A stretch of 49,335 nucleotides of DNA, taken from the NCBI GenBank assembly GCA_947631075.1, contig CANRJU010000001.1:1-49335 (forward strand). Direction: 5' to 3'. The notes under the pieces were generated by a model. The model did no database searches and was not told the origin of the DNA. It saw nothing but the letters and a program-made list of their open reading frames with translations. Both the position numbers and the translations under genes were made by a program. Shown here piece after piece: positions 1-49,335 of the stretch. This DNA comes from an uncultured Lachnospiraceae bacterium (lineage in GTDB: Bacteria; Bacillota; Clostridia; Lachnospirales; Lachnospiraceae). Within the stretch, counting starts at the first letter, position 1. Each line of letters opens with the position of its first letter.

Positions 1-481
1 CCTCCGTCCCCCCGCACCGGATACACGCGAAAATCCGGGGCGCCTCCCCCTCGATGTAGAGCATCCGGAATTCATATATGTACCTCACCAGCTCGCGGGG
101 AATGGAGGGCACGGAAAGCGCCCGCAGGGACATATACAGCAGGTTTAATTCCTCTGTGGCCTCCATCCCCTCTCTGGTGAAATAATCCGCCACCTCACAG
201 AAATACAGCGCCATGTACAGATTGTCCAGGTCCTTTCGCAGCTCCGGGAAAAAATTTTTTGCCTCCACCTGCTCGATCACATAGGAATCCCGCCCTCTGT
301 ATATAAAAAATTCGCCAAAGGTAAAGGGTTCCGTGGGAGCCGACAGAGCGCTCTTGGGACGCCTGGCCCCTCTGGCGAACGCGGAAATCCGTCCCCTCTC
401 CTTCGTCAGAAGGACCACGCGCTTGTCATATTCACCAATGGCTGCGGCTGACAGCACCATACCCATCACACGTTCCTTCAA
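1..481 (-). CDS. recO: DNA repair protein RecO (3' end outside the window)
   Basis: Manual translation from TTG at 481 after a GAGAGGA RBS gives MKERVMGMVLSAAAIGEYDKRVVLLTKERGRISAFARGARRPKS, a typical RecO N-terminus. It lies downstream of era. Not in the ORF track. Confidence 0.92.
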   Translation of the reverse strand, partial: MKERVMGMVLSAAAIGEYDKRVVLLTKERGRISAFARGARRPKSALSAPTEPFTFGEFFIYRGRDSYVIEQVEAKNFFPELRKDLDNLYMALYFCEVADYFTREGMEATEELNLLYMSLRALSVPSIPRELVRYIYEFRMLYIEGEAPRIFACIRCGGTE

Positions 482-611
482 GCTGATTCCTCTCTTTTCC
501 CCAGAAGCCCGTCTCTGTCTCGCCGCTTCTTCTGGTATTTTCTACATAAGCCAGGTAATCCGACACTCGTCCTGTGCGGGTAAAAACATTCCATCTATCC
601 TCGTTCTCCAT
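432..611 (-). CDS. YqzL-like small protein (59 aa)
   Basis: GGAGG RBS followed by ATG; MENEDRWNVFTRTGRVSDYLAY resembles the YqzL W-x-F-x-x-TG-x-x-x-x-YL motif. Position between era and recO matches the Firmicutes gene order. Confidence 0.7.
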   Translation of the reverse strand: MENEDRWNVFTRTGRVSDYLAYVENTRRSGETETGFWGKERNQLEGTCDGYGAVSRSHW

Positions 612-747
612 GTTCTTCCTCCTATTGTATATTGAGCGTTTTCTCTCTAATCAATAGGATATCCCGTCCCGGACAAGCTATGCTGGCACATTATTCCATC
701 CCGATCGCGTCTCGCCGCGGATTGTCGTCAAACTGCTTTCCTCGCTA

Positions 748-1653
748 TTATTCCGTCTCTCGGTAGCCAAAATTTTTCAGCAGAAAATCGCTGTCCCGCC
801 AGTCTTTTTTCACCTTTACCCAGAGCTTCAGATTGACTTTTTCCTGCAAAAAATCCTCAATCTCGCGTCGGGCGCTGCTGCCGATTTTTTTCAGCATGCT
901 CCCCTGCTTCCCGATGATAATTCCCTTGTGGGAATCCCGCTCGCAGATAATCGTTGCGTCGATGTCCATGAGTTTCCCCTTGCCGTCGCGCTCCTTCATC
1001 CGCTCAATGGTGACGGCAATTCCGTGCGGAATCTCGTCCGAGAGCAGGCGCAGCGCTTTTTCCCGGATCAGCTCCGCCACAATCTGACGCTCCGGCTGGT
1101 CGGTTACCGTGTCCTCGTCATAAAACTGCGGACCCTCGTCCAGATATTGGAACATGGTGTCAATCAGTTCCCGCACGCCCTCCCCGTTCTTCGCCGAAAC
1201 TGGGAGAATCTCCGCAAAGGGGAGGATATCCTTATACGCCTCAATATACCGCAAAAGATCCGTCTTTTTCACCTGATCGATTTTATTCATCACAAGGAAA
1301 ACTGGCGCCTGGCACTTTTTCAGCTCCTCAGCGATATGCCGCTCCCCCTGCCCGATAAAATCCGACGCCTCCACCAACCACAGCACCAGATCCACCTCCT
1401 GAAAGGTGCTCTCCGCCGCGTTGACCATATACTCGCCCAGCTTGTTTTTTGCCTTGTGAATGCCCGGCGTATCCAAAAACACGATCTGACCGCGCTCGTC
1501 GTGATAGACGGTCTGAATCCGGTTTCTCGTCGTCTGAGGCTTGTTGGACGTGATGGCGATCTTCTGCCCGATAATCCGGTTCATCAGCGTTGATTTTCCC
1601 ACATTGGGCCGCCCCACTAATGTCACAAAGCCCGACTTAAATACTTGTTCCAT
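748..1653 (-). CDS. era: GTPase Era
   Basis: GRPNVGKS, QTTRN, DTPG and NKID GTPase motifs; C-terminal KH domain (IIIGKQG). Confidence 0.98.
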   Translation of the reverse strand: MEQVFKSGFVTLVGRPNVGKSTLMNRIIGQKIAITSNKPQTTRNRIQTVYHDERGQIVFLDTPGIHKAKNKLGEYMVNAAESTFQEVDLVLWLVEASDFIGQGERHIAEELKKCQAPVFLVMNKIDQVKKTDLLRYIEAYKDILPFAEILPVSAKNGEGVRELIDTMFQYLDEGPQFYDEDTVTDQPERQIVAELIREKALRLLSDEIPHGIAVTIERMKERDGKGKLMDIDATIICERDSHKGIIIGKQGSMLKKIGSSARREIEDFLQEKVNLKLWVKVKKDWRDSDFLLKNFGYRETE

Positions 1654-1740
1654 GCTTTTTCCTTTCTATTGTAATAAAAATCGAAGGCAAGATTTGCCTC
1701 GGCAAACTGTCTTTTGTCTCTGCAAGATTTACCTTTAATA

Positions 1741-4662
1741 TCATTTTAATATCCGGATGCTGTTAAACAGATCCTCCGCGTCCTCTACTTTTTCCTCGCT
1801 TCCCAGCACACATATATAGCCGTCTGACAAGATGGCCTCGATCATCCTCGCCGCCTTTTGGATTGTCTCCGGATCCGTCCGCAGCACTTCTTCTCTCTCC
1901 CGCTGCTTTTCGTCAAAAGTCACGCCCGTCATATAGGCGGCGTACGAGCGCTCTCCCTTGTCCCGCGGCGTCAGCGGCACATCCATGTCGCTGATCGTTC
2001 CGATTATATATTTCATCATATCCCGCTCGCTGGCGTCAAAATTTTCCAGATAAGAAACAATGCCCTTGTAGACCTCATTGGTCTCCTGCAGCTTCGGATC
2101 CCGGTACGACATAAGATATCCGTAGCCCTCCGGCAAAAAGGCGCACATAACGCCATAGGCGCCGCCCTTGACACGCACCTCGTTCCACAGATAATCGTAC
2201 CGTAGAATCGTCCGCACCACCTTGAAGGAGCCGTCGTATTCGACTCCCTTATCCGTGAAAGAGCCGGCCCGCGCCACATACTGAATCTTTCCTGCCGTCT
2301 TAAATCCCTCGTTAATGGCAAAGACCGGAGGCTTCCACGCCGGGTCCGCAAGCGCCGCTGGCTCTTTCGGCGCCAGTCCGTCTCCCAGAACCGGGAAAGC
2401 CCGCTCCACGATCTGATAGCCCTCCGCGTCCGATGTCACCGACACGCTCATGCGCTCTCTCACAAACACCTTTTTCATCAGGCCCTCCAGTACCTGGCAG
2501 AGATTTTCCTTTCGCTCCTCAAAGTGATCGTCCAGATCGCACAGGAAATCATAGTAGGAAATTCCCTTCATCTGCTCCACATCGTACATTCTCCGCTTCA
2601 CATAGGAGAGGGCGCGCCACGCCGCCGTCGTGTGGCCGGACGCCTGCAATCCCGCCTGCTTCTCGCTCCGCGCCTCACCGATAACCTCCCGCAGCCGCTT
2701 CTCATCCGTTACATGAGACATGGTGAGGATTTCCCGGATCAGCCCCATGATATGCTCCGTTTCCGAGTAGAGCACCTTCGTGTTCAGCTCAAAATGAACG
2801 GAGTAGCTGTCCGTATTTTTCTGTTCATAGGACGCCATGCTCATACCCATATTGCCCGCGTGAAGAAGGATTTCATTGCTCAGCTCCAGCTTGTCATAGC
2901 GCTCGGTATCCACCGCCCCCAAAAGGTCCGCCAGCAGCGAAATATACGAGATATAACCCCGCAAATCCGTCACATCAAAGGAAACCTTTATATAGCTGAT
3001 GCCGTTGGTAAAAATATTGTGGTGGAGCGCCGGAATCTCCCCGATACTCTTTTTTTCATTGTAAAATGGCTGCGCGTCCCGGCCGATGTCCTCTCTGGCC
3101 AGGAGCGGAATGCACTTCAGCACCTCCTCCGGCGTGGGCTCCTCCTGATAGCGCTTCAGCTCTTTTGTCTGCTCCACTAGCTCCTCGCACTGCTCCCTCG
3201 TAAGCGACGCCTTGTACCGGTCTAACCGCTCCTGCTCCTCCCGGTCCATCAGGCTGGTGAGCCCCACCTTGGGCTCCACGCTGACAAAACTGCTGTGCCG
3301 GTTGTCGAGAAAATATTTCCGAATAATATCCTCATAATATCCGGTGCCGATTTTGTCCTTCATAAGCTGAAAAATGTCATTGGCGCGCAGGTGGATAAAG
3401 GGCTTGGAGCCGTCGTAGAGCCAGCTGTCAAACATCTGGAGCCCGTACATCAGCCCCTTGGGGTACGAGCCAAAATCCGCCTCCCGGTACTGAAACTCCA
3501 GCCCGTTAATCGCCGCCCGCAGGGATTTCTCATTCAGACCGTCCCGCACAAGCCCCTCTAACGTCTGGCGGATAATATCCAAAAACTCCTGTTTTTGCTC
3601 TTTTTTTACATTTTTCGCTATAATGGAAAAATAGGGCTGCTTCACGCTCTCCTCGTACATGCTGGTAATCTCGCTACCGATTCCCGCGTCCATGAGCGCC
3701 TGCTTGACCGGCGCGCCCACCGAATCCACCAGCACATGGTCGAGGACCTGCATCACGCGGTACATCTCCCGATCCAGCGAATCGCCGAGCACGACATTAT
3801 AGCTGAAATACGCCTTGCCCTCGGTCTCCTCGCCCTCGGTGACCGAATAAAATCCGTACTGGTCCCGCCGCTCTGCAAAGGCCTCCTGGCGCCCGATCTC
3901 GGAATCCACCTCCAGATAGTCAAAATCGCTCAAATAATTCTCATCGATCCAATTCAGCTTTTCCTCCATGTCCATGTCGCCGTACAAATAAATGTAGCTG
4001 TTGGACGGATGATAGTATTTTCCATGAAAATCCAGGTAGTCCTCATAGGTCAGGTCCGGAATCGCTGCCGGATCGCCGCCGGACTCCACGCCGTAGGCGG
4101 TATCCGGGAAAAGGGACTGCTGGATGTTGCGGAATAAAAGCTGATCCGGCGAGGAGAATACGCCCTTCATCTCGTTGAACACCACGCCGTTGTATTTCAG
4201 CGGCGCGTCCGCGCTCTCCAGCTCGTAGTGCCACCCCTCCTGCTTGAAAATCTTCTCCTCGCTGTAAATATTAGGATAAAACACTGCGTCCAGATACACA
4301 TGCATCAGGTTCTGGAAATCTTTGTCATTGCAGCTCGCCACCGGATAGACGGTCTTGTCCGGATAAGTCATGGCGTTGAGAAAGGTGTTCAGCGACCCCT
4401 TGGCCAATTCGATAAAAGGATCCTTGACCGGGAACTTTTTCGACCCGCATAGAACCGTGTGCTCCACAATGTGGGCTACACCTGTAGAATCCTTAGGCGG
4501 CGTGCGGAATCCAATGGTGAATACCTTGTTGTTGTCATCATTTTCAATCAGCGCCACCTTGGCCTTTGTCCGTTTATGCTCCAACAGATAGCCCGTGCTG
4601 TTCAGCTCCGCGATCTTCTGCTCCTCAATCAACTGGTATGCTTTGCAATTTTGAATGTTCAT
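1741..4662 (-). CDS. Insulinase-family M16C metallopeptidase (presequence protease PreP-like)
   Basis: HIVEH inverted zinc motif, FLNAMTYPDKT, RVKGGAYG; 973 aa. Confidence 0.93.
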   Translation of the reverse strand: MNIQNCKAYQLIEEQKIAELNSTGYLLEHKRTKAKVALIENDDNNKVFTIGFRTPPKDSTGVAHIVEHTVLCGSKKFPVKDPFIELAKGSLNTFLNAMTYPDKTVYPVASCNDKDFQNLMHVYLDAVFYPNIYSEEKIFKQEGWHYELESADAPLKYNGVVFNEMKGVFSSPDQLLFRNIQQSLFPDTAYGVESGGDPAAIPDLTYEDYLDFHGKYYHPSNSYIYLYGDMDMEEKLNWIDENYLSDFDYLEVDSEIGRQEAFAERRDQYGFYSVTEGEETEGKAYFSYNVVLGDSLDREMYRVMQVLDHVLVDSVGAPVKQALMDAGIGSEITSMYEESVKQPYFSIIAKNVKKEQKQEFLDIIRQTLEGLVRDGLNEKSLRAAINGLEFQYREADFGSYPKGLMYGLQMFDSWLYDGSKPFIHLRANDIFQLMKDKIGTGYYEDIIRKYFLDNRHSSFVSVEPKVGLTSLMDREEQERLDRYKASLTREQCEELVEQTKELKRYQEEPTPEEVLKCIPLLAREDIGRDAQPFYNEKKSIGEIPALHHNIFTNGISYIKVSFDVTDLRGYISYISLLADLLGAVDTERYDKLELSNEILLHAGNMGMSMASYEQKNTDSYSVHFELNTKVLYSETEHIMGLIREILTMSHVTDEKRLREVIGEARSEKQAGLQASGHTTAAWRALSYVKRRMYDVEQMKGISYYDFLCDLDDHFEERKENLCQVLEGLMKKVFVRERMSVSVTSDAEGYQIVERAFPVLGDGLAPKEPAALADPAWKPPVFAINEGFKTAGKIQYVARAGSFTDKGVEYDGSFKVVRTILRYDYLWNEVRVKGGAYGVMCAFLPEGYGYLMSYRDPKLQETNEVYKGIVSYLENFDASERDMMKYIIGTISDMDVPLTPRDKGERSYAAYMTGVTFDEKQREREEVLRTDPETIQKAARMIEAILSDGYICVLGSEEKVEDAEDLFNSIRILK

Positions 4663-4770
4663 ACGCTACCTCCATGTCTATTTATCATTATTTTTCATAA
4701 ACATTCCAATAAATATACAGTACCACACAATTCTCAAAGCCGCAAGCGGTGCAAAAAACTAATTTTTCTT

Positions 4771-4799
4771 TTGACTTTTGCGCCCTATTGTGGTATTGT
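4771..4799 (+). promoter_or_regulatory. SigA-type promoter of the cold-shock gene
   Basis: TTGACT-17 bp-TATTGT with a TG extended -10. Confidence 0.6.
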
Positions 4800-4835
4800 A
4801 ACTATGTGTTAAATATTTTTTAGGAGGCAAAACAC

Positions 4836-5033
4836 ATGAAAGGTACAGTAAAATGGTTTAACGCCAAAAAAGGATTCGGATTCATTTCCGATGAAGAGGG
4901 TAACGATGTATTCGTACACTTCTCCGCGCTGCAGATGGATGGCTTCAAAGTGCTGGACGACGGCGACGAAGTAGAGTTTGAAGTGATCGAAGGCGAGAAG
5001 GGACCTCAGGCCGCAAACGTAACAAAGTTATAA
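4836..5033 (+). CDS. csp: Cold-shock protein (CspA family)
   Basis: GTVKWFN, KGFGFI (RNP1), VFVHF (RNP2), GPQAANV; AGGAGG RBS. Confidence 0.97.
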
Positions 5034-5150
5034 TCGAATTTGAATGGAGTAATTTTTACGCGGAGGCGCTGCCTGCATAGCTCAGGATATGCGGCAGATC
5101 CTTATATAGATGTAGTAAAAGTTATAAATTGCAATAGGTTGTAACCCAGA

Positions 5151-5192
5151 AGAACCCGGCGTGGCAGAAGCCATGCCGGGTTCTGATTTTTT
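5151..5192 (+). terminator. Rho-independent terminator between convergent genes
   Basis: AGAACCCGGCGTGGC-AGAA-GCCATGCCGGGTTCT hairpin followed by a T tract. Confidence 0.8.
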
Positions 5193-5205
5193 GTGGGTGA
5201 GGGCT

Positions 5206-6246
5206 TTAATGATTTACAATAGTGTAGTGGGTGTTCCTTGCTTTTCCATTTTGCATTAAAAGGTTATTCTTTACCATTTTTTGAATAATCCTGGACGCAG
5301 TGGATGTGCTTACGCCCAGCAGCCGAATGGCGTCTTTCCTTGTAATAGCGCCATAAATCCGGGCATATTCTAATATTCTTTCTTCCGCGTCACTTAGCTT
5401 CTTTTTGGGTTTTACCGAATAAACCAATTGAGGTTCTGCTATAATGTTATAATTATTTCTATTTCTATTTTTATATTCGTACTCATATTCATGCTTTGCA
5501 TTGACATTAGGCAGGATAATTTTAAATGTGTTCTTCGTTGTTTCAATTATGGGTTTTTCCGCTAAATTTTCGTATGCCTTCATAATTTTCCCCATTCCTG
5601 TCCCATAAGCCTCAATTAAATGCAGGCGATAAAATACATTTGCAAGGTCTTGATTCCGGCAGACAGAGATGCCTGCCATGATATCTTCCAGCTCTATTCC
5701 CGGTACCAACCCGCCAATAGATACAAACTCTATTCGATCTCTATAAATATTGATGATTGCGCTGGCGCTAAAGGAATAATCACGATGAACCAGCAAATTC
5801 AGCAATGTCTCTCTGATGGCAAGTTCTGGATAATCCCTGACATCCGTTCTCACTAATTTATTGATTGTTGCACGAGTCTGATTATAAAAATCAATAAAAT
5901 CATACACCTCGTTCATCTGCCGCAACAGAGATCCCGTAAACTCCCGACGATCCCTGAAAATTGTCTGATCTGTTCCCTGAAAAACAGCAACCTTAACAGT
6001 ATGAACACATTGATCCGATAGAAGCTGGCCCAGATTACTGTAAAGGTTATCCTGATCAATCAGCTTCAGAGATCTCATTTGCTGCGGCCCAAATTCTACC
6101 ATCCGCAGCGCAAATTCTTTTTGGGCATCTTCAAATGTCAGTTCCTGATTCAAACATCGCATGGATTCAAAACGATCCCCATCTGTTTCCTTGATCATAC
6201 GACGAATTGCTTCCAGTTCTACAACTTCACTTTCACGAAACAGCAT
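5206..6246 (-). CDS. ATP-binding (HATPase_c_4 / RecG-C-like) protein with C-terminal HTH; N-terminal AlbA/Schlafen domain apparently deleted
   Basis: YPELAIRETLLNLLVHRDYS, CRNQDLANVF and IEAYGTG motifs plus a C-terminal wHTH; the N-terminus ESEVVEL runs directly into AIRRMIKETDGD. Confidence 0.75.
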   Translation of the reverse strand: MLFRESEVVELEAIRRMIKETDGDRFESMRCLNQELTFEDAQKEFALRMVEFGPQQMRSLKLIDQDNLYSNLGQLLSDQCVHTVKVAVFQGTDQTIFRDRREFTGSLLRQMNEVYDFIDFYNQTRATINKLVRTDVRDYPELAIRETLLNLLVHRDYSFSASAIINIYRDRIEFVSIGGLVPGIELEDIMAGISVCRNQDLANVFYRLHLIEAYGTGMGKIMKAYENLAEKPIIETTKNTFKIILPNVNAKHEYEYEYKNRNRNNYNIIAEPQLVYSVKPKKKLSDAEERILEYARIYGAITRKDAIRLLGVSTSTASRIIQKMVKNNLLMQNGKARNTHYTIVNH

Positions 6247-6361
6247 GCCAGCGCCTCCTATCCTATTCCTTTATGCTTCTATTATATCATCTCGACTCCG
6301 TCTTGATGGAGATACTCGTTAAATGCCTCTTGACGCAAGCGTCATCGGCATTTTCCTCGTT

Positions 6362-6390
6362 ATTATATCATATCGTTTCAATCTTGTCGA
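6362..6390 (-). promoter_or_regulatory. SigA-type promoter upstream of the HATPase-HTH gene
   Basis: On the minus strand, TCGACA-17 bp-TATAAT with TGn. Confidence 0.55.
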
Positions 6391-6464
6391 TACGTTTTTG
6401 AACCGATTATGAGACGATTTTGAATCAATTATGAATCGATTGTGATTCGATTGCGATACGATTT
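6388..6464. repeat. Seven degenerate 11-bp tandem repeats
   Basis: cgatacgtttt|tgaaccgatta|tgagacgattt|tgaatcaatta|tgaatcgattg|tgattcgattg|cgatacgattt. Confidence 0.8.
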
Positions 6465-6511
6465 TCTGGCAAACTGTTTATTAAAACCTGTACTATCATC
6501 ACTCCCCTAAA

Positions 6512-7069
6512 TCACTCAAACTCCACGCGCCCCGTCTCGATATCATAAACAGCACCGAGAATGCGCACATCGTCCTCTTTTTGAATATCCAAGCTGTCCT
6601 TAATCAGCGAAACACTCCGCTCCACATTTTTCCAGCACGCCTTCAGGGCGTCCGTTTCGTCTCCAATAGCAAGGCTGATCTCGTCGGTCACAAATTTAAT
6701 ATACCCCTCCGGATCGTGATGAAGCGCCGCGTCGATAGCGCCGCAGTGCGTATGCCCCAGCACGACGACCAGCCGGCAGCCCAGATGAGACGCCGCATAC
6801 TCGACGCTCCCCAGCTGATGATTGTCAATCACGTTTCCCGCCACGCGGATTACAAACAGCTCCCCGATTCCCGCCATAAAAATATCCTCCGGAATCACTC
6901 TCGAATCGGAGCAGGTAACAATGACCGCATAGGGATGCTGCCCCTCCTTCGCCGTCTTTTCCCGCAGGGCAGGCGAAATGTCACTGTCGTTGCGGGCGAC
7001 GGCAAGATACGCCTCATTCCCTGTTTTCAATCTCTCTAACGCAGTCTTTGCAGACATAATCTGATCCAT
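6512..7069 (-). CDS. Beta-class carbonic anhydrase
   Basis: CSDSR, RVAGN and HTHCGA zinc-binding motifs. Confidence 0.95.
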   Translation of the reverse strand: MDQIMSAKTALERLKTGNEAYLAVARNDSDISPALREKTAKEGQHPYAVIVTCSDSRVIPEDIFMAGIGELFVIRVAGNVIDNHQLGSVEYAASHLGCRLVVVLGHTHCGAIDAALHHDPEGYIKFVTDEISLAIGDETDALKACWKNVERSVSLIKDSLDIQKEDDVRILGAVYDIETGRVEFE

Positions 7070-7147
7070 AATTTCCTCCTGTTAGTTATTTCTTTTTCTT
7101 TCAAGCGTTCACTTTTCCTCATAGGTTCTGCACATAATCTATGTATA

Positions 7148-7900
7148 TTACATACCTTTTCGAACTAGCGAACTATACTTTTTTCCTAAATAATATAACG
7201 TAACACCCACAAATTCCTCACGCTCATCACTGCTATATAATTTATCTATCAGTTTTTTTATCACTGAAGATGTGCATTTCCCATCCTTATCTAATTTTCT
7301 TAGCATTTTTCTGGCTCCCTCATATGTATCTTTTCTTCCCTTTAATAATTCTGTTGACGTGTCACGCACTGTTCCATCCTTTTTCTGAATCCCGTTCAGC
7401 ATCAAGACTTCGTTAATATCTCTTTCCATATCCTTATCCATTGGATCTGTATATATCTTCCCATCTTTATCATAAGCGATTTTATCCATTTGAATCTCAT
7501 TGAGCGGACTAAGTTTAATTTCTGTTTCCTTTTTATGGGCATCACAACACAGGATATGGCCTTTACCACCTGTCGCGCTCTCTCCACCATCACATACCCC
7601 AAGCATATTATTATAGTCAATCGCCCCATTCTTGCCCTTACTCAATGGCACGAGATGTTCTATCCGGGAATGATTATCCATATGAATACGCCTCATGCAA
7701 TAAGCACATATTCCATGCTGTTCATGCAATAATATCTCTTTCACCTCATTTTTCGGAAAATTATTGTCAAACACCTGACGAATTGCATCCGTATCTTTTT
7801 CTCCTATTTTCTTCCACCCATCACTTTTACGAAGTTCTATAATTCTCCTATTGATGTCATCTTTTAGTCCTTCTTTTTTAATATATAACAATATTAACAC
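7148..7900 (-). CDS. HNH endonuclease (PtuB / TIGR02646-like)
   Basis: EQHGICAYCMRRI...RIEHLVP...YNNMLGVC...CDAHK; GTG start overlaps the ATPase stop codon. Confidence 0.8.
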   Translation of the reverse strand: MLILLYIKKEGLKDDINRRIIELRKSDGWKKIGEKDTDAIRQVFDNNFPKNEVKEILLHEQHGICAYCMRRIHMDNHSRIEHLVPLSKGKNGAIDYNNMLGVCDGGESATGGKGHILCCDAHKKETEIKLSPLNEIQMDKIAYDKDGKIYTDPMDKDMERDINEVLMLNGIQKKDGTVRDTSTELLKGRKDTYEGARKMLRKLDKDGKCTSSVIKKLIDKLYSSDEREEFVGVTLYYLGKKYSSLVRKGM

Positions 7901-9165
7901 TCCTCTATCATCTTTGCATCCGATATCATTCCAGCCATTTTTTTATATTCAGAATTATCTTCCCCCAATACCGTTTTCAGTTTCTCCAATACGGCAGAAG
8001 CCTTTTCGAAATCCGTATCATCTATAGCTGTCTCTATCTGATCAACTAATGTCTTTACATTCTTCGGCCTCGATACACTCTCCTGGCGATAACGAAGTAC
8101 ATCCTCCACCTCATACCCATAGCAATCCGGTAAATAACTGACATCTTTATCACTTTCTAAAAAAATAAGATTTGCATCTTTAGATGAAGCTATTACAATC
8201 GGCGAATGTGTTGCGATGATAAACTGAACATTCTCAAAAGTTTTACGCAATGCCTCTATTACATTCCACTGCCACTTTGGATGCAAATGCAAATCTATCT
8301 CATCTATCAAAACAATTCCTTCTATCTGTTCCCTTTTCTCCAATTCCGGATTTAACATACATGCTCTATACGCCAAATCCATAATCATCCATAATAATGA
8401 TTGATACCCCGCACTCAGCTTCGAAATCGGCATTTCTACCTGATCGTTTTTATAAACCAATTCGTTAAACTGTGGTGAATAATAAACTGCCGGAATATCC
8501 TCCATTTCATTTATTTCCTTCATAAAAGACGCTACTATATTCTTAAACATTTCATATTCGCGCACAAATCCTTTATTGGAAGCCACAATTTCCTGCTTGA
8601 GACACCACTGTTTAATAGATTTGACATCCATAGAAGATTTCAGGCATCCAACATATCCACATCTTCTATCATCTAGCTTTTTCTTTAATTCTGCCCCCAA
8701 ATCACCCTTCTCAACTCTCCATGCCCTGGCAGCACTTTGAAAACTGATCAACGGAAGAAGAGCTTCCGAATCATTTGTCAGATTTTTCATCCATATACAT
8801 ACATCTTTATCATCTGTTTTCATGGTTTTAGAAGATCGTTCTTCCTTTACTCTGTTCCAGATAAACTCCTGTTCATTCATGCTTTGCAAAACACATCCTA
8901 CAGAAGCCGGCTCACAATATTCAATCGATGCCGACGAATCTCCAAGTGGTTTGATTTTTAAATGAATATCCTCTTTTAAAATATTTATTGGGGTAACGCC
9001 TGTCACATTTTCAAACATTCCCCCAAGAGCCACTGCCATTCCCTCTAAAACAGACGTCTTTCCTGCCCCATTATCTCCAATAAGCAGATTCACCCCTGGT
9101 TTTAAGTCAATATCTAAGCTTTCGATTGCTTTATAATTTTTTATATGAATCTTTTTCAAGTACAT
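7894..9165 (-). CDS. ABC/AAA ATPase (PtuA-like, Septu)
   Basis: Walker A GDNGAGKT, signature LSAGYQS, Walker B LIDEIDLHLHPKWQ, H-loop ATHSP. Confidence 0.85.
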   Translation of the reverse strand: MYLKKIHIKNYKAIESLDIDLKPGVNLLIGDNGAGKTSVLEGMAVALGGMFENVTGVTPINILKEDIHLKIKPLGDSSASIEYCEPASVGCVLQSMNEQEFIWNRVKEERSSKTMKTDDKDVCIWMKNLTNDSEALLPLISFQSAARAWRVEKGDLGAELKKKLDDRRCGYVGCLKSSMDVKSIKQWCLKQEIVASNKGFVREYEMFKNIVASFMKEINEMEDIPAVYYSPQFNELVYKNDQVEMPISKLSAGYQSLLWMIMDLAYRACMLNPELEKREQIEGIVLIDEIDLHLHPKWQWNVIEALRKTFENVQFIIATHSPIVIASSKDANLIFLESDKDVSYLPDCYGYEVEDVLRYRQESVSRPKNVKTLVDQIETAIDDTDFEKASAVLEKLKTVLGEDNSEYKKMAGMISDAKMIEEC

Positions 9166-9257
9166 CTATCTCGCCTCCTTTACCTATATCTTTGCCAGAA
9201 AAAATTTTTTTAATGCCACTCTTTCTGTACTCCAATATTTTACATGACATACTTTCC

Positions 9258-9896
9258 TCAAAATTTCAGTTTCAACTCCACCAGGACCGGCGCCTTCACA
9301 TATCCGGCAAACACATCCCCGTCTGACGGTTTCCCCACAATACTGCCGTAATGCGTGGGAATCACTACCTCCGGCTGAATCGCGTTCGCAAGCTCCGCCG
9401 CCTTCCTGGCCTCCATCGTGTAGGTGCCGCCAATGGGAATCAGCGCAATGTCGCACTTGACCGCCTTCGCCTCATCGGTAGCGTCCGTATCCCCGGCGAC
9501 ATAGATGCGCTTCCCGCCTATCTGCATAATATAGCCCACCCAGCCAGCGCTCTTGGGATGAAACGGCTTGTGCAAATTGTACGCCGGCACTGTCTCAATC
9601 GCCAGCCCCTCTATATCCTGCTCCATGCCCAGCGCGACCGTCACAATCTGCTTCACCAGCGCAGATGCCTCCTCCGCTTTTTTCTTCATCTTTTCCGGAA
9701 CCACCAGCACTGTGTCCTTTCCCGCTGCCTTCGCGATATCTTCCGGTGAAAAATGATCGAAATGGTCATGCGTAATCAGAATAAAATCCGCGTCATGGGG
9801 AGCTGTTTTCATCTGAAACGGATCCAGATAAATCGTCCTGTCCCCGTCCTTGATCCGAATACTGCTCTGGGTAAATACTTCGATATTTTCTGTCAT
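9258..9896 (-). CDS. MBL-fold metallo-hydrolase (UlaG-like)
   Basis: THDHFDH, AGDT, PIGGTYTM and IPTHYG motifs. Confidence 0.9.
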   Translation of the reverse strand: MTENIEVFTQSSIRIKDGDRTIYLDPFQMKTAPHDADFILITHDHFDHFSPEDIAKAAGKDTVLVVPEKMKKKAEEASALVKQIVTVALGMEQDIEGLAIETVPAYNLHKPFHPKSAGWVGYIMQIGGKRIYVAGDTDATDEAKAVKCDIALIPIGGTYTMEARKAAELANAIQPEVVIPTHYGSIVGKPSDGDVFAGYVKAPVLVELKLKF

Positions 9897-9914
9897 TGTG
9901 ATATGTCTCCTTTC

Positions 9915-11321
9915 TTAATTTAATGAAAGACTGCTATCCAGAACCCGGATAATTTTCTGATTCATAGAATCATAGGAGTTCCAAATTTCATCTTCTGGCG
10001 CAATACCAATAAACTCTGCCAGCTTTTTTATCTTCTCCATAATCTCGCCTGGCAACAGCCCCTTTCTTTTTCTATTTGTCAAATATTGATTATCTGCGGA
10101 AACAAAACCTTTAGCATCCGTTTCTGTCAAGCGCGTCCACTTCTCAATCATGTCCTCCGTGACCGGAGTCATTGTGTGAGCCGCCCTGTTTCTGACCTTT
10201 TCCTCCACTATCCGCAGCTCCTCAATCAAAAGATTCAGCTTTTGATTTTTTGACAGGGCAAGAATCAAATCTTTAATATGCACGGAATACACCGGACCAT
10301 TATAATTAAATTGTCCTTGATACCTATCTTGCAAAATCCGCTCCGCCTCGCTGCCTTTTAATTTGTTCTTGTCCCATTTCCGCACCCCGTTCCACTCGAT
10401 ACAATATGTATCAATATCCGTATGACACTGTTTTTTTAACGCACGTTCCATCAGAGCAACAATCGGCGGCGTAATCGCCCTTACAAAATCGTCATAATTT
10501 CCGCGAAGCTTTTTTATCTGCAAACTCAGAAGATACTCCACCACAATCCTCTCTCCCTCGCTTCTGACGGGCATGGGCTGATATCCGATTTTTCCGGCAA
10601 TCTCATTGACGCGATACGCATTTAGTTCAGCTCTCGCCTTTGCCTGCTCCAAATACAGCAGACATTCCGGTGAAAGCTGCTCTTTCATCCCTTCCGCGAC
10701 CTGATAGGCCGCCGTATAATCATACGCCAGCAAATGCTTTTTTACAATATTGGCTTTCAGCAAAGAAGCCAGATTGACTGACTTCACAACCTGGCAGCGC
10801 GACGGAATATCCGGAAGGTTATCCTCATTGCACTCCCACTGCGCTTCCACCTCATACTCCTGCATATTCTCGTCCATGCGATTGCTGCTTTTCAGCGGAG
10901 TTGTCACCTGAATTGCCTGAAACGGAACCTCGGCCAAGGTAGACAGCACAACCAGGGCGTTCTTCATCGCCGGCGTCCCCGATGAAATATTAACATACAG
11001 CTCATCTTCTGGAAGCATCGTTTTCCTTATGTCCGTAATGCAGGTAATAAAATCCTGATAGAAAATTTCATGATCCTGCACATCTTTCAGGTCTTCACGA
11101 ATAATCAGTTCTGTGCGGAACGAATGACCGCACATTTTCCCCAGCTCATCCAAACAGTACAGGTAACGATTATCCCGTTTGTGATTTTCATACATTTCAA
11201 AAGACAGATACAAATACACCTTATCCGGGAGGTAATGCCTGCAAATATGGAGCAGCGAGCCATCCCTGTAATTTCTGATTGGATCCGAGCCTCCCACCGG
11301 CGAAAATAAAATTCTGCTCAT
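9915..11321 (-). CDS. csm6: Type III-A CRISPR-associated CARF-HEPN ribonuclease Csm6
   Basis: N-terminus ILFSPVGGSDPI..RDGSLLHICRHY, CARF NISSGTPAM, and HEPN RNRAAH (RxxxxH). Confidence 0.9.
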   Translation of the reverse strand: MSRILFSPVGGSDPIRNYRDGSLLHICRHYLPDKVYLYLSFEMYENHKRDNRYLYCLDELGKMCGHSFRTELIIREDLKDVQDHEIFYQDFITCITDIRKTMLPEDELYVNISSGTPAMKNALVVLSTLAEVPFQAIQVTTPLKSSNRMDENMQEYEVEAQWECNEDNLPDIPSRCQVVKSVNLASLLKANIVKKHLLAYDYTAAYQVAEGMKEQLSPECLLYLEQAKARAELNAYRVNEIAGKIGYQPMPVRSEGERIVVEYLLSLQIKKLRGNYDDFVRAITPPIVALMERALKKQCHTDIDTYCIEWNGVRKWDKNKLKGSEAERILQDRYQGQFNYNGPVYSVHIKDLILALSKNQKLNLLIEELRIVEEKVRNRAAHTMTPVTEDMIEKWTRLTETDAKGFVSADNQYLTNRKRKGLLPGEIMEKIKKLAEFIGIAPEDEIWNSYDSMNQKIIRVLDSSLSLN

Positions 11322-11349
11322 AAATATTCTCTCCTCATTATATGTTTAA

Positions 11350-11475
11350 TAAATAACATTTTTCTTTAATTTCAGGTCAGTTTTAATTGGCTTCTTTTAC
11401 TGATAGAATACATTTTTTCCGGCATATTGTCAATACGGTTTCCCGTTCCTTCTCGGGGGGCTATTCTTCTAAAAT
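11350..11475 (-). promoter_or_regulatory. csm6 promoter with a lone degenerate CRISPR repeat (copy of 32556-32678)
   Basis: TTGACA-17 bp-TATTCT on the minus strand; repeat relic gtttcccgttccttctcggggggctattcttctaaaat at 11438-11475; near-identical to the cas1 upstream region. Confidence 0.85.
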
Positions 11476-11669
11476 TCCGCATCATCTTTTAACACATAGT
11501 TGTCGAGATCTATCCCTCTCTTATTTTTCGCCATTTCTATTAACTTTTCCGGTGATGCCTTTTCTACATCAAAAGATTCCATTAAAGCAGCCCCAAATCC
11601 GCCTCCGAAATAGGCGCCATAACATTCCTGTTTCATATCTTCTCTTAATTTTTCGATGTCAATTTTCAT
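11469..11669 (-). CDS. Small hypothetical protein (66 aa), paralogue of the neighbouring gene
   Basis: GGAGG RBS before MKIDIEKLRED; shares an IxLRxD...DVxxASxExLIxxAK...DLxxY pattern with 11706..11969. Confidence 0.7.
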   Translation of the reverse strand: MKIDIEKLREDMKQECYGAYFGGGFGAALMESFDVEKASPEKLIEMAKNKRGIDLDNYVLKDDAEF

Positions 11670-11705
11670 TGTTTTTTCCTCCATAATATTTTTTTGATAC
11701 CATCA

Positions 11706-11969
11706 TCATATTAACGGATTATCAAACCAATCAATGCGCATTTCTTCCCTTGTTTCTCTTTTTTTACTATTATTAGTATTGCTTTTTTTTCTGTACTTGT
11801 TCAAATCAAATTTATTTTTTTTTGCTAATTTTATTAGTTCTTCGGAAGATGCTGTTTTTACATCAATCACATCCATCATTGCAATCGGGGACGCCATAAA
11901 CATTGCAGATGTAAAATAATCCTCCAAATCCTTTCTTAATCTGATAAAATCAAAATTGTTATTAACCAT
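11706..11969 (-). CDS. Small hypothetical protein (87 aa), paralogue of the neighbouring gene
   Basis: AAGGAGG RBS; same motif pattern as the adjacent ORF. Confidence 0.7.
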   Translation of the reverse strand: MVNNNFDFIRLRKDLEDYFTSAMFMASPIAMMDVIDVKTASSEELIKLAKKNKFDLNKYRKKSNTNNSKKRETREEMRIDWFDNPLI

Positions 11970-11996
11970 ATGACAAACCTCCTTCTATAACATGCT

Positions 11997-13352
11997 CTAC
12001 TTCACACGAAAAATTATTTGACCTTTGTTGTTTATACTTCTACTCACTAATCCATCTTCTTCTAAAGAAAATAAAATTTGGTAAATTCTCAACTTGCTTA
12101 AATCTTTAATCAATATTATCTTATCCTTTCTATTCGGATTAATTGTTCTGTTACGTTTTATTAACTCATACATTTTTCTTCTTGCACATGAATATGAATT
12201 ATTTCTATTCATATCAGTTAATCCACACTTACTATTAGTAACTCGATACTTATTTTTGCTTAATGATGGAGTATTTCTTTTTATTATACTGGAAATTTTT
12301 TCTTTAATATCTTTTGGATTGGTAGGCATTTTAAATGATTGTTCTAACTCTAATATTTTCTTTTTGTATTCGTTATCAAATCTTTCTATAATCTCCTCTC
12401 TTTTCTTTTTATAATCCGTATTAGTATTTGTAATTTCCAACCTAATTTTTTCTATTTTATGTTTGTTGATATCAATTTCATTTAATAATTTATTCTTTTG
12501 ACGAAATTTTAATATCCCCAATATGAATAATTCATCCTCTTTAATCATGTTTTCTTTTTCCACTAATTCAATGTTCTTTTGGAAATCCGCTATAATTTCA
12601 TCATTTCCCTTTTTTAGTATATCTATCTGTTCATTTTTTAATGACTCACATTCTTCTTCAATTTTTTTTCGTTCAAATTCCAATTCTTCTTGAATTTCCT
12701 TGATTTCATTTTTATATATTTTCTGTTCTTCTTTCAAATCTCCTAATATTTCAGATAAAAAAATTTTATTATTTTCTTCTTCCTTTTTTCTTTTTTTTAC
12801 TACTTGTGGATCTTTTTCATATTCTCGTTTCCACCAACGCTTAATATCATTTAATTCATTCGGAATATCATAAACAAATCTTCCCAAATCCCGATAAAAT
12901 GAACTATATTTGAAAGAATCATATTCTAAAGCAAGCCCAAAAAAAGTATTAAATGATAAACTCAAATCAGAAAACGCATCGAATACATCTCCTACAATAT
13001 CATTTATGCCTTCTTTTAATAAATAATTTGCACCTTGCTTTAATAATTTTTTCCCTTCTCTGTCTAATTCAGTCAAAAAATCATCGTATTTACATCCATA
13101 TGACCTTGCCACCTGTTTTATGTTTTTCATTTCCCATTTTAATTCATATTCTGATTTTATTTTTTTGCTCTCTAAACCACTACTGTATTCATCTCGAGTA
13201 AATTCCCAATCTTCCCTAAGTCTTTTTAAATTTTTTTTTGCCTGCTTTAAAAATTCATCACAGTACTCCTTCAAATCATTTTCTTCCTGTTTAGTATCTT
13301 TGGTATTATTTTCTTTAAAATCACCGTTGCTATTTCCTGATATCTTTTTCAT
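11997..13352 (-). CDS. Very AT-rich coiled-coil hypothetical protein, possible C-terminal wHTH
   Basis: Long K/E-rich ORF; start placed at the ATG after GGAGG (the track extends it to 13391); the C-terminus ILFSLEEDGLVSR looks wHTH-like. Confidence 0.65.
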   Translation of the reverse strand: MKKISGNSNGDFKENNTKDTKQEENDLKEYCDEFLKQAKKNLKRLREDWEFTRDEYSSGLESKKIKSEYELKWEMKNIKQVARSYGCKYDDFLTELDREGKKLLKQGANYLLKEGINDIVGDVFDAFSDLSLSFNTFFGLALEYDSFKYSSFYRDLGRFVYDIPNELNDIKRWWKREYEKDPQVVKKRKKEEENNKIFLSEILGDLKEEQKIYKNEIKEIQEELEFERKKIEEECESLKNEQIDILKKGNDEIIADFQKNIELVEKENMIKEDELFILGILKFRQKNKLLNEIDINKHKIEKIRLEITNTNTDYKKKREEIIERFDNEYKKKILELEQSFKMPTNPKDIKEKISSIIKRNTPSLSKNKYRVTNSKCGLTDMNRNNSYSCARRKMYELIKRNRTINPNRKDKIILIKDLSKLRIYQILFSLEEDGLVSRSINNKGQIIFRVK

Positions 13353-13432
13353 TGTTTTCCTCCATACTGTTGTTTTTGATAATAACTTCATATTAAAATC
13401 TCCTAGTCAGAACATGCCTATCTACTCAACTG

Positions 13433-16400
13433 TCAAAAAACGGTAACCTTTCCTTTTTCAAATTCCTCGTTAGTTATTGGCTCAAGTTCACCCGCATAAT
13501 TCTCCAAAAAATCATAAGCATACTTTCTGTTCAGCTTATCATGAATCTTCTGGTTATAATAATTTCTCAGGCAGCTATAGCAGGAAGGCGAGCAGTTGCA
13601 TCCTTTAGTGATAGCGATTGCCTTATCGACAACCTGACGAAACTTGCCCCCGTCTTCTGTAACCATTCGTCTCACATGACCAGCACCTCCTGCTACCGCA
13701 TCATAAAGAACAATTGAATAAATCAGTCTGTTATCATAAACGATTTTATGCAGGCATCCTTTGATGTCATTACGCTCGATATCCAAAACAGACGATAAAG
13801 CTTCCAGAAGAGCGTACATAACAGACAACATCACATCCTGACTGTCGGCCTGGGGAGTAGCAAATACCAGACGAACAACATCTGTCCTAAACACATGACA
13901 AAGTTTGTTCTTAACAAGTTTAACTTCACACTTCTTTCCCCAGGGTGTAGTATGTATTCGTTTCAATGTGTGCTGATGAGAATTAAAGCTTGCATCCTCC
14001 ATATTCTCTGTCGTACTCTCTGCATAACCACAATGAGGGCAAACATAAAAATCATCCTTGCAGACAACCATCAGAGAATCATTGATGGATGTCTCCATCT
14101 GGAAACGATTACCGTCATTCATTACAAAGGCGTACTTCTGCATGATTTGTCGCTGAGCATCGCCAATATAGAAATCATCGCTCCGATACACTTTGTCCGG
14201 CTTACGCATCGGAACATCCTTAGGCTTCGCATCTGCAACAAAACCTTTACGCGGTTCAATAGCCTGCTTCCACCTAATCCTAGGGATAATCTCATGGCAG
14301 GAAACACATTCCTCTCCTGAAGAATCCGGCTCCATAAATCTATGATTCCAGGTCTGACAGGAGGGATTTTCGCATTGTGCAATGTAGGCAGTTTCCCAAT
14401 CCTGGCCCGTAGTTTGCGGAAGCTTACGAATATATCTACTTGTGTACAGTTTACCATCTGCAACTACCTGTGCATCTGGAGCATACTCAGAAATAGCAAG
14501 CTGCAGATCGCGTACCATTTGCAATTTCCTATCCGTTGATGAGTTGGCATTCTGATATAGTTCCACCGTATCAACAGGAAAGCCGTACTTCGGCAAAACG
14601 TTGTTTCTTACGAGAAATTCAATCAACTCATTGCGTCCGCGGTTATCATCTTTACCACGTCGATAAGACCACAGTTTTTTTTCGACTGCAGCCGCCTCCT
14701 GTGTGAGCCCCTTTTTAAGCAGTCCATTATATTCGTCAATATAATATTGCACTGTTTGACGAAATTCATCTACAGCAATTTTCAGAACTCCATCATCTCC
14801 AATCAACTTATCAATCCAGGAATAATCAGTGATTCCCATAATGGAGTGCATATTTTCTGGAATAGATGCTTTCAAAATTTCTTTCAGATGCTCAGGCTTA
14901 CTCCTCAGATAAGCGCAAAGCCGTTCCCACCCATCTCCATTTAGAAATACATCAGCGTTATTAGCATTATAAACATCCACCTGTTTTGCAAAGAAATCAC
15001 TTAATGCAACCGCAAAGATATGACGAAGAATCACCTTCTCATTTCTTACAGTGAAAAGTGGGACACCAATCTTTCCAGTAATCATATTTTCTGGATTTTT
15101 GTAATAGGTGAAATCGTGCGAGCTCAGCTTTGAATACGTCAATGAAAAGGCGGCTGCATTCTTTCCACGCCCTGCGCGACCTGCTCTCTGCACATAGTTT
15201 GCCGGTGAAGGCGGCATATTTCGCAAATAAACCGTTTCAAGGTCACCGACATCGACGCCCATTTCAAAAGTCGTTGAGCAACTCAGAGCATTGATTTCCT
15301 TGTTTACAAACATCTCCTGATACTTCTGCTGTTCTTCCCGACCAAGCTGAGCTGTATGCTCCTTGATATGCAACGGCTGCATCAAACTAGATTGATAAAG
15401 TTTTGCATAGTGATTGTCTTCCAATAAACTTGCATGTGTAATCTGTTTCAGATGCCCTCCACATTTCAATGTTGTACACATGCCCTTACAATTGATCATG
15501 CTGGTTTTGCCGCAAACATCACAGACATAGATAGGCACATCTTCCGTCCCAGCGCCGATTGTAAAACGCTCGGCGCTGAAATAAAACTCATCATTGCCTG
15601 CGGTAGAAAGCGGTTCTTCTCCCCTGAGAACCTCATCCCAGTAAATCTGCAAAAGCTCATTTGCTGATGCCTCGTCCAAATTCAAAACCTTCATTACCCT
15701 TTTCAAGCGCCCATTTTTAAGCAGATTACCGTTTTTTCTGATAGCCGAAGACCACCCGGCAAGATAAGATTTTTTCTTGTCCTTATCCAAATCCTTGCAG
15801 CGCTTTACACGTTTTGCTTTTGCTGTATAGAAAATATACTCCCGATCATCATCTGTCAGTTCACAGTCACCCTCGATGGCACCGTGATAAACAATATCCA
15901 TCGCCAACAGATCAAATAGCGCCTTCATATCCTGAATATTCTGACCGTAAGCTTCTGCCACACCAGCCATCACTTCTTCGCTATTGCCCTTATAGTTGAA
16001 TTTAATAATACCCATAGATACAAGACTGGTGCTTCTGCGGGCATTTGCCATCTCATTGAGGACTGCAATCCAAGCGTTCTTTCTGCTAATAGCTGTAAGG
16101 TTTTCTGTTCCCTTATCGCCAGGTTCTGCAAATGTCCTGCAGGAATCGAAATAAGCAGTCAGTTCATCTACAAAATGCTGAATCTCCCAGGGATGCGCAG
16201 CCATATTATCGCGATTCTTATCAACAACATGCCAAATTCCACGCCGGCGAAGGAATTCACTATAAGAAGCTGTCATATAAGAAGCGAAGAAGGCTGCCTC
16301 ACCACGACTGTCAGAAAAAGACAGAAACTGTCTCTTTCTTTTGATAATATCTACCTGCGCCGACTGTTTTGCAGAACTAAAAAGCCCCCTTTTGCTACCA

Positions 16401-18292
16401 GCTTCCGGACGCTTACTCTTCAGAACCTTCTCGCTCTCCGGCAATTCCTCAAAGAGTGAAGTTCCAAGTACCGCTGTAGCAGCATCGTAGCCAAGATAAA
16501 ATGTCTTGAAATTTCCAAAGTTACAGCTTGGGCATTTCCCATCGCCACGGACTCCGTTTTTCTTTGCCTTGCGAACTCTGACGTAATGATTGAGGCCACA
16601 GGTACACGGCAAATCTGATTTCAGACTCTCATGTATGAGAGCACCGCACTTAGAGCACAGCAAGTAATCATTTTTTCCGATTTCCCAGTTAGCATCTTCC
16701 TCATCTTCCTCACCATCCAGATCGGTATCATGGCTGTCACGAAGTAAATAGTATTCCATATTCAAATCATAAGAATCACATGCAAATTCCAGCTTACCAT
16801 CTATCTCACGACCTGCTACAGCAATACGTCCACAATCGTCACATATAGCACATTCAAATACTTTCCATCCTTCTCCGTTAATCATCGTATTACGATTGCG
16901 GTTCAGTATCAGTTTCTTGTGCTGTCCAAGTGTAATATATGCGCCCTCGAGTGCTTTAACGAACATGTGATAACGTGCCTTAATGAGAGCAGACTTGTTC
17001 TTAGCAGCCTGTGCCGCCACACTAATAATATTTACAACATCCTGTTCCGTAACATCGTGCGTTTCTCTTAAAGCTCCGGTAATTTCCGGAATCGTCATCG
17101 GTCGGCAAGTAATGTTGCGCAATTGACGATATACAGATGCACATACACAGAGATCATACAGAAACTCCGCATCCGACTGTTCGTCTGAAATATCCATACC
17201 ATAATCTTCTGCAATTACATTCAGCGGCTTCTTCGGATCAACAATATCTGCAAACACGGAAAGTGGAATATTCTTCGAAGGTTTATCATACGAAGGCACC
17301 ACACTCTGTGAACGGATAATATCTTCTTCCCGGAATCTTGCATTACAAAGTGTGTCAGCGAATTTAACGATATCCTCGTCAGCTTCTTTTCCGCCAAGTG
17401 TTGCGCTAGTAAGAATGTGCAGCACATTTTCAGGATTGCTGATTCTGGCCTTGAGACGCTTTAAAAGCAGGGAGGTTTCCATTCCTGTTGTGCCGCGATA
17501 AATATGTGCTTCATCAAGGACAAGAAATCGCAGCTTTGCCCCTGAAAAGACAAGGTCATCTTTCGGTCGGAGCATCATATACTCTAGCATGGCATAATTT
17601 GTCACAAGAATATGCGGCGGCGTTTTCTGCATCTGATCCCGAGAAATGATTTCATTTTTCAGTGGCTTGAGCGGATAACCATTAGCCGTCTTATATATCT
17701 TTCCATATTCTGCAATGCCATCCTGCTCATTTTGTTTGGTACTGCTGTTATAGACGCCAAAGGTAATATCCGGGTAACTTTTGAGTAAATTACGGAGTCG
17801 TTTCATCTGATCGTTCGCCAATGCATTCATGGGATAAATCAGAATTGCCCGAACGCCGGAGGTTAATGTACCTTTTTCTGCTTCTCTGAGCAAATGATTA
17901 ATAATAGGGATTATGAAACATTCCGTCTTACCTGAACCTGTACCCGTCGTAACAATCAGATTTTTGCCTTGGTTTGTTTTTCTGAGTGCATTTTCCTGGT
18001 GAAGATAAAGCCCTCTATTAATCTGAATTTCTTTTTCACCGTCAGGTATATTGCCCTCCAGTATTTTGAATAGAGGGGAAGCCTCGCCTTCCTCAATCAT
18101 TTGCGCCAGGCTCTTGCCTGTTTTATAAGAATCGCTCACATCAAGGTATGGTCCTTTTGAGACCGCACCATCGGCCTGCAATGCAGAAACAAACTGCGCC
18201 GCATATTCCCTGTCAGAAATATGAAACAACGTAGAGATGTATCCAATAAATTCATTTTTAATTTTTTCGGCTGCCAAAATTGGACTGAACAT
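13433..18292 (-). CDS. Large DEAD/DEAH SF2 helicase with DUF1998 zinc domain (Druantia DruE-like)
   Basis: TGTGSGKT, YPMNALANDQ, LDEAH, TSAT, FSDSR, TTFEMGVDVG and QRAGRAGR motifs, several CxxC pairs, and C-terminal YDAVAGGAG...CNC..SCYSC; 1619 aa. Confidence 0.85.
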   Translation of the reverse strand: MFSPILAAEKIKNEFIGYISTLFHISDREYAAQFVSALQADGAVSKGPYLDVSDSYKTGKSLAQMIEEGEASPLFKILEGNIPDGEKEIQINRGLYLHQENALRKTNQGKNLIVTTGTGSGKTECFIIPIINHLLREAEKGTLTSGVRAILIYPMNALANDQMKRLRNLLKSYPDITFGVYNSSTKQNEQDGIAEYGKIYKTANGYPLKPLKNEIISRDQMQKTPPHILVTNYAMLEYMMLRPKDDLVFSGAKLRFLVLDEAHIYRGTTGMETSLLLKRLKARISNPENVLHILTSATLGGKEADEDIVKFADTLCNARFREEDIIRSQSVVPSYDKPSKNIPLSVFADIVDPKKPLNVIAEDYGMDISDEQSDAEFLYDLCVCASVYRQLRNITCRPMTIPEITGALRETHDVTEQDVVNIISVAAQAAKNKSALIKARYHMFVKALEGAYITLGQHKKLILNRNRNTMINGEGWKVFECAICDDCGRIAVAGREIDGKLEFACDSYDLNMEYYLLRDSHDTDLDGEEDEEDANWEIGKNDYLLCSKCGALIHESLKSDLPCTCGLNHYVRVRKAKKNGVRGDGKCPSCNFGNFKTFYLGYDAATAVLGTSLFEELPESEKVLKSKRPEAGSKRGLFSSAKQSAQVDIIKRKRQFLSFSDSRGEAAFFASYMTASYSEFLRRRGIWHVVDKNRDNMAAHPWEIQHFVDELTAYFDSCRTFAEPGDKGTENLTAISRKNAWIAVLNEMANARRSTSLVSMGIIKFNYKGNSEEVMAGVAEAYGQNIQDMKALFDLLAMDIVYHGAIEGDCELTDDDREYIFYTAKAKRVKRCKDLDKDKKKSYLAGWSSAIRKNGNLLKNGRLKRVMKVLNLDEASANELLQIYWDEVLRGEEPLSTAGNDEFYFSAERFTIGAGTEDVPIYVCDVCGKTSMINCKGMCTTLKCGGHLKQITHASLLEDNHYAKLYQSSLMQPLHIKEHTAQLGREEQQKYQEMFVNKEINALSCSTTFEMGVDVGDLETVYLRNMPPSPANYVQRAGRAGRGKNAAAFSLTYSKLSSHDFTYYKNPENMITGKIGVPLFTVRNEKVILRHIFAVALSDFFAKQVDVYNANNADVFLNGDGWERLCAYLRSKPEHLKEILKASIPENMHSIMGITDYSWIDKLIGDDGVLKIAVDEFRQTVQYYIDEYNGLLKKGLTQEAAAVEKKLWSYRRGKDDNRGRNELIEFLVRNNVLPKYGFPVDTVELYQNANSSTDRKLQMVRDLQLAISEYAPDAQVVADGKLYTSRYIRKLPQTTGQDWETAYIAQCENPSCQTWNHRFMEPDSSGEECVSCHEIIPRIRWKQAIEPRKGFVADAKPKDVPMRKPDKVYRSDDFYIGDAQRQIMQKYAFVMNDGNRFQMETSINDSLMVVCKDDFYVCPHCGYAESTTENMEDASFNSHQHTLKRIHTTPWGKKCEVKLVKNKLCHVFRTDVVRLVFATPQADSQDVMLSVMYALLEALSSVLDIERNDIKGCLHKIVYDNRLIYSIVLYDAVAGGAGHVRRMVTEDGGKFRQVVDKAIAITKGCNCSPSCYSCLRNYYNQKIHDKLNRKYAYDFLENYAGELEPITNEEFEKGKVTVF

Positions 18293-18294
18293 AC

Positions 18295-21210
18295 TTATAT
18301 CCTTTCCGTCCGATACGAATACAGATCAGCGTTTGCATAGGTATGCTTGTTTTTCTTTGTGTACTCGCGATCTGTCAGCGCATAGACTGTATTTTCTAAA
18401 TATTTATCATAGTAATGGTAATAATAGAGGCCGTCACCATCTGAATCGGTTATATAAAGAACTGTGTCGCCAACATAAACAATTCGTACTGGATTAACCA
18501 TCAATTTCGTCACACCTTTCTTATTTGTGTGACTATCGAATGAGAACTCGTATCTCTCACCATTATATCCTGTGGTATACATCACGCCACTATAAACCGG
18601 ACAATATCCCTCAGAAGTGTCCTCCATTCCCTGAAATTCTATCTTATCAATATAACAGGTTCTGATTGATATATGACCAGCGCCTTCATTAAACTCATCT
18701 GTAATTGAATCAATTACAATTCTGCGATTTCTAAAACGAAGCAGGTTCTGATCGCCAACAATACAATCTCCTTCTGCTATAACTTCTTTCACCGTTTTAA
18801 ACAAACCGCCAGAAATAATGCTAATCTCGTAATGATAATTTCCGATTGGCATATCTTCCGGGATTTCGACAAACTCTGTGTTTTTGTCTAATTTAAATTC
18901 AATCGGAGCATCAGCCTCTCCATATAATGATAAGGCAAATGTCCGGTCGGATTTACCAATAAAAGTACCACCCTGATTCCAGAAGAGCTTATGGCCTTCT
19001 GTCCAGAACTCCGGCCTGCCAAGAAATCGCTCCTTATAACAAATCCTAGCTAACTGATATTCATTGCTCTGCCTGCTACCGGCAACTCTCATTTCAACAT
19101 CCGCAAGAGAAAAGTTTTCAGCATTACAGAAAGATTGAAGCACATTACCAATCGTAACCACCCCCTGGCCATCATACATAACATCTTTTCCGCCAACAAA
19201 AAACTTTACATCTATCTTCGGCGGCGCTGAAATTCTTAACAGACTTGTCTGCGGAATATCTCCTATATACCATGCCTGAGCAGAACCATCCAGCCACGTC
19301 CCACTGGTTTCTTGAACATCAATCCTCGGAATAGCGGCATGCAGTTCGCCGTTTCTATATGGAATCCGAACTTCTCTTGCATTTGCATCAAATGACACGC
19401 TTTCCGAAAAATCATCAATGTTAATCCGATACTCAGCATCCTGATAATCAGAAGCAGAATAATAAAATTCTCTGTTGAAGCTGCACGATGCTTGCCTAAC
19501 AAGAACAAAGCTCCTATCAAACATCAAATGTTCATTTGCCAGATTAATAACCTGCAGCCTGCAGGTGTCCTTATCTCCCAACAGAGGAAATGTAAAGACC
19601 AACCCATTATCCGAAGAAAAAAGCGACGAGAAATCTATCCGTTGTTCATCTCGAAGAATTACATACTTTTGAAGATAATCCAAGTTGCCCAGAATAATCC
19701 TGCAAACACTATTATAATATGCGAAATAACATTCCTGTCCGTCTACTTCTACACACGGAAGCATCGAAGACTCGGAAGGCGCAATCACACGGATGTCTAT
19801 TCCATTTTCACTGTCGAAGGCAACTAATCTATCATCAACCGATATTACATAACCATCTTTCAACTCAAGAAAAAATGCCTGTAATCCAAAATTCTTAAAT
19901 CCGTCAATTTTCGTAATTTCAGCATTCTCCGCTTTCAGTACAGATGCTCTTGGTATGACAAGCGTATAATTATCTTTTTTTATCTGGCTGGTATTATATT
20001 CATTGCTGCCATAAAAAATCCAAGTTCTGCGATTAAGTGTATCCTTGGAATTATAAATTTCTTCGTCGTTACAGGTTATTATAACCTGGATGCCTATTGC
20101 CTCAGTGCCGGTAGGAACCGCTGGAAGAGATAATGATACGCCATTCAAAGTTTTACCCAGCTCATTTCCGTACCAGCTCATATTTTGCTGACAGGCAATG
20201 GAACCATTATAATAAACAGCTACAACAGCCCTGTTGATTTTTTCGCTCTTTAATCGAATATCCGGCAAAACAAGCCGAATATCTGTTTCATTTTTCAAAA
20301 TGTATTTTGCGTGAATACGAGAATAATCAATTGCAACGTCCCTCATCCCACTCAGGCTTTGACGCTCCGCACACTTTGTATTGGCAATCGCCGTAATCTT
20401 CTCCTTAAACCATTCTTCACAAAGCAGTTCTTCATAAGTCTTAGCCGATTTATCTCCCGAATTAACCATAGCATCTATTTTTAATATGAGTTTTTCAAAC
20501 AGCCCTCTGGTAAACATTGGTCTAAATTGAACAAGTTTCCGAATACCTTCCTGGAAAGAATATGCTTTCGAGCTAATCGTCAGTTCTATATCTTCGCTGC
20601 CATCTCCGGCTAATTTTTGCTGAAGAGACCGAATCATAACTTCAAGAAGAGGATCTCCAGGGATTATCTTCCAATTCAAATTGTTTTTATAAAAATCGAA
20701 CAAAAAATCAAAAAGTGCCATCCACGATTTTCGAGTAGCAAGAGCATGAATGACTGCTGTGGACTTAAATGCGCGACCGTTTGATCCCTCTATAAAAAGA
20801 CGGTGATTCTTCTTCATTGCACTTTCTAACGAAGACTGCAAAAGATGTACTACAGAACCGCTTGCGTCACGGTATCCGAATTGAAGAGCAATATAATTCC
20901 AGAAGTTACCGTTCTCTTCATTTTTCCAGTTCTTGGCATTATTGACCAAAGCCAAAGTTATCTGCATCTTCGCACGCAGAGACAACTCTATCTCCGGATA
21001 TCGTAAGACTGTATCAATGTATTTTCTGGAATATGCATTTAGCTTATCAAGTTCTTTCTGCTTTATGATTTTGCTGCCAATTAACGGATACTGTGCAAAT
21101 ACCTTCTCCTCAAATTTCCCTTTACTCTGACGCACCTCCATGTCTTTTTCCGAGACATCTACCACCATATCCGATCTCTCAGTAGTGCGTGCAAACTTTC
21201 TTTTATCCAT
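18295..21210 (-). CDS. Large hypothetical protein, helicase partner (DruH-like position)
   Basis: ~970 aa ORF ending 2 bp before the helicase start; helical-looking N-terminus (FWNYIALQFG, FDFLFDFY) and beta-rich remainder; start uncertain (track gives 21282). Confidence 0.7.
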   Translation of the reverse strand: MDKRKFARTTERSDMVVDVSEKDMEVRQSKGKFEEKVFAQYPLIGSKIIKQKELDKLNAYSRKYIDTVLRYPEIELSLRAKMQITLALVNNAKNWKNEENGNFWNYIALQFGYRDASGSVVHLLQSSLESAMKKNHRLFIEGSNGRAFKSTAVIHALATRKSWMALFDFLFDFYKNNLNWKIIPGDPLLEVMIRSLQQKLAGDGSEDIELTISSKAYSFQEGIRKLVQFRPMFTRGLFEKLILKIDAMVNSGDKSAKTYEELLCEEWFKEKITAIANTKCAERQSLSGMRDVAIDYSRIHAKYILKNETDIRLVLPDIRLKSEKINRAVVAVYYNGSIACQQNMSWYGNELGKTLNGVSLSLPAVPTGTEAIGIQVIITCNDEEIYNSKDTLNRRTWIFYGSNEYNTSQIKKDNYTLVIPRASVLKAENAEITKIDGFKNFGLQAFFLELKDGYVISVDDRLVAFDSENGIDIRVIAPSESSMLPCVEVDGQECYFAYYNSVCRIILGNLDYLQKYVILRDEQRIDFSSLFSSDNGLVFTFPLLGDKDTCRLQVINLANEHLMFDRSFVLVRQASCSFNREFYYSASDYQDAEYRINIDDFSESVSFDANAREVRIPYRNGELHAAIPRIDVQETSGTWLDGSAQAWYIGDIPQTSLLRISAPPKIDVKFFVGGKDVMYDGQGVVTIGNVLQSFCNAENFSLADVEMRVAGSRQSNEYQLARICYKERFLGRPEFWTEGHKLFWNQGGTFIGKSDRTFALSLYGEADAPIEFKLDKNTEFVEIPEDMPIGNYHYEISIISGGLFKTVKEVIAEGDCIVGDQNLLRFRNRRIVIDSITDEFNEGAGHISIRTCYIDKIEFQGMEDTSEGYCPVYSGVMYTTGYNGERYEFSFDSHTNKKGVTKLMVNPVRIVYVGDTVLYITDSDGDGLYYYHYYDKYLENTVYALTDREYTKKNKHTYANADLYSYRTERI

Positions 21211-21302
21211 TTTTTCATCACCAGATTTCTTTATAGTATATGCGAGGACGGGGCTTTTCAGGAACAACGCCCTCTTTATCACAATGTTTATAAGAGTTTA
21301 TT

Positions 21303-22748
21303 TCATTCGTCACCAATGTCAGAAAGCGACTTATAATCCATTACCTCCTGGGCCAATTCAGGATCATCAATAACTTCAAGGGCTTTCTCATACCAGTAAA
21401 TAGCTTTCTTCATGCTTTTATCTACGCCACATCCTTCCCGATAACAAAGACCAAGCAACTTCATCGCAGTTCCATTTCCCTGCTCAGCAGATTTCATGTA
21501 GAGTTCAAATCCTTTTTTCGGATTTGTGGGAACATCGTCTCCCACAAGATAAATAGAACCAAGCATGTATTGACAAATATCATTACCAAGTTCAGCTCCT
21601 CGCCTATAATGTTCAATTGCCTTTCCCATATCTGAAGCAACGCCTAGTCCTTTTTCATACGCATAACCAAGTACCCATTCCGCAGCAACGATGCCAGCAG
21701 CCTCCGCTTCCTCGGCGAGCGCAACACTCTTTTGATTAAAAATGTCATAAAAATCATCTCCCAGCATTGTGCCGAGCCACAAATATGCGCGAGCCAGATC
21801 TACTTTCGCAGACAGATCGCCTGTTGAAATTTTTTCCTTTAAATCAACAATTTCACGAAGTCTTGATGCATACAACACGGCTTCTTCATTACCATTCAAT
21901 AGGGCTCTTCCTATCCAATGTAAAGCCTGTTCAAAATTCTGCTCAACACCCTGGCCTTTAATGAATAAGATTGCCAAATTGAAACATCCCATAGGATTAT
22001 CAAGTTCAGCCAATTTGAAAAGCCAATAAGCCGCCTTCCCCGGATTCGACTCAATGCCATTATTCTCATCACCATTCAAATAAGCGACTGCAACTTGTTC
22101 CATTGCAATTTCATTGCACGCCTCTGCTGCTTCCAGTTTTTTTTCAAAGGACATCTTTTCAATCATTTCAGTATTTTTCATTTCATCCGGATATGGCCTC
22201 ATCTCCTGTCTTTTTAGTGTAGTTGACAATATACACACCAAAGAAGGACGCTTCATACCGGATACTCGTTCGAATATCATATCGCTCTTTTGACGTTTAA
22301 CCAGTATCCCCTCTGTATTCATATCTAAATTTGCAAACTGATCCATCAGATTATTATTAACGATATACTCTCTAAGTATAACGCTCGCTTTTAAAGCATT
22401 TATCATTATCCCTGAAATAGCCGCGCTATGCAAGACAATATCATCTTTAACAATATCTGGATCTTTACCATTAGTATGGAGCGCAATGATTAAAGCTGCA
22501 TTATCCTCATCGTAACAATTATGTTCACTGCGATAATAGAAAGAAAGTATAATATCATCACCTGCTTTGATTGTCAAATGGTATGGCACACTGATAAAAT
22601 CAAAGCTGCAATCGTCGATACTGCTAAATTTTCTATATATTTCTCGTTCATCATAATTTCGTTCAACAAACTTTTCGGTGAACCAAAGACAATCATCCGA
22701 CTCTATGAAAAAATGAAGTCCTTTAACTAAAGTCTTTTCCTCTGCCAT
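21303..22748 (-). CDS. Sel1-like repeat protein with unknown N-terminal domain
   Basis: Repeated LG..Y..G.GV..D..KA..WY patterns in the C-terminal half; start placed after the GGAGG RBS. Confidence 0.85.
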   Translation of the reverse strand: MAEEKTLVKGLHFFIESDDCLWFTEKFVERNYDEREIYRKFSSIDDCSFDFISVPYHLTIKAGDDIILSFYYRSEHNCYDEDNAALIIALHTNGKDPDIVKDDIVLHSAAISGIMINALKASVILREYIVNNNLMDQFANLDMNTEGILVKRQKSDMIFERVSGMKRPSLVCILSTTLKRQEMRPYPDEMKNTEMIEKMSFEKKLEAAEACNEIAMEQVAVAYLNGDENNGIESNPGKAAYWLFKLAELDNPMGCFNLAILFIKGQGVEQNFEQALHWIGRALLNGNEEAVLYASRLREIVDLKEKISTGDLSAKVDLARAYLWLGTMLGDDFYDIFNQKSVALAEEAEAAGIVAAEWVLGYAYEKGLGVASDMGKAIEHYRRGAELGNDICQYMLGSIYLVGDDVPTNPKKGFELYMKSAEQGNGTAMKLLGLCYREGCGVDKSMKKAIYWYEKALEVIDDPELAQEVMDYKSLSDIGDE

Positions 22749-22835
22749 AGCATAACCCTCCCTAAACCTCAAATCTGCTCAAATCAATCTCCATACTTAT
22801 TACCTTCTGGTAGTATCTGAGTGTCCCAAAAAGAC

Positions 22836-23777
22836 TCATAATCCCGTCCCTTTGTCAATCACTTCTATCATATTTCCCTGCCCCCTCAACCAAATATCAA
22901 CGCCATCTCCATACACTTCGGCCTTAATCGTCCAGCCGGTCTCATCATGTTCTATGATCTCCGCCGTCGGAAAACGATCCAGCACAGCCTCAATGCTCAG
23001 GCCTTTGTACTTAAACTTGATTGTCCTCAATTCACCGCCAAACATGAATTGAATCCTCTTTCGGAATTCGCCCTCCTGAAAGCGGTCGGCATATGGTACA
23101 CGAAAATGCTCGTCCAGAATTTCATACTCTGCAATGCGGTCTATCCTATAAATCGTAGGGAATGGCCGTTTGGGAACATCAGGCATTTCTTCGCTGACAG
23201 AGATATAAGCGCAAAGATAAAAGTAGTATTCCGAAAACATGATTCCTACTGGCTGAATCAGCCGTTTCACCTTGTCCGGCTCTTTTAGCTTCTGATAGCG
23301 AATACGCATCAACCGATGTTCATACACCGCACTGCCAATATTCCACATGTCATCCACAAATTTTCTACCGTGATGCGGCTCCAGATAATGAAACTTCTCA
23401 TTACTGATCAAATTCTGCACCTGCTTATAATTTGGGTAAGGCACGCAGCACTGCAAAAGTTTGTCAATGATCGGATACATTTCCTCTTTAACAAGCGACC
23501 GACTTTCAAGAAGAATCTTGCACACCGTAAGAATTTCGCTGTTTGTTAGAGTATTCCTTCTGCTCTGAACCAGAACGTAACCCTTCTGAGAGCGATCATA
23601 AATCAGTTCCCGATTAGATTCCGGATCATTTGCAAAGTAAGCCCGGATATCGTCGATATCCCGCTGAATAGTTCTTTCATTGACTCCGTATCGGGCAGCC
23701 TCGTCTGCTTTAACCAGAATTTCTCCGTCCATAATGCGGTTATACAGACTGATTATTCTTGCAACTTTTTTATCCAT
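22836..23777 (-). CDS. WYL-domain transcriptional regulator (HTH-WYL-WCX)
   Basis: HTH YGVNERTIQRDIDDIR; WYL PVGIMFSEYYFYL...YRIDRI; C-terminal WLRGQG. Confidence 0.92.
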   Translation of the reverse strand: MDKKVARIISLYNRIMDGEILVKADEAARYGVNERTIQRDIDDIRAYFANDPESNRELIYDRSQKGYVLVQSRRNTLTNSEILTVCKILLESRSLVKEEMYPIIDKLLQCCVPYPNYKQVQNLISNEKFHYLEPHHGRKFVDDMWNIGSAVYEHRLMRIRYQKLKEPDKVKRLIQPVGIMFSEYYFYLCAYISVSEEMPDVPKRPFPTIYRIDRIAEYEILDEHFRVPYADRFQEGEFRKRIQFMFGGELRTIKFKYKGLSIEAVLDRFPTAEIIEHDETGWTIKAEVYGDGVDIWLRGQGNMIEVIDKGTGL

Positions 23778-23840
23778 TCATCACCATCCTCTCTCGCTAT
23801 AACTGCCTCCATACTATACATATTTTAGCAAATAGGCACT

Positions 23841-23853
23841 GACAGAATCTGTC
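23841..23853. promoter_or_regulatory. Palindromic putative WYL operator
   Basis: GACAGA-A-TCTGTC perfect inverted repeat 13 bp upstream of a TAAAAT box in front of the WYL gene. Confidence 0.5.
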
Positions 23854-23870
23854 TATCTTGAAATTTTCTT

Positions 23871-25268
23871 TTACCAATTATCCAAATCTGACAACAGATC
23901 GTTGACAGAATTTTTTTCGCTGCCGCCATCCATCTCCTTTAATTTTAGGTAAACCCGTGCCGTAGTAACCGCATCTGCCAATGCTCTGTGAGCCTGCGGG
24001 TTTTCTATATCAAGTTTCTCCGACAGTTCTTCCAGGGAGACAGTCCTGGCATCTATTATGTCTAGCTGCTCTTTAAACTGAGTCGCGTAACGCTTTACAT
24101 CAAAATATTTATTCTGAATTTTAATACGTGCGTACCGGCCGGCTCTGACCATAAATTTGCTGTCAAAAGCCATACAGTTGAAGCCAAGCAAAATATCGTC
24201 TCCGGCAAATTTCATGAAATCCTCAAAGACCTCCCACATTTCCCGGGCATCTTTGACGTCATCCGCTGTTATACCGGTAAGCTGCTGAATCTCATCGGAG
24301 ATCTTCTGTTTATACGGCTTTACAAGTTCCTGAAAGATAAATTCAGCCTTTTCTATAACCTGCCCGCCACATACGCGAATAGCGCCAATCTCGATGATAG
24401 AATCTTTTGAGGAACTGAGCCCAGTCGTTTCCAAATCAAAGGCTACAAAGCTGTCAAAATCCGCCTCTCGCGTTTCTACTGGATTAGGGTATTGATCCAG
24501 TGGGATTGGCGTCGGCGCTTTCTTTCTCGGTTTGGGCATGGCAGCCTCAATGCCAATACTCTCCAGAAAATCAACATATTTCTGCCTTACCTCATCACGA
24601 TTTTCTCTCGGATTTGGCATATATTCCGGTTTACCTGCTTCTGCCTTTTCACGCTGTTTTTTGTTCCTCTCAGCGCAGCTCTGCATGGTCTGAACCGCGG
24701 ATGTGTCATTTTCAAACCGTCGCAGCGCATCGGCAATCACCTCTCCCGCAGCGTCATATCTGCGGGTATTTATGTAAAATTCCGCCAAGTTATAACAGGC
24801 CTGCCAGGGAATATCCTCAGATTCACTAAGCCGGGAAGCAATCTTGTCTGCTGCCGAATAATCATAGTCCATATAGAAGGCTCCAAGAGCAATGCCGTGA
24901 AGCCTGTTCTTCTCGTCCTCCGTCAGACCGTCATTATCTTTTATCGTTTCGTAAATCTCATAAAACCACTGTCTGCTGTCTTTTGGCACATTGGAAGTAG
25001 ATGCGCTTGAAAAAGCAGCAGCAATCGCCAGTACTCTTTGATATTCTTTTCTTGGTGTCGGCAGATAATCACTGACTGCAAATACCAGATTTCTCAAATT
25101 AACAGAACTGTTGAACTCGCTGCATAGGTTTTCCCAGATTGGATTTTCTCCGGAACCCGGTTTATAAGCAATCAATTCCTGACACAACGCTTCTAGATCT
25201 GCTCCGTTTCTGCAACTGTCACACAGGCAGAAATCATTTTCTTTCCCGCACTTTATACATATAGCCAT
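23871..25268 (-). CDS. Zn-finger / TPR-like / DEDDh 3'-5' exonuclease fusion
   Basis: N-terminal CIKC..CDSC; central helical TPR-like region; FDLETTG, FNCMAFD and HRALADA Exo motifs; start after AAGGAGG. Confidence 0.85.
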   Translation of the reverse strand: MAICIKCGKENDFCLCDSCRNGADLEALCQELIAYKPGSGENPIWENLCSEFNSSVNLRNLVFAVSDYLPTPRKEYQRVLAIAAAFSSASTSNVPKDSRQWFYEIYETIKDNDGLTEDEKNRLHGIALGAFYMDYDYSAADKIASRLSESEDIPWQACYNLAEFYINTRRYDAAGEVIADALRRFENDTSAVQTMQSCAERNKKQREKAEAGKPEYMPNPRENRDEVRQKYVDFLESIGIEAAMPKPRKKAPTPIPLDQYPNPVETREADFDSFVAFDLETTGLSSSKDSIIEIGAIRVCGGQVIEKAEFIFQELVKPYKQKISDEIQQLTGITADDVKDAREMWEVFEDFMKFAGDDILLGFNCMAFDSKFMVRAGRYARIKIQNKYFDVKRYATQFKEQLDIIDARTVSLEELSEKLDIENPQAHRALADAVTTARVYLKLKEMDGGSEKNSVNDLLSDLDNW

Positions 25269-25282
25269 AGTGTTGTTCCTCC

Positions 25283-28117
25283 TTACGCTTTTTTGCATAC
25301 ATACCGCATATCGCAGAATGTGCATGCATACGAGTTTGTAACGCTTCCGTCAAAATTTTTATTTTCAATATTTTTTATGGTCTCTGATATTTCCGCCACC
25401 GTATGATCGATGGATGATCTGGTACGCTCAAAGGTAATCAGAGGATTGTCATTCTGGCAGCTGGTATAGTACAGATGCATCCGTTTTACCCTTTTACCAT
25501 ACCGCTTTTCAACCAGATACGCATAAATCTCTAACTGCTTCCTATAATGCTCTACCCGCTCCGGATAATTACAGACGTCAGGCTTAGGACCTGTCTTGTA
25601 GTCCACAATCTCCACCGTATTTCCCTGACCTTCAATCAGATCAACAACACCCTGCAGAATATAGTCTGGCAGCACCAGATTTATTTCTTCCTCGGCCCGC
25701 CATACCCTGCCAAGCTCATCTTTCCTGCGATGGTAATATCGAATGACCTGCTGCAGCGCATTTCCCCTCTGCTCGTCTGTCAGGAAATATCCCGTTTGCT
25801 CCTGCATGCTTTGGTAGTTCAGCACAAACCACTCTTTAATCGCATCTTCATTAACGCGATCCTGTCTGCCCGCAATAATACACTTGTTCATGTCCTCCAA
25901 TGTTGCATGGACCAGGGAGCCGACGGATGTATGGAACATCCTGTTCTGAGCAAAGCCATATTCCTTGTAGTACTTATACTGCGTCGGACAGCCCTCATAG
26001 ACAGAGATATGGGATGTAAAGGAATATACATGCTTATAATTCACCGCCTTCACATCCGCGAAGGGAACCTTACTCGTAAAGATTCCTGCATCCGGCATCT
26101 GCACCAGATATTCTCCAAAGTACTTGCTGTCCGTTTTCTTCGTTGCAAGAACCAGCAGGTTCTGAGCTCTGGAAAAAGCTGTATAATACAATCTCCAGAA
26201 GTCGAAGAACTTGATATCTGCCATCGGCTCAAATGGCTGCCGTCGAAAAAACCTGCTCTCGGCTGAATACAGCAGGGGATCGCTGGTCCGCCTTGGCACG
26301 CTCCCCAAGGAACCAACCACAACGGCTGGAAATTCCAATCCCTTGGACTGATGAATGGTCATAAAGGAAACGCAGCCGCTTGGAGCGTATTCTGACTCAT
26401 CCTCATATTCTCCAATGCCATCCTCAATCATATATTTGAAATAAATATTGAAAAGTTCCTCCGGCATTGCCAGCTTATTATCCGCAGAAACATTGTGCAT
26501 ATCATGCAGGAAGGAAAAACGGCTGAACATCCGAGACAGCTCCGAAAGATTTCTGGCTGCTCTGCTCTTTATCACATTGTCCCGCGTACCGACCTGCAAG
26601 TATCCCCTGAACGGCTCATAGGCAATCATGTGATAGAAAATGTCAAGCAGGCAGAAATCCGAGGCTCCTTTAAGTTCCTGAATCTCATTTTTAACCTTAT
26701 CAATGTACTGCATCAAAGATACGTCAGTTTTTGCAAACGGCAATGCCGCCTTAAGGCAGCCGATGTAATATTGGCGCACTCCTTTACTAATTCCATGAAG
26801 GAACATGTTCCTCTTCAAATCCATCATGTAGCTTGTAAAACACATGATGATACATCCGAGAAGCTGCTTTACCTCTGCTCGTTCAAAGAACATATCCGAT
26901 CTCGGCGAATACACCGGGACGCCATTTTTCTCAAACCATGCGCCAATCTCCATAGCTTCCTTGCTCTTAACCGAGCGAAACAGAAAGGCAACCTGGTTAT
27001 AATTACTAATATTGCCTCTGGATTTCAAATCCATAACCAGCTTTAAAAGTTCGGCCTTCTCATCATCTATCGAATCACCGCCGCAAGAATACACGGATGC
27101 TTTAGAAAACAGCGGCTTCTTTCCGGCTATGATTTTTTTTGCATAACGGTACTTATCCCAATTAAAGAGATTGATGCCGTCCATATTCTCCATCCACCGG
27201 TTATAAAAGTCGATAATGCCAGGCTCGGACCGATAGTTGATATCCAGATGAATAACTTTACATGTATCAAACTTATCCGGAAATTCCAATATATTTCGGA
27301 TTGTAGCCCCGCGGAAGCGGTACATGCCCTGATCGTCATCGCCAACCACACAGATATTCTTTCGATCACCGGCAAGCAGCAGAACAATCTGCTCCTGAAT
27401 ATAGTTTGTATCCTGATACTCATCTACCATAATGTATCGGATGTTATCCTGGATTTTTGACAATATCTCCGGTTGCTTCATGAGCATGTCATATGTTTTT
27501 GTCTGTATGGACGAGAAATCCATTGCATTATTACGCGCAAGGAGCTCCTGATACCTGCGCACAAGCTTTGCAAGAAACCTCATGTCTTCATCGCGGTCTA
27601 CTTCCATAGCGTCAACGTCTACCAGTTCCTCCATCAGATGATTCACATAACGACAGATTTCCAGAGACTGTTTCCAGGGATTCCTTGCGGAAATATGTCT
27701 TTTAAAATTGCCAAAGCAGTTAAAACTGTCTATATTGCGGCAAACAAGATATGTCTGCTCAAAGGCATCCAGCATGCGGCATCTGCCGGTTTCTTCCGCG
27801 TATCCGGAACTTTCCTTAAGAATACGGAGGCACACAGAATGGAAGGTTCCAATATACATCTCATTTATGTTCAGATTCAGATCGACAAACTCATTAGAGA
27901 TTCTGGTGAGTAATTCTCTACCGGCTTTTTCCGTAAAGGTCACTACCATAATCTCGCCGGGCTTCACGCCTTTTTCCCTAACGAGGTAGGATATCCGCTT
28001 TACCAGAGTGAATGTCTTTCCCGTTCCCGGGCCGGCAATCATCAACACCGGACCTTCTGTCGCCAGAATCGCTTCCTTCTGCGCATCATTTGCAAGCCCA
28101 AAATCAAATGAACTCAT
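25283..28117 (-). CDS. UvrD-like SF1 helicase with C-terminal PD-(D/E)XK nuclease
   Basis: AGPGTGKT, VDEYQD, GDDDQ, INYRS, TIHQSKGLEF and YTAFSRA motifs; nuclease GVVDLI..VDYKTG..QLEIY; Cys pattern CP...CTFC....C suggests an Fe-S cluster. Confidence 0.9.
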   Translation of the reverse strand: MSSFDFGLANDAQKEAILATEGPVLMIAGPGTGKTFTLVKRISYLVREKGVKPGEIMVVTFTEKAGRELLTRISNEFVDLNLNINEMYIGTFHSVCLRILKESSGYAEETGRCRMLDAFEQTYLVCRNIDSFNCFGNFKRHISARNPWKQSLEICRYVNHLMEELVDVDAMEVDRDEDMRFLAKLVRRYQELLARNNAMDFSSIQTKTYDMLMKQPEILSKIQDNIRYIMVDEYQDTNYIQEQIVLLLAGDRKNICVVGDDDQGMYRFRGATIRNILEFPDKFDTCKVIHLDINYRSEPGIIDFYNRWMENMDGINLFNWDKYRYAKKIIAGKKPLFSKASVYSCGGDSIDDEKAELLKLVMDLKSRGNISNYNQVAFLFRSVKSKEAMEIGAWFEKNGVPVYSPRSDMFFERAEVKQLLGCIIMCFTSYMMDLKRNMFLHGISKGVRQYYIGCLKAALPFAKTDVSLMQYIDKVKNEIQELKGASDFCLLDIFYHMIAYEPFRGYLQVGTRDNVIKSRAARNLSELSRMFSRFSFLHDMHNVSADNKLAMPEELFNIYFKYMIEDGIGEYEDESEYAPSGCVSFMTIHQSKGLEFPAVVVGSLGSVPRRTSDPLLYSAESRFFRRQPFEPMADIKFFDFWRLYYTAFSRAQNLLVLATKKTDSKYFGEYLVQMPDAGIFTSKVPFADVKAVNYKHVYSFTSHISVYEGCPTQYKYYKEYGFAQNRMFHTSVGSLVHATLEDMNKCIIAGRQDRVNEDAIKEWFVLNYQSMQEQTGYFLTDEQRGNALQQVIRYYHRRKDELGRVWRAEEEINLVLPDYILQGVVDLIEGQGNTVEIVDYKTGPKPDVCNYPERVEHYRKQLEIYAYLVEKRYGKRVKRMHLYYTSCQNDNPLITFERTRSSIDHTVAEISETIKNIENKNFDGSVTNSYACTFCDMRYVCKKA

Positions 28118-28913
28118 AACGGACTCCTATGGCCTTCATAAAGTCTTTAATCTGATTCATCTGGTACTGGGTTGCATAGATTTTCATGGCAACGCCACCA
28201 TCCACATTCGCTGGCACCTGCTGATCCACGACGGGGGAGGGATTCTGTGTTCCAACGGCATCAGCCGCTTTTTCTACTGTTGTAAGTCCGGCTGCAGATG
28301 CGGCTTTCGTAAGCTCAACATTCTTTTCCTTTACTGCATCCATAGATAATGTCTCCACATAGACCTGCAGAAGACTTTCCTTAAAAGGTGATTTCATAGC
28401 TTTGATTTTTCTGATATCTTTATTGGCTTCGTCAATGGCAATCTGTATGCCTTCTTCGTACTTGGCGCGTCCGGTAGATGCATTTACCCACTTCTTGTCA
28501 AAGAGCTTTGGATAAAGCGGCTTAGCCATATCGCCAAGAACTCCTGCCTTGCGGTCATAATATTTTCTGACTTCTCGCTCCTTAGCTTCTTTCTGGCGAT
28601 TTTCATAATCTTTTACGCTATCGTCGATTGCCTTACGCTGATTTTCCACCATATCCGCCAATTCCTTGATTTGGGGCTCTATTTTCTCATAGGGAGCAAG
28701 GCAACGTGCCTTGTAAGCCTTTCTAGCGTCTTCTATAACCTTCTTTGCCTTATTCAGAGTAGTACGATCCTTCTTTGCGTCTTTGATCGAAGCATCCGTA
28801 TATGCGATAGACGCATAGGCTTTCAATTCTCTCTTTAGCGCCGTGCGAAGTCGAGAAAAATCCCACTTGCTTATATCTGTATTTTCCAGTTGAATAATCT
28901 GCAAATCGCTCAT
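28104..28913 (-). CDS. DUF1351-family coiled-coil protein
   Basis: YTDASIKDAKKDRTTLNKAKKVIEDARKAYK is typical of phage-type DUF1351; overlaps the helicase start by 14 bp. Confidence 0.75.
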   Translation of the reverse strand: MSDLQIIQLENTDISKWDFSRLRTALKRELKAYASIAYTDASIKDAKKDRTTLNKAKKVIEDARKAYKARCLAPYEKIEPQIKELADMVENQRKAIDDSVKDYENRQKEAKEREVRKYYDRKAGVLGDMAKPLYPKLFDKKWVNASTGRAKYEEGIQIAIDEANKDIRKIKAMKSPFKESLLQVYVETLSMDAVKEKNVELTKAASAAGLTTVEKAADAVGTQNPSPVVDQQVPANVDGGVAMKIYATQYQMNQIKDFMKAIGVRYEFI

Positions 28914-29006
28914 AACAATCTCCCTTACTGTATTATTTTTCAAATTTGTCTTTCCGCATCCAAATCAAATTTTTCCACCAAAACTATATACACCTATATA
29001 AATATA

Positions 29007-29035
29007 ATTTTATCATAATTTGCCGAATCCTGCAA
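29007..29035 (-). promoter_or_regulatory. SigA-type promoter of the DUF1351 operon
   Basis: TTGCAG-17 bp-TAAAAT with TGn. Confidence 0.55.
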
Positions 29036-29124
29036 GAAGATTGTAATTTTATGTTTTCCTGATTTTCTGTGTTACTATTGGAATTAAAAATAATGTTTAG
29101 TAAGAAATTAAATTACAACAATCA

Positions 29125-29153
29125 TTGAAAAATCATAAACCGAGTGGTATAAT
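29125..29153 (+). promoter_or_regulatory. SigA-type promoter of ligA
   Basis: TTGAAA-17 bp-TATAAT with TGn. Confidence 0.7.
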
Positions 29154-29190
29154 AGATACCAGAAATATATACAAGTGAAGGAGTTTCAAT

Positions 29191-31152
29191 ATGGAGGAAA
29201 AAATTACCCGCATGAAAGAACTGGTGACGATTCTGAATCAGGCCGCCAGAGTGTATTATCAGGGACAGGACGAGATAATGTCCAACTATGAATACGACAA
29301 ATTATACGACGAGCTGACGGAGCTTGAAAAGGACACAGGAGTTACGATGTCAACCAGTCCCACGCAGAACGTGGGATACGAGACAATCAGCGAGCTGCCG
29401 AAGGAGCCCCACATCGCCCCCATGCTCTCGCTGGACAAGACTAAAGAAGTGGAGACGCTGTCCGCCTGGATCGGCGAGCAGGAGGGACTGCTCTCCTACA
29501 AGCTGGATGGTCTCAGCGTGATACTCACTTATGAAAACGGGGTGTTAGTTAAGGCGCTCACTCGGGGCAACGGGGAGATCGGAGAGGTAATCACCAATAA
29601 TGCGAAAACCTTCGTCAATGTCCCGGGGCGTATCCGATTTGAGGGCAGCCTTGTAATCCGTGGAGAGGCGCTGATCCGATACTCGGATTTCGAGCAGCTC
29701 AACAGCCAGACGGCAGAAATTCAGGAAAAATATAAAAATCCGAGAAATCTGTGCAGCGGCAGCGTGCGCCAACTGAACAATGAAATCACTGCTAAGCGAC
29801 GGGTTCATTTTTATGTTTACAACGTCATACAGACCGACAGGCCGGAGACTTTTGACAAGAAAGAAAAAGAGCTGAACTGGCTCTCCTCGCTGGGCTTTGA
29901 CGTGGTCCCCTTTAAAAAGGTGACGCGGGAGACGCTTGGCCGGACGGTGGAGGATTTTTCCCGGGAGACAGCGGAGAGTGACCTTCCCAGCGACGGGCTG
30001 GTGCTGACTTTCGACGACATAGCATACAGCGCCGGACTGGGCCGCACCGCCAAATTTCCCAAAGACTCCATTGCCTTTAAGTGGCAGGATGAACTTGCGG
30101 ACACCACACTGCGGGAAATTGAGTGGAGCGCTTCCCGCACCGGCCTGATCAATCCGGTGGCCATTTTCGATCCCGTGGAATTGGAGGGAACCACGGTGAG
30201 CAGAGCCAGCGTGCACAACGTCAGTATTCTCCGGGAGCTGAAGCTGGGCATCGGGGACACGATTTCCGTTTACAAGGCCAACATGATCATTCCCCAGATC
30301 TACGAAAATAAGACAGGGAAAAACAATTGCGTCATCCCTGAAAAATGTCCGGTCTGCGGCGGCGAGACTGCTCTGGTGCAGGAGAACGGCTCCGTGGTGC
30401 TGACCTGTCCCAACCCGGACTGCTACGCAAAAAAAATTAAAAATTTCACTCATTTTGTAAAACGGAACACCATGAATATAGATGGGCTGTCCGAGGCGAC
30501 GCTGGAGAAATTTGTGAACTTGAACCTCCTGCACGATGTGACGGACATCTACCGTCTGTCCGAGCATCGGGACGAGCTGATTGGTCTGGAGGGTTTTGGC
30601 GAAAAATCTTATGAAAACCTCATGAACGCCATCGAAACTTCCAAAAAGGCACCTCTGGCCAACGTGCTGTACAGCCTGGGAATCAAGGGAATCGGCCTCA
30701 ATACCGCCCGGCTCATCGTCCGCGAGTACCCTTGGAAACTAACGGATTTTCAAAATCTGACGGCGGAACAGCTAGTGGCCATAGACGGAATCGGACAAGT
30801 GCTGGCGGATTCCTTCGTGGATTTTTTTGCCCAGGAAAAAAACAGGGACATGGTACGCGTTCTCTCCGGATTTCTGAATATCCAGTACCCCGAAAAGAGG
30901 AATTCCGATGAGGAGCCGCTGACCGGAAAGACCTTTGTTATCACGGGGAGCTTGAGTCAATTTGCCAATCGGAACGAGTGCAAAGCGAAAATTGAAGAAC
31001 AAGGAGGAAAGGTGGTAGACAGCGTCAGCTCCCGGACAGACTACCTAATCAACAACAATGTCTCTTCTTCTTCCTCCAAAAACAAAAAGGCAAAGGAACT
31101 GGGCATCCCCATCATCACGGAGGAGCAGCTTTTGCAGATGCTTCCTCTTTGA
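29191..31152 (+). CDS. ligA: NAD-dependent DNA ligase
   Basis: MLSLDK, KLDG adenylation motif, TRGNGEIGE, CPVC..C..C zinc finger, HhH repeats and BRCT domain. Confidence 0.97.
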   Translation: MEEKITRMKELVTILNQAARVYYQGQDEIMSNYEYDKLYDELTELEKDTGVTMSTSPTQNVGYETISELPKEPHIAPMLSLDKTKEVETLSAWIGEQEGLLSYKLDGLSVILTYENGVLVKALTRGNGEIGEVITNNAKTFVNVPGRIRFEGSLVIRGEALIRYSDFEQLNSQTAEIQEKYKNPRNLCSGSVRQLNNEITAKRRVHFYVYNVIQTDRPETFDKKEKELNWLSSLGFDVVPFKKVTRETLGRTVEDFSRETAESDLPSDGLVLTFDDIAYSAGLGRTAKFPKDSIAFKWQDELADTTLREIEWSASRTGLINPVAIFDPVELEGTTVSRASVHNVSILRELKLGIGDTISVYKANMIIPQIYENKTGKNNCVIPEKCPVCGGETALVQENGSVVLTCPNPDCYAKKIKNFTHFVKRNTMNIDGLSEATLEKFVNLNLLHDVTDIYRLSEHRDELIGLEGFGEKSYENLMNAIETSKKAPLANVLYSLGIKGIGLNTARLIVREYPWKLTDFQNLTAEQLVAIDGIGQVLADSFVDFFAQEKNRDMVRVLSGFLNIQYPEKRNSDEEPLTGKTFVITGSLSQFANRNECKAKIEEQGGKVVDSVSSRTDYLINNNVSSSSSKNKKAKELGIPIITEEQLLQMLPL

Positions 31153-31164
31153 AGGAAGCATCTG
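31135..31164. terminator. Hairpin over the ligA stop, probable terminator between convergent ligA and cas2
   Basis: CAGATGCTTCCT-ctttga-AGGAAGCATCTG 12-bp stem; weak U tract. Confidence 0.5.
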
Positions 31165-31196
31165 TATCTTATAGCCTCAGCATCCCCTCATTCGTT

Positions 31197-31514
31197 TTAT
31201 ATAATAATAACTTCATTTTCTTCTGTCACATCCTGCATACCATAACAGGTAACTTGTCCTTTTCCTATAATCCGGTAAACCCGAATACTGTCCTCATCTG
31301 TGGCAAATTTCCCAATCTCTTTTTGTAACTGATTATATAATTTGATAGTAAGCATCGCCTCAAATGCCGACTTTTGAATACGAAATCCATATCCCTGTAA
31401 AAATTTTGCCAATCTATTTCTTTTTCTATCATCTACAATGTCATAAATAATCAGCACATAAACCTTGCTTTCCCTTACTTCATCCGTATAAGTATCGAAA
31501 AAATAATCTTCCAA
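31197..31514 (-). CDS. cas2: CRISPR-associated Cas2
   Basis: LIIYDIVDDRKR, RIQKSAFE, DSIRVY; TTG start after AAGGAAGG (alternative start 31541). Confidence 0.93.
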   Translation of the reverse strand: MEDYFFDTYTDEVRESKVYVLIIYDIVDDRKRNRLAKFLQGYGFRIQKSAFEAMLTIKLYNQLQKEIGKFATDEDSIRVYRIIGKGQVTCYGMQDVTEENEVIII

Positions 31515-31528
31515 ATAATTTCCTTCCT

Positions 31529-32530
31529 TTAACGTATCCATACCGGCTCATACAAGTCGAAATTATCTTCTTCTATTGCTTTTGCAAAAGAATTTACCTG
31601 CAGCTCCATTGCCCTTCGAAACGAAACGGGATATTCTACATATTTTAAATAATGATGTTCCCGCCGCATCCGATCTTCAACCTTTTTCAAAAATATTTTC
31701 ATTCCCTCTTTTGTCAAAAATATCCCGGGTTCTTCCATCTCCTGCATAAAATGTTCTATGAAAATCTCATGACCGTTCACCAGACTCATAACCAAGGAAT
31801 CAATAATGACTGCTCGCCACTCCTCCATTAAATCACTTGCAAGAGTCGGATGTTTTTCCTTATCCTGATGAAAAAAGCCAAAATAAGGATTCAGTCCCTT
31901 ATTCTCTATCTTCCCATAAATCTCATTCATTAAAAGCGAATACCCCAGGCTCAACATAGAATTAAACGCATCCCTGGGCGGGCGTCTGCTTCTTCCCTGA
32001 AAGGAAAACTCCGGCTCAACCAACTTCCCTAACATTTTAAAATAAACTCGCGCCGCACTTCCCTCATATCCCATAATCTGACTTACGGAATCACATTGCG
32101 GGAGTTTCTTCATCAGAATATTCATATGCGTGTAAGCATCCGACACATCTAAATTCCTGCTTTTTCCATACCTTTTCAAAATGACAGACTGGTTGTGGAT
32201 TTTACTTCTAATGATTTTCTTTGCCAGTTCCAACGCGAACTCTGTATCCGGCAGTCCCGCCTGCAATCTCTGCCGTTTCACATGAATATGCCCCGTTGAC
32301 TGCAATCTTCCAAAATAACTTCCATGTTTGGAATAGTAGGAAATCGGAATCCCCCTTTTTAAACATTCCTGAATACACTGCGTTGTAATCTGGCTTCTGC
32401 CAAAAATGCTGATGCTCTCTAGTGTTTCCACCGGGATTTTTTTTACCATTCCGTCCCCGTACTTCGCAGTAATGTAGTTTTCTCGTATTCCTATCTGGGC
32501 GCCATCCTCGACCATATACAAATATCCCAT
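31529..32530 (-). CDS. cas1: CRISPR-associated Cas1
   Basis: GYEGSAARVYF, RRPPRDAFNSMLSLGY, GFFH, LASDLMEEWR; ATG after GAGGAGG. Confidence 0.96.
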   Translation of the reverse strand: MGYLYMVEDGAQIGIRENYITAKYGDGMVKKIPVETLESISIFGRSQITTQCIQECLKRGIPISYYSKHGSYFGRLQSTGHIHVKRQRLQAGLPDTEFALELAKKIIRSKIHNQSVILKRYGKSRNLDVSDAYTHMNILMKKLPQCDSVSQIMGYEGSAARVYFKMLGKLVEPEFSFQGRSRRPPRDAFNSMLSLGYSLLMNEIYGKIENKGLNPYFGFFHQDKEKHPTLASDLMEEWRAVIIDSLVMSLVNGHEIFIEHFMQEMEEPGIFLTKEGMKIFLKKVEDRMRREHHYLKYVEYPVSFRRAMELQVNSFAKAIEEDNFDLYEPVWIR

Positions 32531-32555
32531 CCCAGCCTCCTCATTGCAAGCTTGG

Positions 32556-32641
32556 TAAATAACATTTTCCTTTAGTTTCAGGTCAGTTTTAGACCTTTCT
32601 TTTACTGATAGAATACATTTTTTCCAGCATATTGTCAATAC
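32556..32641 (-). promoter_or_regulatory. cas1-cas2 promoter abutting the terminal repeat
   Basis: TTGACA-17 bp-TATTCT on the minus strand; duplicated upstream of csm6. Confidence 0.7.
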
Positions 32642-35027
32642 GATTTCCCGTCCCCTCTCGGGGGCTAATCTCTAAATCAAAAATGAAAAAAATAAAAATC
32701 ACCCACAACGCCAATCGCTTCCGTCCCCTCTCGGGGTTTCTATTTTCTAATCACCGATAGCAAAGAGACATATACAAAAGCGGAAATGTTTCCGTCCCCT
32801 CTCGGGGTTTCTATTCTTCTGATGGCGGACATAGTGCGTGCGCTAGAAACTGTTATGGAAAAGGTTTCCGTCCCCTCTCGGGGTTTCTGTTTTCTAATCC
32901 TGAAAAGATGGGGCGTAACAGATGAGGCGCAGGTTTCCGTCTCCTATCGGGGTTTCTATTCTTCTAATAACAAGCGTGGTATTTCCATTTTGAGCCGTAT
33001 CGTTTCCGTCCCCTCTCGGGGTTTCTATTTTCTAATCCAAGGATGGCATTTTGAAGATTATCATGGATTCAATGTTTCCGTCCCCTCTCGGGGTTTCTAT
33101 TTTCTAATCCAGATTTCCAACTTTCAATAGTGCTATGAAACATGTTTCCGTCCCCTCTCGGGGTTTCTATTTTCTAATCGAAAAGGGGGAATTTTTATGG
33201 TATTAATATTAAAGTTTCCGTCCCCTCTCGGGGTTTCTATTTTCTAATCGTGTATGACAATTTAGGACAACCGATTGCAGATGAAAGTTTCCGTCCCCTC
33301 TCGGGGTTTCTATTTTCTAATCACTTATATCTGGTCTTTCGAAAATGGCGGCTACTGTTTGTTTCCGTCCCCTCTCGGGGTTTCTATTTTCTAATCAAAG
33401 AGAAATTCCATTTTATTTTTTCACATATCAGTTTCCGTCCCCTCTCGGGGTTTCTATTTTCTAATCACGATATCGTTATCCCGTATAAATAAGCGTATAT
33501 ATGTTTCCGTCCCCTCTCGGGGTTTCTATTTTCTAATCAATTGAAAAAAAAAATATGAACCTAAGATATAAAGAAAAGTTTCCGTCCCCTCTCGGGGTTT
33601 CTATTTTCTAATCAAGAAAAGGGGGATTATTTATGTTATTACATGTATGTTTCCGTCCCCTCTCGGGGTTTCTATTTTCTAATCTGTAATAAATACTTAT
33701 TACATAAGTAAGCCGGATACCGGTTTCCGTCCCCTCTCGGGGTTTCTATTTTCTAATCGTGGTAAAGTTAGAAGATACAGCGTTCTTCAGATTATGGTTT
33801 CCGTCCCCTCTCGGGGTTTCTATTTTCTAATCTGAAAGAAACTGTTATCATTAAAGAGGATGTTGTTTCCGTCCCCTCTCGGGGTTTCTATTTTCTAATC
33901 GCGGTATTCGGTAACACTATAAAGGATGTTACTGATGTAGTTTCCGTCCCCTCTCGGGGTTTCTATTTTCTAATCTTTGATAAAAGTTATTTATTTGGGC
34001 AACCAAATAGGTTTCCGTCCCCTCTCGGGGTTTCTATTTTCTAATCTTTAGCCCCTCTTATTGGGAACTGGAAGAACATCGGGTTTCCGTCCCCTCTCGG
34101 GGTTTCTATTTTCTAATCGAGATGTTTATTATGGAAAGAGAATTTTCAAGTTTCCGTCCCCTCTCGGGGTTTCTATTTTCTAATCTATTATTCATCCAGG
34201 AAATGGATAACATGGACAGTTTCCGTCCCCTCTCGGGGTTTCTATTTTCTAATCCTATGACGATACCAATATTACGCTGGAAGATAAGTTTCCGTCCCCT
34301 CTCGGGGTTTCTATTTTCTAATCTCAAGTGCTTCGATTTCTACATAGCACGTTTTGGTTTCCGTCCCCTCTCGGGGTTTCTATTTTCTAATCAGGACTAC
34401 AACGTCTATTGCTTAATCAGTACAGACGGGTTTCCGTCCCCTCTCGGGGTTTCTATTTTCTAATCTTGATTCATAGCGTCTGACGGTTTTAAAAAATTGT
34501 TTCCGTCCCCTCTCGGGGTTTCTATTTTCTAATCAAAATGGGTTATTCTGTTTATATCATGATGGAATATCGTTTCCGTCCCCTCTCGGGGTTTCTATTT
34601 TCTAATCGAAAGTTCATAGTTGAACCTATACAGGATACAAAAGTTTCCGTCCCCTCTCGGGGTTTCTATTTTCTAATCATTAGATTTACTTGAACACATG
34701 GAGAAAAGGGGACGTGTTTCCGTCCCCTCTCGGGGTTTCTATTTTCTAATCCAATGGTACACAATAACACTGAAAACTAAATGTTTCCGTCCCCTCTCGG
34801 GGTTTCTATTTTCTAATCTAAGGGATGATTTACCATCGATATTAGGAGATAAGTTTCCGTCCCCTCTCGGGGTTTCTATTTTCTAATCCTATATGCCGAT
34901 TATTGACCACTTGTCATTATCGTTTCCGTCCCCTCTCGGGGTTTCTATTTTCTAATCCACAATGCATAAAGATATAAATAGCATAGAATCCGTTTCCGTC
35001 CCCTCTCGGGGTTTCTATTTTCTAATC
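32642..35027 (-). CRISPR. Type III-A CRISPR array: 34 repeats (one strongly degenerate terminal) and 33 spacers of ~31-39 nt
   Basis: 36-bp repeat GTTTCCGTCCCCTCTCGGGGTTTCTATTTTCTAATC. Its reverse complement ends in ACGGAAAC (type III 8-nt tag) with a CCCC-GAGA-GGGG hairpin. Variant repeats cluster at the low-coordinate end, so transcription is on the minus strand. Confidence 0.99.
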
Positions 35028-35162
35028 CCTATCTCTGCCAGCCCTTATAACAACTGGTCTCAAAACACATTTTGCGTCGCAAAAAACAATTTGAATCTTC
35101 TTTCATTCGACAGCGCCCCTCTATCTGCCCGAACCTGCGATTTTCCGCGCTGCGCGGCAAAT
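35028..35162 (-). promoter_or_regulatory. CRISPR leader
   Basis: Non-coding stretch between the csm5 stop and the first perfect repeat; contains two palindromes. Confidence 0.8.
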
Positions 35163-36323
35163 CTAATGTTCTTCTGCTATGGACAGCACGCACTCGCCCA
35201 TCTGATACCACTGCCCCCGATATCGGGTGCCTTTCAATATATGCGGCGACACGCCAAGTTTTTTATCCTCATCGTGTTTATGTTCAAAGTAAATCTCCTT
35301 TCCCTTTTTGTTTGGCAACGTATTGCGAAACACATTCTGCGCCGTCTCCAGTCCTCGGTCGTGTCCCAAAAGCGGATACAGCGCTGTCTTTGTAAAAAAT
35401 CCGGTTCCTCCCCCCAGCCACACAGTGTTCTTCTCCGGCCTTTTCCCATGTTCAAAATGAGAAAGATACATCGAATAATATGCCTCTCCAAACAAATTAA
35501 CTGCTTCCAACAGCTGCTCTATCGTATATGGACACAATTTTTCATCTATTGTTATCCGAAATTTAATATCGCGCGCCGGTTTGACAGATTCTCTGAGAAT
35601 GTTGAGCGTTCTCTGCCTTCCCTGCGTATTCTCATCCAGCTTCTGGCACAGGGTTAAATCCTCCAGCGCAAAAGGCTCGCTATCGCTGACAATCAGGCCA
35701 GAAAGGCAGTCATTTACAGCGTTTCTTCTATCTATGCTTTTCCCTTTCCTGTCTTTCCTATCTAATGTGTGAAAAACCTGCTCCTCCAGAGCCATATTCT
35801 CTTTCCGCAGATAATTCTTCCTGCTATCATTCCTCTGCGCAGTACGATAGACCTGATTCTGCAGGGACTCTCCCGCTTTTCCTTTTTTCAGCAATTCATA
35901 GGCGAGAAGAATCGTCCGAAACATTCCCTTCAGCGCCGTGCCGGGAACATAGGGCAGACCGTAGGCGTCCTTTTGAAATTCGCATATCTGGATTGCCCCT
36001 CTCTCCTGCAGAAAATCACCGCAGTCCAATTCATAGCGAACCCACATCCGGTACACCTTTTCTTCTATTCTGTTTTCTTCAAGCCATCGTTTCAGATCTA
36101 TTCTCATTACATCCCGCTGGTCAGACATGATATACCGCTCAAACGGTTTCCCCAGCCCCTTTTTCTGCAGTTCAGAATACATATGCCCCAAGTCAGGAAT
36201 CAATACCTTCTTTTTATTTCTCAAAAGAATATATTCTTTTTTGTTTAAATCTTTCCCGGAACCGACAAATACAGGTCCCTTTGTATGTATTACCATATCA
36301 TAGCTTTTCAGATAATTGTCCAT
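35163..36323 (-). CDS. csm5: Type III-A RAMP Csm5
   Basis: GPVFVGSG, PYVPGTALKG, VSDSEP, WLGGGTGF, YQMGEC; start after GGAGG. Confidence 0.93.
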   Translation of the reverse strand: MDNYLKSYDMVIHTKGPVFVGSGKDLNKKEYILLRNKKKVLIPDLGHMYSELQKKGLGKPFERYIMSDQRDVMRIDLKRWLEENRIEEKVYRMWVRYELDCGDFLQERGAIQICEFQKDAYGLPYVPGTALKGMFRTILLAYELLKKGKAGESLQNQVYRTAQRNDSRKNYLRKENMALEEQVFHTLDRKDRKGKSIDRRNAVNDCLSGLIVSDSEPFALEDLTLCQKLDENTQGRQRTLNILRESVKPARDIKFRITIDEKLCPYTIEQLLEAVNLFGEAYYSMYLSHFEHGKRPEKNTVWLGGGTGFFTKTALYPLLGHDRGLETAQNVFRNTLPNKKGKEIYFEHKHDEDKKLGVSPHILKGTRYRGQWYQMGECVLSIAEEH

Positions 36324-36342
36324 GAGCCTCTGCACCTCCCTT

Positions 36343-37260
36343 TCACAGAGCATAAAAAATCGGTTTTGCGTAGCGGTACACCGGATGGCTGCCTCCGTCT
36401 GAAACATCGTAGACGTCTCCGGAAAAACGCTTTGTAAAACAGGAGCCGGAGCTAAATAAATACATATCCTTTTTCTTCCTCTGTTCCTGTGCGTAACTGT
36501 CCGATGCTATAAACCCGCTTCTCTTTCGAAGCTGGTATTTCGCGTCTATCAGCAGCTCCGGCCACTCTTCATCCATAGGCAGAGCGCTGGTCAGAGACAT
36601 ATAATACCCGCCTTCTTTTTCAAAATACGAGCCATCCAGTTCTTTATTGCTCTCTATTTCAAAACGCCCATACCCAGCAGAACGTTTTCCCCCTATTCCG
36701 GAAAATGACAGCGCGTCTATCAGATCATACATCCAATCTTCATCCTCTGCGCTATTGGTCCCCACAATCACAGACAGGCCGCAGGATGAATTAAAATAAT
36801 ACACACCCACATGGTAAGGGACTGTCTCGCTTTCTCCCGCAATGGAAGCCGATGTCTTCAGCACGCTCCTTCCCAGTTCTTTCAAAGTATCATTTTCAGC
36901 CTTAGCGTCCAAATTTCCCTTAAGATACACATCCATTTTTTTCATAGGAATAAACTGCAGGGACTTAAACGCTTTCTTTACGGTAGAATCCCCTGAATCG
37001 TCCGAGGATTCTACAGGAAGCATCGGCTTGGGGAGATAGTTTTCTTCACCGACAAAGGGAAACGCATCCGAAAACAGGATATCCCCCTTCTTTGCTTTCT
37101 CCAGCAACTTTGCCGCCTGATCCGCTCCCCGCTTTAACGCCTCCATAAACAGCGCCGAAAAGAAAGTATCCGCCGAAAAAGTATTTCTGCTGTCATACAG
37201 AGAATTTCCTCCCAAATGCACGCCGACCGGAAACGTGAAACGATACATAGTATATTTCAT
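36343..37260 (-). CDS. csm4: Type III-A RAMP Csm4
   Basis: ADTFFSAL, FSDAFP, LPKP, GIGGKRSAGYG, HPVYRYAKP. Confidence 0.95.
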   Translation of the reverse strand: MKYTMYRFTFPVGVHLGGNSLYDSRNTFSADTFFSALFMEALKRGADQAAKLLEKAKKGDILFSDAFPFVGEENYLPKPMLPVESSDDSGDSTVKKAFKSLQFIPMKKMDVYLKGNLDAKAENDTLKELGRSVLKTSASIAGESETVPYHVGVYYFNSSCGLSVIVGTNSAEDEDWMYDLIDALSFSGIGGKRSAGYGRFEIESNKELDGSYFEKEGGYYMSLTSALPMDEEWPELLIDAKYQLRKRSGFIASDSYAQEQRKKKDMYLFSSGSCFTKRFSGDVYDVSDGGSHPVYRYAKPIFYAL

Positions 37261-37278
37261 ATAGGTTTCCTCCCGCCA

Positions 37279-37947
37279 TCACTGAAATTCTTCAAATATC
37301 TGATTGCACTGTCCCACAATTTCCAAATCTACATCTCCGATTACGGCATCTGCCTGCAATTCCCTGAATTTTACCTTTCCGTAGCCTCTGGAGCCGCTCC
37401 CGCCAATGTAATCGTATTCCAGCAGCTTCATTCCCTCCGCGAGCACGCGCATATCCTCTAAGATATTTTCCTGCTCCGTCACCTCGTAAATAATGTCTAA
37501 TGGAAATTTTGAGCCGCGGATCACGCGCTCTATCTGTCTTGGGTTTGCCACAGCAGTCAGACGGTTAATGCTGTTTTCAAATTTCACTTCTGTCAGACTC
37601 CGCACTCCTCCCTGATACAGCTCGTCACGATTGCATAAAATCATATCGGAAAACAAAAGCCTCCCCCTCGGTATGATGCCTTTTTCCCCTTTGGATGCGC
37701 CGAACAGGCGAATAATGCACTCGGCGTCTTCATTTGGTTCCACAAAACAATCCCCATTGTACTTTTTGGCAAGCAGCGTGCGCATCTTTCCTTTCAGCGA
37801 GCTGCCCGGAATAATCGGAAGACCGGTCCTCGCATCTTTAATCACCGGAGAGTCAACGGCGCCGATTGCCGCGAAAGCCGACGATCCCCCGATGTGCGTC
37901 CCTGTAACAAGTTCTATCGTTCCTGTAATTTGAATTTTTCCATACAT
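37279..37947 (-). CDS. csm3: Type III-A RAMP Csm3
   Basis: HIGGS..IGAVDSPV (catalytic Asp present), IPGSSLKGK, ANPRQIERV, GGSGSRGYG. Confidence 0.96.
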   Translation of the reverse strand: MYGKIQITGTIELVTGTHIGGSSAFAAIGAVDSPVIKDARTGLPIIPGSSLKGKMRTLLAKKYNGDCFVEPNEDAECIIRLFGASKGEKGIIPRGRLLFSDMILCNRDELYQGGVRSLTEVKFENSINRLTAVANPRQIERVIRGSKFPLDIIYEVTEQENILEDMRVLAEGMKLLEYDYIGGSGSRGYGKVKFRELQADAVIGDVDLEIVGQCNQIFEEFQ

Positions 37948-37968
37948 AACCTTAGTATCTCCTTCCTG

Positions 37969-38355
37969 TCAATCTTTTCCTCCATAATATTTGTGATAGG
38001 CGACCAGTGCTTCCATATAATTGCTGAATAACAGGTATCTGCTCTTGCTGTTGCCTATTTCATCCAGACATTTCAATATCTCCGCCTTCTCCACAAAGTC
38101 CTTCATATGTCTGGGATCCCGTCCTGCCTCATATACAAAACGCACCCTCAGATATTGGATTTTCCCAAGAATCTCCTCGCTCAATGTCTCATCCAGCGAC
38201 AGGCACACTTCATTGTAGATATCCGCCGTCATCGCCAGCAGATTCCGAATCTGGGATGTTGTAATCATATCTATCCAGCCCTTCTTATTGGGCACTGCCA
38301 GACTCTTAATCACCTTTTCCGCCTTGTCTACATAATTCTCCTGACTCAAAATCAT
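37969..38355 (-). CDS. csm2: Type III-A small subunit Csm2
   Basis: TTSQIRNLL, YEAGR, YMEALVAYHKY. Confidence 0.95.
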   Translation of the reverse strand: MILSQENYVDKAEKVIKSLAVPNKKGWIDMITTSQIRNLLAMTADIYNEVCLSLDETLSEEILGKIQYLRVRFVYEAGRDPRHMKDFVEKAEILKCLDEIGNSKSRYLLFSNYMEALVAYHKYYGGKD

Positions 38356-40640
38356 TTGTCTTCTTCCTCCTTCCGATTCAAGTAAACATATAAATAAATT
38401 GCTGTTACTAACTGCTTACAATCGTTTTTGCTCTGTACCCACTGATACATTTTTTTAGAAAACTCATGGTATGCCTCTCGCTTTTCCTCTGTCTGCGGCT
38501 CAATACGCGCCAGAACATAGGCAAACCGCGCCAGATTTATTTTGTCGTCCATATTCCGTATCAGCTCCAGCAAGCGGTATAAAAATGCCATTCCCCGCTC
38601 TGGCGTCCTGCGCAGATATTCTTCCAAAGCAGCAAGCTTCTCTTTCACCACCTTGCGTTCAAATTCCTCCCATGAATAGGTTGATTTCAGCAAAGTAACC
38701 GAGTTTTTCTGTGGCTGGCTTTTGGACTGCTCCTCAAGTCCTGCCACCTCGCCTGCACTGACGCGAATCGGATATCCCGCCGAATATATTCCGATTCCCG
38801 CTGAAATCGTCAGGGTATCTATGGAATATTCCTTTAACTTATGCCGGATATCCAGGGCCAGTTCGATTACATCCTTCCACGCGCCGACAATGAACAAATC
38901 GTCGCCGCCGGAATATACAATGGAAGCGTTGCGCTCCTGCGTATCTCCATGAATCGAGCGCTCCCCGTTCCTCAATATCCAATTTATATGGTGCTTAAAA
39001 AACAGAGAGAGCTGCCTTGAGAGCGTCGCCGTTCTCGAAAGCGTTGTATATTTCTCCGGAAATCCGCCCACGAAGGCATGTCCCAGATTGTCCACATCCG
39101 CCCGGAGCACCGCGATACGATTGATTCCCGTCGCCTCCTTCGCATATTTTTCCATCGTCTTTCCTTTTTGCGTATAATCCCCTACCCACAATTTGGTTGT
39201 TGCATACTTTCCTGTATAAAATTTATTTTTCCCGTAGGTGCGCACAAAAAAATCTTCTTCCATTGCGGATCGCAGCTCATTCTCGCTCTGCGCCACAAGA
39301 AACCGACCGCCCGGAAGCGGAATGGACGCCGCCTGCTCCTGTTCTGTCACGGTAAAGAAATCCTGATACAGTATGCCGTCTGACATTTTTTTCAACATGG
39401 CACAAAAACTGCACATGCCATCCTCGTCAATTTCAGACGTTCTCTTGCAGACGCGACATTCTCTGTCGCCGCTTTTTGCCGTTTTTCGGTTTAAGTCTAT
39501 AATCTGTTCTGCCGTATATCGCGCCGCTTTTTGCGCCGACAGTTTTTTGGATAAATTCCTAAATAATTCCGCATAGCTCCCTGCCGGATTATTTTCCAGA
39601 TCATAGGAACTGCACTCCACCGAATCAGCTGCAACATATAGCGCGATATCGAAATTTTCCACAAAAAATGCGTTAAACATTTCCTGAGTGTCCCTTATAA
39701 TTCCAATCGTTTCTTCCGTATTCGGCAGAAGCATATAACAATGTCCGCCGCCAGAATATATCAGATTGGCGCGTGACAGACTGCATCGCTCTAATATTTC
39801 GTCAATCATATGCTCCATCAAAATTTCCAGATAGAACGAGCGCGCGCGCAGCGTGCGAAGAGCGTGCTTGCTGTGTATTGTATAAATAAAACTCTGAATC
39901 CCCGAAATATCCATCGAAAAAAGACGAAACGCCTTTTTTTCATAAAATTCCTTTGCATGGAGAAACAGCTCGTCCTTATAATCGGTTATGCCCTTTTCCT
40001 GCAGATATCCGTAAATACAGCTGCTGTACGCCGCTGTCATTTTCACATGGTCATACAGAGAGATATCTGCCAGCTCATGGACCGCTGTCGATGAAGGAAT
40101 TTATGAAAAATAGGCCTCCATAGCCGATAACAGGGAATGAATATAACCCTCTTTCCACTCTTCAATCCCCCGCATCGTATCCGATAATTCCCTGCGGATT
40201 TTCTGATAAAAGGACTGGTCGAACGGATAATCCTTTTCTGTAGGCATATTGATTCCCGCCTCATCATCCAGCGCAGCCGGATGATAGTGGTACTTTTCTG
40301 AATTTCCATTCAATATGTTAAAGATACTCTGCATGGGGATTTTCGGATCAAATCCCTTTTCCTCATTTTCTGCCGCCCGCCTGTCAGAGGCCGCCGCTAT
40401 ATTGTCTGCTATGTAAACGATATACGCCAGAGAATCTGCCTTTAATCCGGCATGCGATAAGGCGTCGCCATGATGATAACGAACACAGTTCAGAACCTCT
40501 TCATCCGACATCCCCACTTCCTCTTTTAAGAACTCATAACCGGAGGCGCTGTGCTTTCGATTGTCCCCTGCGCGATAGAGTACTTTTCCCACATCGTGCA
40601 ACAGCGCTCCTGTCACTAACTTAATTTCTGTATCCGTCAT
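38352..40640 (-). pseudogene. cas10: Cas10/Csm1 interrupted by one in-frame TAA at 40101-40103
   Basis: The HD domain (LLHDVG) and Palm domains (DISGIQSFIY, DVDNLG, YSGGDD) share one frame over 763 codons; it reads EAYFS*IPSSTAVHELADISLYDH. Confidence 0.9.
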
Positions 40641-41386
40641 TGCTTATCCTCCCTCTCAACCACTTGTATGGCGCCCATGCCAAGAGCCGTCTTTATGCCG
40701 ATTCCGGAAAATTCTCCATACCGGAACAACAGATGCGCCAAATTGACTAATGCCTGCGGGCCATTTATCTTTATCACGACAGTCCCAATAAAAGAAGGAA
40801 TTTTTACGCCTTCCAGATAGTATGCCGTGCTTTTCAAATCATATCTTATAATAGAGGAATAATCTGTCAGATCTTTAAGAGCCTCCTCGGATTGCATGGA
40901 CTGTCCTTGTGCAAATGCGTCGTATTTGCTCATCAGACTGTGATATATCAGAGAAATATCCGGATATATCACATAGCTTCCATCTCTTTTAAACGATGTA
41001 GGGGTAACAAAACGAATATGAATATACCGGGAACCTGTTCCCAGATAATATGTATCAATTAAGCTCTGATAGCTGCTCACCGTGAGCGTCTTTTCTTTCA
41101 AATTAACCTTGCAGCTGTCATGTTTCAATTCTATGCTCTGAAAATCCTCCTTTAACACAGGAAGAATAATATTCTCATATGCCCTTCTGTTTAATGTGTG
41201 TATTTGCCAGATACATTTATCGCGATTCAATAAAACATACTGGCTGTACGGCTTCAGCCCCTGTTCATGCAGTTCTTCCGCATAGGGGGCATCCAGCTTC
41301 TCCATCAATCCCCCATGAAACAGCGAGCTCTTTTGATATGTGATTTTTTCTTCTGACTCCAATGTTATTCTGATCGTACTTAACAT
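40637..41386 (-). CDS. cas6: CRISPR-associated endoribonuclease Cas6
   Basis: LHEQGLKPYSQ, FVTPTSFK and the G-rich loop GIGIKTALGMG. Confidence 0.95.
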   Translation of the reverse strand: MLSTIRITLESEEKITYQKSSLFHGGLMEKLDAPYAEELHEQGLKPYSQYVLLNRDKCIWQIHTLNRRAYENIILPVLKEDFQSIELKHDSCKVNLKEKTLTVSSYQSLIDTYYLGTGSRYIHIRFVTPTSFKRDGSYVIYPDISLIYHSLMSKYDAFAQGQSMQSEEALKDLTDYSSIIRYDLKSTAYYLEGVKIPSFIGTVVIKINGPQALVNLAHLLFRYGEFSGIGIKTALGMGAIQVVEREDKQ

Positions 41387-41487
41387 ATTCCACCTTCTGC
41401 TTTCTCTGATTGCTTTCTTCAACTCTATATTACCACCTTAGCTGTCCCATAAACCTCCCTCGCAACTCGAATTATCAATTTTTCACG

Positions 41488-41892
41488 TCAATGCACCCTC
41501 ACCGCCGTGCTCTTTCCAAAATGATATGTGAGTACCTGCGCCTTTGTCGGGAACCTCATGCCCAGCTCCTGCGCCTTTTCCATAATCTCCTCGTAATCCA
41601 GTTCTTTATTCTCATACTCTTTCTGGAGGCGAGAGTTCTCTTTCTGCAGCTCATCGATTTCACCCCGGAGCGAATACACCTGCCTGTCCAGCATCGTCTC
41701 CGTATTCTGCATTGTGACCACATAAAAACAGCTTCCCACCGTGATGGCTGCTGTCGTCAGACCGATGAGCGCACTCCGGATCATGCGCCTTTTGCGTTTC
41801 TTTTTTTCTACATTGACGACTTTTATCTTTTTCCCTGTCGTAATAATCTGTATGGCTGTGCTTCCCGCCATATAATCCATTGTATTTTTCAT
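41488..41892 (-). CDS. FtsL-like bitopic coiled-coil membrane protein
   Basis: Basic stretch, one TM helix, heptad coiled coil, C-terminal AQELGMRFP. Confidence 0.65.
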   Translation of the reverse strand: MKNTMDYMAGSTAIQIITTGKKIKVVNVEKKKRKRRMIRSALIGLTTAAITVGSCFYVVTMQNTETMLDRQVYSLRGEIDELQKENSRLQKEYENKELDYEEIMEKAQELGMRFPTKAQVLTYHFGKSTAVRVH

Positions 41893-41907
41893 ATTATCTA
41901 TATCCCT

Positions 41908-42066
41908 TTAGTTTTCTGATTTGACGGTCGGCTCATCCATAGAGGACGTGGCCTCTACGATCAGTCTTGTGATGGCTCCCGATCTGCTGGTGTAGTGACG
42001 CTGCGCATAATGATCGACTCGCCGGATCACATCGTCCTCCAATGTAATATTGACCCTCTTTTTCAT
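41908..42066 (-). CDS. Ribbon-helix-helix (CopG-like) regulator, 52 aa
   Basis: Manual translation MKKRVNITLEDDVIRRVDHYAQRHYTSRSGAITRLI fits the RHH pattern; AGGGGGA RBS; absent from the ORF track. Confidence 0.8.
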   Translation of the reverse strand: MKKRVNITLEDDVIRRVDHYAQRHYTSRSGAITRLIVEATSSMDEPTVKSEN

Positions 42067-42091
42067 ACTTCCCCCTGTTCAAAACCTGCAA

Positions 42092-42159
42092 ACACACGAA
42101 CAGCACATTTTATACACACGAATTATCTATATTATACACACTTAATAAGTAAAAATCAA
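42092..42159 (-). promoter_or_regulatory. SigA promoter with phased ACACAC boxes
   Basis: TTGATT-17 bp-TATAAT (42159-42131); ACACAC at 42092, 42114 and 42136. Confidence 0.7.
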
Positions 42160-42291
42160 CCATAAAGTATTCATTGCTCGCAAAAAAGGTAAATAGCGCC
42201 ATACTTTCCATACTGGACTGCAGACGCTATAAAAGAAAACACATTAATCCTACTATGCCGTCGGCCCACATCCCTCCTCTAAATTAGATTA

Positions 42292-43059
42292 TTACCACAT
42301 TTCTCCATGATAGACATTTATAAAAAACCAGACGAGCCTAAAACTCATCTGGTCAAAATAATGTGTAGCTGGTCTACCTCCTTGTTGTTCTATATTAACA
42401 TTATCCGGGGCCATACAGGCCCCCATATTCATGCTATCCTTGATGCCGTAATCCGTTATGGCTCCAGTCGTCACCCCGTGCACTTCCACATATCCCATCT
42501 CCTGCCTCCGCCAGTTGGCCTCGGCGGACGCCAGTACCACGGCTCCGCTCCCCGTCACGGTCCATGTGGCCGAATAGGGGCGCTGGCTGCCATACGCCAA
42601 CGGGTAACGGAACTGCTTCTCCGCGCTGGCGAAATGGCTGGACGTCAGGGCCACCACATAATCGGCAAATCCGCCTTCTACAAGCATAGAACCGATTGCC
42701 ATAGATTCTCCCATCGTAGAACAGGCCCCGTACACACCGAACATGGGAATGTTAAAATTCATGATGCCAAACGACGTGGCGATCAACTGTCCCAACAGGT
42801 CCCCGGCCACCAGATAGCGGATATCCGCCGGCTCCATTCCCGCTTTCCGAAGGGCGATCTGGGTCGCCAGCTGCTGCATCTTGCTCTCCGCTTCCTCCCA
42901 CGTCCGGGAGCCGAACAGGGGATCCGGCTCCACCATGTCGAAATATTTTCCAAAGGCGCCGTTTCCCTCTTTTTCACCTGCCACGCTGCCGGCCCCGATA
43001 ATCACCGGCGGCTTGGCAAACAACACGCTTCTCTTTCCTACTGCTTTTTTTCCGTCCAT
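42292..43059 (-). pseudogene. spoVAD: SpoVAD, 5' part only (homology ends near 42406)
   Basis: WEEAES, AGDLLGQL, YGACST, EKQFRYPL and WTVTGSG motifs, then NMGACMAP followed by an unrelated 37-aa AT-rich tail. Confidence 0.85.
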
Positions 43060-43077
43060 CTTCTTCCGTCCTTTCCC

Positions 43078-43578
43078 TCAGACCCATCCGATTATTTTTC
43101 CCAGCCAGTACAGCACTCCCAGGACCCAGCTTGCGAACACCCCGTAGAGTATGACCGGACCGGCAATCGTAAAAATCTTGCACCCGATTCCAAAAACCTG
43201 TCCTTCTTCCTTGAACTCAATAGCGGGAGCCGCCACGGAATTGGCAAATCCCGTAATCGGCACCAGCGTGCCGGCCCCGGCAAAATTTCCTAATTTCTGG
43301 TACAGGTTGAAGCCGGTAAATAAAATGCTGAGCAGAATCAGCGACAGCGTTGTATACAGCGACGCCGTCTCCTTTTGCATTCCCGATCCCTGAAACAGAT
43401 TGATCAATACCTGCCCCAGCACGCAGATCAGCCCCCCGACGAGGTAGGCCTTGCAGAGATTGATGAACCAGCTCTTTTTAGGCGTGTTCTCCTTCACATA
43501 CTGGTTGTAGATTTTCTCCTTTTTCTCCGGCGACCGCTCCCGGATCACTTCCTTGATATTTGTCTTGTTTTTTTCCAT
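43078..43578 (-). CDS. spoVAC: Stage V sporulation protein AC
   Basis: GGLICVLGQ, AGAGTLVPITGFANS, FTIAGPVI. Confidence 0.96.
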   Translation of the reverse strand: MEKNKTNIKEVIRERSPEKKEKIYNQYVKENTPKKSWFINLCKAYLVGGLICVLGQVLINLFQGSGMQKETASLYTTLSLILLSILFTGFNLYQKLGNFAGAGTLVPITGFANSVAAPAIEFKEEGQVFGIGCKIFTIAGPVILYGVFASWVLGVLYWLGKIIGWV

Positions 43579-43599
43579 GACGATTCCTCCTAATTTGTA

Positions 43600-44013
43600 T
43601 CATACAAAAAATTGAAATAATGTCCCTGTCATTTTCCCCAGAGCTATGGCCAGAACGACAATGGGAAATCCCTCTTTCAACTGAACCCTGTTTACCATGA
43701 TGGGAAACGCCCGCAGCATCTCGGCCAGAGCCATGGCGAGGCACCCCACAAAAATTCCGGCAAACAGACCGAACAGACAGACGAAGACCGCGGATAAGGG
43801 AAGATGGATTCCGAACAGGATCCAGATGTTTCCAAGCGTCCCTCCCAGTATGACGGCGTTCTCGTACTGGTACATATAATGGGCCGTGCCCGTCCTTCCC
43901 GCCAGCCGCGGGATAATGCCCAGCATGGTAATGAAGGCAAAAACGCCGGCCGCCACGGTGAGTCCGCTGCAAAGCCCCAGAAAAGCCATTGCGGCCTGTT
44001 TAATTAGTATCAA
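43600..44013 (-). CDS. spoVAB: Stage V sporulation protein AB
   Basis: GIIPRL, GIFVGCLAMALAE, ALGK motifs and operon position. Confidence 0.92.
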   Translation of the reverse strand: MILIKQAAMAFLGLCSGLTVAAGVFAFITMLGIIPRLAGRTGTAHYMYQYENAVILGGTLGNIWILFGIHLPLSAVFVCLFGLFAGIFVGCLAMALAEMLRAFPIMVNRVQLKEGFPIVVLAIALGKMTGTLFQFFV

Positions 44014-44632
44014 TGGTCTTTCCCTCCCTGGCAGCCGTCTTGATAATCGCCTTATTCACCTGCTCCTCGTAATTGTTCATCTCCACCTGGATCGGCGTTA
44101 AGTCGTCCCTCAGCTTTTTTCTGCGGAAATGATTATAAAAGACGAGAATCCCGACGGGCAGGCCGATGGCGTAACAGACTTCCAGAACAGACCCACCTGT
44201 TTTCGCCTGGCCCATGATCAGAAAATACACCTTGTCAAATACGGCCGCCACGCTCACATCCTCGTTAAACGTCATAATGGTAAAGGCCGCCCCGAAAAAA
44301 ATGATGAGGCCCACAAAAACCGCCTTCGCGTACTCCGCCGCCCGGCTCTTTTCCCTTTTGTCCGGTTCCTCCAGATCCACGATAAAATCCTGTTCGCCCA
44401 TATTTTCAATCTGAAGATGAGGATAAATTTTTAAGATGCCCTCATACACCTTCGTAATTGTAAATATAGTTTTCTGGCTTCCGCCCGCGGGCAGCGTGTA
44501 AAAGATCTCCTTTTCCAGCGTTTTGACGATATCCCGGTTGGCGCAGTACATATCCGCGATATCCCGGAATGTCAGAGTCCGGTTTTTCACCGGGACGTTC
44601 TGCGCCACTTTTATAAATAATATTTCTTCCAT
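44000..44632 (-). CDS. spoVAA: Stage V sporulation protein AA
   Basis: FFGAAFTIMTFNEDV, FYNHF, PIQVEM; ATG after AAGGAG. Confidence 0.92.
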   Translation of the reverse strand: MEEILFIKVAQNVPVKNRTLTFRDIADMYCANRDIVKTLEKEIFYTLPAGGSQKTIFTITKVYEGILKIYPHLQIENMGEQDFIVDLEEPDKREKSRAAEYAKAVFVGLIIFFGAAFTIMTFNEDVSVAAVFDKVYFLIMGQAKTGGSVLEVCYAIGLPVGILVFYNHFRRKKLRDDLTPIQVEMNNYEEQVNKAIIKTAAREGKTIDTN

Positions 44633-44769
44633 CCAAAGTACTCCTTTACCAATGTCCCTTTTCCCAAATCCATCGGCCCTTTCTCCCTGCTGCCGCTCAT
44701 CCGGTAACAGAATATCGCTCCCGTGGCAAGCAAAATAATAGCAATGGTAATCAGTCCGGCCTTTTTCAC
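44611..44769 (-). CDS. Small putative membrane/secreted protein (52 aa)
   Basis: GTG after AAAGGAAG; MKKAGLITIAIILLATGAIFCYR is a signal/TM-like segment; absent from the ORF track. Confidence 0.55.
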   Translation of the reverse strand: MKKAGLITIAIILLATGAIFCYRMSGSREKGPMDLGKGTLVKEYFGWKKYYL

Positions 44770-44814
44770 AAAACCACTTCCTTTCGGTAATTACCATTGC
44801 CAAAAAATTATTTT

Positions 44815-45540
44815 TTATTCAGAAATTAAAAAAACACGATTCCGCATGGACGTCAGTATTTTTTTCTCCATCCGGCTCACCTGCACCTGATTCATGTTCA
44901 GCTTCTCCGCCACCTGGGACTGCGTCATATCCTGAAAATACCTCATTTCGATGAGACGCCTCTCCCGGCTCTCTAACGCCTCAAGCAGCTGCTCCAGCAG
45001 GAGATGGTTGAGGACGCTCTCACTCTCGTCCCGCTCCGAGGGAATTTTATCCATCAGCGCAATCTCGCTTCCCTCCTTCTGAAAAATCGTCTTGTTGAGA
45101 GATTCCACCTCGTTTCCCGCCTCCAGCGCCATGACCAGTTCTTCCTTTTCCATCTCTGTCGCGGCGCACAGTTCCTCCACCGTGGCCTCCCGGCCCAGTT
45201 CGCCCGCCAGGCGCTCCGCCGCCTTCTTTACCTTCCAGCCGCTCTCCTTCAGAGAACGGCTCACCTTCACCATGCCGTCATCCCGCAGAAACCGCTTAAT
45301 TTCACCGGTGATCATGGGCACCGCGTAAGTGGAAAACTGCACGTTGTAATTGAGATCGAACTTGTCCACCGCCTTGATCAGACCGATAGCACCGATCTGA
45401 CCCAGATCCTCCGGGTCGTATCCTCTCCCCGTAAATCTCCTCACAATGCTGTACACCAGGGCCATATTATCTTTTATCACCTGTTCTCTCGCTATCTTAT
45501 CCCCGGATCGTGCCTGTTTGATGAGATCTATGGTTTCCAT
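44815..45540 (-). CDS. sigF: Forespore sigma factor SigF
   Basis: IGLIKAVDKFD, FSTYAVPMITGEIKRFLRDDG, QVQVSR; third gene of the spoIIA operon. Confidence 0.95.
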   Translation of the reverse strand: METIDLIKQARSGDKIAREQVIKDNMALVYSIVRRFTGRGYDPEDLGQIGAIGLIKAVDKFDLNYNVQFSTYAVPMITGEIKRFLRDDGMVKVSRSLKESGWKVKKAAERLAGELGREATVEELCAATEMEKEELVMALEAGNEVESLNKTIFQKEGSEIALMDKIPSERDESESVLNHLLLEQLLEALESRERRLIEMRYFQDMTQSQVAEKLNMNQVQVSRMEKKILTSMRNRVFLISE

Positions 45541-45552
45541 GAGCACGCTCCT

Positions 45553-46005
45553 CTACGATAAGTTCAGCGCGCTGTAAATTGTCTTTTTCATTCGCACGGT
45601 AGTCCCCGTTCCCTTCTCCGACTGTACCTCCAGCTCGTCCATAAAAGCCTCCATAAAGGCAAATCCCATGCCGGAACGCTCCATCTCCGGCTTCGTCGTA
45701 TAGAGGGGTTCCATAGCCTTTTGTATATCCGGTATCCCCACGCCCTGGTCCTGCACTTCGATTTCCATCACATTTCCTTCAATCCGGCTATGTATGGTAA
45801 TCTTTCCCTCCCGTCCCTCATAGCCGTGGATTACCGCGTTTGTCACCGCTTCCGAGACCGCGGTCTTGACATCCGCCATTTCCTCCACCGTCGGATCCAG
45901 CCGCGTCAGAAACGCGGCCACCACCATCCGGGCCAGCCCCTCATTTTCCGAGCTGCTGTCAAAAATCAGCGTAATTTCATTTTTCTTTTTCATCTTTTTC
46001 CTCAT
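45553..46005 (-). CDS. spoIIAB: Anti-sigma F factor SpoIIAB
   Basis: KTAVSEAVTNAVIHGY, ERSGMGF. Confidence 0.97.
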   Translation of the reverse strand: MRKKMKKKNEITLIFDSSSENEGLARMVVAAFLTRLDPTVEEMADVKTAVSEAVTNAVIHGYEGREGKITIHSRIEGNVMEIEVQDQGVGIPDIQKAMEPLYTTKPEMERSGMGFAFMEAFMDELEVQSEKGTGTTVRMKKTIYSALNLS

Positions 46006-46032
46006 TTCCGCGCCGCTTCTGCGCGCATATTT

Positions 46033-46431
46033 TCACTTTTCTTCCCGCTTTTCTATGTCCAGCCTGGGGATGATCCGGTACAGCCCCGACATGGAAAAAA
46101 TCCGATCCACGCCCTCGCCGATGCCGGTGACATACGTCATGCCCCCCAAAAAATTCATTTTCCGGTACCGGCCCATGACCATGCCGATTCCGGAACTGTC
46201 CATAAAAGTCATTCCCGTGAAGTCAAAAATAAGTGTCTTGAGCGTTCCGTTCTCAATCTGAATATCCACCGTGCGGCTCACCTGATCCGCCAGATGGTGG
46301 TCCAGCTCCGCGCTTATGCGAAGGATTAGGGTGGACCCCTCTCTCTCTAATGAGAATAAATTCCGCGAATGAATATTCGCCTCAAACAAATTCCTGGCAT
46401 TTTCCTGTGCCAAGTACAGCGATCGTTCCAT
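46033..46431 (-). CDS. spoIIAA: Anti-anti-sigma factor SpoIIAA
   Basis: ELDHH, FMDSSGIG..GRY. Confidence 0.95.
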   Translation of the reverse strand: MERSLYLAQENARNLFEANIHSRNLFSLEREGSTLILRISAELDHHLADQVSRTVDIQIENGTLKTLIFDFTGMTFMDSSGIGMVMGRYRKMNFLGGMTYVTGIGEGVDRIFSMSGLYRIIPRLDIEKREEK

Positions 46432-46472
46432 GATCTGATCTCCCTTCTGAAAATTTTTCTACATAAATAGAA

Positions 46473-46510
46473 AAAGGACCTGCAGAAACAAATTTTTCTG
46501 TAAGTCCTTT
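46473..46510 (-). terminator. Rho-independent terminator after the TPR gene
   Basis: AAAGGAC.TACAGAAA...TTTCTGCAGGTCCTTTTT hairpin on the minus strand with a U tract. Confidence 0.65.
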
Positions 46511-46550
46511 AAAATAATTCTTCCCGTGTGTCTCCCAGAGCCAACGGCGC

Positions 46551-47927
46551 CTACGGAATCTCGTTGAGATAGGTCTGCGCCTGCGCGCCGTATGTGGTGG
46601 TGCTTCCCAGCGCGATCGCCTTTTTATACCATTTTTTAGCTGCTTTTGTATTGTTTTTCCGCTGATAGCAGCGCCCTAAGCACATCATGGCCTCCTGGTT
46701 ATCCTCGTCCACCGCCAGCACCTTCTTGAATGTGGCGATTGCCTGGTCGTAGGAGGTATACATCTCGTTGCGCCCCTGGCTGACCATGGCAGCAATCTGA
46801 GAATCTGAAATCGTGCCGACTGTCGCAAACAGCGACTTAGCCTCCGGTGTGCCGAAATCCGACTTCTTACATCCGCCGACCGCAGCAGCGGCGTTCACCA
46901 CGTCGTTGTCCACATAATAAAACTTGACTCCGGCTAACAGGCTCTCATAGCTCTCTGCCTTTTTCAATGCCTCCGTGTCGCCCTCCTCAATCTGAGCCTG
47001 CAGCTCGTCCACCTGGCTCTGCAGGGAATCCCGCTCATTCTCCAGCGCGTTGATCTGGCTGGACTGGACCGCCAGTTGCTCATTGGCATCCGCCCCGCTG
47101 CTCACTACGCTGTCCGTGCCGCCTGTGGGCTTCATAAATGTCGGGCGGATGAGAACAAAGCAGACTACGATGCCGATGATGATTCCGATAATAACGTTGA
47201 CCACCGGCATCAGAGAACGCTTTTCTTCCTTATAAGCCCCCACCGGCGTGACATTGGCCAGCGGGTCCTTCTTGACCGTCTTTTTGGCGGAAGCCTGCGA
47301 TTTGGTCGTATTCGCCCGGTCTCCCACCTCCTGCATATAGCGCAGGGTCGTCGTGTTGTTAAAATCGATCCGCCTCGCGCGGCTTAAGCACTTGGCGGCC
47401 TTCTGGTAATCCTCGATGCGTATATACAACAGCGCCAAGAGCTGCTGTGCCCGTATAAAGTGCGGATTCAGGCTCACTACCTTTTTTAACTGTATGATTG
47501 CTAAATCCTCGTTGCCGGCCTTGGCTGCCGACAGGGCCGAGTTGTACTTCTTAATCGTCTGATTGACGGAATCCAGCGCCGTCTGATTCTTCTGTACCGT
47601 ATTTATATAATAATCCGCCGGGTTCTCATCGGGCTGCAGGTACTTGCTCAGCACCCACTCGCTCAGGGCCGCTACCGTCTCGCCCATCTCGTAGTAAATC
47701 AGACCCAGCAGGTTTCTCGCGTTCGTATTGCATTTGTCAAACTGAAGGCTCTTTTTCAGCATCGTGACAGCCCCCGACAGATCCCGCACTCTGGCTTTCT
47801 CAAGACCGATGTTGTAATAGGTATTGGAAATGCGGCGGACATAGTGAATGACCGCCAGATCCTGACCGCAGAAACTGCACACCGCGCTGGCATCGCCCAC
47901 ATTGGCATCACATCTTGGGCATCTCAT
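46551..47927 (-). CDS. Zn-ribbon / TPR membrane protein
   Basis: CPRC..CSFC, TPR repeats, one TM segment, a coiled coil and a C-terminal TPR. Confidence 0.88.
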   Translation of the reverse strand: MRCPRCDANVGDASAVCSFCGQDLAVIHYVRRISNTYYNIGLEKARVRDLSGAVTMLKKSLQFDKCNTNARNLLGLIYYEMGETVAALSEWVLSKYLQPDENPADYYINTVQKNQTALDSVNQTIKKYNSALSAAKAGNEDLAIIQLKKVVSLNPHFIRAQQLLALLYIRIEDYQKAAKCLSRARRIDFNNTTTLRYMQEVGDRANTTKSQASAKKTVKKDPLANVTPVGAYKEEKRSLMPVVNVIIGIIIGIVVCFVLIRPTFMKPTGGTDSVVSSGADANEQLAVQSSQINALENERDSLQSQVDELQAQIEEGDTEALKKAESYESLLAGVKFYYVDNDVVNAAAAVGGCKKSDFGTPEAKSLFATVGTISDSQIAAMVSQGRNEMYTSYDQAIATFKKVLAVDEDNQEAMMCLGRCYQRKNNTKAAKKWYKKAIALGSTTTYGAQAQTYLNEIP

Positions 47928-47950
47928 GTTCTTTAATCCTCCCTGTTCTG

Positions 47951-48094
47951 TTATAACGTCCCCTTTGCGTCCTGTATCAATTCCTTGACAATGTCCGTGA
48001 CATCCGCCAGATTATTATTATAAACCACATCTTCTACCTTTTCTACGTCCATGCTGGGCTGAAACTTGTCCAGTTCTTCTTCAAAATTCAGCAT
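47951..48094 (-). CDS. Small acidic hypothetical protein (47 aa)
   Basis: GGAGG RBS; MLNFEEELDKFQPSMDVEKVEDVVYNNNLADVTDIVKELI; directly upstream of the TPR gene; absent from the ORF track. Confidence 0.7.
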   Translation of the reverse strand: MLNFEEELDKFQPSMDVEKVEDVVYNNNLADVTDIVKELIQDAKGTL

Positions 48095-48264
48095 CTCCTA
48101 CCTCCGTTCGTTCTGTCTGTATCCATGTTTTCTATTCCTTATCTAACATAATACCAGTTTGTACAAAAAAAGCAAGCATGAAATATCGTATTTTTTCGAC
48201 GAAAAAATACGATGTAAAAATTTCCCGTCACCTTTCCATGACATAAAAATCTGGTCATGTCTAC

Positions 48265-48300
48265 AAAAAGGAGGCTGCGCCGTCTCCTTTGCAGCCTCCT
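48265..48300 (-). terminator. valS terminator
   Basis: AGGAGGCTGC...GCAGCCTCCT stem followed by a T tract on the minus strand. Confidence 0.8.
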
Positions 48301-48321
48301 GTCTATCCTTTAGACACGATT

Positions 48322-49335
48322 CTATTTCGCGAGCTGGGCAAGCCTCTCTCTCACCTGCTCCATCATGCCCTTGTACTTCTCAAGCTTATCGCGCTCCTCA
48401 GCAATCTTCTTCTCAGGAGCTTTGTTGACAAAATTCGGGTTGCCGAGCATCCCCTCGGACCGCTTGAGCTCTCCCTGCAGCCTCTTTTCCTCTTTTTTCA
48501 GCCGCTCGATCTCTTTCTCGATGTCCACCAGCTCCGCAAAGGGGATGTAGATGGTGCCATCGGCAATCACAACGGAGACCGCGTCGTCGGCAATGCCCTC
48601 CTTGTCCTTCTGGAAACTCACATCGCTGGCAAGGCCCAGGGTGGCGAAGAATACCCGGTTGTCCTCGAATATCCTCAGCACTTCCTCTTTTTCAGAGACA
48701 ACAATCACAGAGGACTTCCGGCTGGGCGGCACATTCATCTCGCCGCGGATGTTCCGGATTCCCTTGACCGCTTCCTTGATCCGCTCCACCTTTTCCTCGT
48801 CGGCGGCGAAATCCCTGTCCTCGGTAAATACCGGCCAGGAGCTCACCATAATGGAGTCCTCCTCGGTGTCCATCAGCGTACAGTAAATCTCCTCGGTGAT
48901 AAACGGCATGTACGGATGCAGCAGCTTCAGCGCGTCGATCAGCACCGTCTTCAGCGTATAGAGCGCCGCCGCCTTCGTCTCGTCCGTCTCGCTGTACAGG
49001 CGCGGCTTCACCATCTCGATATACCAGTCGCAGAACTCCTCCCAGATGAAGTCGTAAATCTTCTGCACGGCAATTCCCAGGTCGAATGTCTCCATCAGCG
49101 CCGTGACGTCCTTCGCCAAATGGTTGACCTTGGAGAGAATCCACTTGTCCGCCTGCGTAAACTCCTCCGGCTTTACATTTTCATAGTCCAGTCCCTCATT
49201 CTGGGCAAAATTCATCATGATAAAGCGGGACGCGTTCCACACCTTGTTGGCAAAATTCCGGCTGGCCTCCACGCGCTCCCAGTAGAAGCGCATATCGTTT
49301 CCGGGCGCGTTCCCGGTCACAAGCGTCAGTCGCAG
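48322..49335 (-). CDS. valS: Valine-tRNA ligase (5' end outside the window)
   Basis: RNFANKVWNASRF, FCDWYIE, LLHPYMPFITEEI, and the C-terminal coiled coil NPNFVNKAP. Confidence 0.96.
   Translation of the reverse strand: MRLTLVTGNAPGNDMRFYWERVEASRNFANKVWNASRFIMMNFAQNEGLDYENVKPEEFTQADKWILSKVNHLAKDVTALMETFDLGIAVQKIYDFIWEEFCDWYIEMVKPRLYSETDETKAAALYTLKTVLIDALKLLHPYMPFITEEIYCTLMDTEEDSIMVSSWPVFTEDRDFAADEEKVERIKEAVKGIRNIRGEMNVPPSRKSSVIVVSEKEEVLRIFEDNRVFFATLGLASDVSFQKDKEGIADDAVSVVIADGTIYIPFAELVDIEKEIERLKKEEKRLQGELKRSEGMLGNPNFVNKAPEKKIAEERDKLEKYKGMMEQVRERLAQLAK

What the first reader, a model, noticed from the sequence alone, without database searches (positions are those of the whole stretch)
11350..11475. 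Orphan csm6 carries a ~120-bp copy of the cas1 promoter plus a lone CRISPR repeat
Seen: 11350-11475 matches 32556-32678 in direct orientation (taaataacatttt..ttcaggtcagtttta..ttcttttactgatagaatacattttttcc.gcatattgtcaatacg..ttcccgt.cc.tctcggggg). Both copies hold TTGACA-17-TATTCT with a degenerate repeat ending ~5 bp upstream of the -35. The promoter core is almost invariant, whereas the csm6 copy has lost the CCCC-GAGA-GGGG stem. Inference: a repeat-plus-promoter cassette co-regulates the toxic effector and the adaptation genes 21 kb apart, or it is the relic of a second array whose trailer promoter was retained.
Basis: partly seen in the sequence, partly recalled or inferred. Interest (0 to 1): 0.8.

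Follow-up and report, generated by a model that had tools for sequence, protein, structure and literature searches.

The report
Borrowed cas1 promoter rescues stranded csm6
A 145-bp copy of a CRISPR array's last repeat plus the predicted cas1 promoter sits in front of the csm6 gene, likely because a 20-kb block of defence genes split the cas operon and brought a spare promoter with it, the decayed repeat likely being a passenger.

Summary
The match is real: 11331-11473 and 32537-32676 align over 145 columns at 85.5% (E 4e-39), the only two copies in the genome. The window holds a Lachnospiraceae type III-A locus: array, terminal repeat, predicted promoter, cas1, cas2, then a 19.85-kb block (second ligA, UvrD, WYL, Druantia-III-like genes), then the copy and csm6. 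A sister genome (about 96% identity) has cas2 and csm6 contiguous and lacks the block, so csm6 is not a true orphan but the cut-off end of the operon. The copy is 14-18% diverged from both cas1-side copies, and the extra ligA is 10% diverged from both native ones, which points to a related donor lineage. Both block ends carry the same ribosome-binding-site 9-mer. The promoter core is conserved (1 of 37 sites vary, against 24 of 103 outside). The repeat diverges as fast as the untranslated leader and has lost its hairpin. Best reading: promoter hand-over after an operon split, with a dead repeat as passenger. No second array, mini-array or guide target was found, and no RNA data were available. 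One other genus has leader-plus-repeat cassettes before csm6 and cas1, which keeps a regulatory reading alive at low odds.

The parts
11331..11473 (-). csm6-side cassette: relic repeat + predicted promoter + 5' untranslated leader + ribosome-binding site
   Evidence: 85.5% over 145 columns to 32537-32676; 81.8% to the cas1 cassette of sister genome L004/G461
11438..11473 (-). relic terminal repeat, hairpin lost (CCCC-GAGA-AGGA); 5' end overlaps the stop codon of the 71-aa ORF
11405..11433 (-). predicted sigma-70/A promoter TTGACA-17-TATTCT for csm6
   Evidence: 1 difference in 37 bases to the cas1 copy
11331..11339 (-). ribosome-binding-site 9-mer at the csm6-side end of the block
9915..11321 (-). 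csm6 (CARF + 6H + HEPN), 468 aa, intact
   Evidence: 98.4% nt to G461
11328..31181 (.). 19.85-kb block between cas2 and csm6, absent at this site in G461
11469..11969 (-). two small paralogous ORFs (71 and 87 aa) of no known family
13433..21282 (-). DruE-like helicase (13433-18292) and 995-aa YjiT/DruH-like protein (18295-21282): Druantia-III-like pair
21303..28943 (-). Sel1-repeat, WYL, DEDDh exonuclease, UvrD-PD(D/E)XK and DUF1351 genes
29191..31152 (+). second copy of ligA, about 90% to both native copies, convergent with cas2
31136..31163 (.). 12-bp-stem hairpin between cas2 and ligA, predicted barrier to cas1-cas2 read-through
   Evidence: not called by the terminator scan
31184..31192 (-). 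left-behind csm6 ribosome-binding-site 9-mer after the cas2 stop
   Evidence: matches the cas2-csm6 spacer of L004
31197..32530 (-). cas1 (31529-32530) and cas2 (31197-31541)
32537..32676 (-). cas1-side cassette: terminal repeat (32643-32678, stem intact), predicted promoter (32638-32610), leader and ribosome-binding site
   Evidence: 94% to L004
32643..35027 (-). CRISPR array, 34 repeats and 33 spacers; trailer on the cas1 side
   Evidence: only the last spacer is also seen in L004
35028..41422 (-). array leader (35028-35160), csm5-csm2, cas10 (split by a stop codon) and cas6

Best explanation
The 145-bp element is a diverged homologue of the array-trailer repeat plus predicted cas1 promoter that likely now drives csm6, because a 19.85-kb block, likely acquired from a related lineage, separates csm6 from the cas1-cas2 transcript; the repeat in it has lost its hairpin and is likely a non-functional passenger. 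Shown: the homology, the block, the contiguous cas1-cas2-csm6 state in a sister genome, the divergence values, the stem loss. Inferred steps: (1) the ancestral unit was trailer repeat, promoter, cas1, cas2, csm6; (2) a donor copy of the trailer-promoter-leader segment, already attached to defence cargo and a ligA, was joined to the host csm6 at short look-alike sequence around the two ribosome-binding sites; (3) a convergent ligA and a hairpin now stop cas1-cas2 read-through, so csm6 depends on the imported promoter and selection keeps its core; (4) the repeat lies upstream of the -35 box, has no spacer left to release, and decays. Co-expression of csm6 with cas1-cas2 would follow from the shared promoter alone.
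For: Sister genome L004/G461 (median fragment identity 95.7%, 174 of 342 fragments aligned) has cas2 and csm6 about 20 bp apart and matches the block only at ligA, on another contig, and at its own cas1 cassette. csm6 follows cas2 directly in 31 of 47 informative relative loci. cas1 cassettes of window and L004 are 94% alike, the csm6 copy 85.5% and 81.8%. Block ligA is 89.7% to the native copy and 90.4% to G461 over 564 bases, natives 92.7%. The 9-mer AATGAGG[A/G]G has 4 hits in the window: cas1 site, both block ends, and one elsewhere (1.5 expected per window). Variable sites across three copies: core 1 of 37, outside 24 of 103, Fisher p 0.005; repeat 8 of 38 vs leader 16 of 65, p 0.81. Stem kept in 32 of 33 scored array repeats and in both cas1-side terminal repeats (L004 changes the loop only), lost in the csm6 copy. 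The cassette-csm6 junction is bridged by a contig in run X1 and, with 3 differences, in run X5 of another study. Passages of 10.1101/2023.03.03.530964 call type III mini-arrays likely degraded and non-functional.
Against: No donor genome was found among 72 genomes of the genus, so the donor is inferred. Only one sister genome polarises the event. The pairwise test of core conservation is borderline (p 0.043; core vs leader alone 0.053) and the core boundary was chosen after seeing the alignment. No integrase or other mobility gene was recognised in the block. The cas2-ligA junction was not bridged by any listed contig. No terminator was called between the block genes and csm6, so read-through could also supply csm6. 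cas10 carries a stop codon in this assembly, so selection on csm6 may be relaxed in this strain. G139 has repeat-bearing cassettes before both csm6 and cas1.
Confidence: 0.65

Rival explanations
1. Same function, other history: the block and the promoter copy arose long ago in the common ancestor of the window and G461 lineages by duplication in place, and G461 later deleted the block, restoring cas2-csm6 contiguity.
For: The copy's divergence (14-18%) exceeds the between-genome divergence (6%), as an old duplication predicts; a 2-base overlap at the L004 junction fits a deletion as well as an insertion.
Against: Needs two events with an exact restoration; the extra ligA is also an outgroup to both native copies; the block was not found, apart from ligA and short gene pieces, in 71 other genomes of the genus.
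Confidence: 0.15
2. The repeat is a working regulatory part: Cas6 or Cas1-Cas2 recognises it, cutting csm6 RNA away from read-through transcripts of the defence block or tuning the promoter, so a repeat-plus-promoter module co-regulates effector and adaptation genes.
For: Same geometry kept in both copies; no terminator called upstream of csm6; an alternative 4-bp stem is predicted (-6.1 kcal/mol, z -0.88); in G139 three leader-plus-single-repeat cassettes precede csm6, cas1 and a methyltransferase-like gene; a repeat or array lies shortly before csm6 in 9 of 47 informative loci.
Against: Repeat part varies as much as the leader (p 0.81) and the changes hit the stem; it lies upstream of the -35 box, outside the predicted transcript; no second repeat, spacer or target; the G139 cassettes have the opposite layout and no second case was found in 5 other genomes of its genus; 4 other split loci show no shared csm6/cas1 upstream sequence.
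Confidence: 0.1
3. A second full array once stood before csm6 in this lineage and collapsed to its trailer.
For: Array-then-csm6 layouts exist in relatives (G220, G395, G080, L061, L142, L148); the relic keeps some consensus letters that both cas1-side terminal repeats have changed.
Against: No other repeat remnant in the block (best other score 26 vs 38), no leader homologue, the relic abuts an ORF stop, and the sister has no array here. The homology runs to the cas1 ribosome-binding site. It may hold for the donor, not for this site.
Confidence: 0.07
4. The arrangement is a chimera of the metagenome assembly.
For: Genome is a 395-contig assembly, 87.7% complete; the native ligA contig breaks at a 36-base run shared with the block copy; the cas2-ligA junction is not bridged in listed contigs.
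Against: The cassette-csm6 junction is bridged in two runs from two studies; the two cassettes differ at about 18 places, too many for a collapsed repeat; both block ends fit the sister's junction to the base.
Confidence: 0.03

Closest known systems
Degraded stand-alone repeats and mini-arrays near type III loci (Shmakov et al., 10.1101/2023.03.03.530964; passages read)
   Same: A repeat-like sequence outside the array at a type III locus, not conserved in position in a close relative, with no target.
   Different: Here it comes with a 145-bp homologue of the cas1 promoter, leader and ribosome-binding site, lies 21 kb from the array, and its origin can be tied to an operon split.
Regulatory mini-arrays / crRNA-like RNAs of type I systems (same paper; CreA and CreR names recalled)
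   Same: Degenerate repeat next to a cas or toxic-gene promoter.
   Different: One repeat, no spacer, no PAM-flanked target; the locus is type III-A, whose complex binds RNA rather than promoter DNA (established knowledge).
Solitary repeat units of viruses (review PMC8616872; passages read)
   Same: Single repeat, on DNA that looks horizontally acquired.
   Different: Hairpin lost, no phage or mobility genes recognised, no promoter placed to transcribe it; promoter pattern absent from viral contigs.
Internal promoters of type III-A operons (Pcas inside cas1 in Staphylococcus aureus, PMC12205988; abstract and outline read)
   Same: Downstream cas genes depend on a promoter at the cas1 end of the locus.
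   Different: There the promoter is within cas1 and experimentally shown; here it is in the trailer, duplicated, and only predicted.
Promoter capture after insertion into an operon (general concept, recalled)
   Same: Inserted DNA ends in an outward promoter that feeds the cut-off gene.
   Different: The captured promoter is a homologue of the operon's own promoter, tagged by a CRISPR repeat.

Membership tests
Regulatory CRISPR mini-array (crRNA-like RNA) | two repeats flanking a spacer | tested here: not met
   no second repeat upstream; best alignment score 18
Regulatory CRISPR mini-array (crRNA-like RNA) | partly complementary, PAM-flanked promoter target | tested here: not met
   only match in the genome is the same-sense cas1 copy; genome 87.7% complete
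Regulatory CRISPR mini-array (crRNA-like RNA) | DNA-binding type I effector in the locus | tested here: not met
   locus is III-A; other contigs were not scanned for type I genes
Solitary repeat unit / RNA anti-CRISPR | intact Cas6-type hairpin | tested here: not met
   canonical stem probability 0.00-0.02
Solitary repeat unit / RNA anti-CRISPR | carried by a virus or mobile element | tested here: inconclusive
   block looks foreign but no mobility gene recognised; no match in viral contigs or plasmids
Solitary repeat unit / RNA anti-CRISPR | expressed as a small RNA | not testable with these tools
   no RNA holder listed
CRISPR array trailer | homology to the terminal degenerate repeat and its downstream flank | tested here: met
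CRISPR array trailer | adjacent array with spacers and leader | tested here: not met
   (met for the cas1-side copy only)
Sigma-70/A promoter | -35 and -10 boxes at 17-base spacing, conserved across copies | tested here: met
Sigma-70/A promoter | mapped transcription start | not testable with these tools
   no RNA run available
Druantia type III (cargo) | DruE helicase | tested here: met
   PADLOC DruE3 E 6e-171, DruE1 E 1.9e-171
Druantia type III (cargo) | DruH (YjiT family) partner | tested here: inconclusive
   no profile hit; Atlas lead 0.91 to a cluster with YjiT_N in 11% of members, low recognition; DruH assigned to YjiT in PMC13192584

The most novel reading that the evidence does not exclude
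Lachnospiraceae type III-A loci reuse repeat-tagged promoter cassettes (trailer repeat + promoter here; leader + single repeat, three times, in G139) as portable modules: they let defence cargo be inserted inside the cas operon while keeping csm6 under the same control as cas1-cas2, and the repeat is a Cas6 or Cas1-Cas2 handle that either processes the downstream mRNA or seeds the recombination.
Probability: 0.12. Interest if true: 0.6.

Novelty: new member of a known kind. Interest (0 to 1): 0.27.

Why it matters
It is a clean, datable example of how a type III-A operon can survive insertion of a defence island: the cut-off effector gene likely keeps its expression through a homologue of the operon's own promoter. 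It also explains one 'stand-alone repeat' as a hitch-hiker and warns against reading such repeats as regulatory RNAs. It would matter more if repeat-tagged promoter cassettes proved to be a recurring, Cas-dependent device, for which G139 is the lead.

Tried and rejected
Genome-wide BLAST for more cassette, repeat or leader copies: none. DNA search of 60 relatives with the cassette: one 33-base hit at E 5.8e-5 in another family, treated as noise. Rfam at gathering threshold: 0 hits in the window. Promoter pattern in viral contigs: 0; cassette in plasmids: 0. Spacers against the own genome: no self-target beyond short chance matches. Palindrome over the -35 box as an operator: 62 of 724 TTG[A/T]CAA words in the genome extend the same way, 6 exact genome hits, rejected as ordinary. 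Folding of the whole cassette: no structure beyond shuffles (z -0.10 and -1.02). Trailer promoter as a general rule: a 10-of-12 promoter within 400 bases (often only about 150 available) of cas1 in 6 of 24 loci, not general at that threshold. No RNA holder listed. Run X5 has no cover at 11421-21267 and no listed contig spans cas2-ligA; at depth about 3 this says nothing. Atlas search with the 71-aa ORF: no named family; one relative in 300 family genomes, not next to CRISPR genes. Earlier-findings look-ups returned nothing. Literature searches listed no paper describing a duplicated cas1 promoter with a repeat before csm6; only listings and the passages named were seen, no supplements.

Full report
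Observation. The two regions align in direct orientation at 11331-11473 and 32537-32676, 145 columns, 85.5% identity, E 4e-39; no third copy exists in the 2.85-Mb, 395-contig genome. Both carry TTGACA-17-TATTCT on the minus strand, four bases after a degenerate CRISPR repeat, and both end in the same ribosome-binding-site 9-mer.

Context. The window holds a type III-A locus on the minus strand: cas6, cas10 (split by a stop), csm2-csm5, leader, an array of 34 repeats, cas1, cas2. The degenerate repeats and the one spacer also seen in a relative lie at the cas1 end, so that end is the trailer, and the cas1-side repeat is simply the terminal repeat of the array. After cas2 come a convergent ligA, DUF1351, UvrD-PD(D/E)XK, a DEDDh exonuclease, WYL, Sel1, a 995-aa protein, a DruE-like helicase, a 464-aa ORF and two small paralogous ORFs, then the copy, csm6, a metallo-hydrolase and a PtuA/PtuB pair.

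Relatives. The closest locus, L004 in genome G461 (record titled an uncultured Lachnospiraceae), has the same cas genes at 92-98% nucleotide identity and a genome background of median 95.7% (174 of 342 fragments from 19 contig stretches aligned). In it cas2 and csm6 are contiguous. The window matches L004 up to 31182 and again from 11327, which defines a 19.85-kb block. G461 matches the block only at ligA, on another contig in its housekeeping context, and at its own cas1 cassette. Among 50 distinct relative csm6 loci, 3 had no upstream sequence; of the other 47, csm6 follows cas2 in 31, an array or repeat in 9, and something else in 7 (L012 dropped as a duplicate of L005; L058 and L059 are close to L005 and not independent). 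So cas2-csm6 is the common state and the window is the derived one (inference by parsimony). In the 72 genomes of the genus only the window and one other (G485, same contig numbers and coordinates as G461) have this csm6 or a close cas1, so a single sister polarises the event.

Origin of the copy. The cas1 cassettes of the window and L004 are 94% alike, in line with the genome background. The csm6 copy is 85.5% and 81.8% alike to them and keeps some repeat-consensus letters that both have changed. It is therefore unlikely to be a recent in-place duplicate. The block's ligA is a second copy: the native one sits on contig C26 in the same context as in G461, and over 564 bases the block copy is 89.7% and 90.4% alike to the two natives, which are 92.7% alike to each other. 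Both markers point to a third, related lineage as donor; none was found. At the junctions the sequence after the cas2 stop still holds the old csm6 ribosome-binding site, and the csm6 end holds the cas1-type one; the 9-mer AATGAGG[A/G]G occurs four times in the window, three of them at these sites. The first cas1 codons also share nine bases with the native csm6 start region. Either look-alike could have served as crossover point (inference). A natural parallel is L061, where an array is followed by a short cas1 stump and then csm6.

What is kept and what is lost. Across the three copies 1 of 37 core-promoter sites varies against 24 of 103 outside (Fisher p 0.005; boundary chosen after seeing the data; pairwise p 0.043). 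The repeat part (8 of 38) varies no less than the untranslated leader (16 of 65; p 0.81). The CCCC/GGGG stem is intact in 32 of 33 scored array repeats and in both cas1-side terminal repeats, where L004 changes only the loop, but has pairing probability 0.00-0.02 in the csm6 copy. From established Cas6 biology, the terminal repeat of an array must be cut to release the last crRNA, while a repeat with no spacer upstream has no such duty. The relic lies upstream of the -35 box and its 5' end overlaps the stop of the 71-aa ORF. There is no second repeat, no leader and no target. A 12-bp hairpin and the convergent ligA lie after cas2, so csm6 can hardly be reached from the cas1 promoter.

Is the arrangement real? 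A 2,284-base contig of run X1 matches 11289-13572 exactly, and a contig of run X5, from another study and with 3 differences, spans 11219-11369, across the csm6-cassette junction. X1 may be the source sample. X5 also holds pieces of 21666-28316. No listed contig bridges cas2-ligA.

Results against. No donor, no mobility gene and no RNA data. No terminator was called between the block and csm6, so read-through is possible. cas10 has a stop at codon 180 in this assembly. In G139, of another genus, a roughly 150-base leader plus one repeat precedes csm6, cas1 and a methyltransferase-like gene (csm6-cas1 upstream score 111 against a shuffle maximum of 42). Four other loci tested the same way showed no shared upstream sequence, and five other genomes of the G139 genus gave no csm6 match. 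The G139 layout (repeat downstream of the leader) differs and may be emptied arrays.

Comparison with the literature. Passages of Shmakov et al. (10.1101/2023.03.03.530964) report mini-arrays near 10-14% of type III systems with no positional conservation and no targets, and judge them degraded. The element fails the tests for a regulatory mini-array and for a solitary repeat unit, and works like a captured promoter. Searches listed no paper on a duplicated cas1 promoter before csm6; supplements were not seen, and those of the Shmakov paper may list similar loci.

Verdict. Real feature, ordinary mechanism: likely promoter hand-over to csm6 after a defence block split the operon, with a decayed trailer repeat as passenger (0.65). 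Regulatory repeat 0.10. Interest 0.27.

Noticed in passing
G139:C72 (L125) about 860-1180, 2490-2830, 4230-4620: Three homologous leader-plus-single-repeat cassettes before csm6, cas1 and a methyltransferase-like gene in a III-A locus; the array proper is on another contig.
   Followed up: partly
window 38352-40640: cas10 is split by a stop at codon 180, between the HD domain and the rest; intact in G461. Real mutation or assembly error not resolved.
   Followed up: partly
window 29191-31152: Second ligA, homologous to the native copies exactly from start to stop codon, with its own 11-of-12 promoter at 29125-29153.
   Followed up: partly
window 13433-21282: Druantia-III-like pair (DruE-like helicase plus YjiT/DruH-like lead) inside the cas locus.
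   Followed up: partly
window 7148-9165: PtuA/PtuB (Septu-like) pair downstream of csm6 and the metallo-hydrolase, low GC, not matched in G461.
   Followed up: no
G375:C8 (L123) 6740-7800: Array, then a lone repeat, a promoter and a RelE/HigA-like pair (family judged from the sequence, not scanned), then a second degenerate repeat just before csm6: cargo inside a trailer.
   Followed up: no
L061 about 700-960: Array followed by a roughly 150-base cas1 stump and then csm6.
   Followed up: no
window 31201-31229: Promoter-like GTGACA-17-TATTAT at the 3' end of cas2; in the contiguous state it would point at csm6.
   Followed up: no
window 11469-11969: Two small paralogous ORFs (38% identical over 55 aa) of no known family.
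   Followed up: partly
window 6281-6381: About 100-base element with at least 7 copies at 85-94% in G461; REP- or MITE-like.
   Followed up: no
G461:C104 5677-5766: Short pieces matching both ends of the metallo-hydrolase gene lie joined about 2 kb from the gene itself, hinting at a recombination hotspot.
   Followed up: no
G000 contig C6 17354-17710: Partial cas1-like match (30% over 138 aa) elsewhere in the genome.
   Followed up: no
window 33180-33213 and 33614-33648: Two spacers (numbers 25 and 19 from the leader) resemble each other, suggesting related targets.
   Followed up: no

Follow-up and report, generated by a model that had tools for sequence, protein, structure and literature searches.

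A conserved and mobile, apparently undescribed four-gene module built around a UvrD-Cas4 helicase-nuclease, with a predicted role in DNA-end processing

Overview

We describe here a four-gene module that is conserved and mobile, that is apparently undescribed, and that constitutes a variant of the known UvrD-Cas4 family, with a predicted function. The module lies in a stretch of DNA of 49,335 nucleotides (the window, taken at its full length), from which a preliminary description had singled out three genes as the unit. These three genes (hereafter, the trio) are the front part of the module, which is composed, in this order, of the genes for a DUF1351 protein, a UvrD/Cas4-like helicase-nuclease, a Zn-TPR-DEDDh exonuclease and a WYL regulator. 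The trio does co-occur widely, as expected of a unit, but its fourth partner (22836-23777) and the palindromic promoter of that gene (23822-23858) had been overlooked. We give an even chance to the reading in which the module processes DNA ends under induction by ssDNA, in a role ancillary to defence. The features concerned are the following.

28104 to 28913, minus strand: DUF1351 (PF07083) protein, 269 aa (PF07083, E 4e-23)
25283 to 28117, minus strand: UvrD-type SF1 helicase with a Cas4/AddB-like PD-(D/E)XK nuclease, 944 aa (PF00580, E 2.5e-70; PF12705, E 1.9e-24)
23871 to 25268, minus strand: four-cysteine (likely Zn) and TPR-like helical domain with a DnaQ/PolC-type DEDDh 3'-5' exonuclease, 465 aa counted from an ATG preceded by an RBS (PF00929, RNase_T, E 3e-29)
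22836 to 23777, minus strand: HTH-WYL transcription factor, 313 aa, the conserved fourth gene
29007 to 29035, minus strand: candidate promoter for the trio, of the extended -10 kind (TTGCAG-17-TAAAAT, the -10 being preceded by TG), with a weak -35 and no WYL-type palindrome
23822 to 23858, minus strand: palindrome GACA-N5-TGTC with an extended -10 box, where WYL is predicted to bind and from which its gene would be transcribed (intergenic alignment and matrix)

The locus in the window

The DUF1351 and helicase-nuclease genes share 14 bp (28104-28117), and 14 bp separate the helicase-nuclease gene from that of the exonuclease (25269-25282), so that the coordinates and the spacing first given for three coupled genes agree with ours. 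The surrounding locus is a type III-A CRISPR-Cas locus, in the order cas6-cas10-csm2-5, array, cas1-cas2, a divergent ligA, the trio and WYL. The ligA gene, which thus separates the trio from cas2, is a second copy in the host. WYL is followed by a Sel1-repeat gene, a gene of 995 aa without family, a DruE-like helicase gene, and then csm6 and a Septu-like pair (ptuAB). The CRISPR-Cas genes, ptuAB and the DruE-like helicase bear out the defence island that had been proposed. Phage structural families were also said to be absent, and none was found among the 31 ORFs scanned (748 to 43578 of the window), the 85 ORFs listed including many overlapping shadow frames. Mod/Res or Dcm/Vsr genes were found neither in the window nor among the scanned neighbour representatives of trio loci. 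None of the PADLOC models covers the trio as a set; only partial GajB, RTasHel, Cas4 and DEDDh domain matches were obtained, with no match for DUF1351, in keeping with the initial statement that this trio corresponds to no named system.

The promoter announced at 29007-29035 is a more delicate case. The motif is present, but its -35 agrees at 3/6 positions, it does not appear in the promoter-scan list, and the region holds 28 promoter-like sites vs 22.0 +/- 4.9 in shuffles; given this weak -35, the silence of the scan and a site count close to the shuffle background, we keep it as a candidate only. Contigs from four DNA sequencing runs span parts of the region, one of them bridging 28807-29318, and their source study is possibly shared with that of the window. 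Of the sequencing runs listed as containing the region, none was an RNA run.

The three proteins of the trio

The helicase-nuclease carries three domains, PF00580 (10-283), PF13361 (289-660) and PF12705 (702-942), and retains every SF1 helicase motif. In 33 sequences, K34, D232/E233, Q263, R296 and R650 are invariant in the helicase part, as are E809, D826, D839 and K841 in the nuclease part. Four cysteines are also invariant in this set (C710, C932, C935 and C941), and we take their placement to be that of the Fe-S nucleases AddB and Cas4. By analogy with these related families, an Fe-S cluster is predicted in the protein. The sequence places it in the published UvrD-Cas4 family (PMC5704561), rather than among the AdnAB/AddA-like enzymes to which it had first been likened: it scores 141.6 bits with the AddA model, for a cut-off of 707.65, and the host has an addA of its own. 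An AddAB or AdnAB identity was thus rejected on this score, on the lack of a second subunit in the module and on the location of the host addA elsewhere. The trio-type UvrD proteins form one clade (30/30, support 0.972). A small tree, for which one host helicase served as root, makes it the sister clade of the helicases associated with type III restriction-modification (R-M). The helicase-nuclease of the window is 42-47% identical over 3-943 to its relatives at 15 loci.

The 465-aa protein belongs, by its residues and its fold, to the DnaQ-superfamily DEDDh exonucleases. Indeed, D278, E280 and D369 are found in 108/108 homologues, H427 and D432 in 107/108, and the domain adopts the DnaQ fold (TM 0.85 to the DnaQ domain 8h2f). 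At the N-terminus, all 76 homologues keep C4, C7, C16 and C19, and this four-cysteine segment is likely to bind a metal, probably Zn. The middle part is modelled as helical repeats, with a TPR cluster as best Atlas look-alike (0.93), and its match to the TPR Pfam family, at 23.2 bits, falls short of the curated threshold of 25.

DUF1351 is modelled as a long helical hairpin or coiled coil, with a small helix at the C-terminal end, attached through a flexible linker (mean pLDDT 85). Fold comparison was little informative for this protein: Foldseek gave 0 matches at E<=0.001, the PDB sequence search 0, and VIA-align generic helical-bundle matches only (best Z 9.7), with no specific fold match for a protein to which a putative role as decoy, sensor or end-binding subunit had first been given. 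Likewise, a comparison with Gam gave generic bundles in the fold search, and no Gam is found among the 25 families listed for 97 members. DUF1351 has been described beside phage annealases and grouped with Gam-like genes by gene position (PMC8093625). In the tree, the DUF1351 proteins of the trio form one clade (29/29, support 0.987) that stands apart from the phage ones. The two groups are 23-39% identical, and the trio type is scarce on viral contigs (1 of 80 best loci). A complex prediction for DUF1351, the exonuclease and the nuclease domain 686-944, from which the helicase core was omitted for size, scored 0.01 and gave no answer.

Fusions connect these parts to one another. The nearest sampled relative of the trio DUF1351 is a 444-aa DUF1351-DEDDh fusion (support 0.874). 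A search with this fusion retrieved 613 proteins at E<=1e-20, and both Pfam domains are present in all 120 listed (at least 120 clusters). The fusion exonuclease has a median identity of 39% with that of the trio, two PolC domains being at 30-34%. Two contexts were seen for the fusion, one upstream of a sbcD-like gene and the other in an island with a HEPN/HIRAN/alpha-CTD gene pool like that of trio loci; the operator described below and the trio-type helicase are absent from both. The fusion occurs in 1/88 genomes of one genus, in 0/401 of an order sample and in 0 viral loci. As for the Zn-TPR domain, 20 matches were scanned, and 3 of them (3 clusters) join it to an SF1B-type helicase. Together, these DUF1351-DEDDh and Zn-TPR-helicase fusions speak for a single pathway in which DUF1351, the exonuclease and a helicase would act.

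Conservation and distribution of the module

A GTDB scan with the helicase-nuclease yielded 26 loci. The exonuclease gene lies directly 3' of the UvrD relatives at 64-86% identity in 11/11 cases, vs 0/15 for those at 42-47% identity, in which the next gene is a methyltransferase gene, in the type III R-M style, in 13/15; among these 13 loci, 11 also have a Res-like gene, and the remaining 2/15 contigs end within 600 nt. With the N-terminal profile of the exonuclease as query, 39 loci were obtained, 38 from metagenomes and 1 viral. Of these 39, 14 were too short to judge; 25 offered 3.7 kb or more of upstream DNA, and 21/25 carry the full trio, which answers positively the question of whether the trio recurs elsewhere. 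Over all scans, the count is 29/34 judgeable loci out of 51, or 23/28 clusters at 90% identity, a count that leans toward linkage since 12 of the 51 loci were fetched by the helicase or by DUF1351. A WYL gene follows in 26/29 related loci with room, and a sample of 400 genomes of the family contains 3 close WYL orthologues, each of them preceded by the exonuclease gene. Partial sets also exist: the exonuclease stands without the helicase in five loci (L088, L089, L091, L093 and L094), DUF1351 is missing in L037, and no trio-type helicase was found in three draft genomes bearing the fusion or the exonuclease with WYL.

All four genes are under purifying selection (median dN/dS 0.03-0.12, with only 7-8 of 136 pairs unsaturated), WYL showing a mean identity of 83% and a median dN/dS of 0.034 (8 usable pairs). 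The module is rare: the trio-type DUF1351 is found in 2/400 genomes of the family, and the Zn-TPR profile in 0/400 genomes of the phylum sample. The Zn-TPR domain gives 105 matches in 1.84 billion representatives at E<=1e-10. Carriers with names are mainly Lachnospiraceae from rabbit gut and rumen, joined by one Ruminococcus and one Erysipelotrichaceae. On plasmids (PLSDB), only distant UvrD-Cas4 were retrieved, in 21 records all under 60% identity.

The WYL regulator and its predicted operator

Like DdaA, PafBC, CapW and BrxR, the regulator linked to the trio is an HTH-WYL protein. It gave no sequence match to solved WYL structures, and its family is present in 35/400 genomes of this bacterial family. 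Upstream of its gene lies the palindrome, for which a matrix was built from 21 unique WYL-upstream sites, the seed being found in 24/30 regions. The site at 23822-23858, which belonged to this training set, is the top match in the whole host genome (48 bits). Applied to regions upstream of DUF1351, the WYL-trained matrix finds a site in 10/29, at 25-42 bits and 64-74 nt ahead of the start, vs 0/40 control regions and 0/2900 shuffles. With longer upstream stretches the palindrome precedes DUF1351 in 11/30 loci, which fall into 6 clusters when grouped at 90% identity. In the window itself, the DNA upstream of DUF1351 is without palindrome (-13.8 bits), as are 19/30 of the regions tested. Along whole loci, 45 sites are found in 622 kb of exonuclease-bearing loci, vs none in either of two sets of control loci (343 kb and 977 kb), and almost all of them sit just 5' of WYL, of a gene inserted ahead of WYL, or of DUF1351.

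The arrangement extends to more distant WYL relatives (about 50% identity, with no trio neighbours in their short loci), which have the same palindrome and -10 in 20/25 cases, for 2/10000 in shuffles. The palindrome and the -10 are separated by 16 nt in 16/20 of these relatives, and by 17 nt before the trio-type WYL (15/15) and before DUF1351 (10/12). This layout recalls known regulators. The WYL activator DdaA binds CGWCA-N5-TGWCG, with which our palindrome shares the xCA-N5-TGx build (PMC12392091), and the TGTC half-site placed 16-17 nt before TANNNT resembles the PafBC consensus, tGTCgg(N10)tA(N3)T (PMC8635444). From the placement of the sites, the controls and this likeness, the palindrome is very likely the operator of this WYL family, as predicted by co-occurrence, and the trio is a predicted member of the WYL regulon in at least 6 independent clusters, though not by sequence in the window itself. 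PafBC is activated by ssDNA (PMC11804915), and a WYL-controlled defence in V. cholerae is derepressed by restricted infection (PMC13622015); by analogy with such families, our WYL protein may bind the palindrome, as an activator or as a repressor, with ssDNA as its inducer.

In the host genome (88% complete), only 2 sites reach at least 14 bits, and both lie in the island: the WYL promoter and one weak match. Being confined to the island, these sites leave none ahead of chromosomal repair genes, and a global DNA-damage regulon in the host was rejected on this ground. This distinguishes the present site from those of DdaA/PafBC-type regulators, which are spread across chromosomal repair genes.

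Neighbourhoods and predicted role

The flanks of trio loci vary, and the cargo behind WYL is highly variable. Among the 20 loci of at least 12 kb, 12 hold HEPN, SIR2/AbiH, DruH/E-like, HipA, Uma2 or similar domains. The defence character of the neighbourhood is only suggestive, since PADLOC recognises little of this cargo: at 1e-5, 41/58 neighbour representatives have no match, and the matches are mostly partial domains. In one neighbour clustering, LRR proteins were joined to the exonuclease through a fusion protein, so the 'DEDD' labels there are not all exonucleases.

In the reading that we favour, each product has a predicted task: unwinding and cutting of DNA, starting at ends or forks, for the UvrD-Cas4 protein, trimming of 3' ends for the TPR-DEDDh enzyme, and scaffolding of the exonuclease, by way of its coiled coil, for DUF1351; ssDNA would switch the module on through WYL. 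The polarities of the enzymes are presumed from related families. This helicase-nuclease-exonuclease unit would then degrade or resect foreign or broken DNA ends and so help the surrounding defence cargo. A stronger version, which we find rather improbable, is a self-amplifying immune-priming circuit, in which DUF1351, as a domesticated recombination protein of phage origin, would bring both nucleases to the ends of the invading DNA, the ssDNA products would activate WYL, and WYL would raise the expression of the trio and of the cargo.

Sel1, HIRAN, BRCT or alpha-CTD-repeat genes are present in 12/31 trio loci. Repair-type neighbours are found too (SbcCD, AddAB, HIRAN, BRCT, SRAP and ligA). 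They bring in the main rival to our reading, possible but doubtful to us, in which the module would be a mobile, SOS-independent DNA-damage repair system whose WYL-induced helicase and exonuclease resect breaks or remove adducts for the host or the element, in the manner of MrfAB or of an extra AddAB or SbcCD. The exonuclease or the fusion indeed adjoins sbcD (L015, L082 and L058), addBA (L094) and SRAP-polC (L088), the second ligA copy adjoins the trio in the window, the promoter layout is like that of the damage-response activators PafBC and DdaA, and MrfAB itself pairs a helicase with a DEDDh exonuclease bearing a TPR domain (PMC11194089). However, the operator sites of the host stay in the island, the distribution is patchy and element-borne, and the sister helicase clade is associated with R-M. 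The host, moreover, retains addA and PcrA-like helicase genes, so that the module is an addition and not a replacement.

The mobility of the module raises the question of whether it serves the island itself, a domesticated phage recombination protein and nucleases aiding cassette exchange or guarding the ends of the element in transfer. This seems unlikely to us. It would fit the very variable cargo, the presence of the module on integrative elements and on one prophage-like contig, and the usual position of DUF1351 beside YqaJ, RecT or ERF genes (PMC8093625). It fits less well with the scanned neighbour representatives of trio loci, among which no annealase was found, and with the mobility genes: integrase, serine recombinase, relaxase or lysis genes are present in 9/31 trio loci, and the DNA retrieved for the other 22/31 shows none.

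In other systems, prespacers are substrates of Cas4-like and DEDDh domains. The adjacent type III-A Cas1-Cas2 could then be supplied by the module, as was initially suggested, the Cas4-like nuclease and DEDDh trimming acting as prespacer-processing accessories. A Cas1:Cas2-DEDDh structure is present among the fold matches of the exonuclease, and a lone exonuclease lies two genes past csm6 in L088. We nevertheless hold this proposal to be most improbable: cas genes are found in 0/31 related trio loci, ligA stands between the trio and cas2, the Cas4 model gives 51.7 bits to the helicase-nuclease, below its cut-off of 65, and pfam12705-type proteins are described, in the available part of the family survey, as not CRISPR-associated (PMC5704561).

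The module has several consequences. The UvrD-Cas4 family gains a third context, which is compact, lacks restriction-modification genes and can be cloned as four genes, and the natural fusion to a DEDDh exonuclease offers a first handle on DUF1351. With the predicted operator of a WYL family present in 35/400 genomes of this bacterial family, one can test in gut Clostridia whether the processing of DNA ends is linked to ssDNA sensing and to the expression of the island. If the immune-priming circuit were true, it would give a DUF1351 protein, for the first time, an assigned role on the side of the host.

Comparison with known systems

Literature searches did not find this gene set described, and the supplementary locus tables of PMC5704561 could list such loci. 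Among recently described systems, ARMADA was set aside because its helicases and methyltransferase, in the portion of the source available, do not match the trio (PMC12458937), and Type II Gabija and DarHTG, as far as the accessible text presents them, both differ from it (PMC13069673).

MrfAB of Bacillus subtilis and the trio both associate a helicase with a DEDDh exonuclease that has a TPR domain (PMC11194089). MrfA, however, belongs to the YprA/DUF1998 helicases and carries no fused Cas4-like nuclease, and the partner in the trio is of the SF1 UvrD type with a nuclease; the TPR of MrfB is C-terminal and the helical repeats of the trio exonuclease are N-terminal, and the part of that source at hand has no DUF1351 or WYL partner for MrfAB (PMC11194089). 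Gabija (GajA-GajB), AddAB/AdnAB and the trio have in common an SF1 helicase acting with nucleases on DNA ends. Unlike Gabija, the trio has no match to a GajA-type OLD (ATPase-TOPRIM) nuclease in the adjacent genes, and the GajB models cover the N-terminal half of the helicase only; unlike AddAB/AdnAB, it relies on a single helicase-nuclease chain that is far under the AddA cut-off.

The DUF1351 proteins that phages encode beside single-strand annealing proteins belong to the same Pfam family as that of the trio (PMC8093625). The latter differs in forming a separate clade, in being rare on viral contigs and in that no annealase neighbour was seen, its nearest sampled relative being the DUF1351-DEDDh fusion.

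The closest relationship is with the UvrD-Cas4 family of Hudaiberdiev et al. 2017, known from two contexts, type III R-M and Dcm/Vsr, for which an ancillary role in defence was predicted and WYL-HTH regulators were noted in several loci (PMC5704561). Its members and the trio protein share a UvrD-like SF1 helicase fused to a C-terminal pfam12705 Cas4-like nuclease (PMC5704561), and the distant relatives of the trio, at 42-47% identity, precede Mod/Res genes as described there for UvrD-Cas4 (PMC5704561). The trio clade, in contrast, stands in neither of the two contexts given in the available part of that work (PMC5704561): it is tied to DUF1351, to the Zn-TPR-DEDDh exonuclease and to one WYL clade with a definable operator.

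A possible insertion into the cas operon

The 21-kb island that carries the module is flanked on both sides by a 145-nt direct repeat, whose two copies are 85.5% identical and lie 5' of cas1 and of csm6:

11331-11473, direct repeat, first copy
32537-32676, direct repeat, second copy

In each copy, a degenerate CRISPR repeat is accompanied by a promoter-like site. In L088, a locus with the exonuclease gene but not the helicase gene, cas1, cas2 and csm6 are contiguous, which suggests that the cas operon here may have been interrupted by insertion of the island. In the same window, cas10 appears as two ORFs (38352-40640), with the HD domain at 40101-40640 and the remainder at 38352-40046; this could reflect a frameshift, a split gene or an assembly error.

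The trio is adjoined by a DNA ligase gene:

29191-31152, ligA

A second ligA copy is found at the end of C26, another contig of the host genome, and it is 94% identical to the window ligA over residues 1-188, so that one of the two may be an island-borne duplicate.

Regulation and gene order in related loci

A conserved small ORF of 59-78 aa, which we liken to helix-turn-helix/excisionase-like proteins, precedes DUF1351 and the module in 10 related loci (L040, L062, L063, L065, L067, L068, L069, L071, L077 and L098). The predicted WYL operator precedes sbcD-sbcC-LRR-trio in L058 (position 6527, 29 bits), which suggests a longer regulated operon there. The same predicted operator is shared by a WYL family about 50% identical to that of the module (L185-L214), present in 32 further genomes of the 400 sampled. 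In the window, the matrix scan gave a second, weak operator-like match (13387-13423, 16 bits), which overlaps the start of an AT-rich 464-aa ORF in a geometry unlike that of a promoter.

The exonuclease and DUF1351 also occur in other arrangements:

L015:928-2259, DUF1351-DEDDh fusion
L184:8427-9815, DUF1351-DEDDh fusion
L091:10001-15703, 1900-aa fusion of Zn-TPR-DEDDh, coiled coil and BspA-type LRRs

The DUF1351-DEDDh family comprises at least 120 clusters, and the two members listed here lie next to sbcD and in an island similar to that of the window. The 1900-aa protein gene has drmAB-like genes upstream and a vWA/MoxR pair downstream. At L094:10001-17376 an AddB-AddA-like pair directly follows the exonuclease gene, in place of the UvrD-Cas4 gene.

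Likeness to Druantia

The island holds a further pair of genes:

13433-21282, 995-aa gene without family and DruE-like helicase (PADLOC E 2e-171 for the helicase)

From size and position we infer that the 995-aa product would be DruH, a label that no model match to this gene supports. The two genes form a putative Druantia type III-like pair, and the same kind of pair lies behind the module in 5 of the 31 related loci, in some with N-terminal alpha-CTD repeats.
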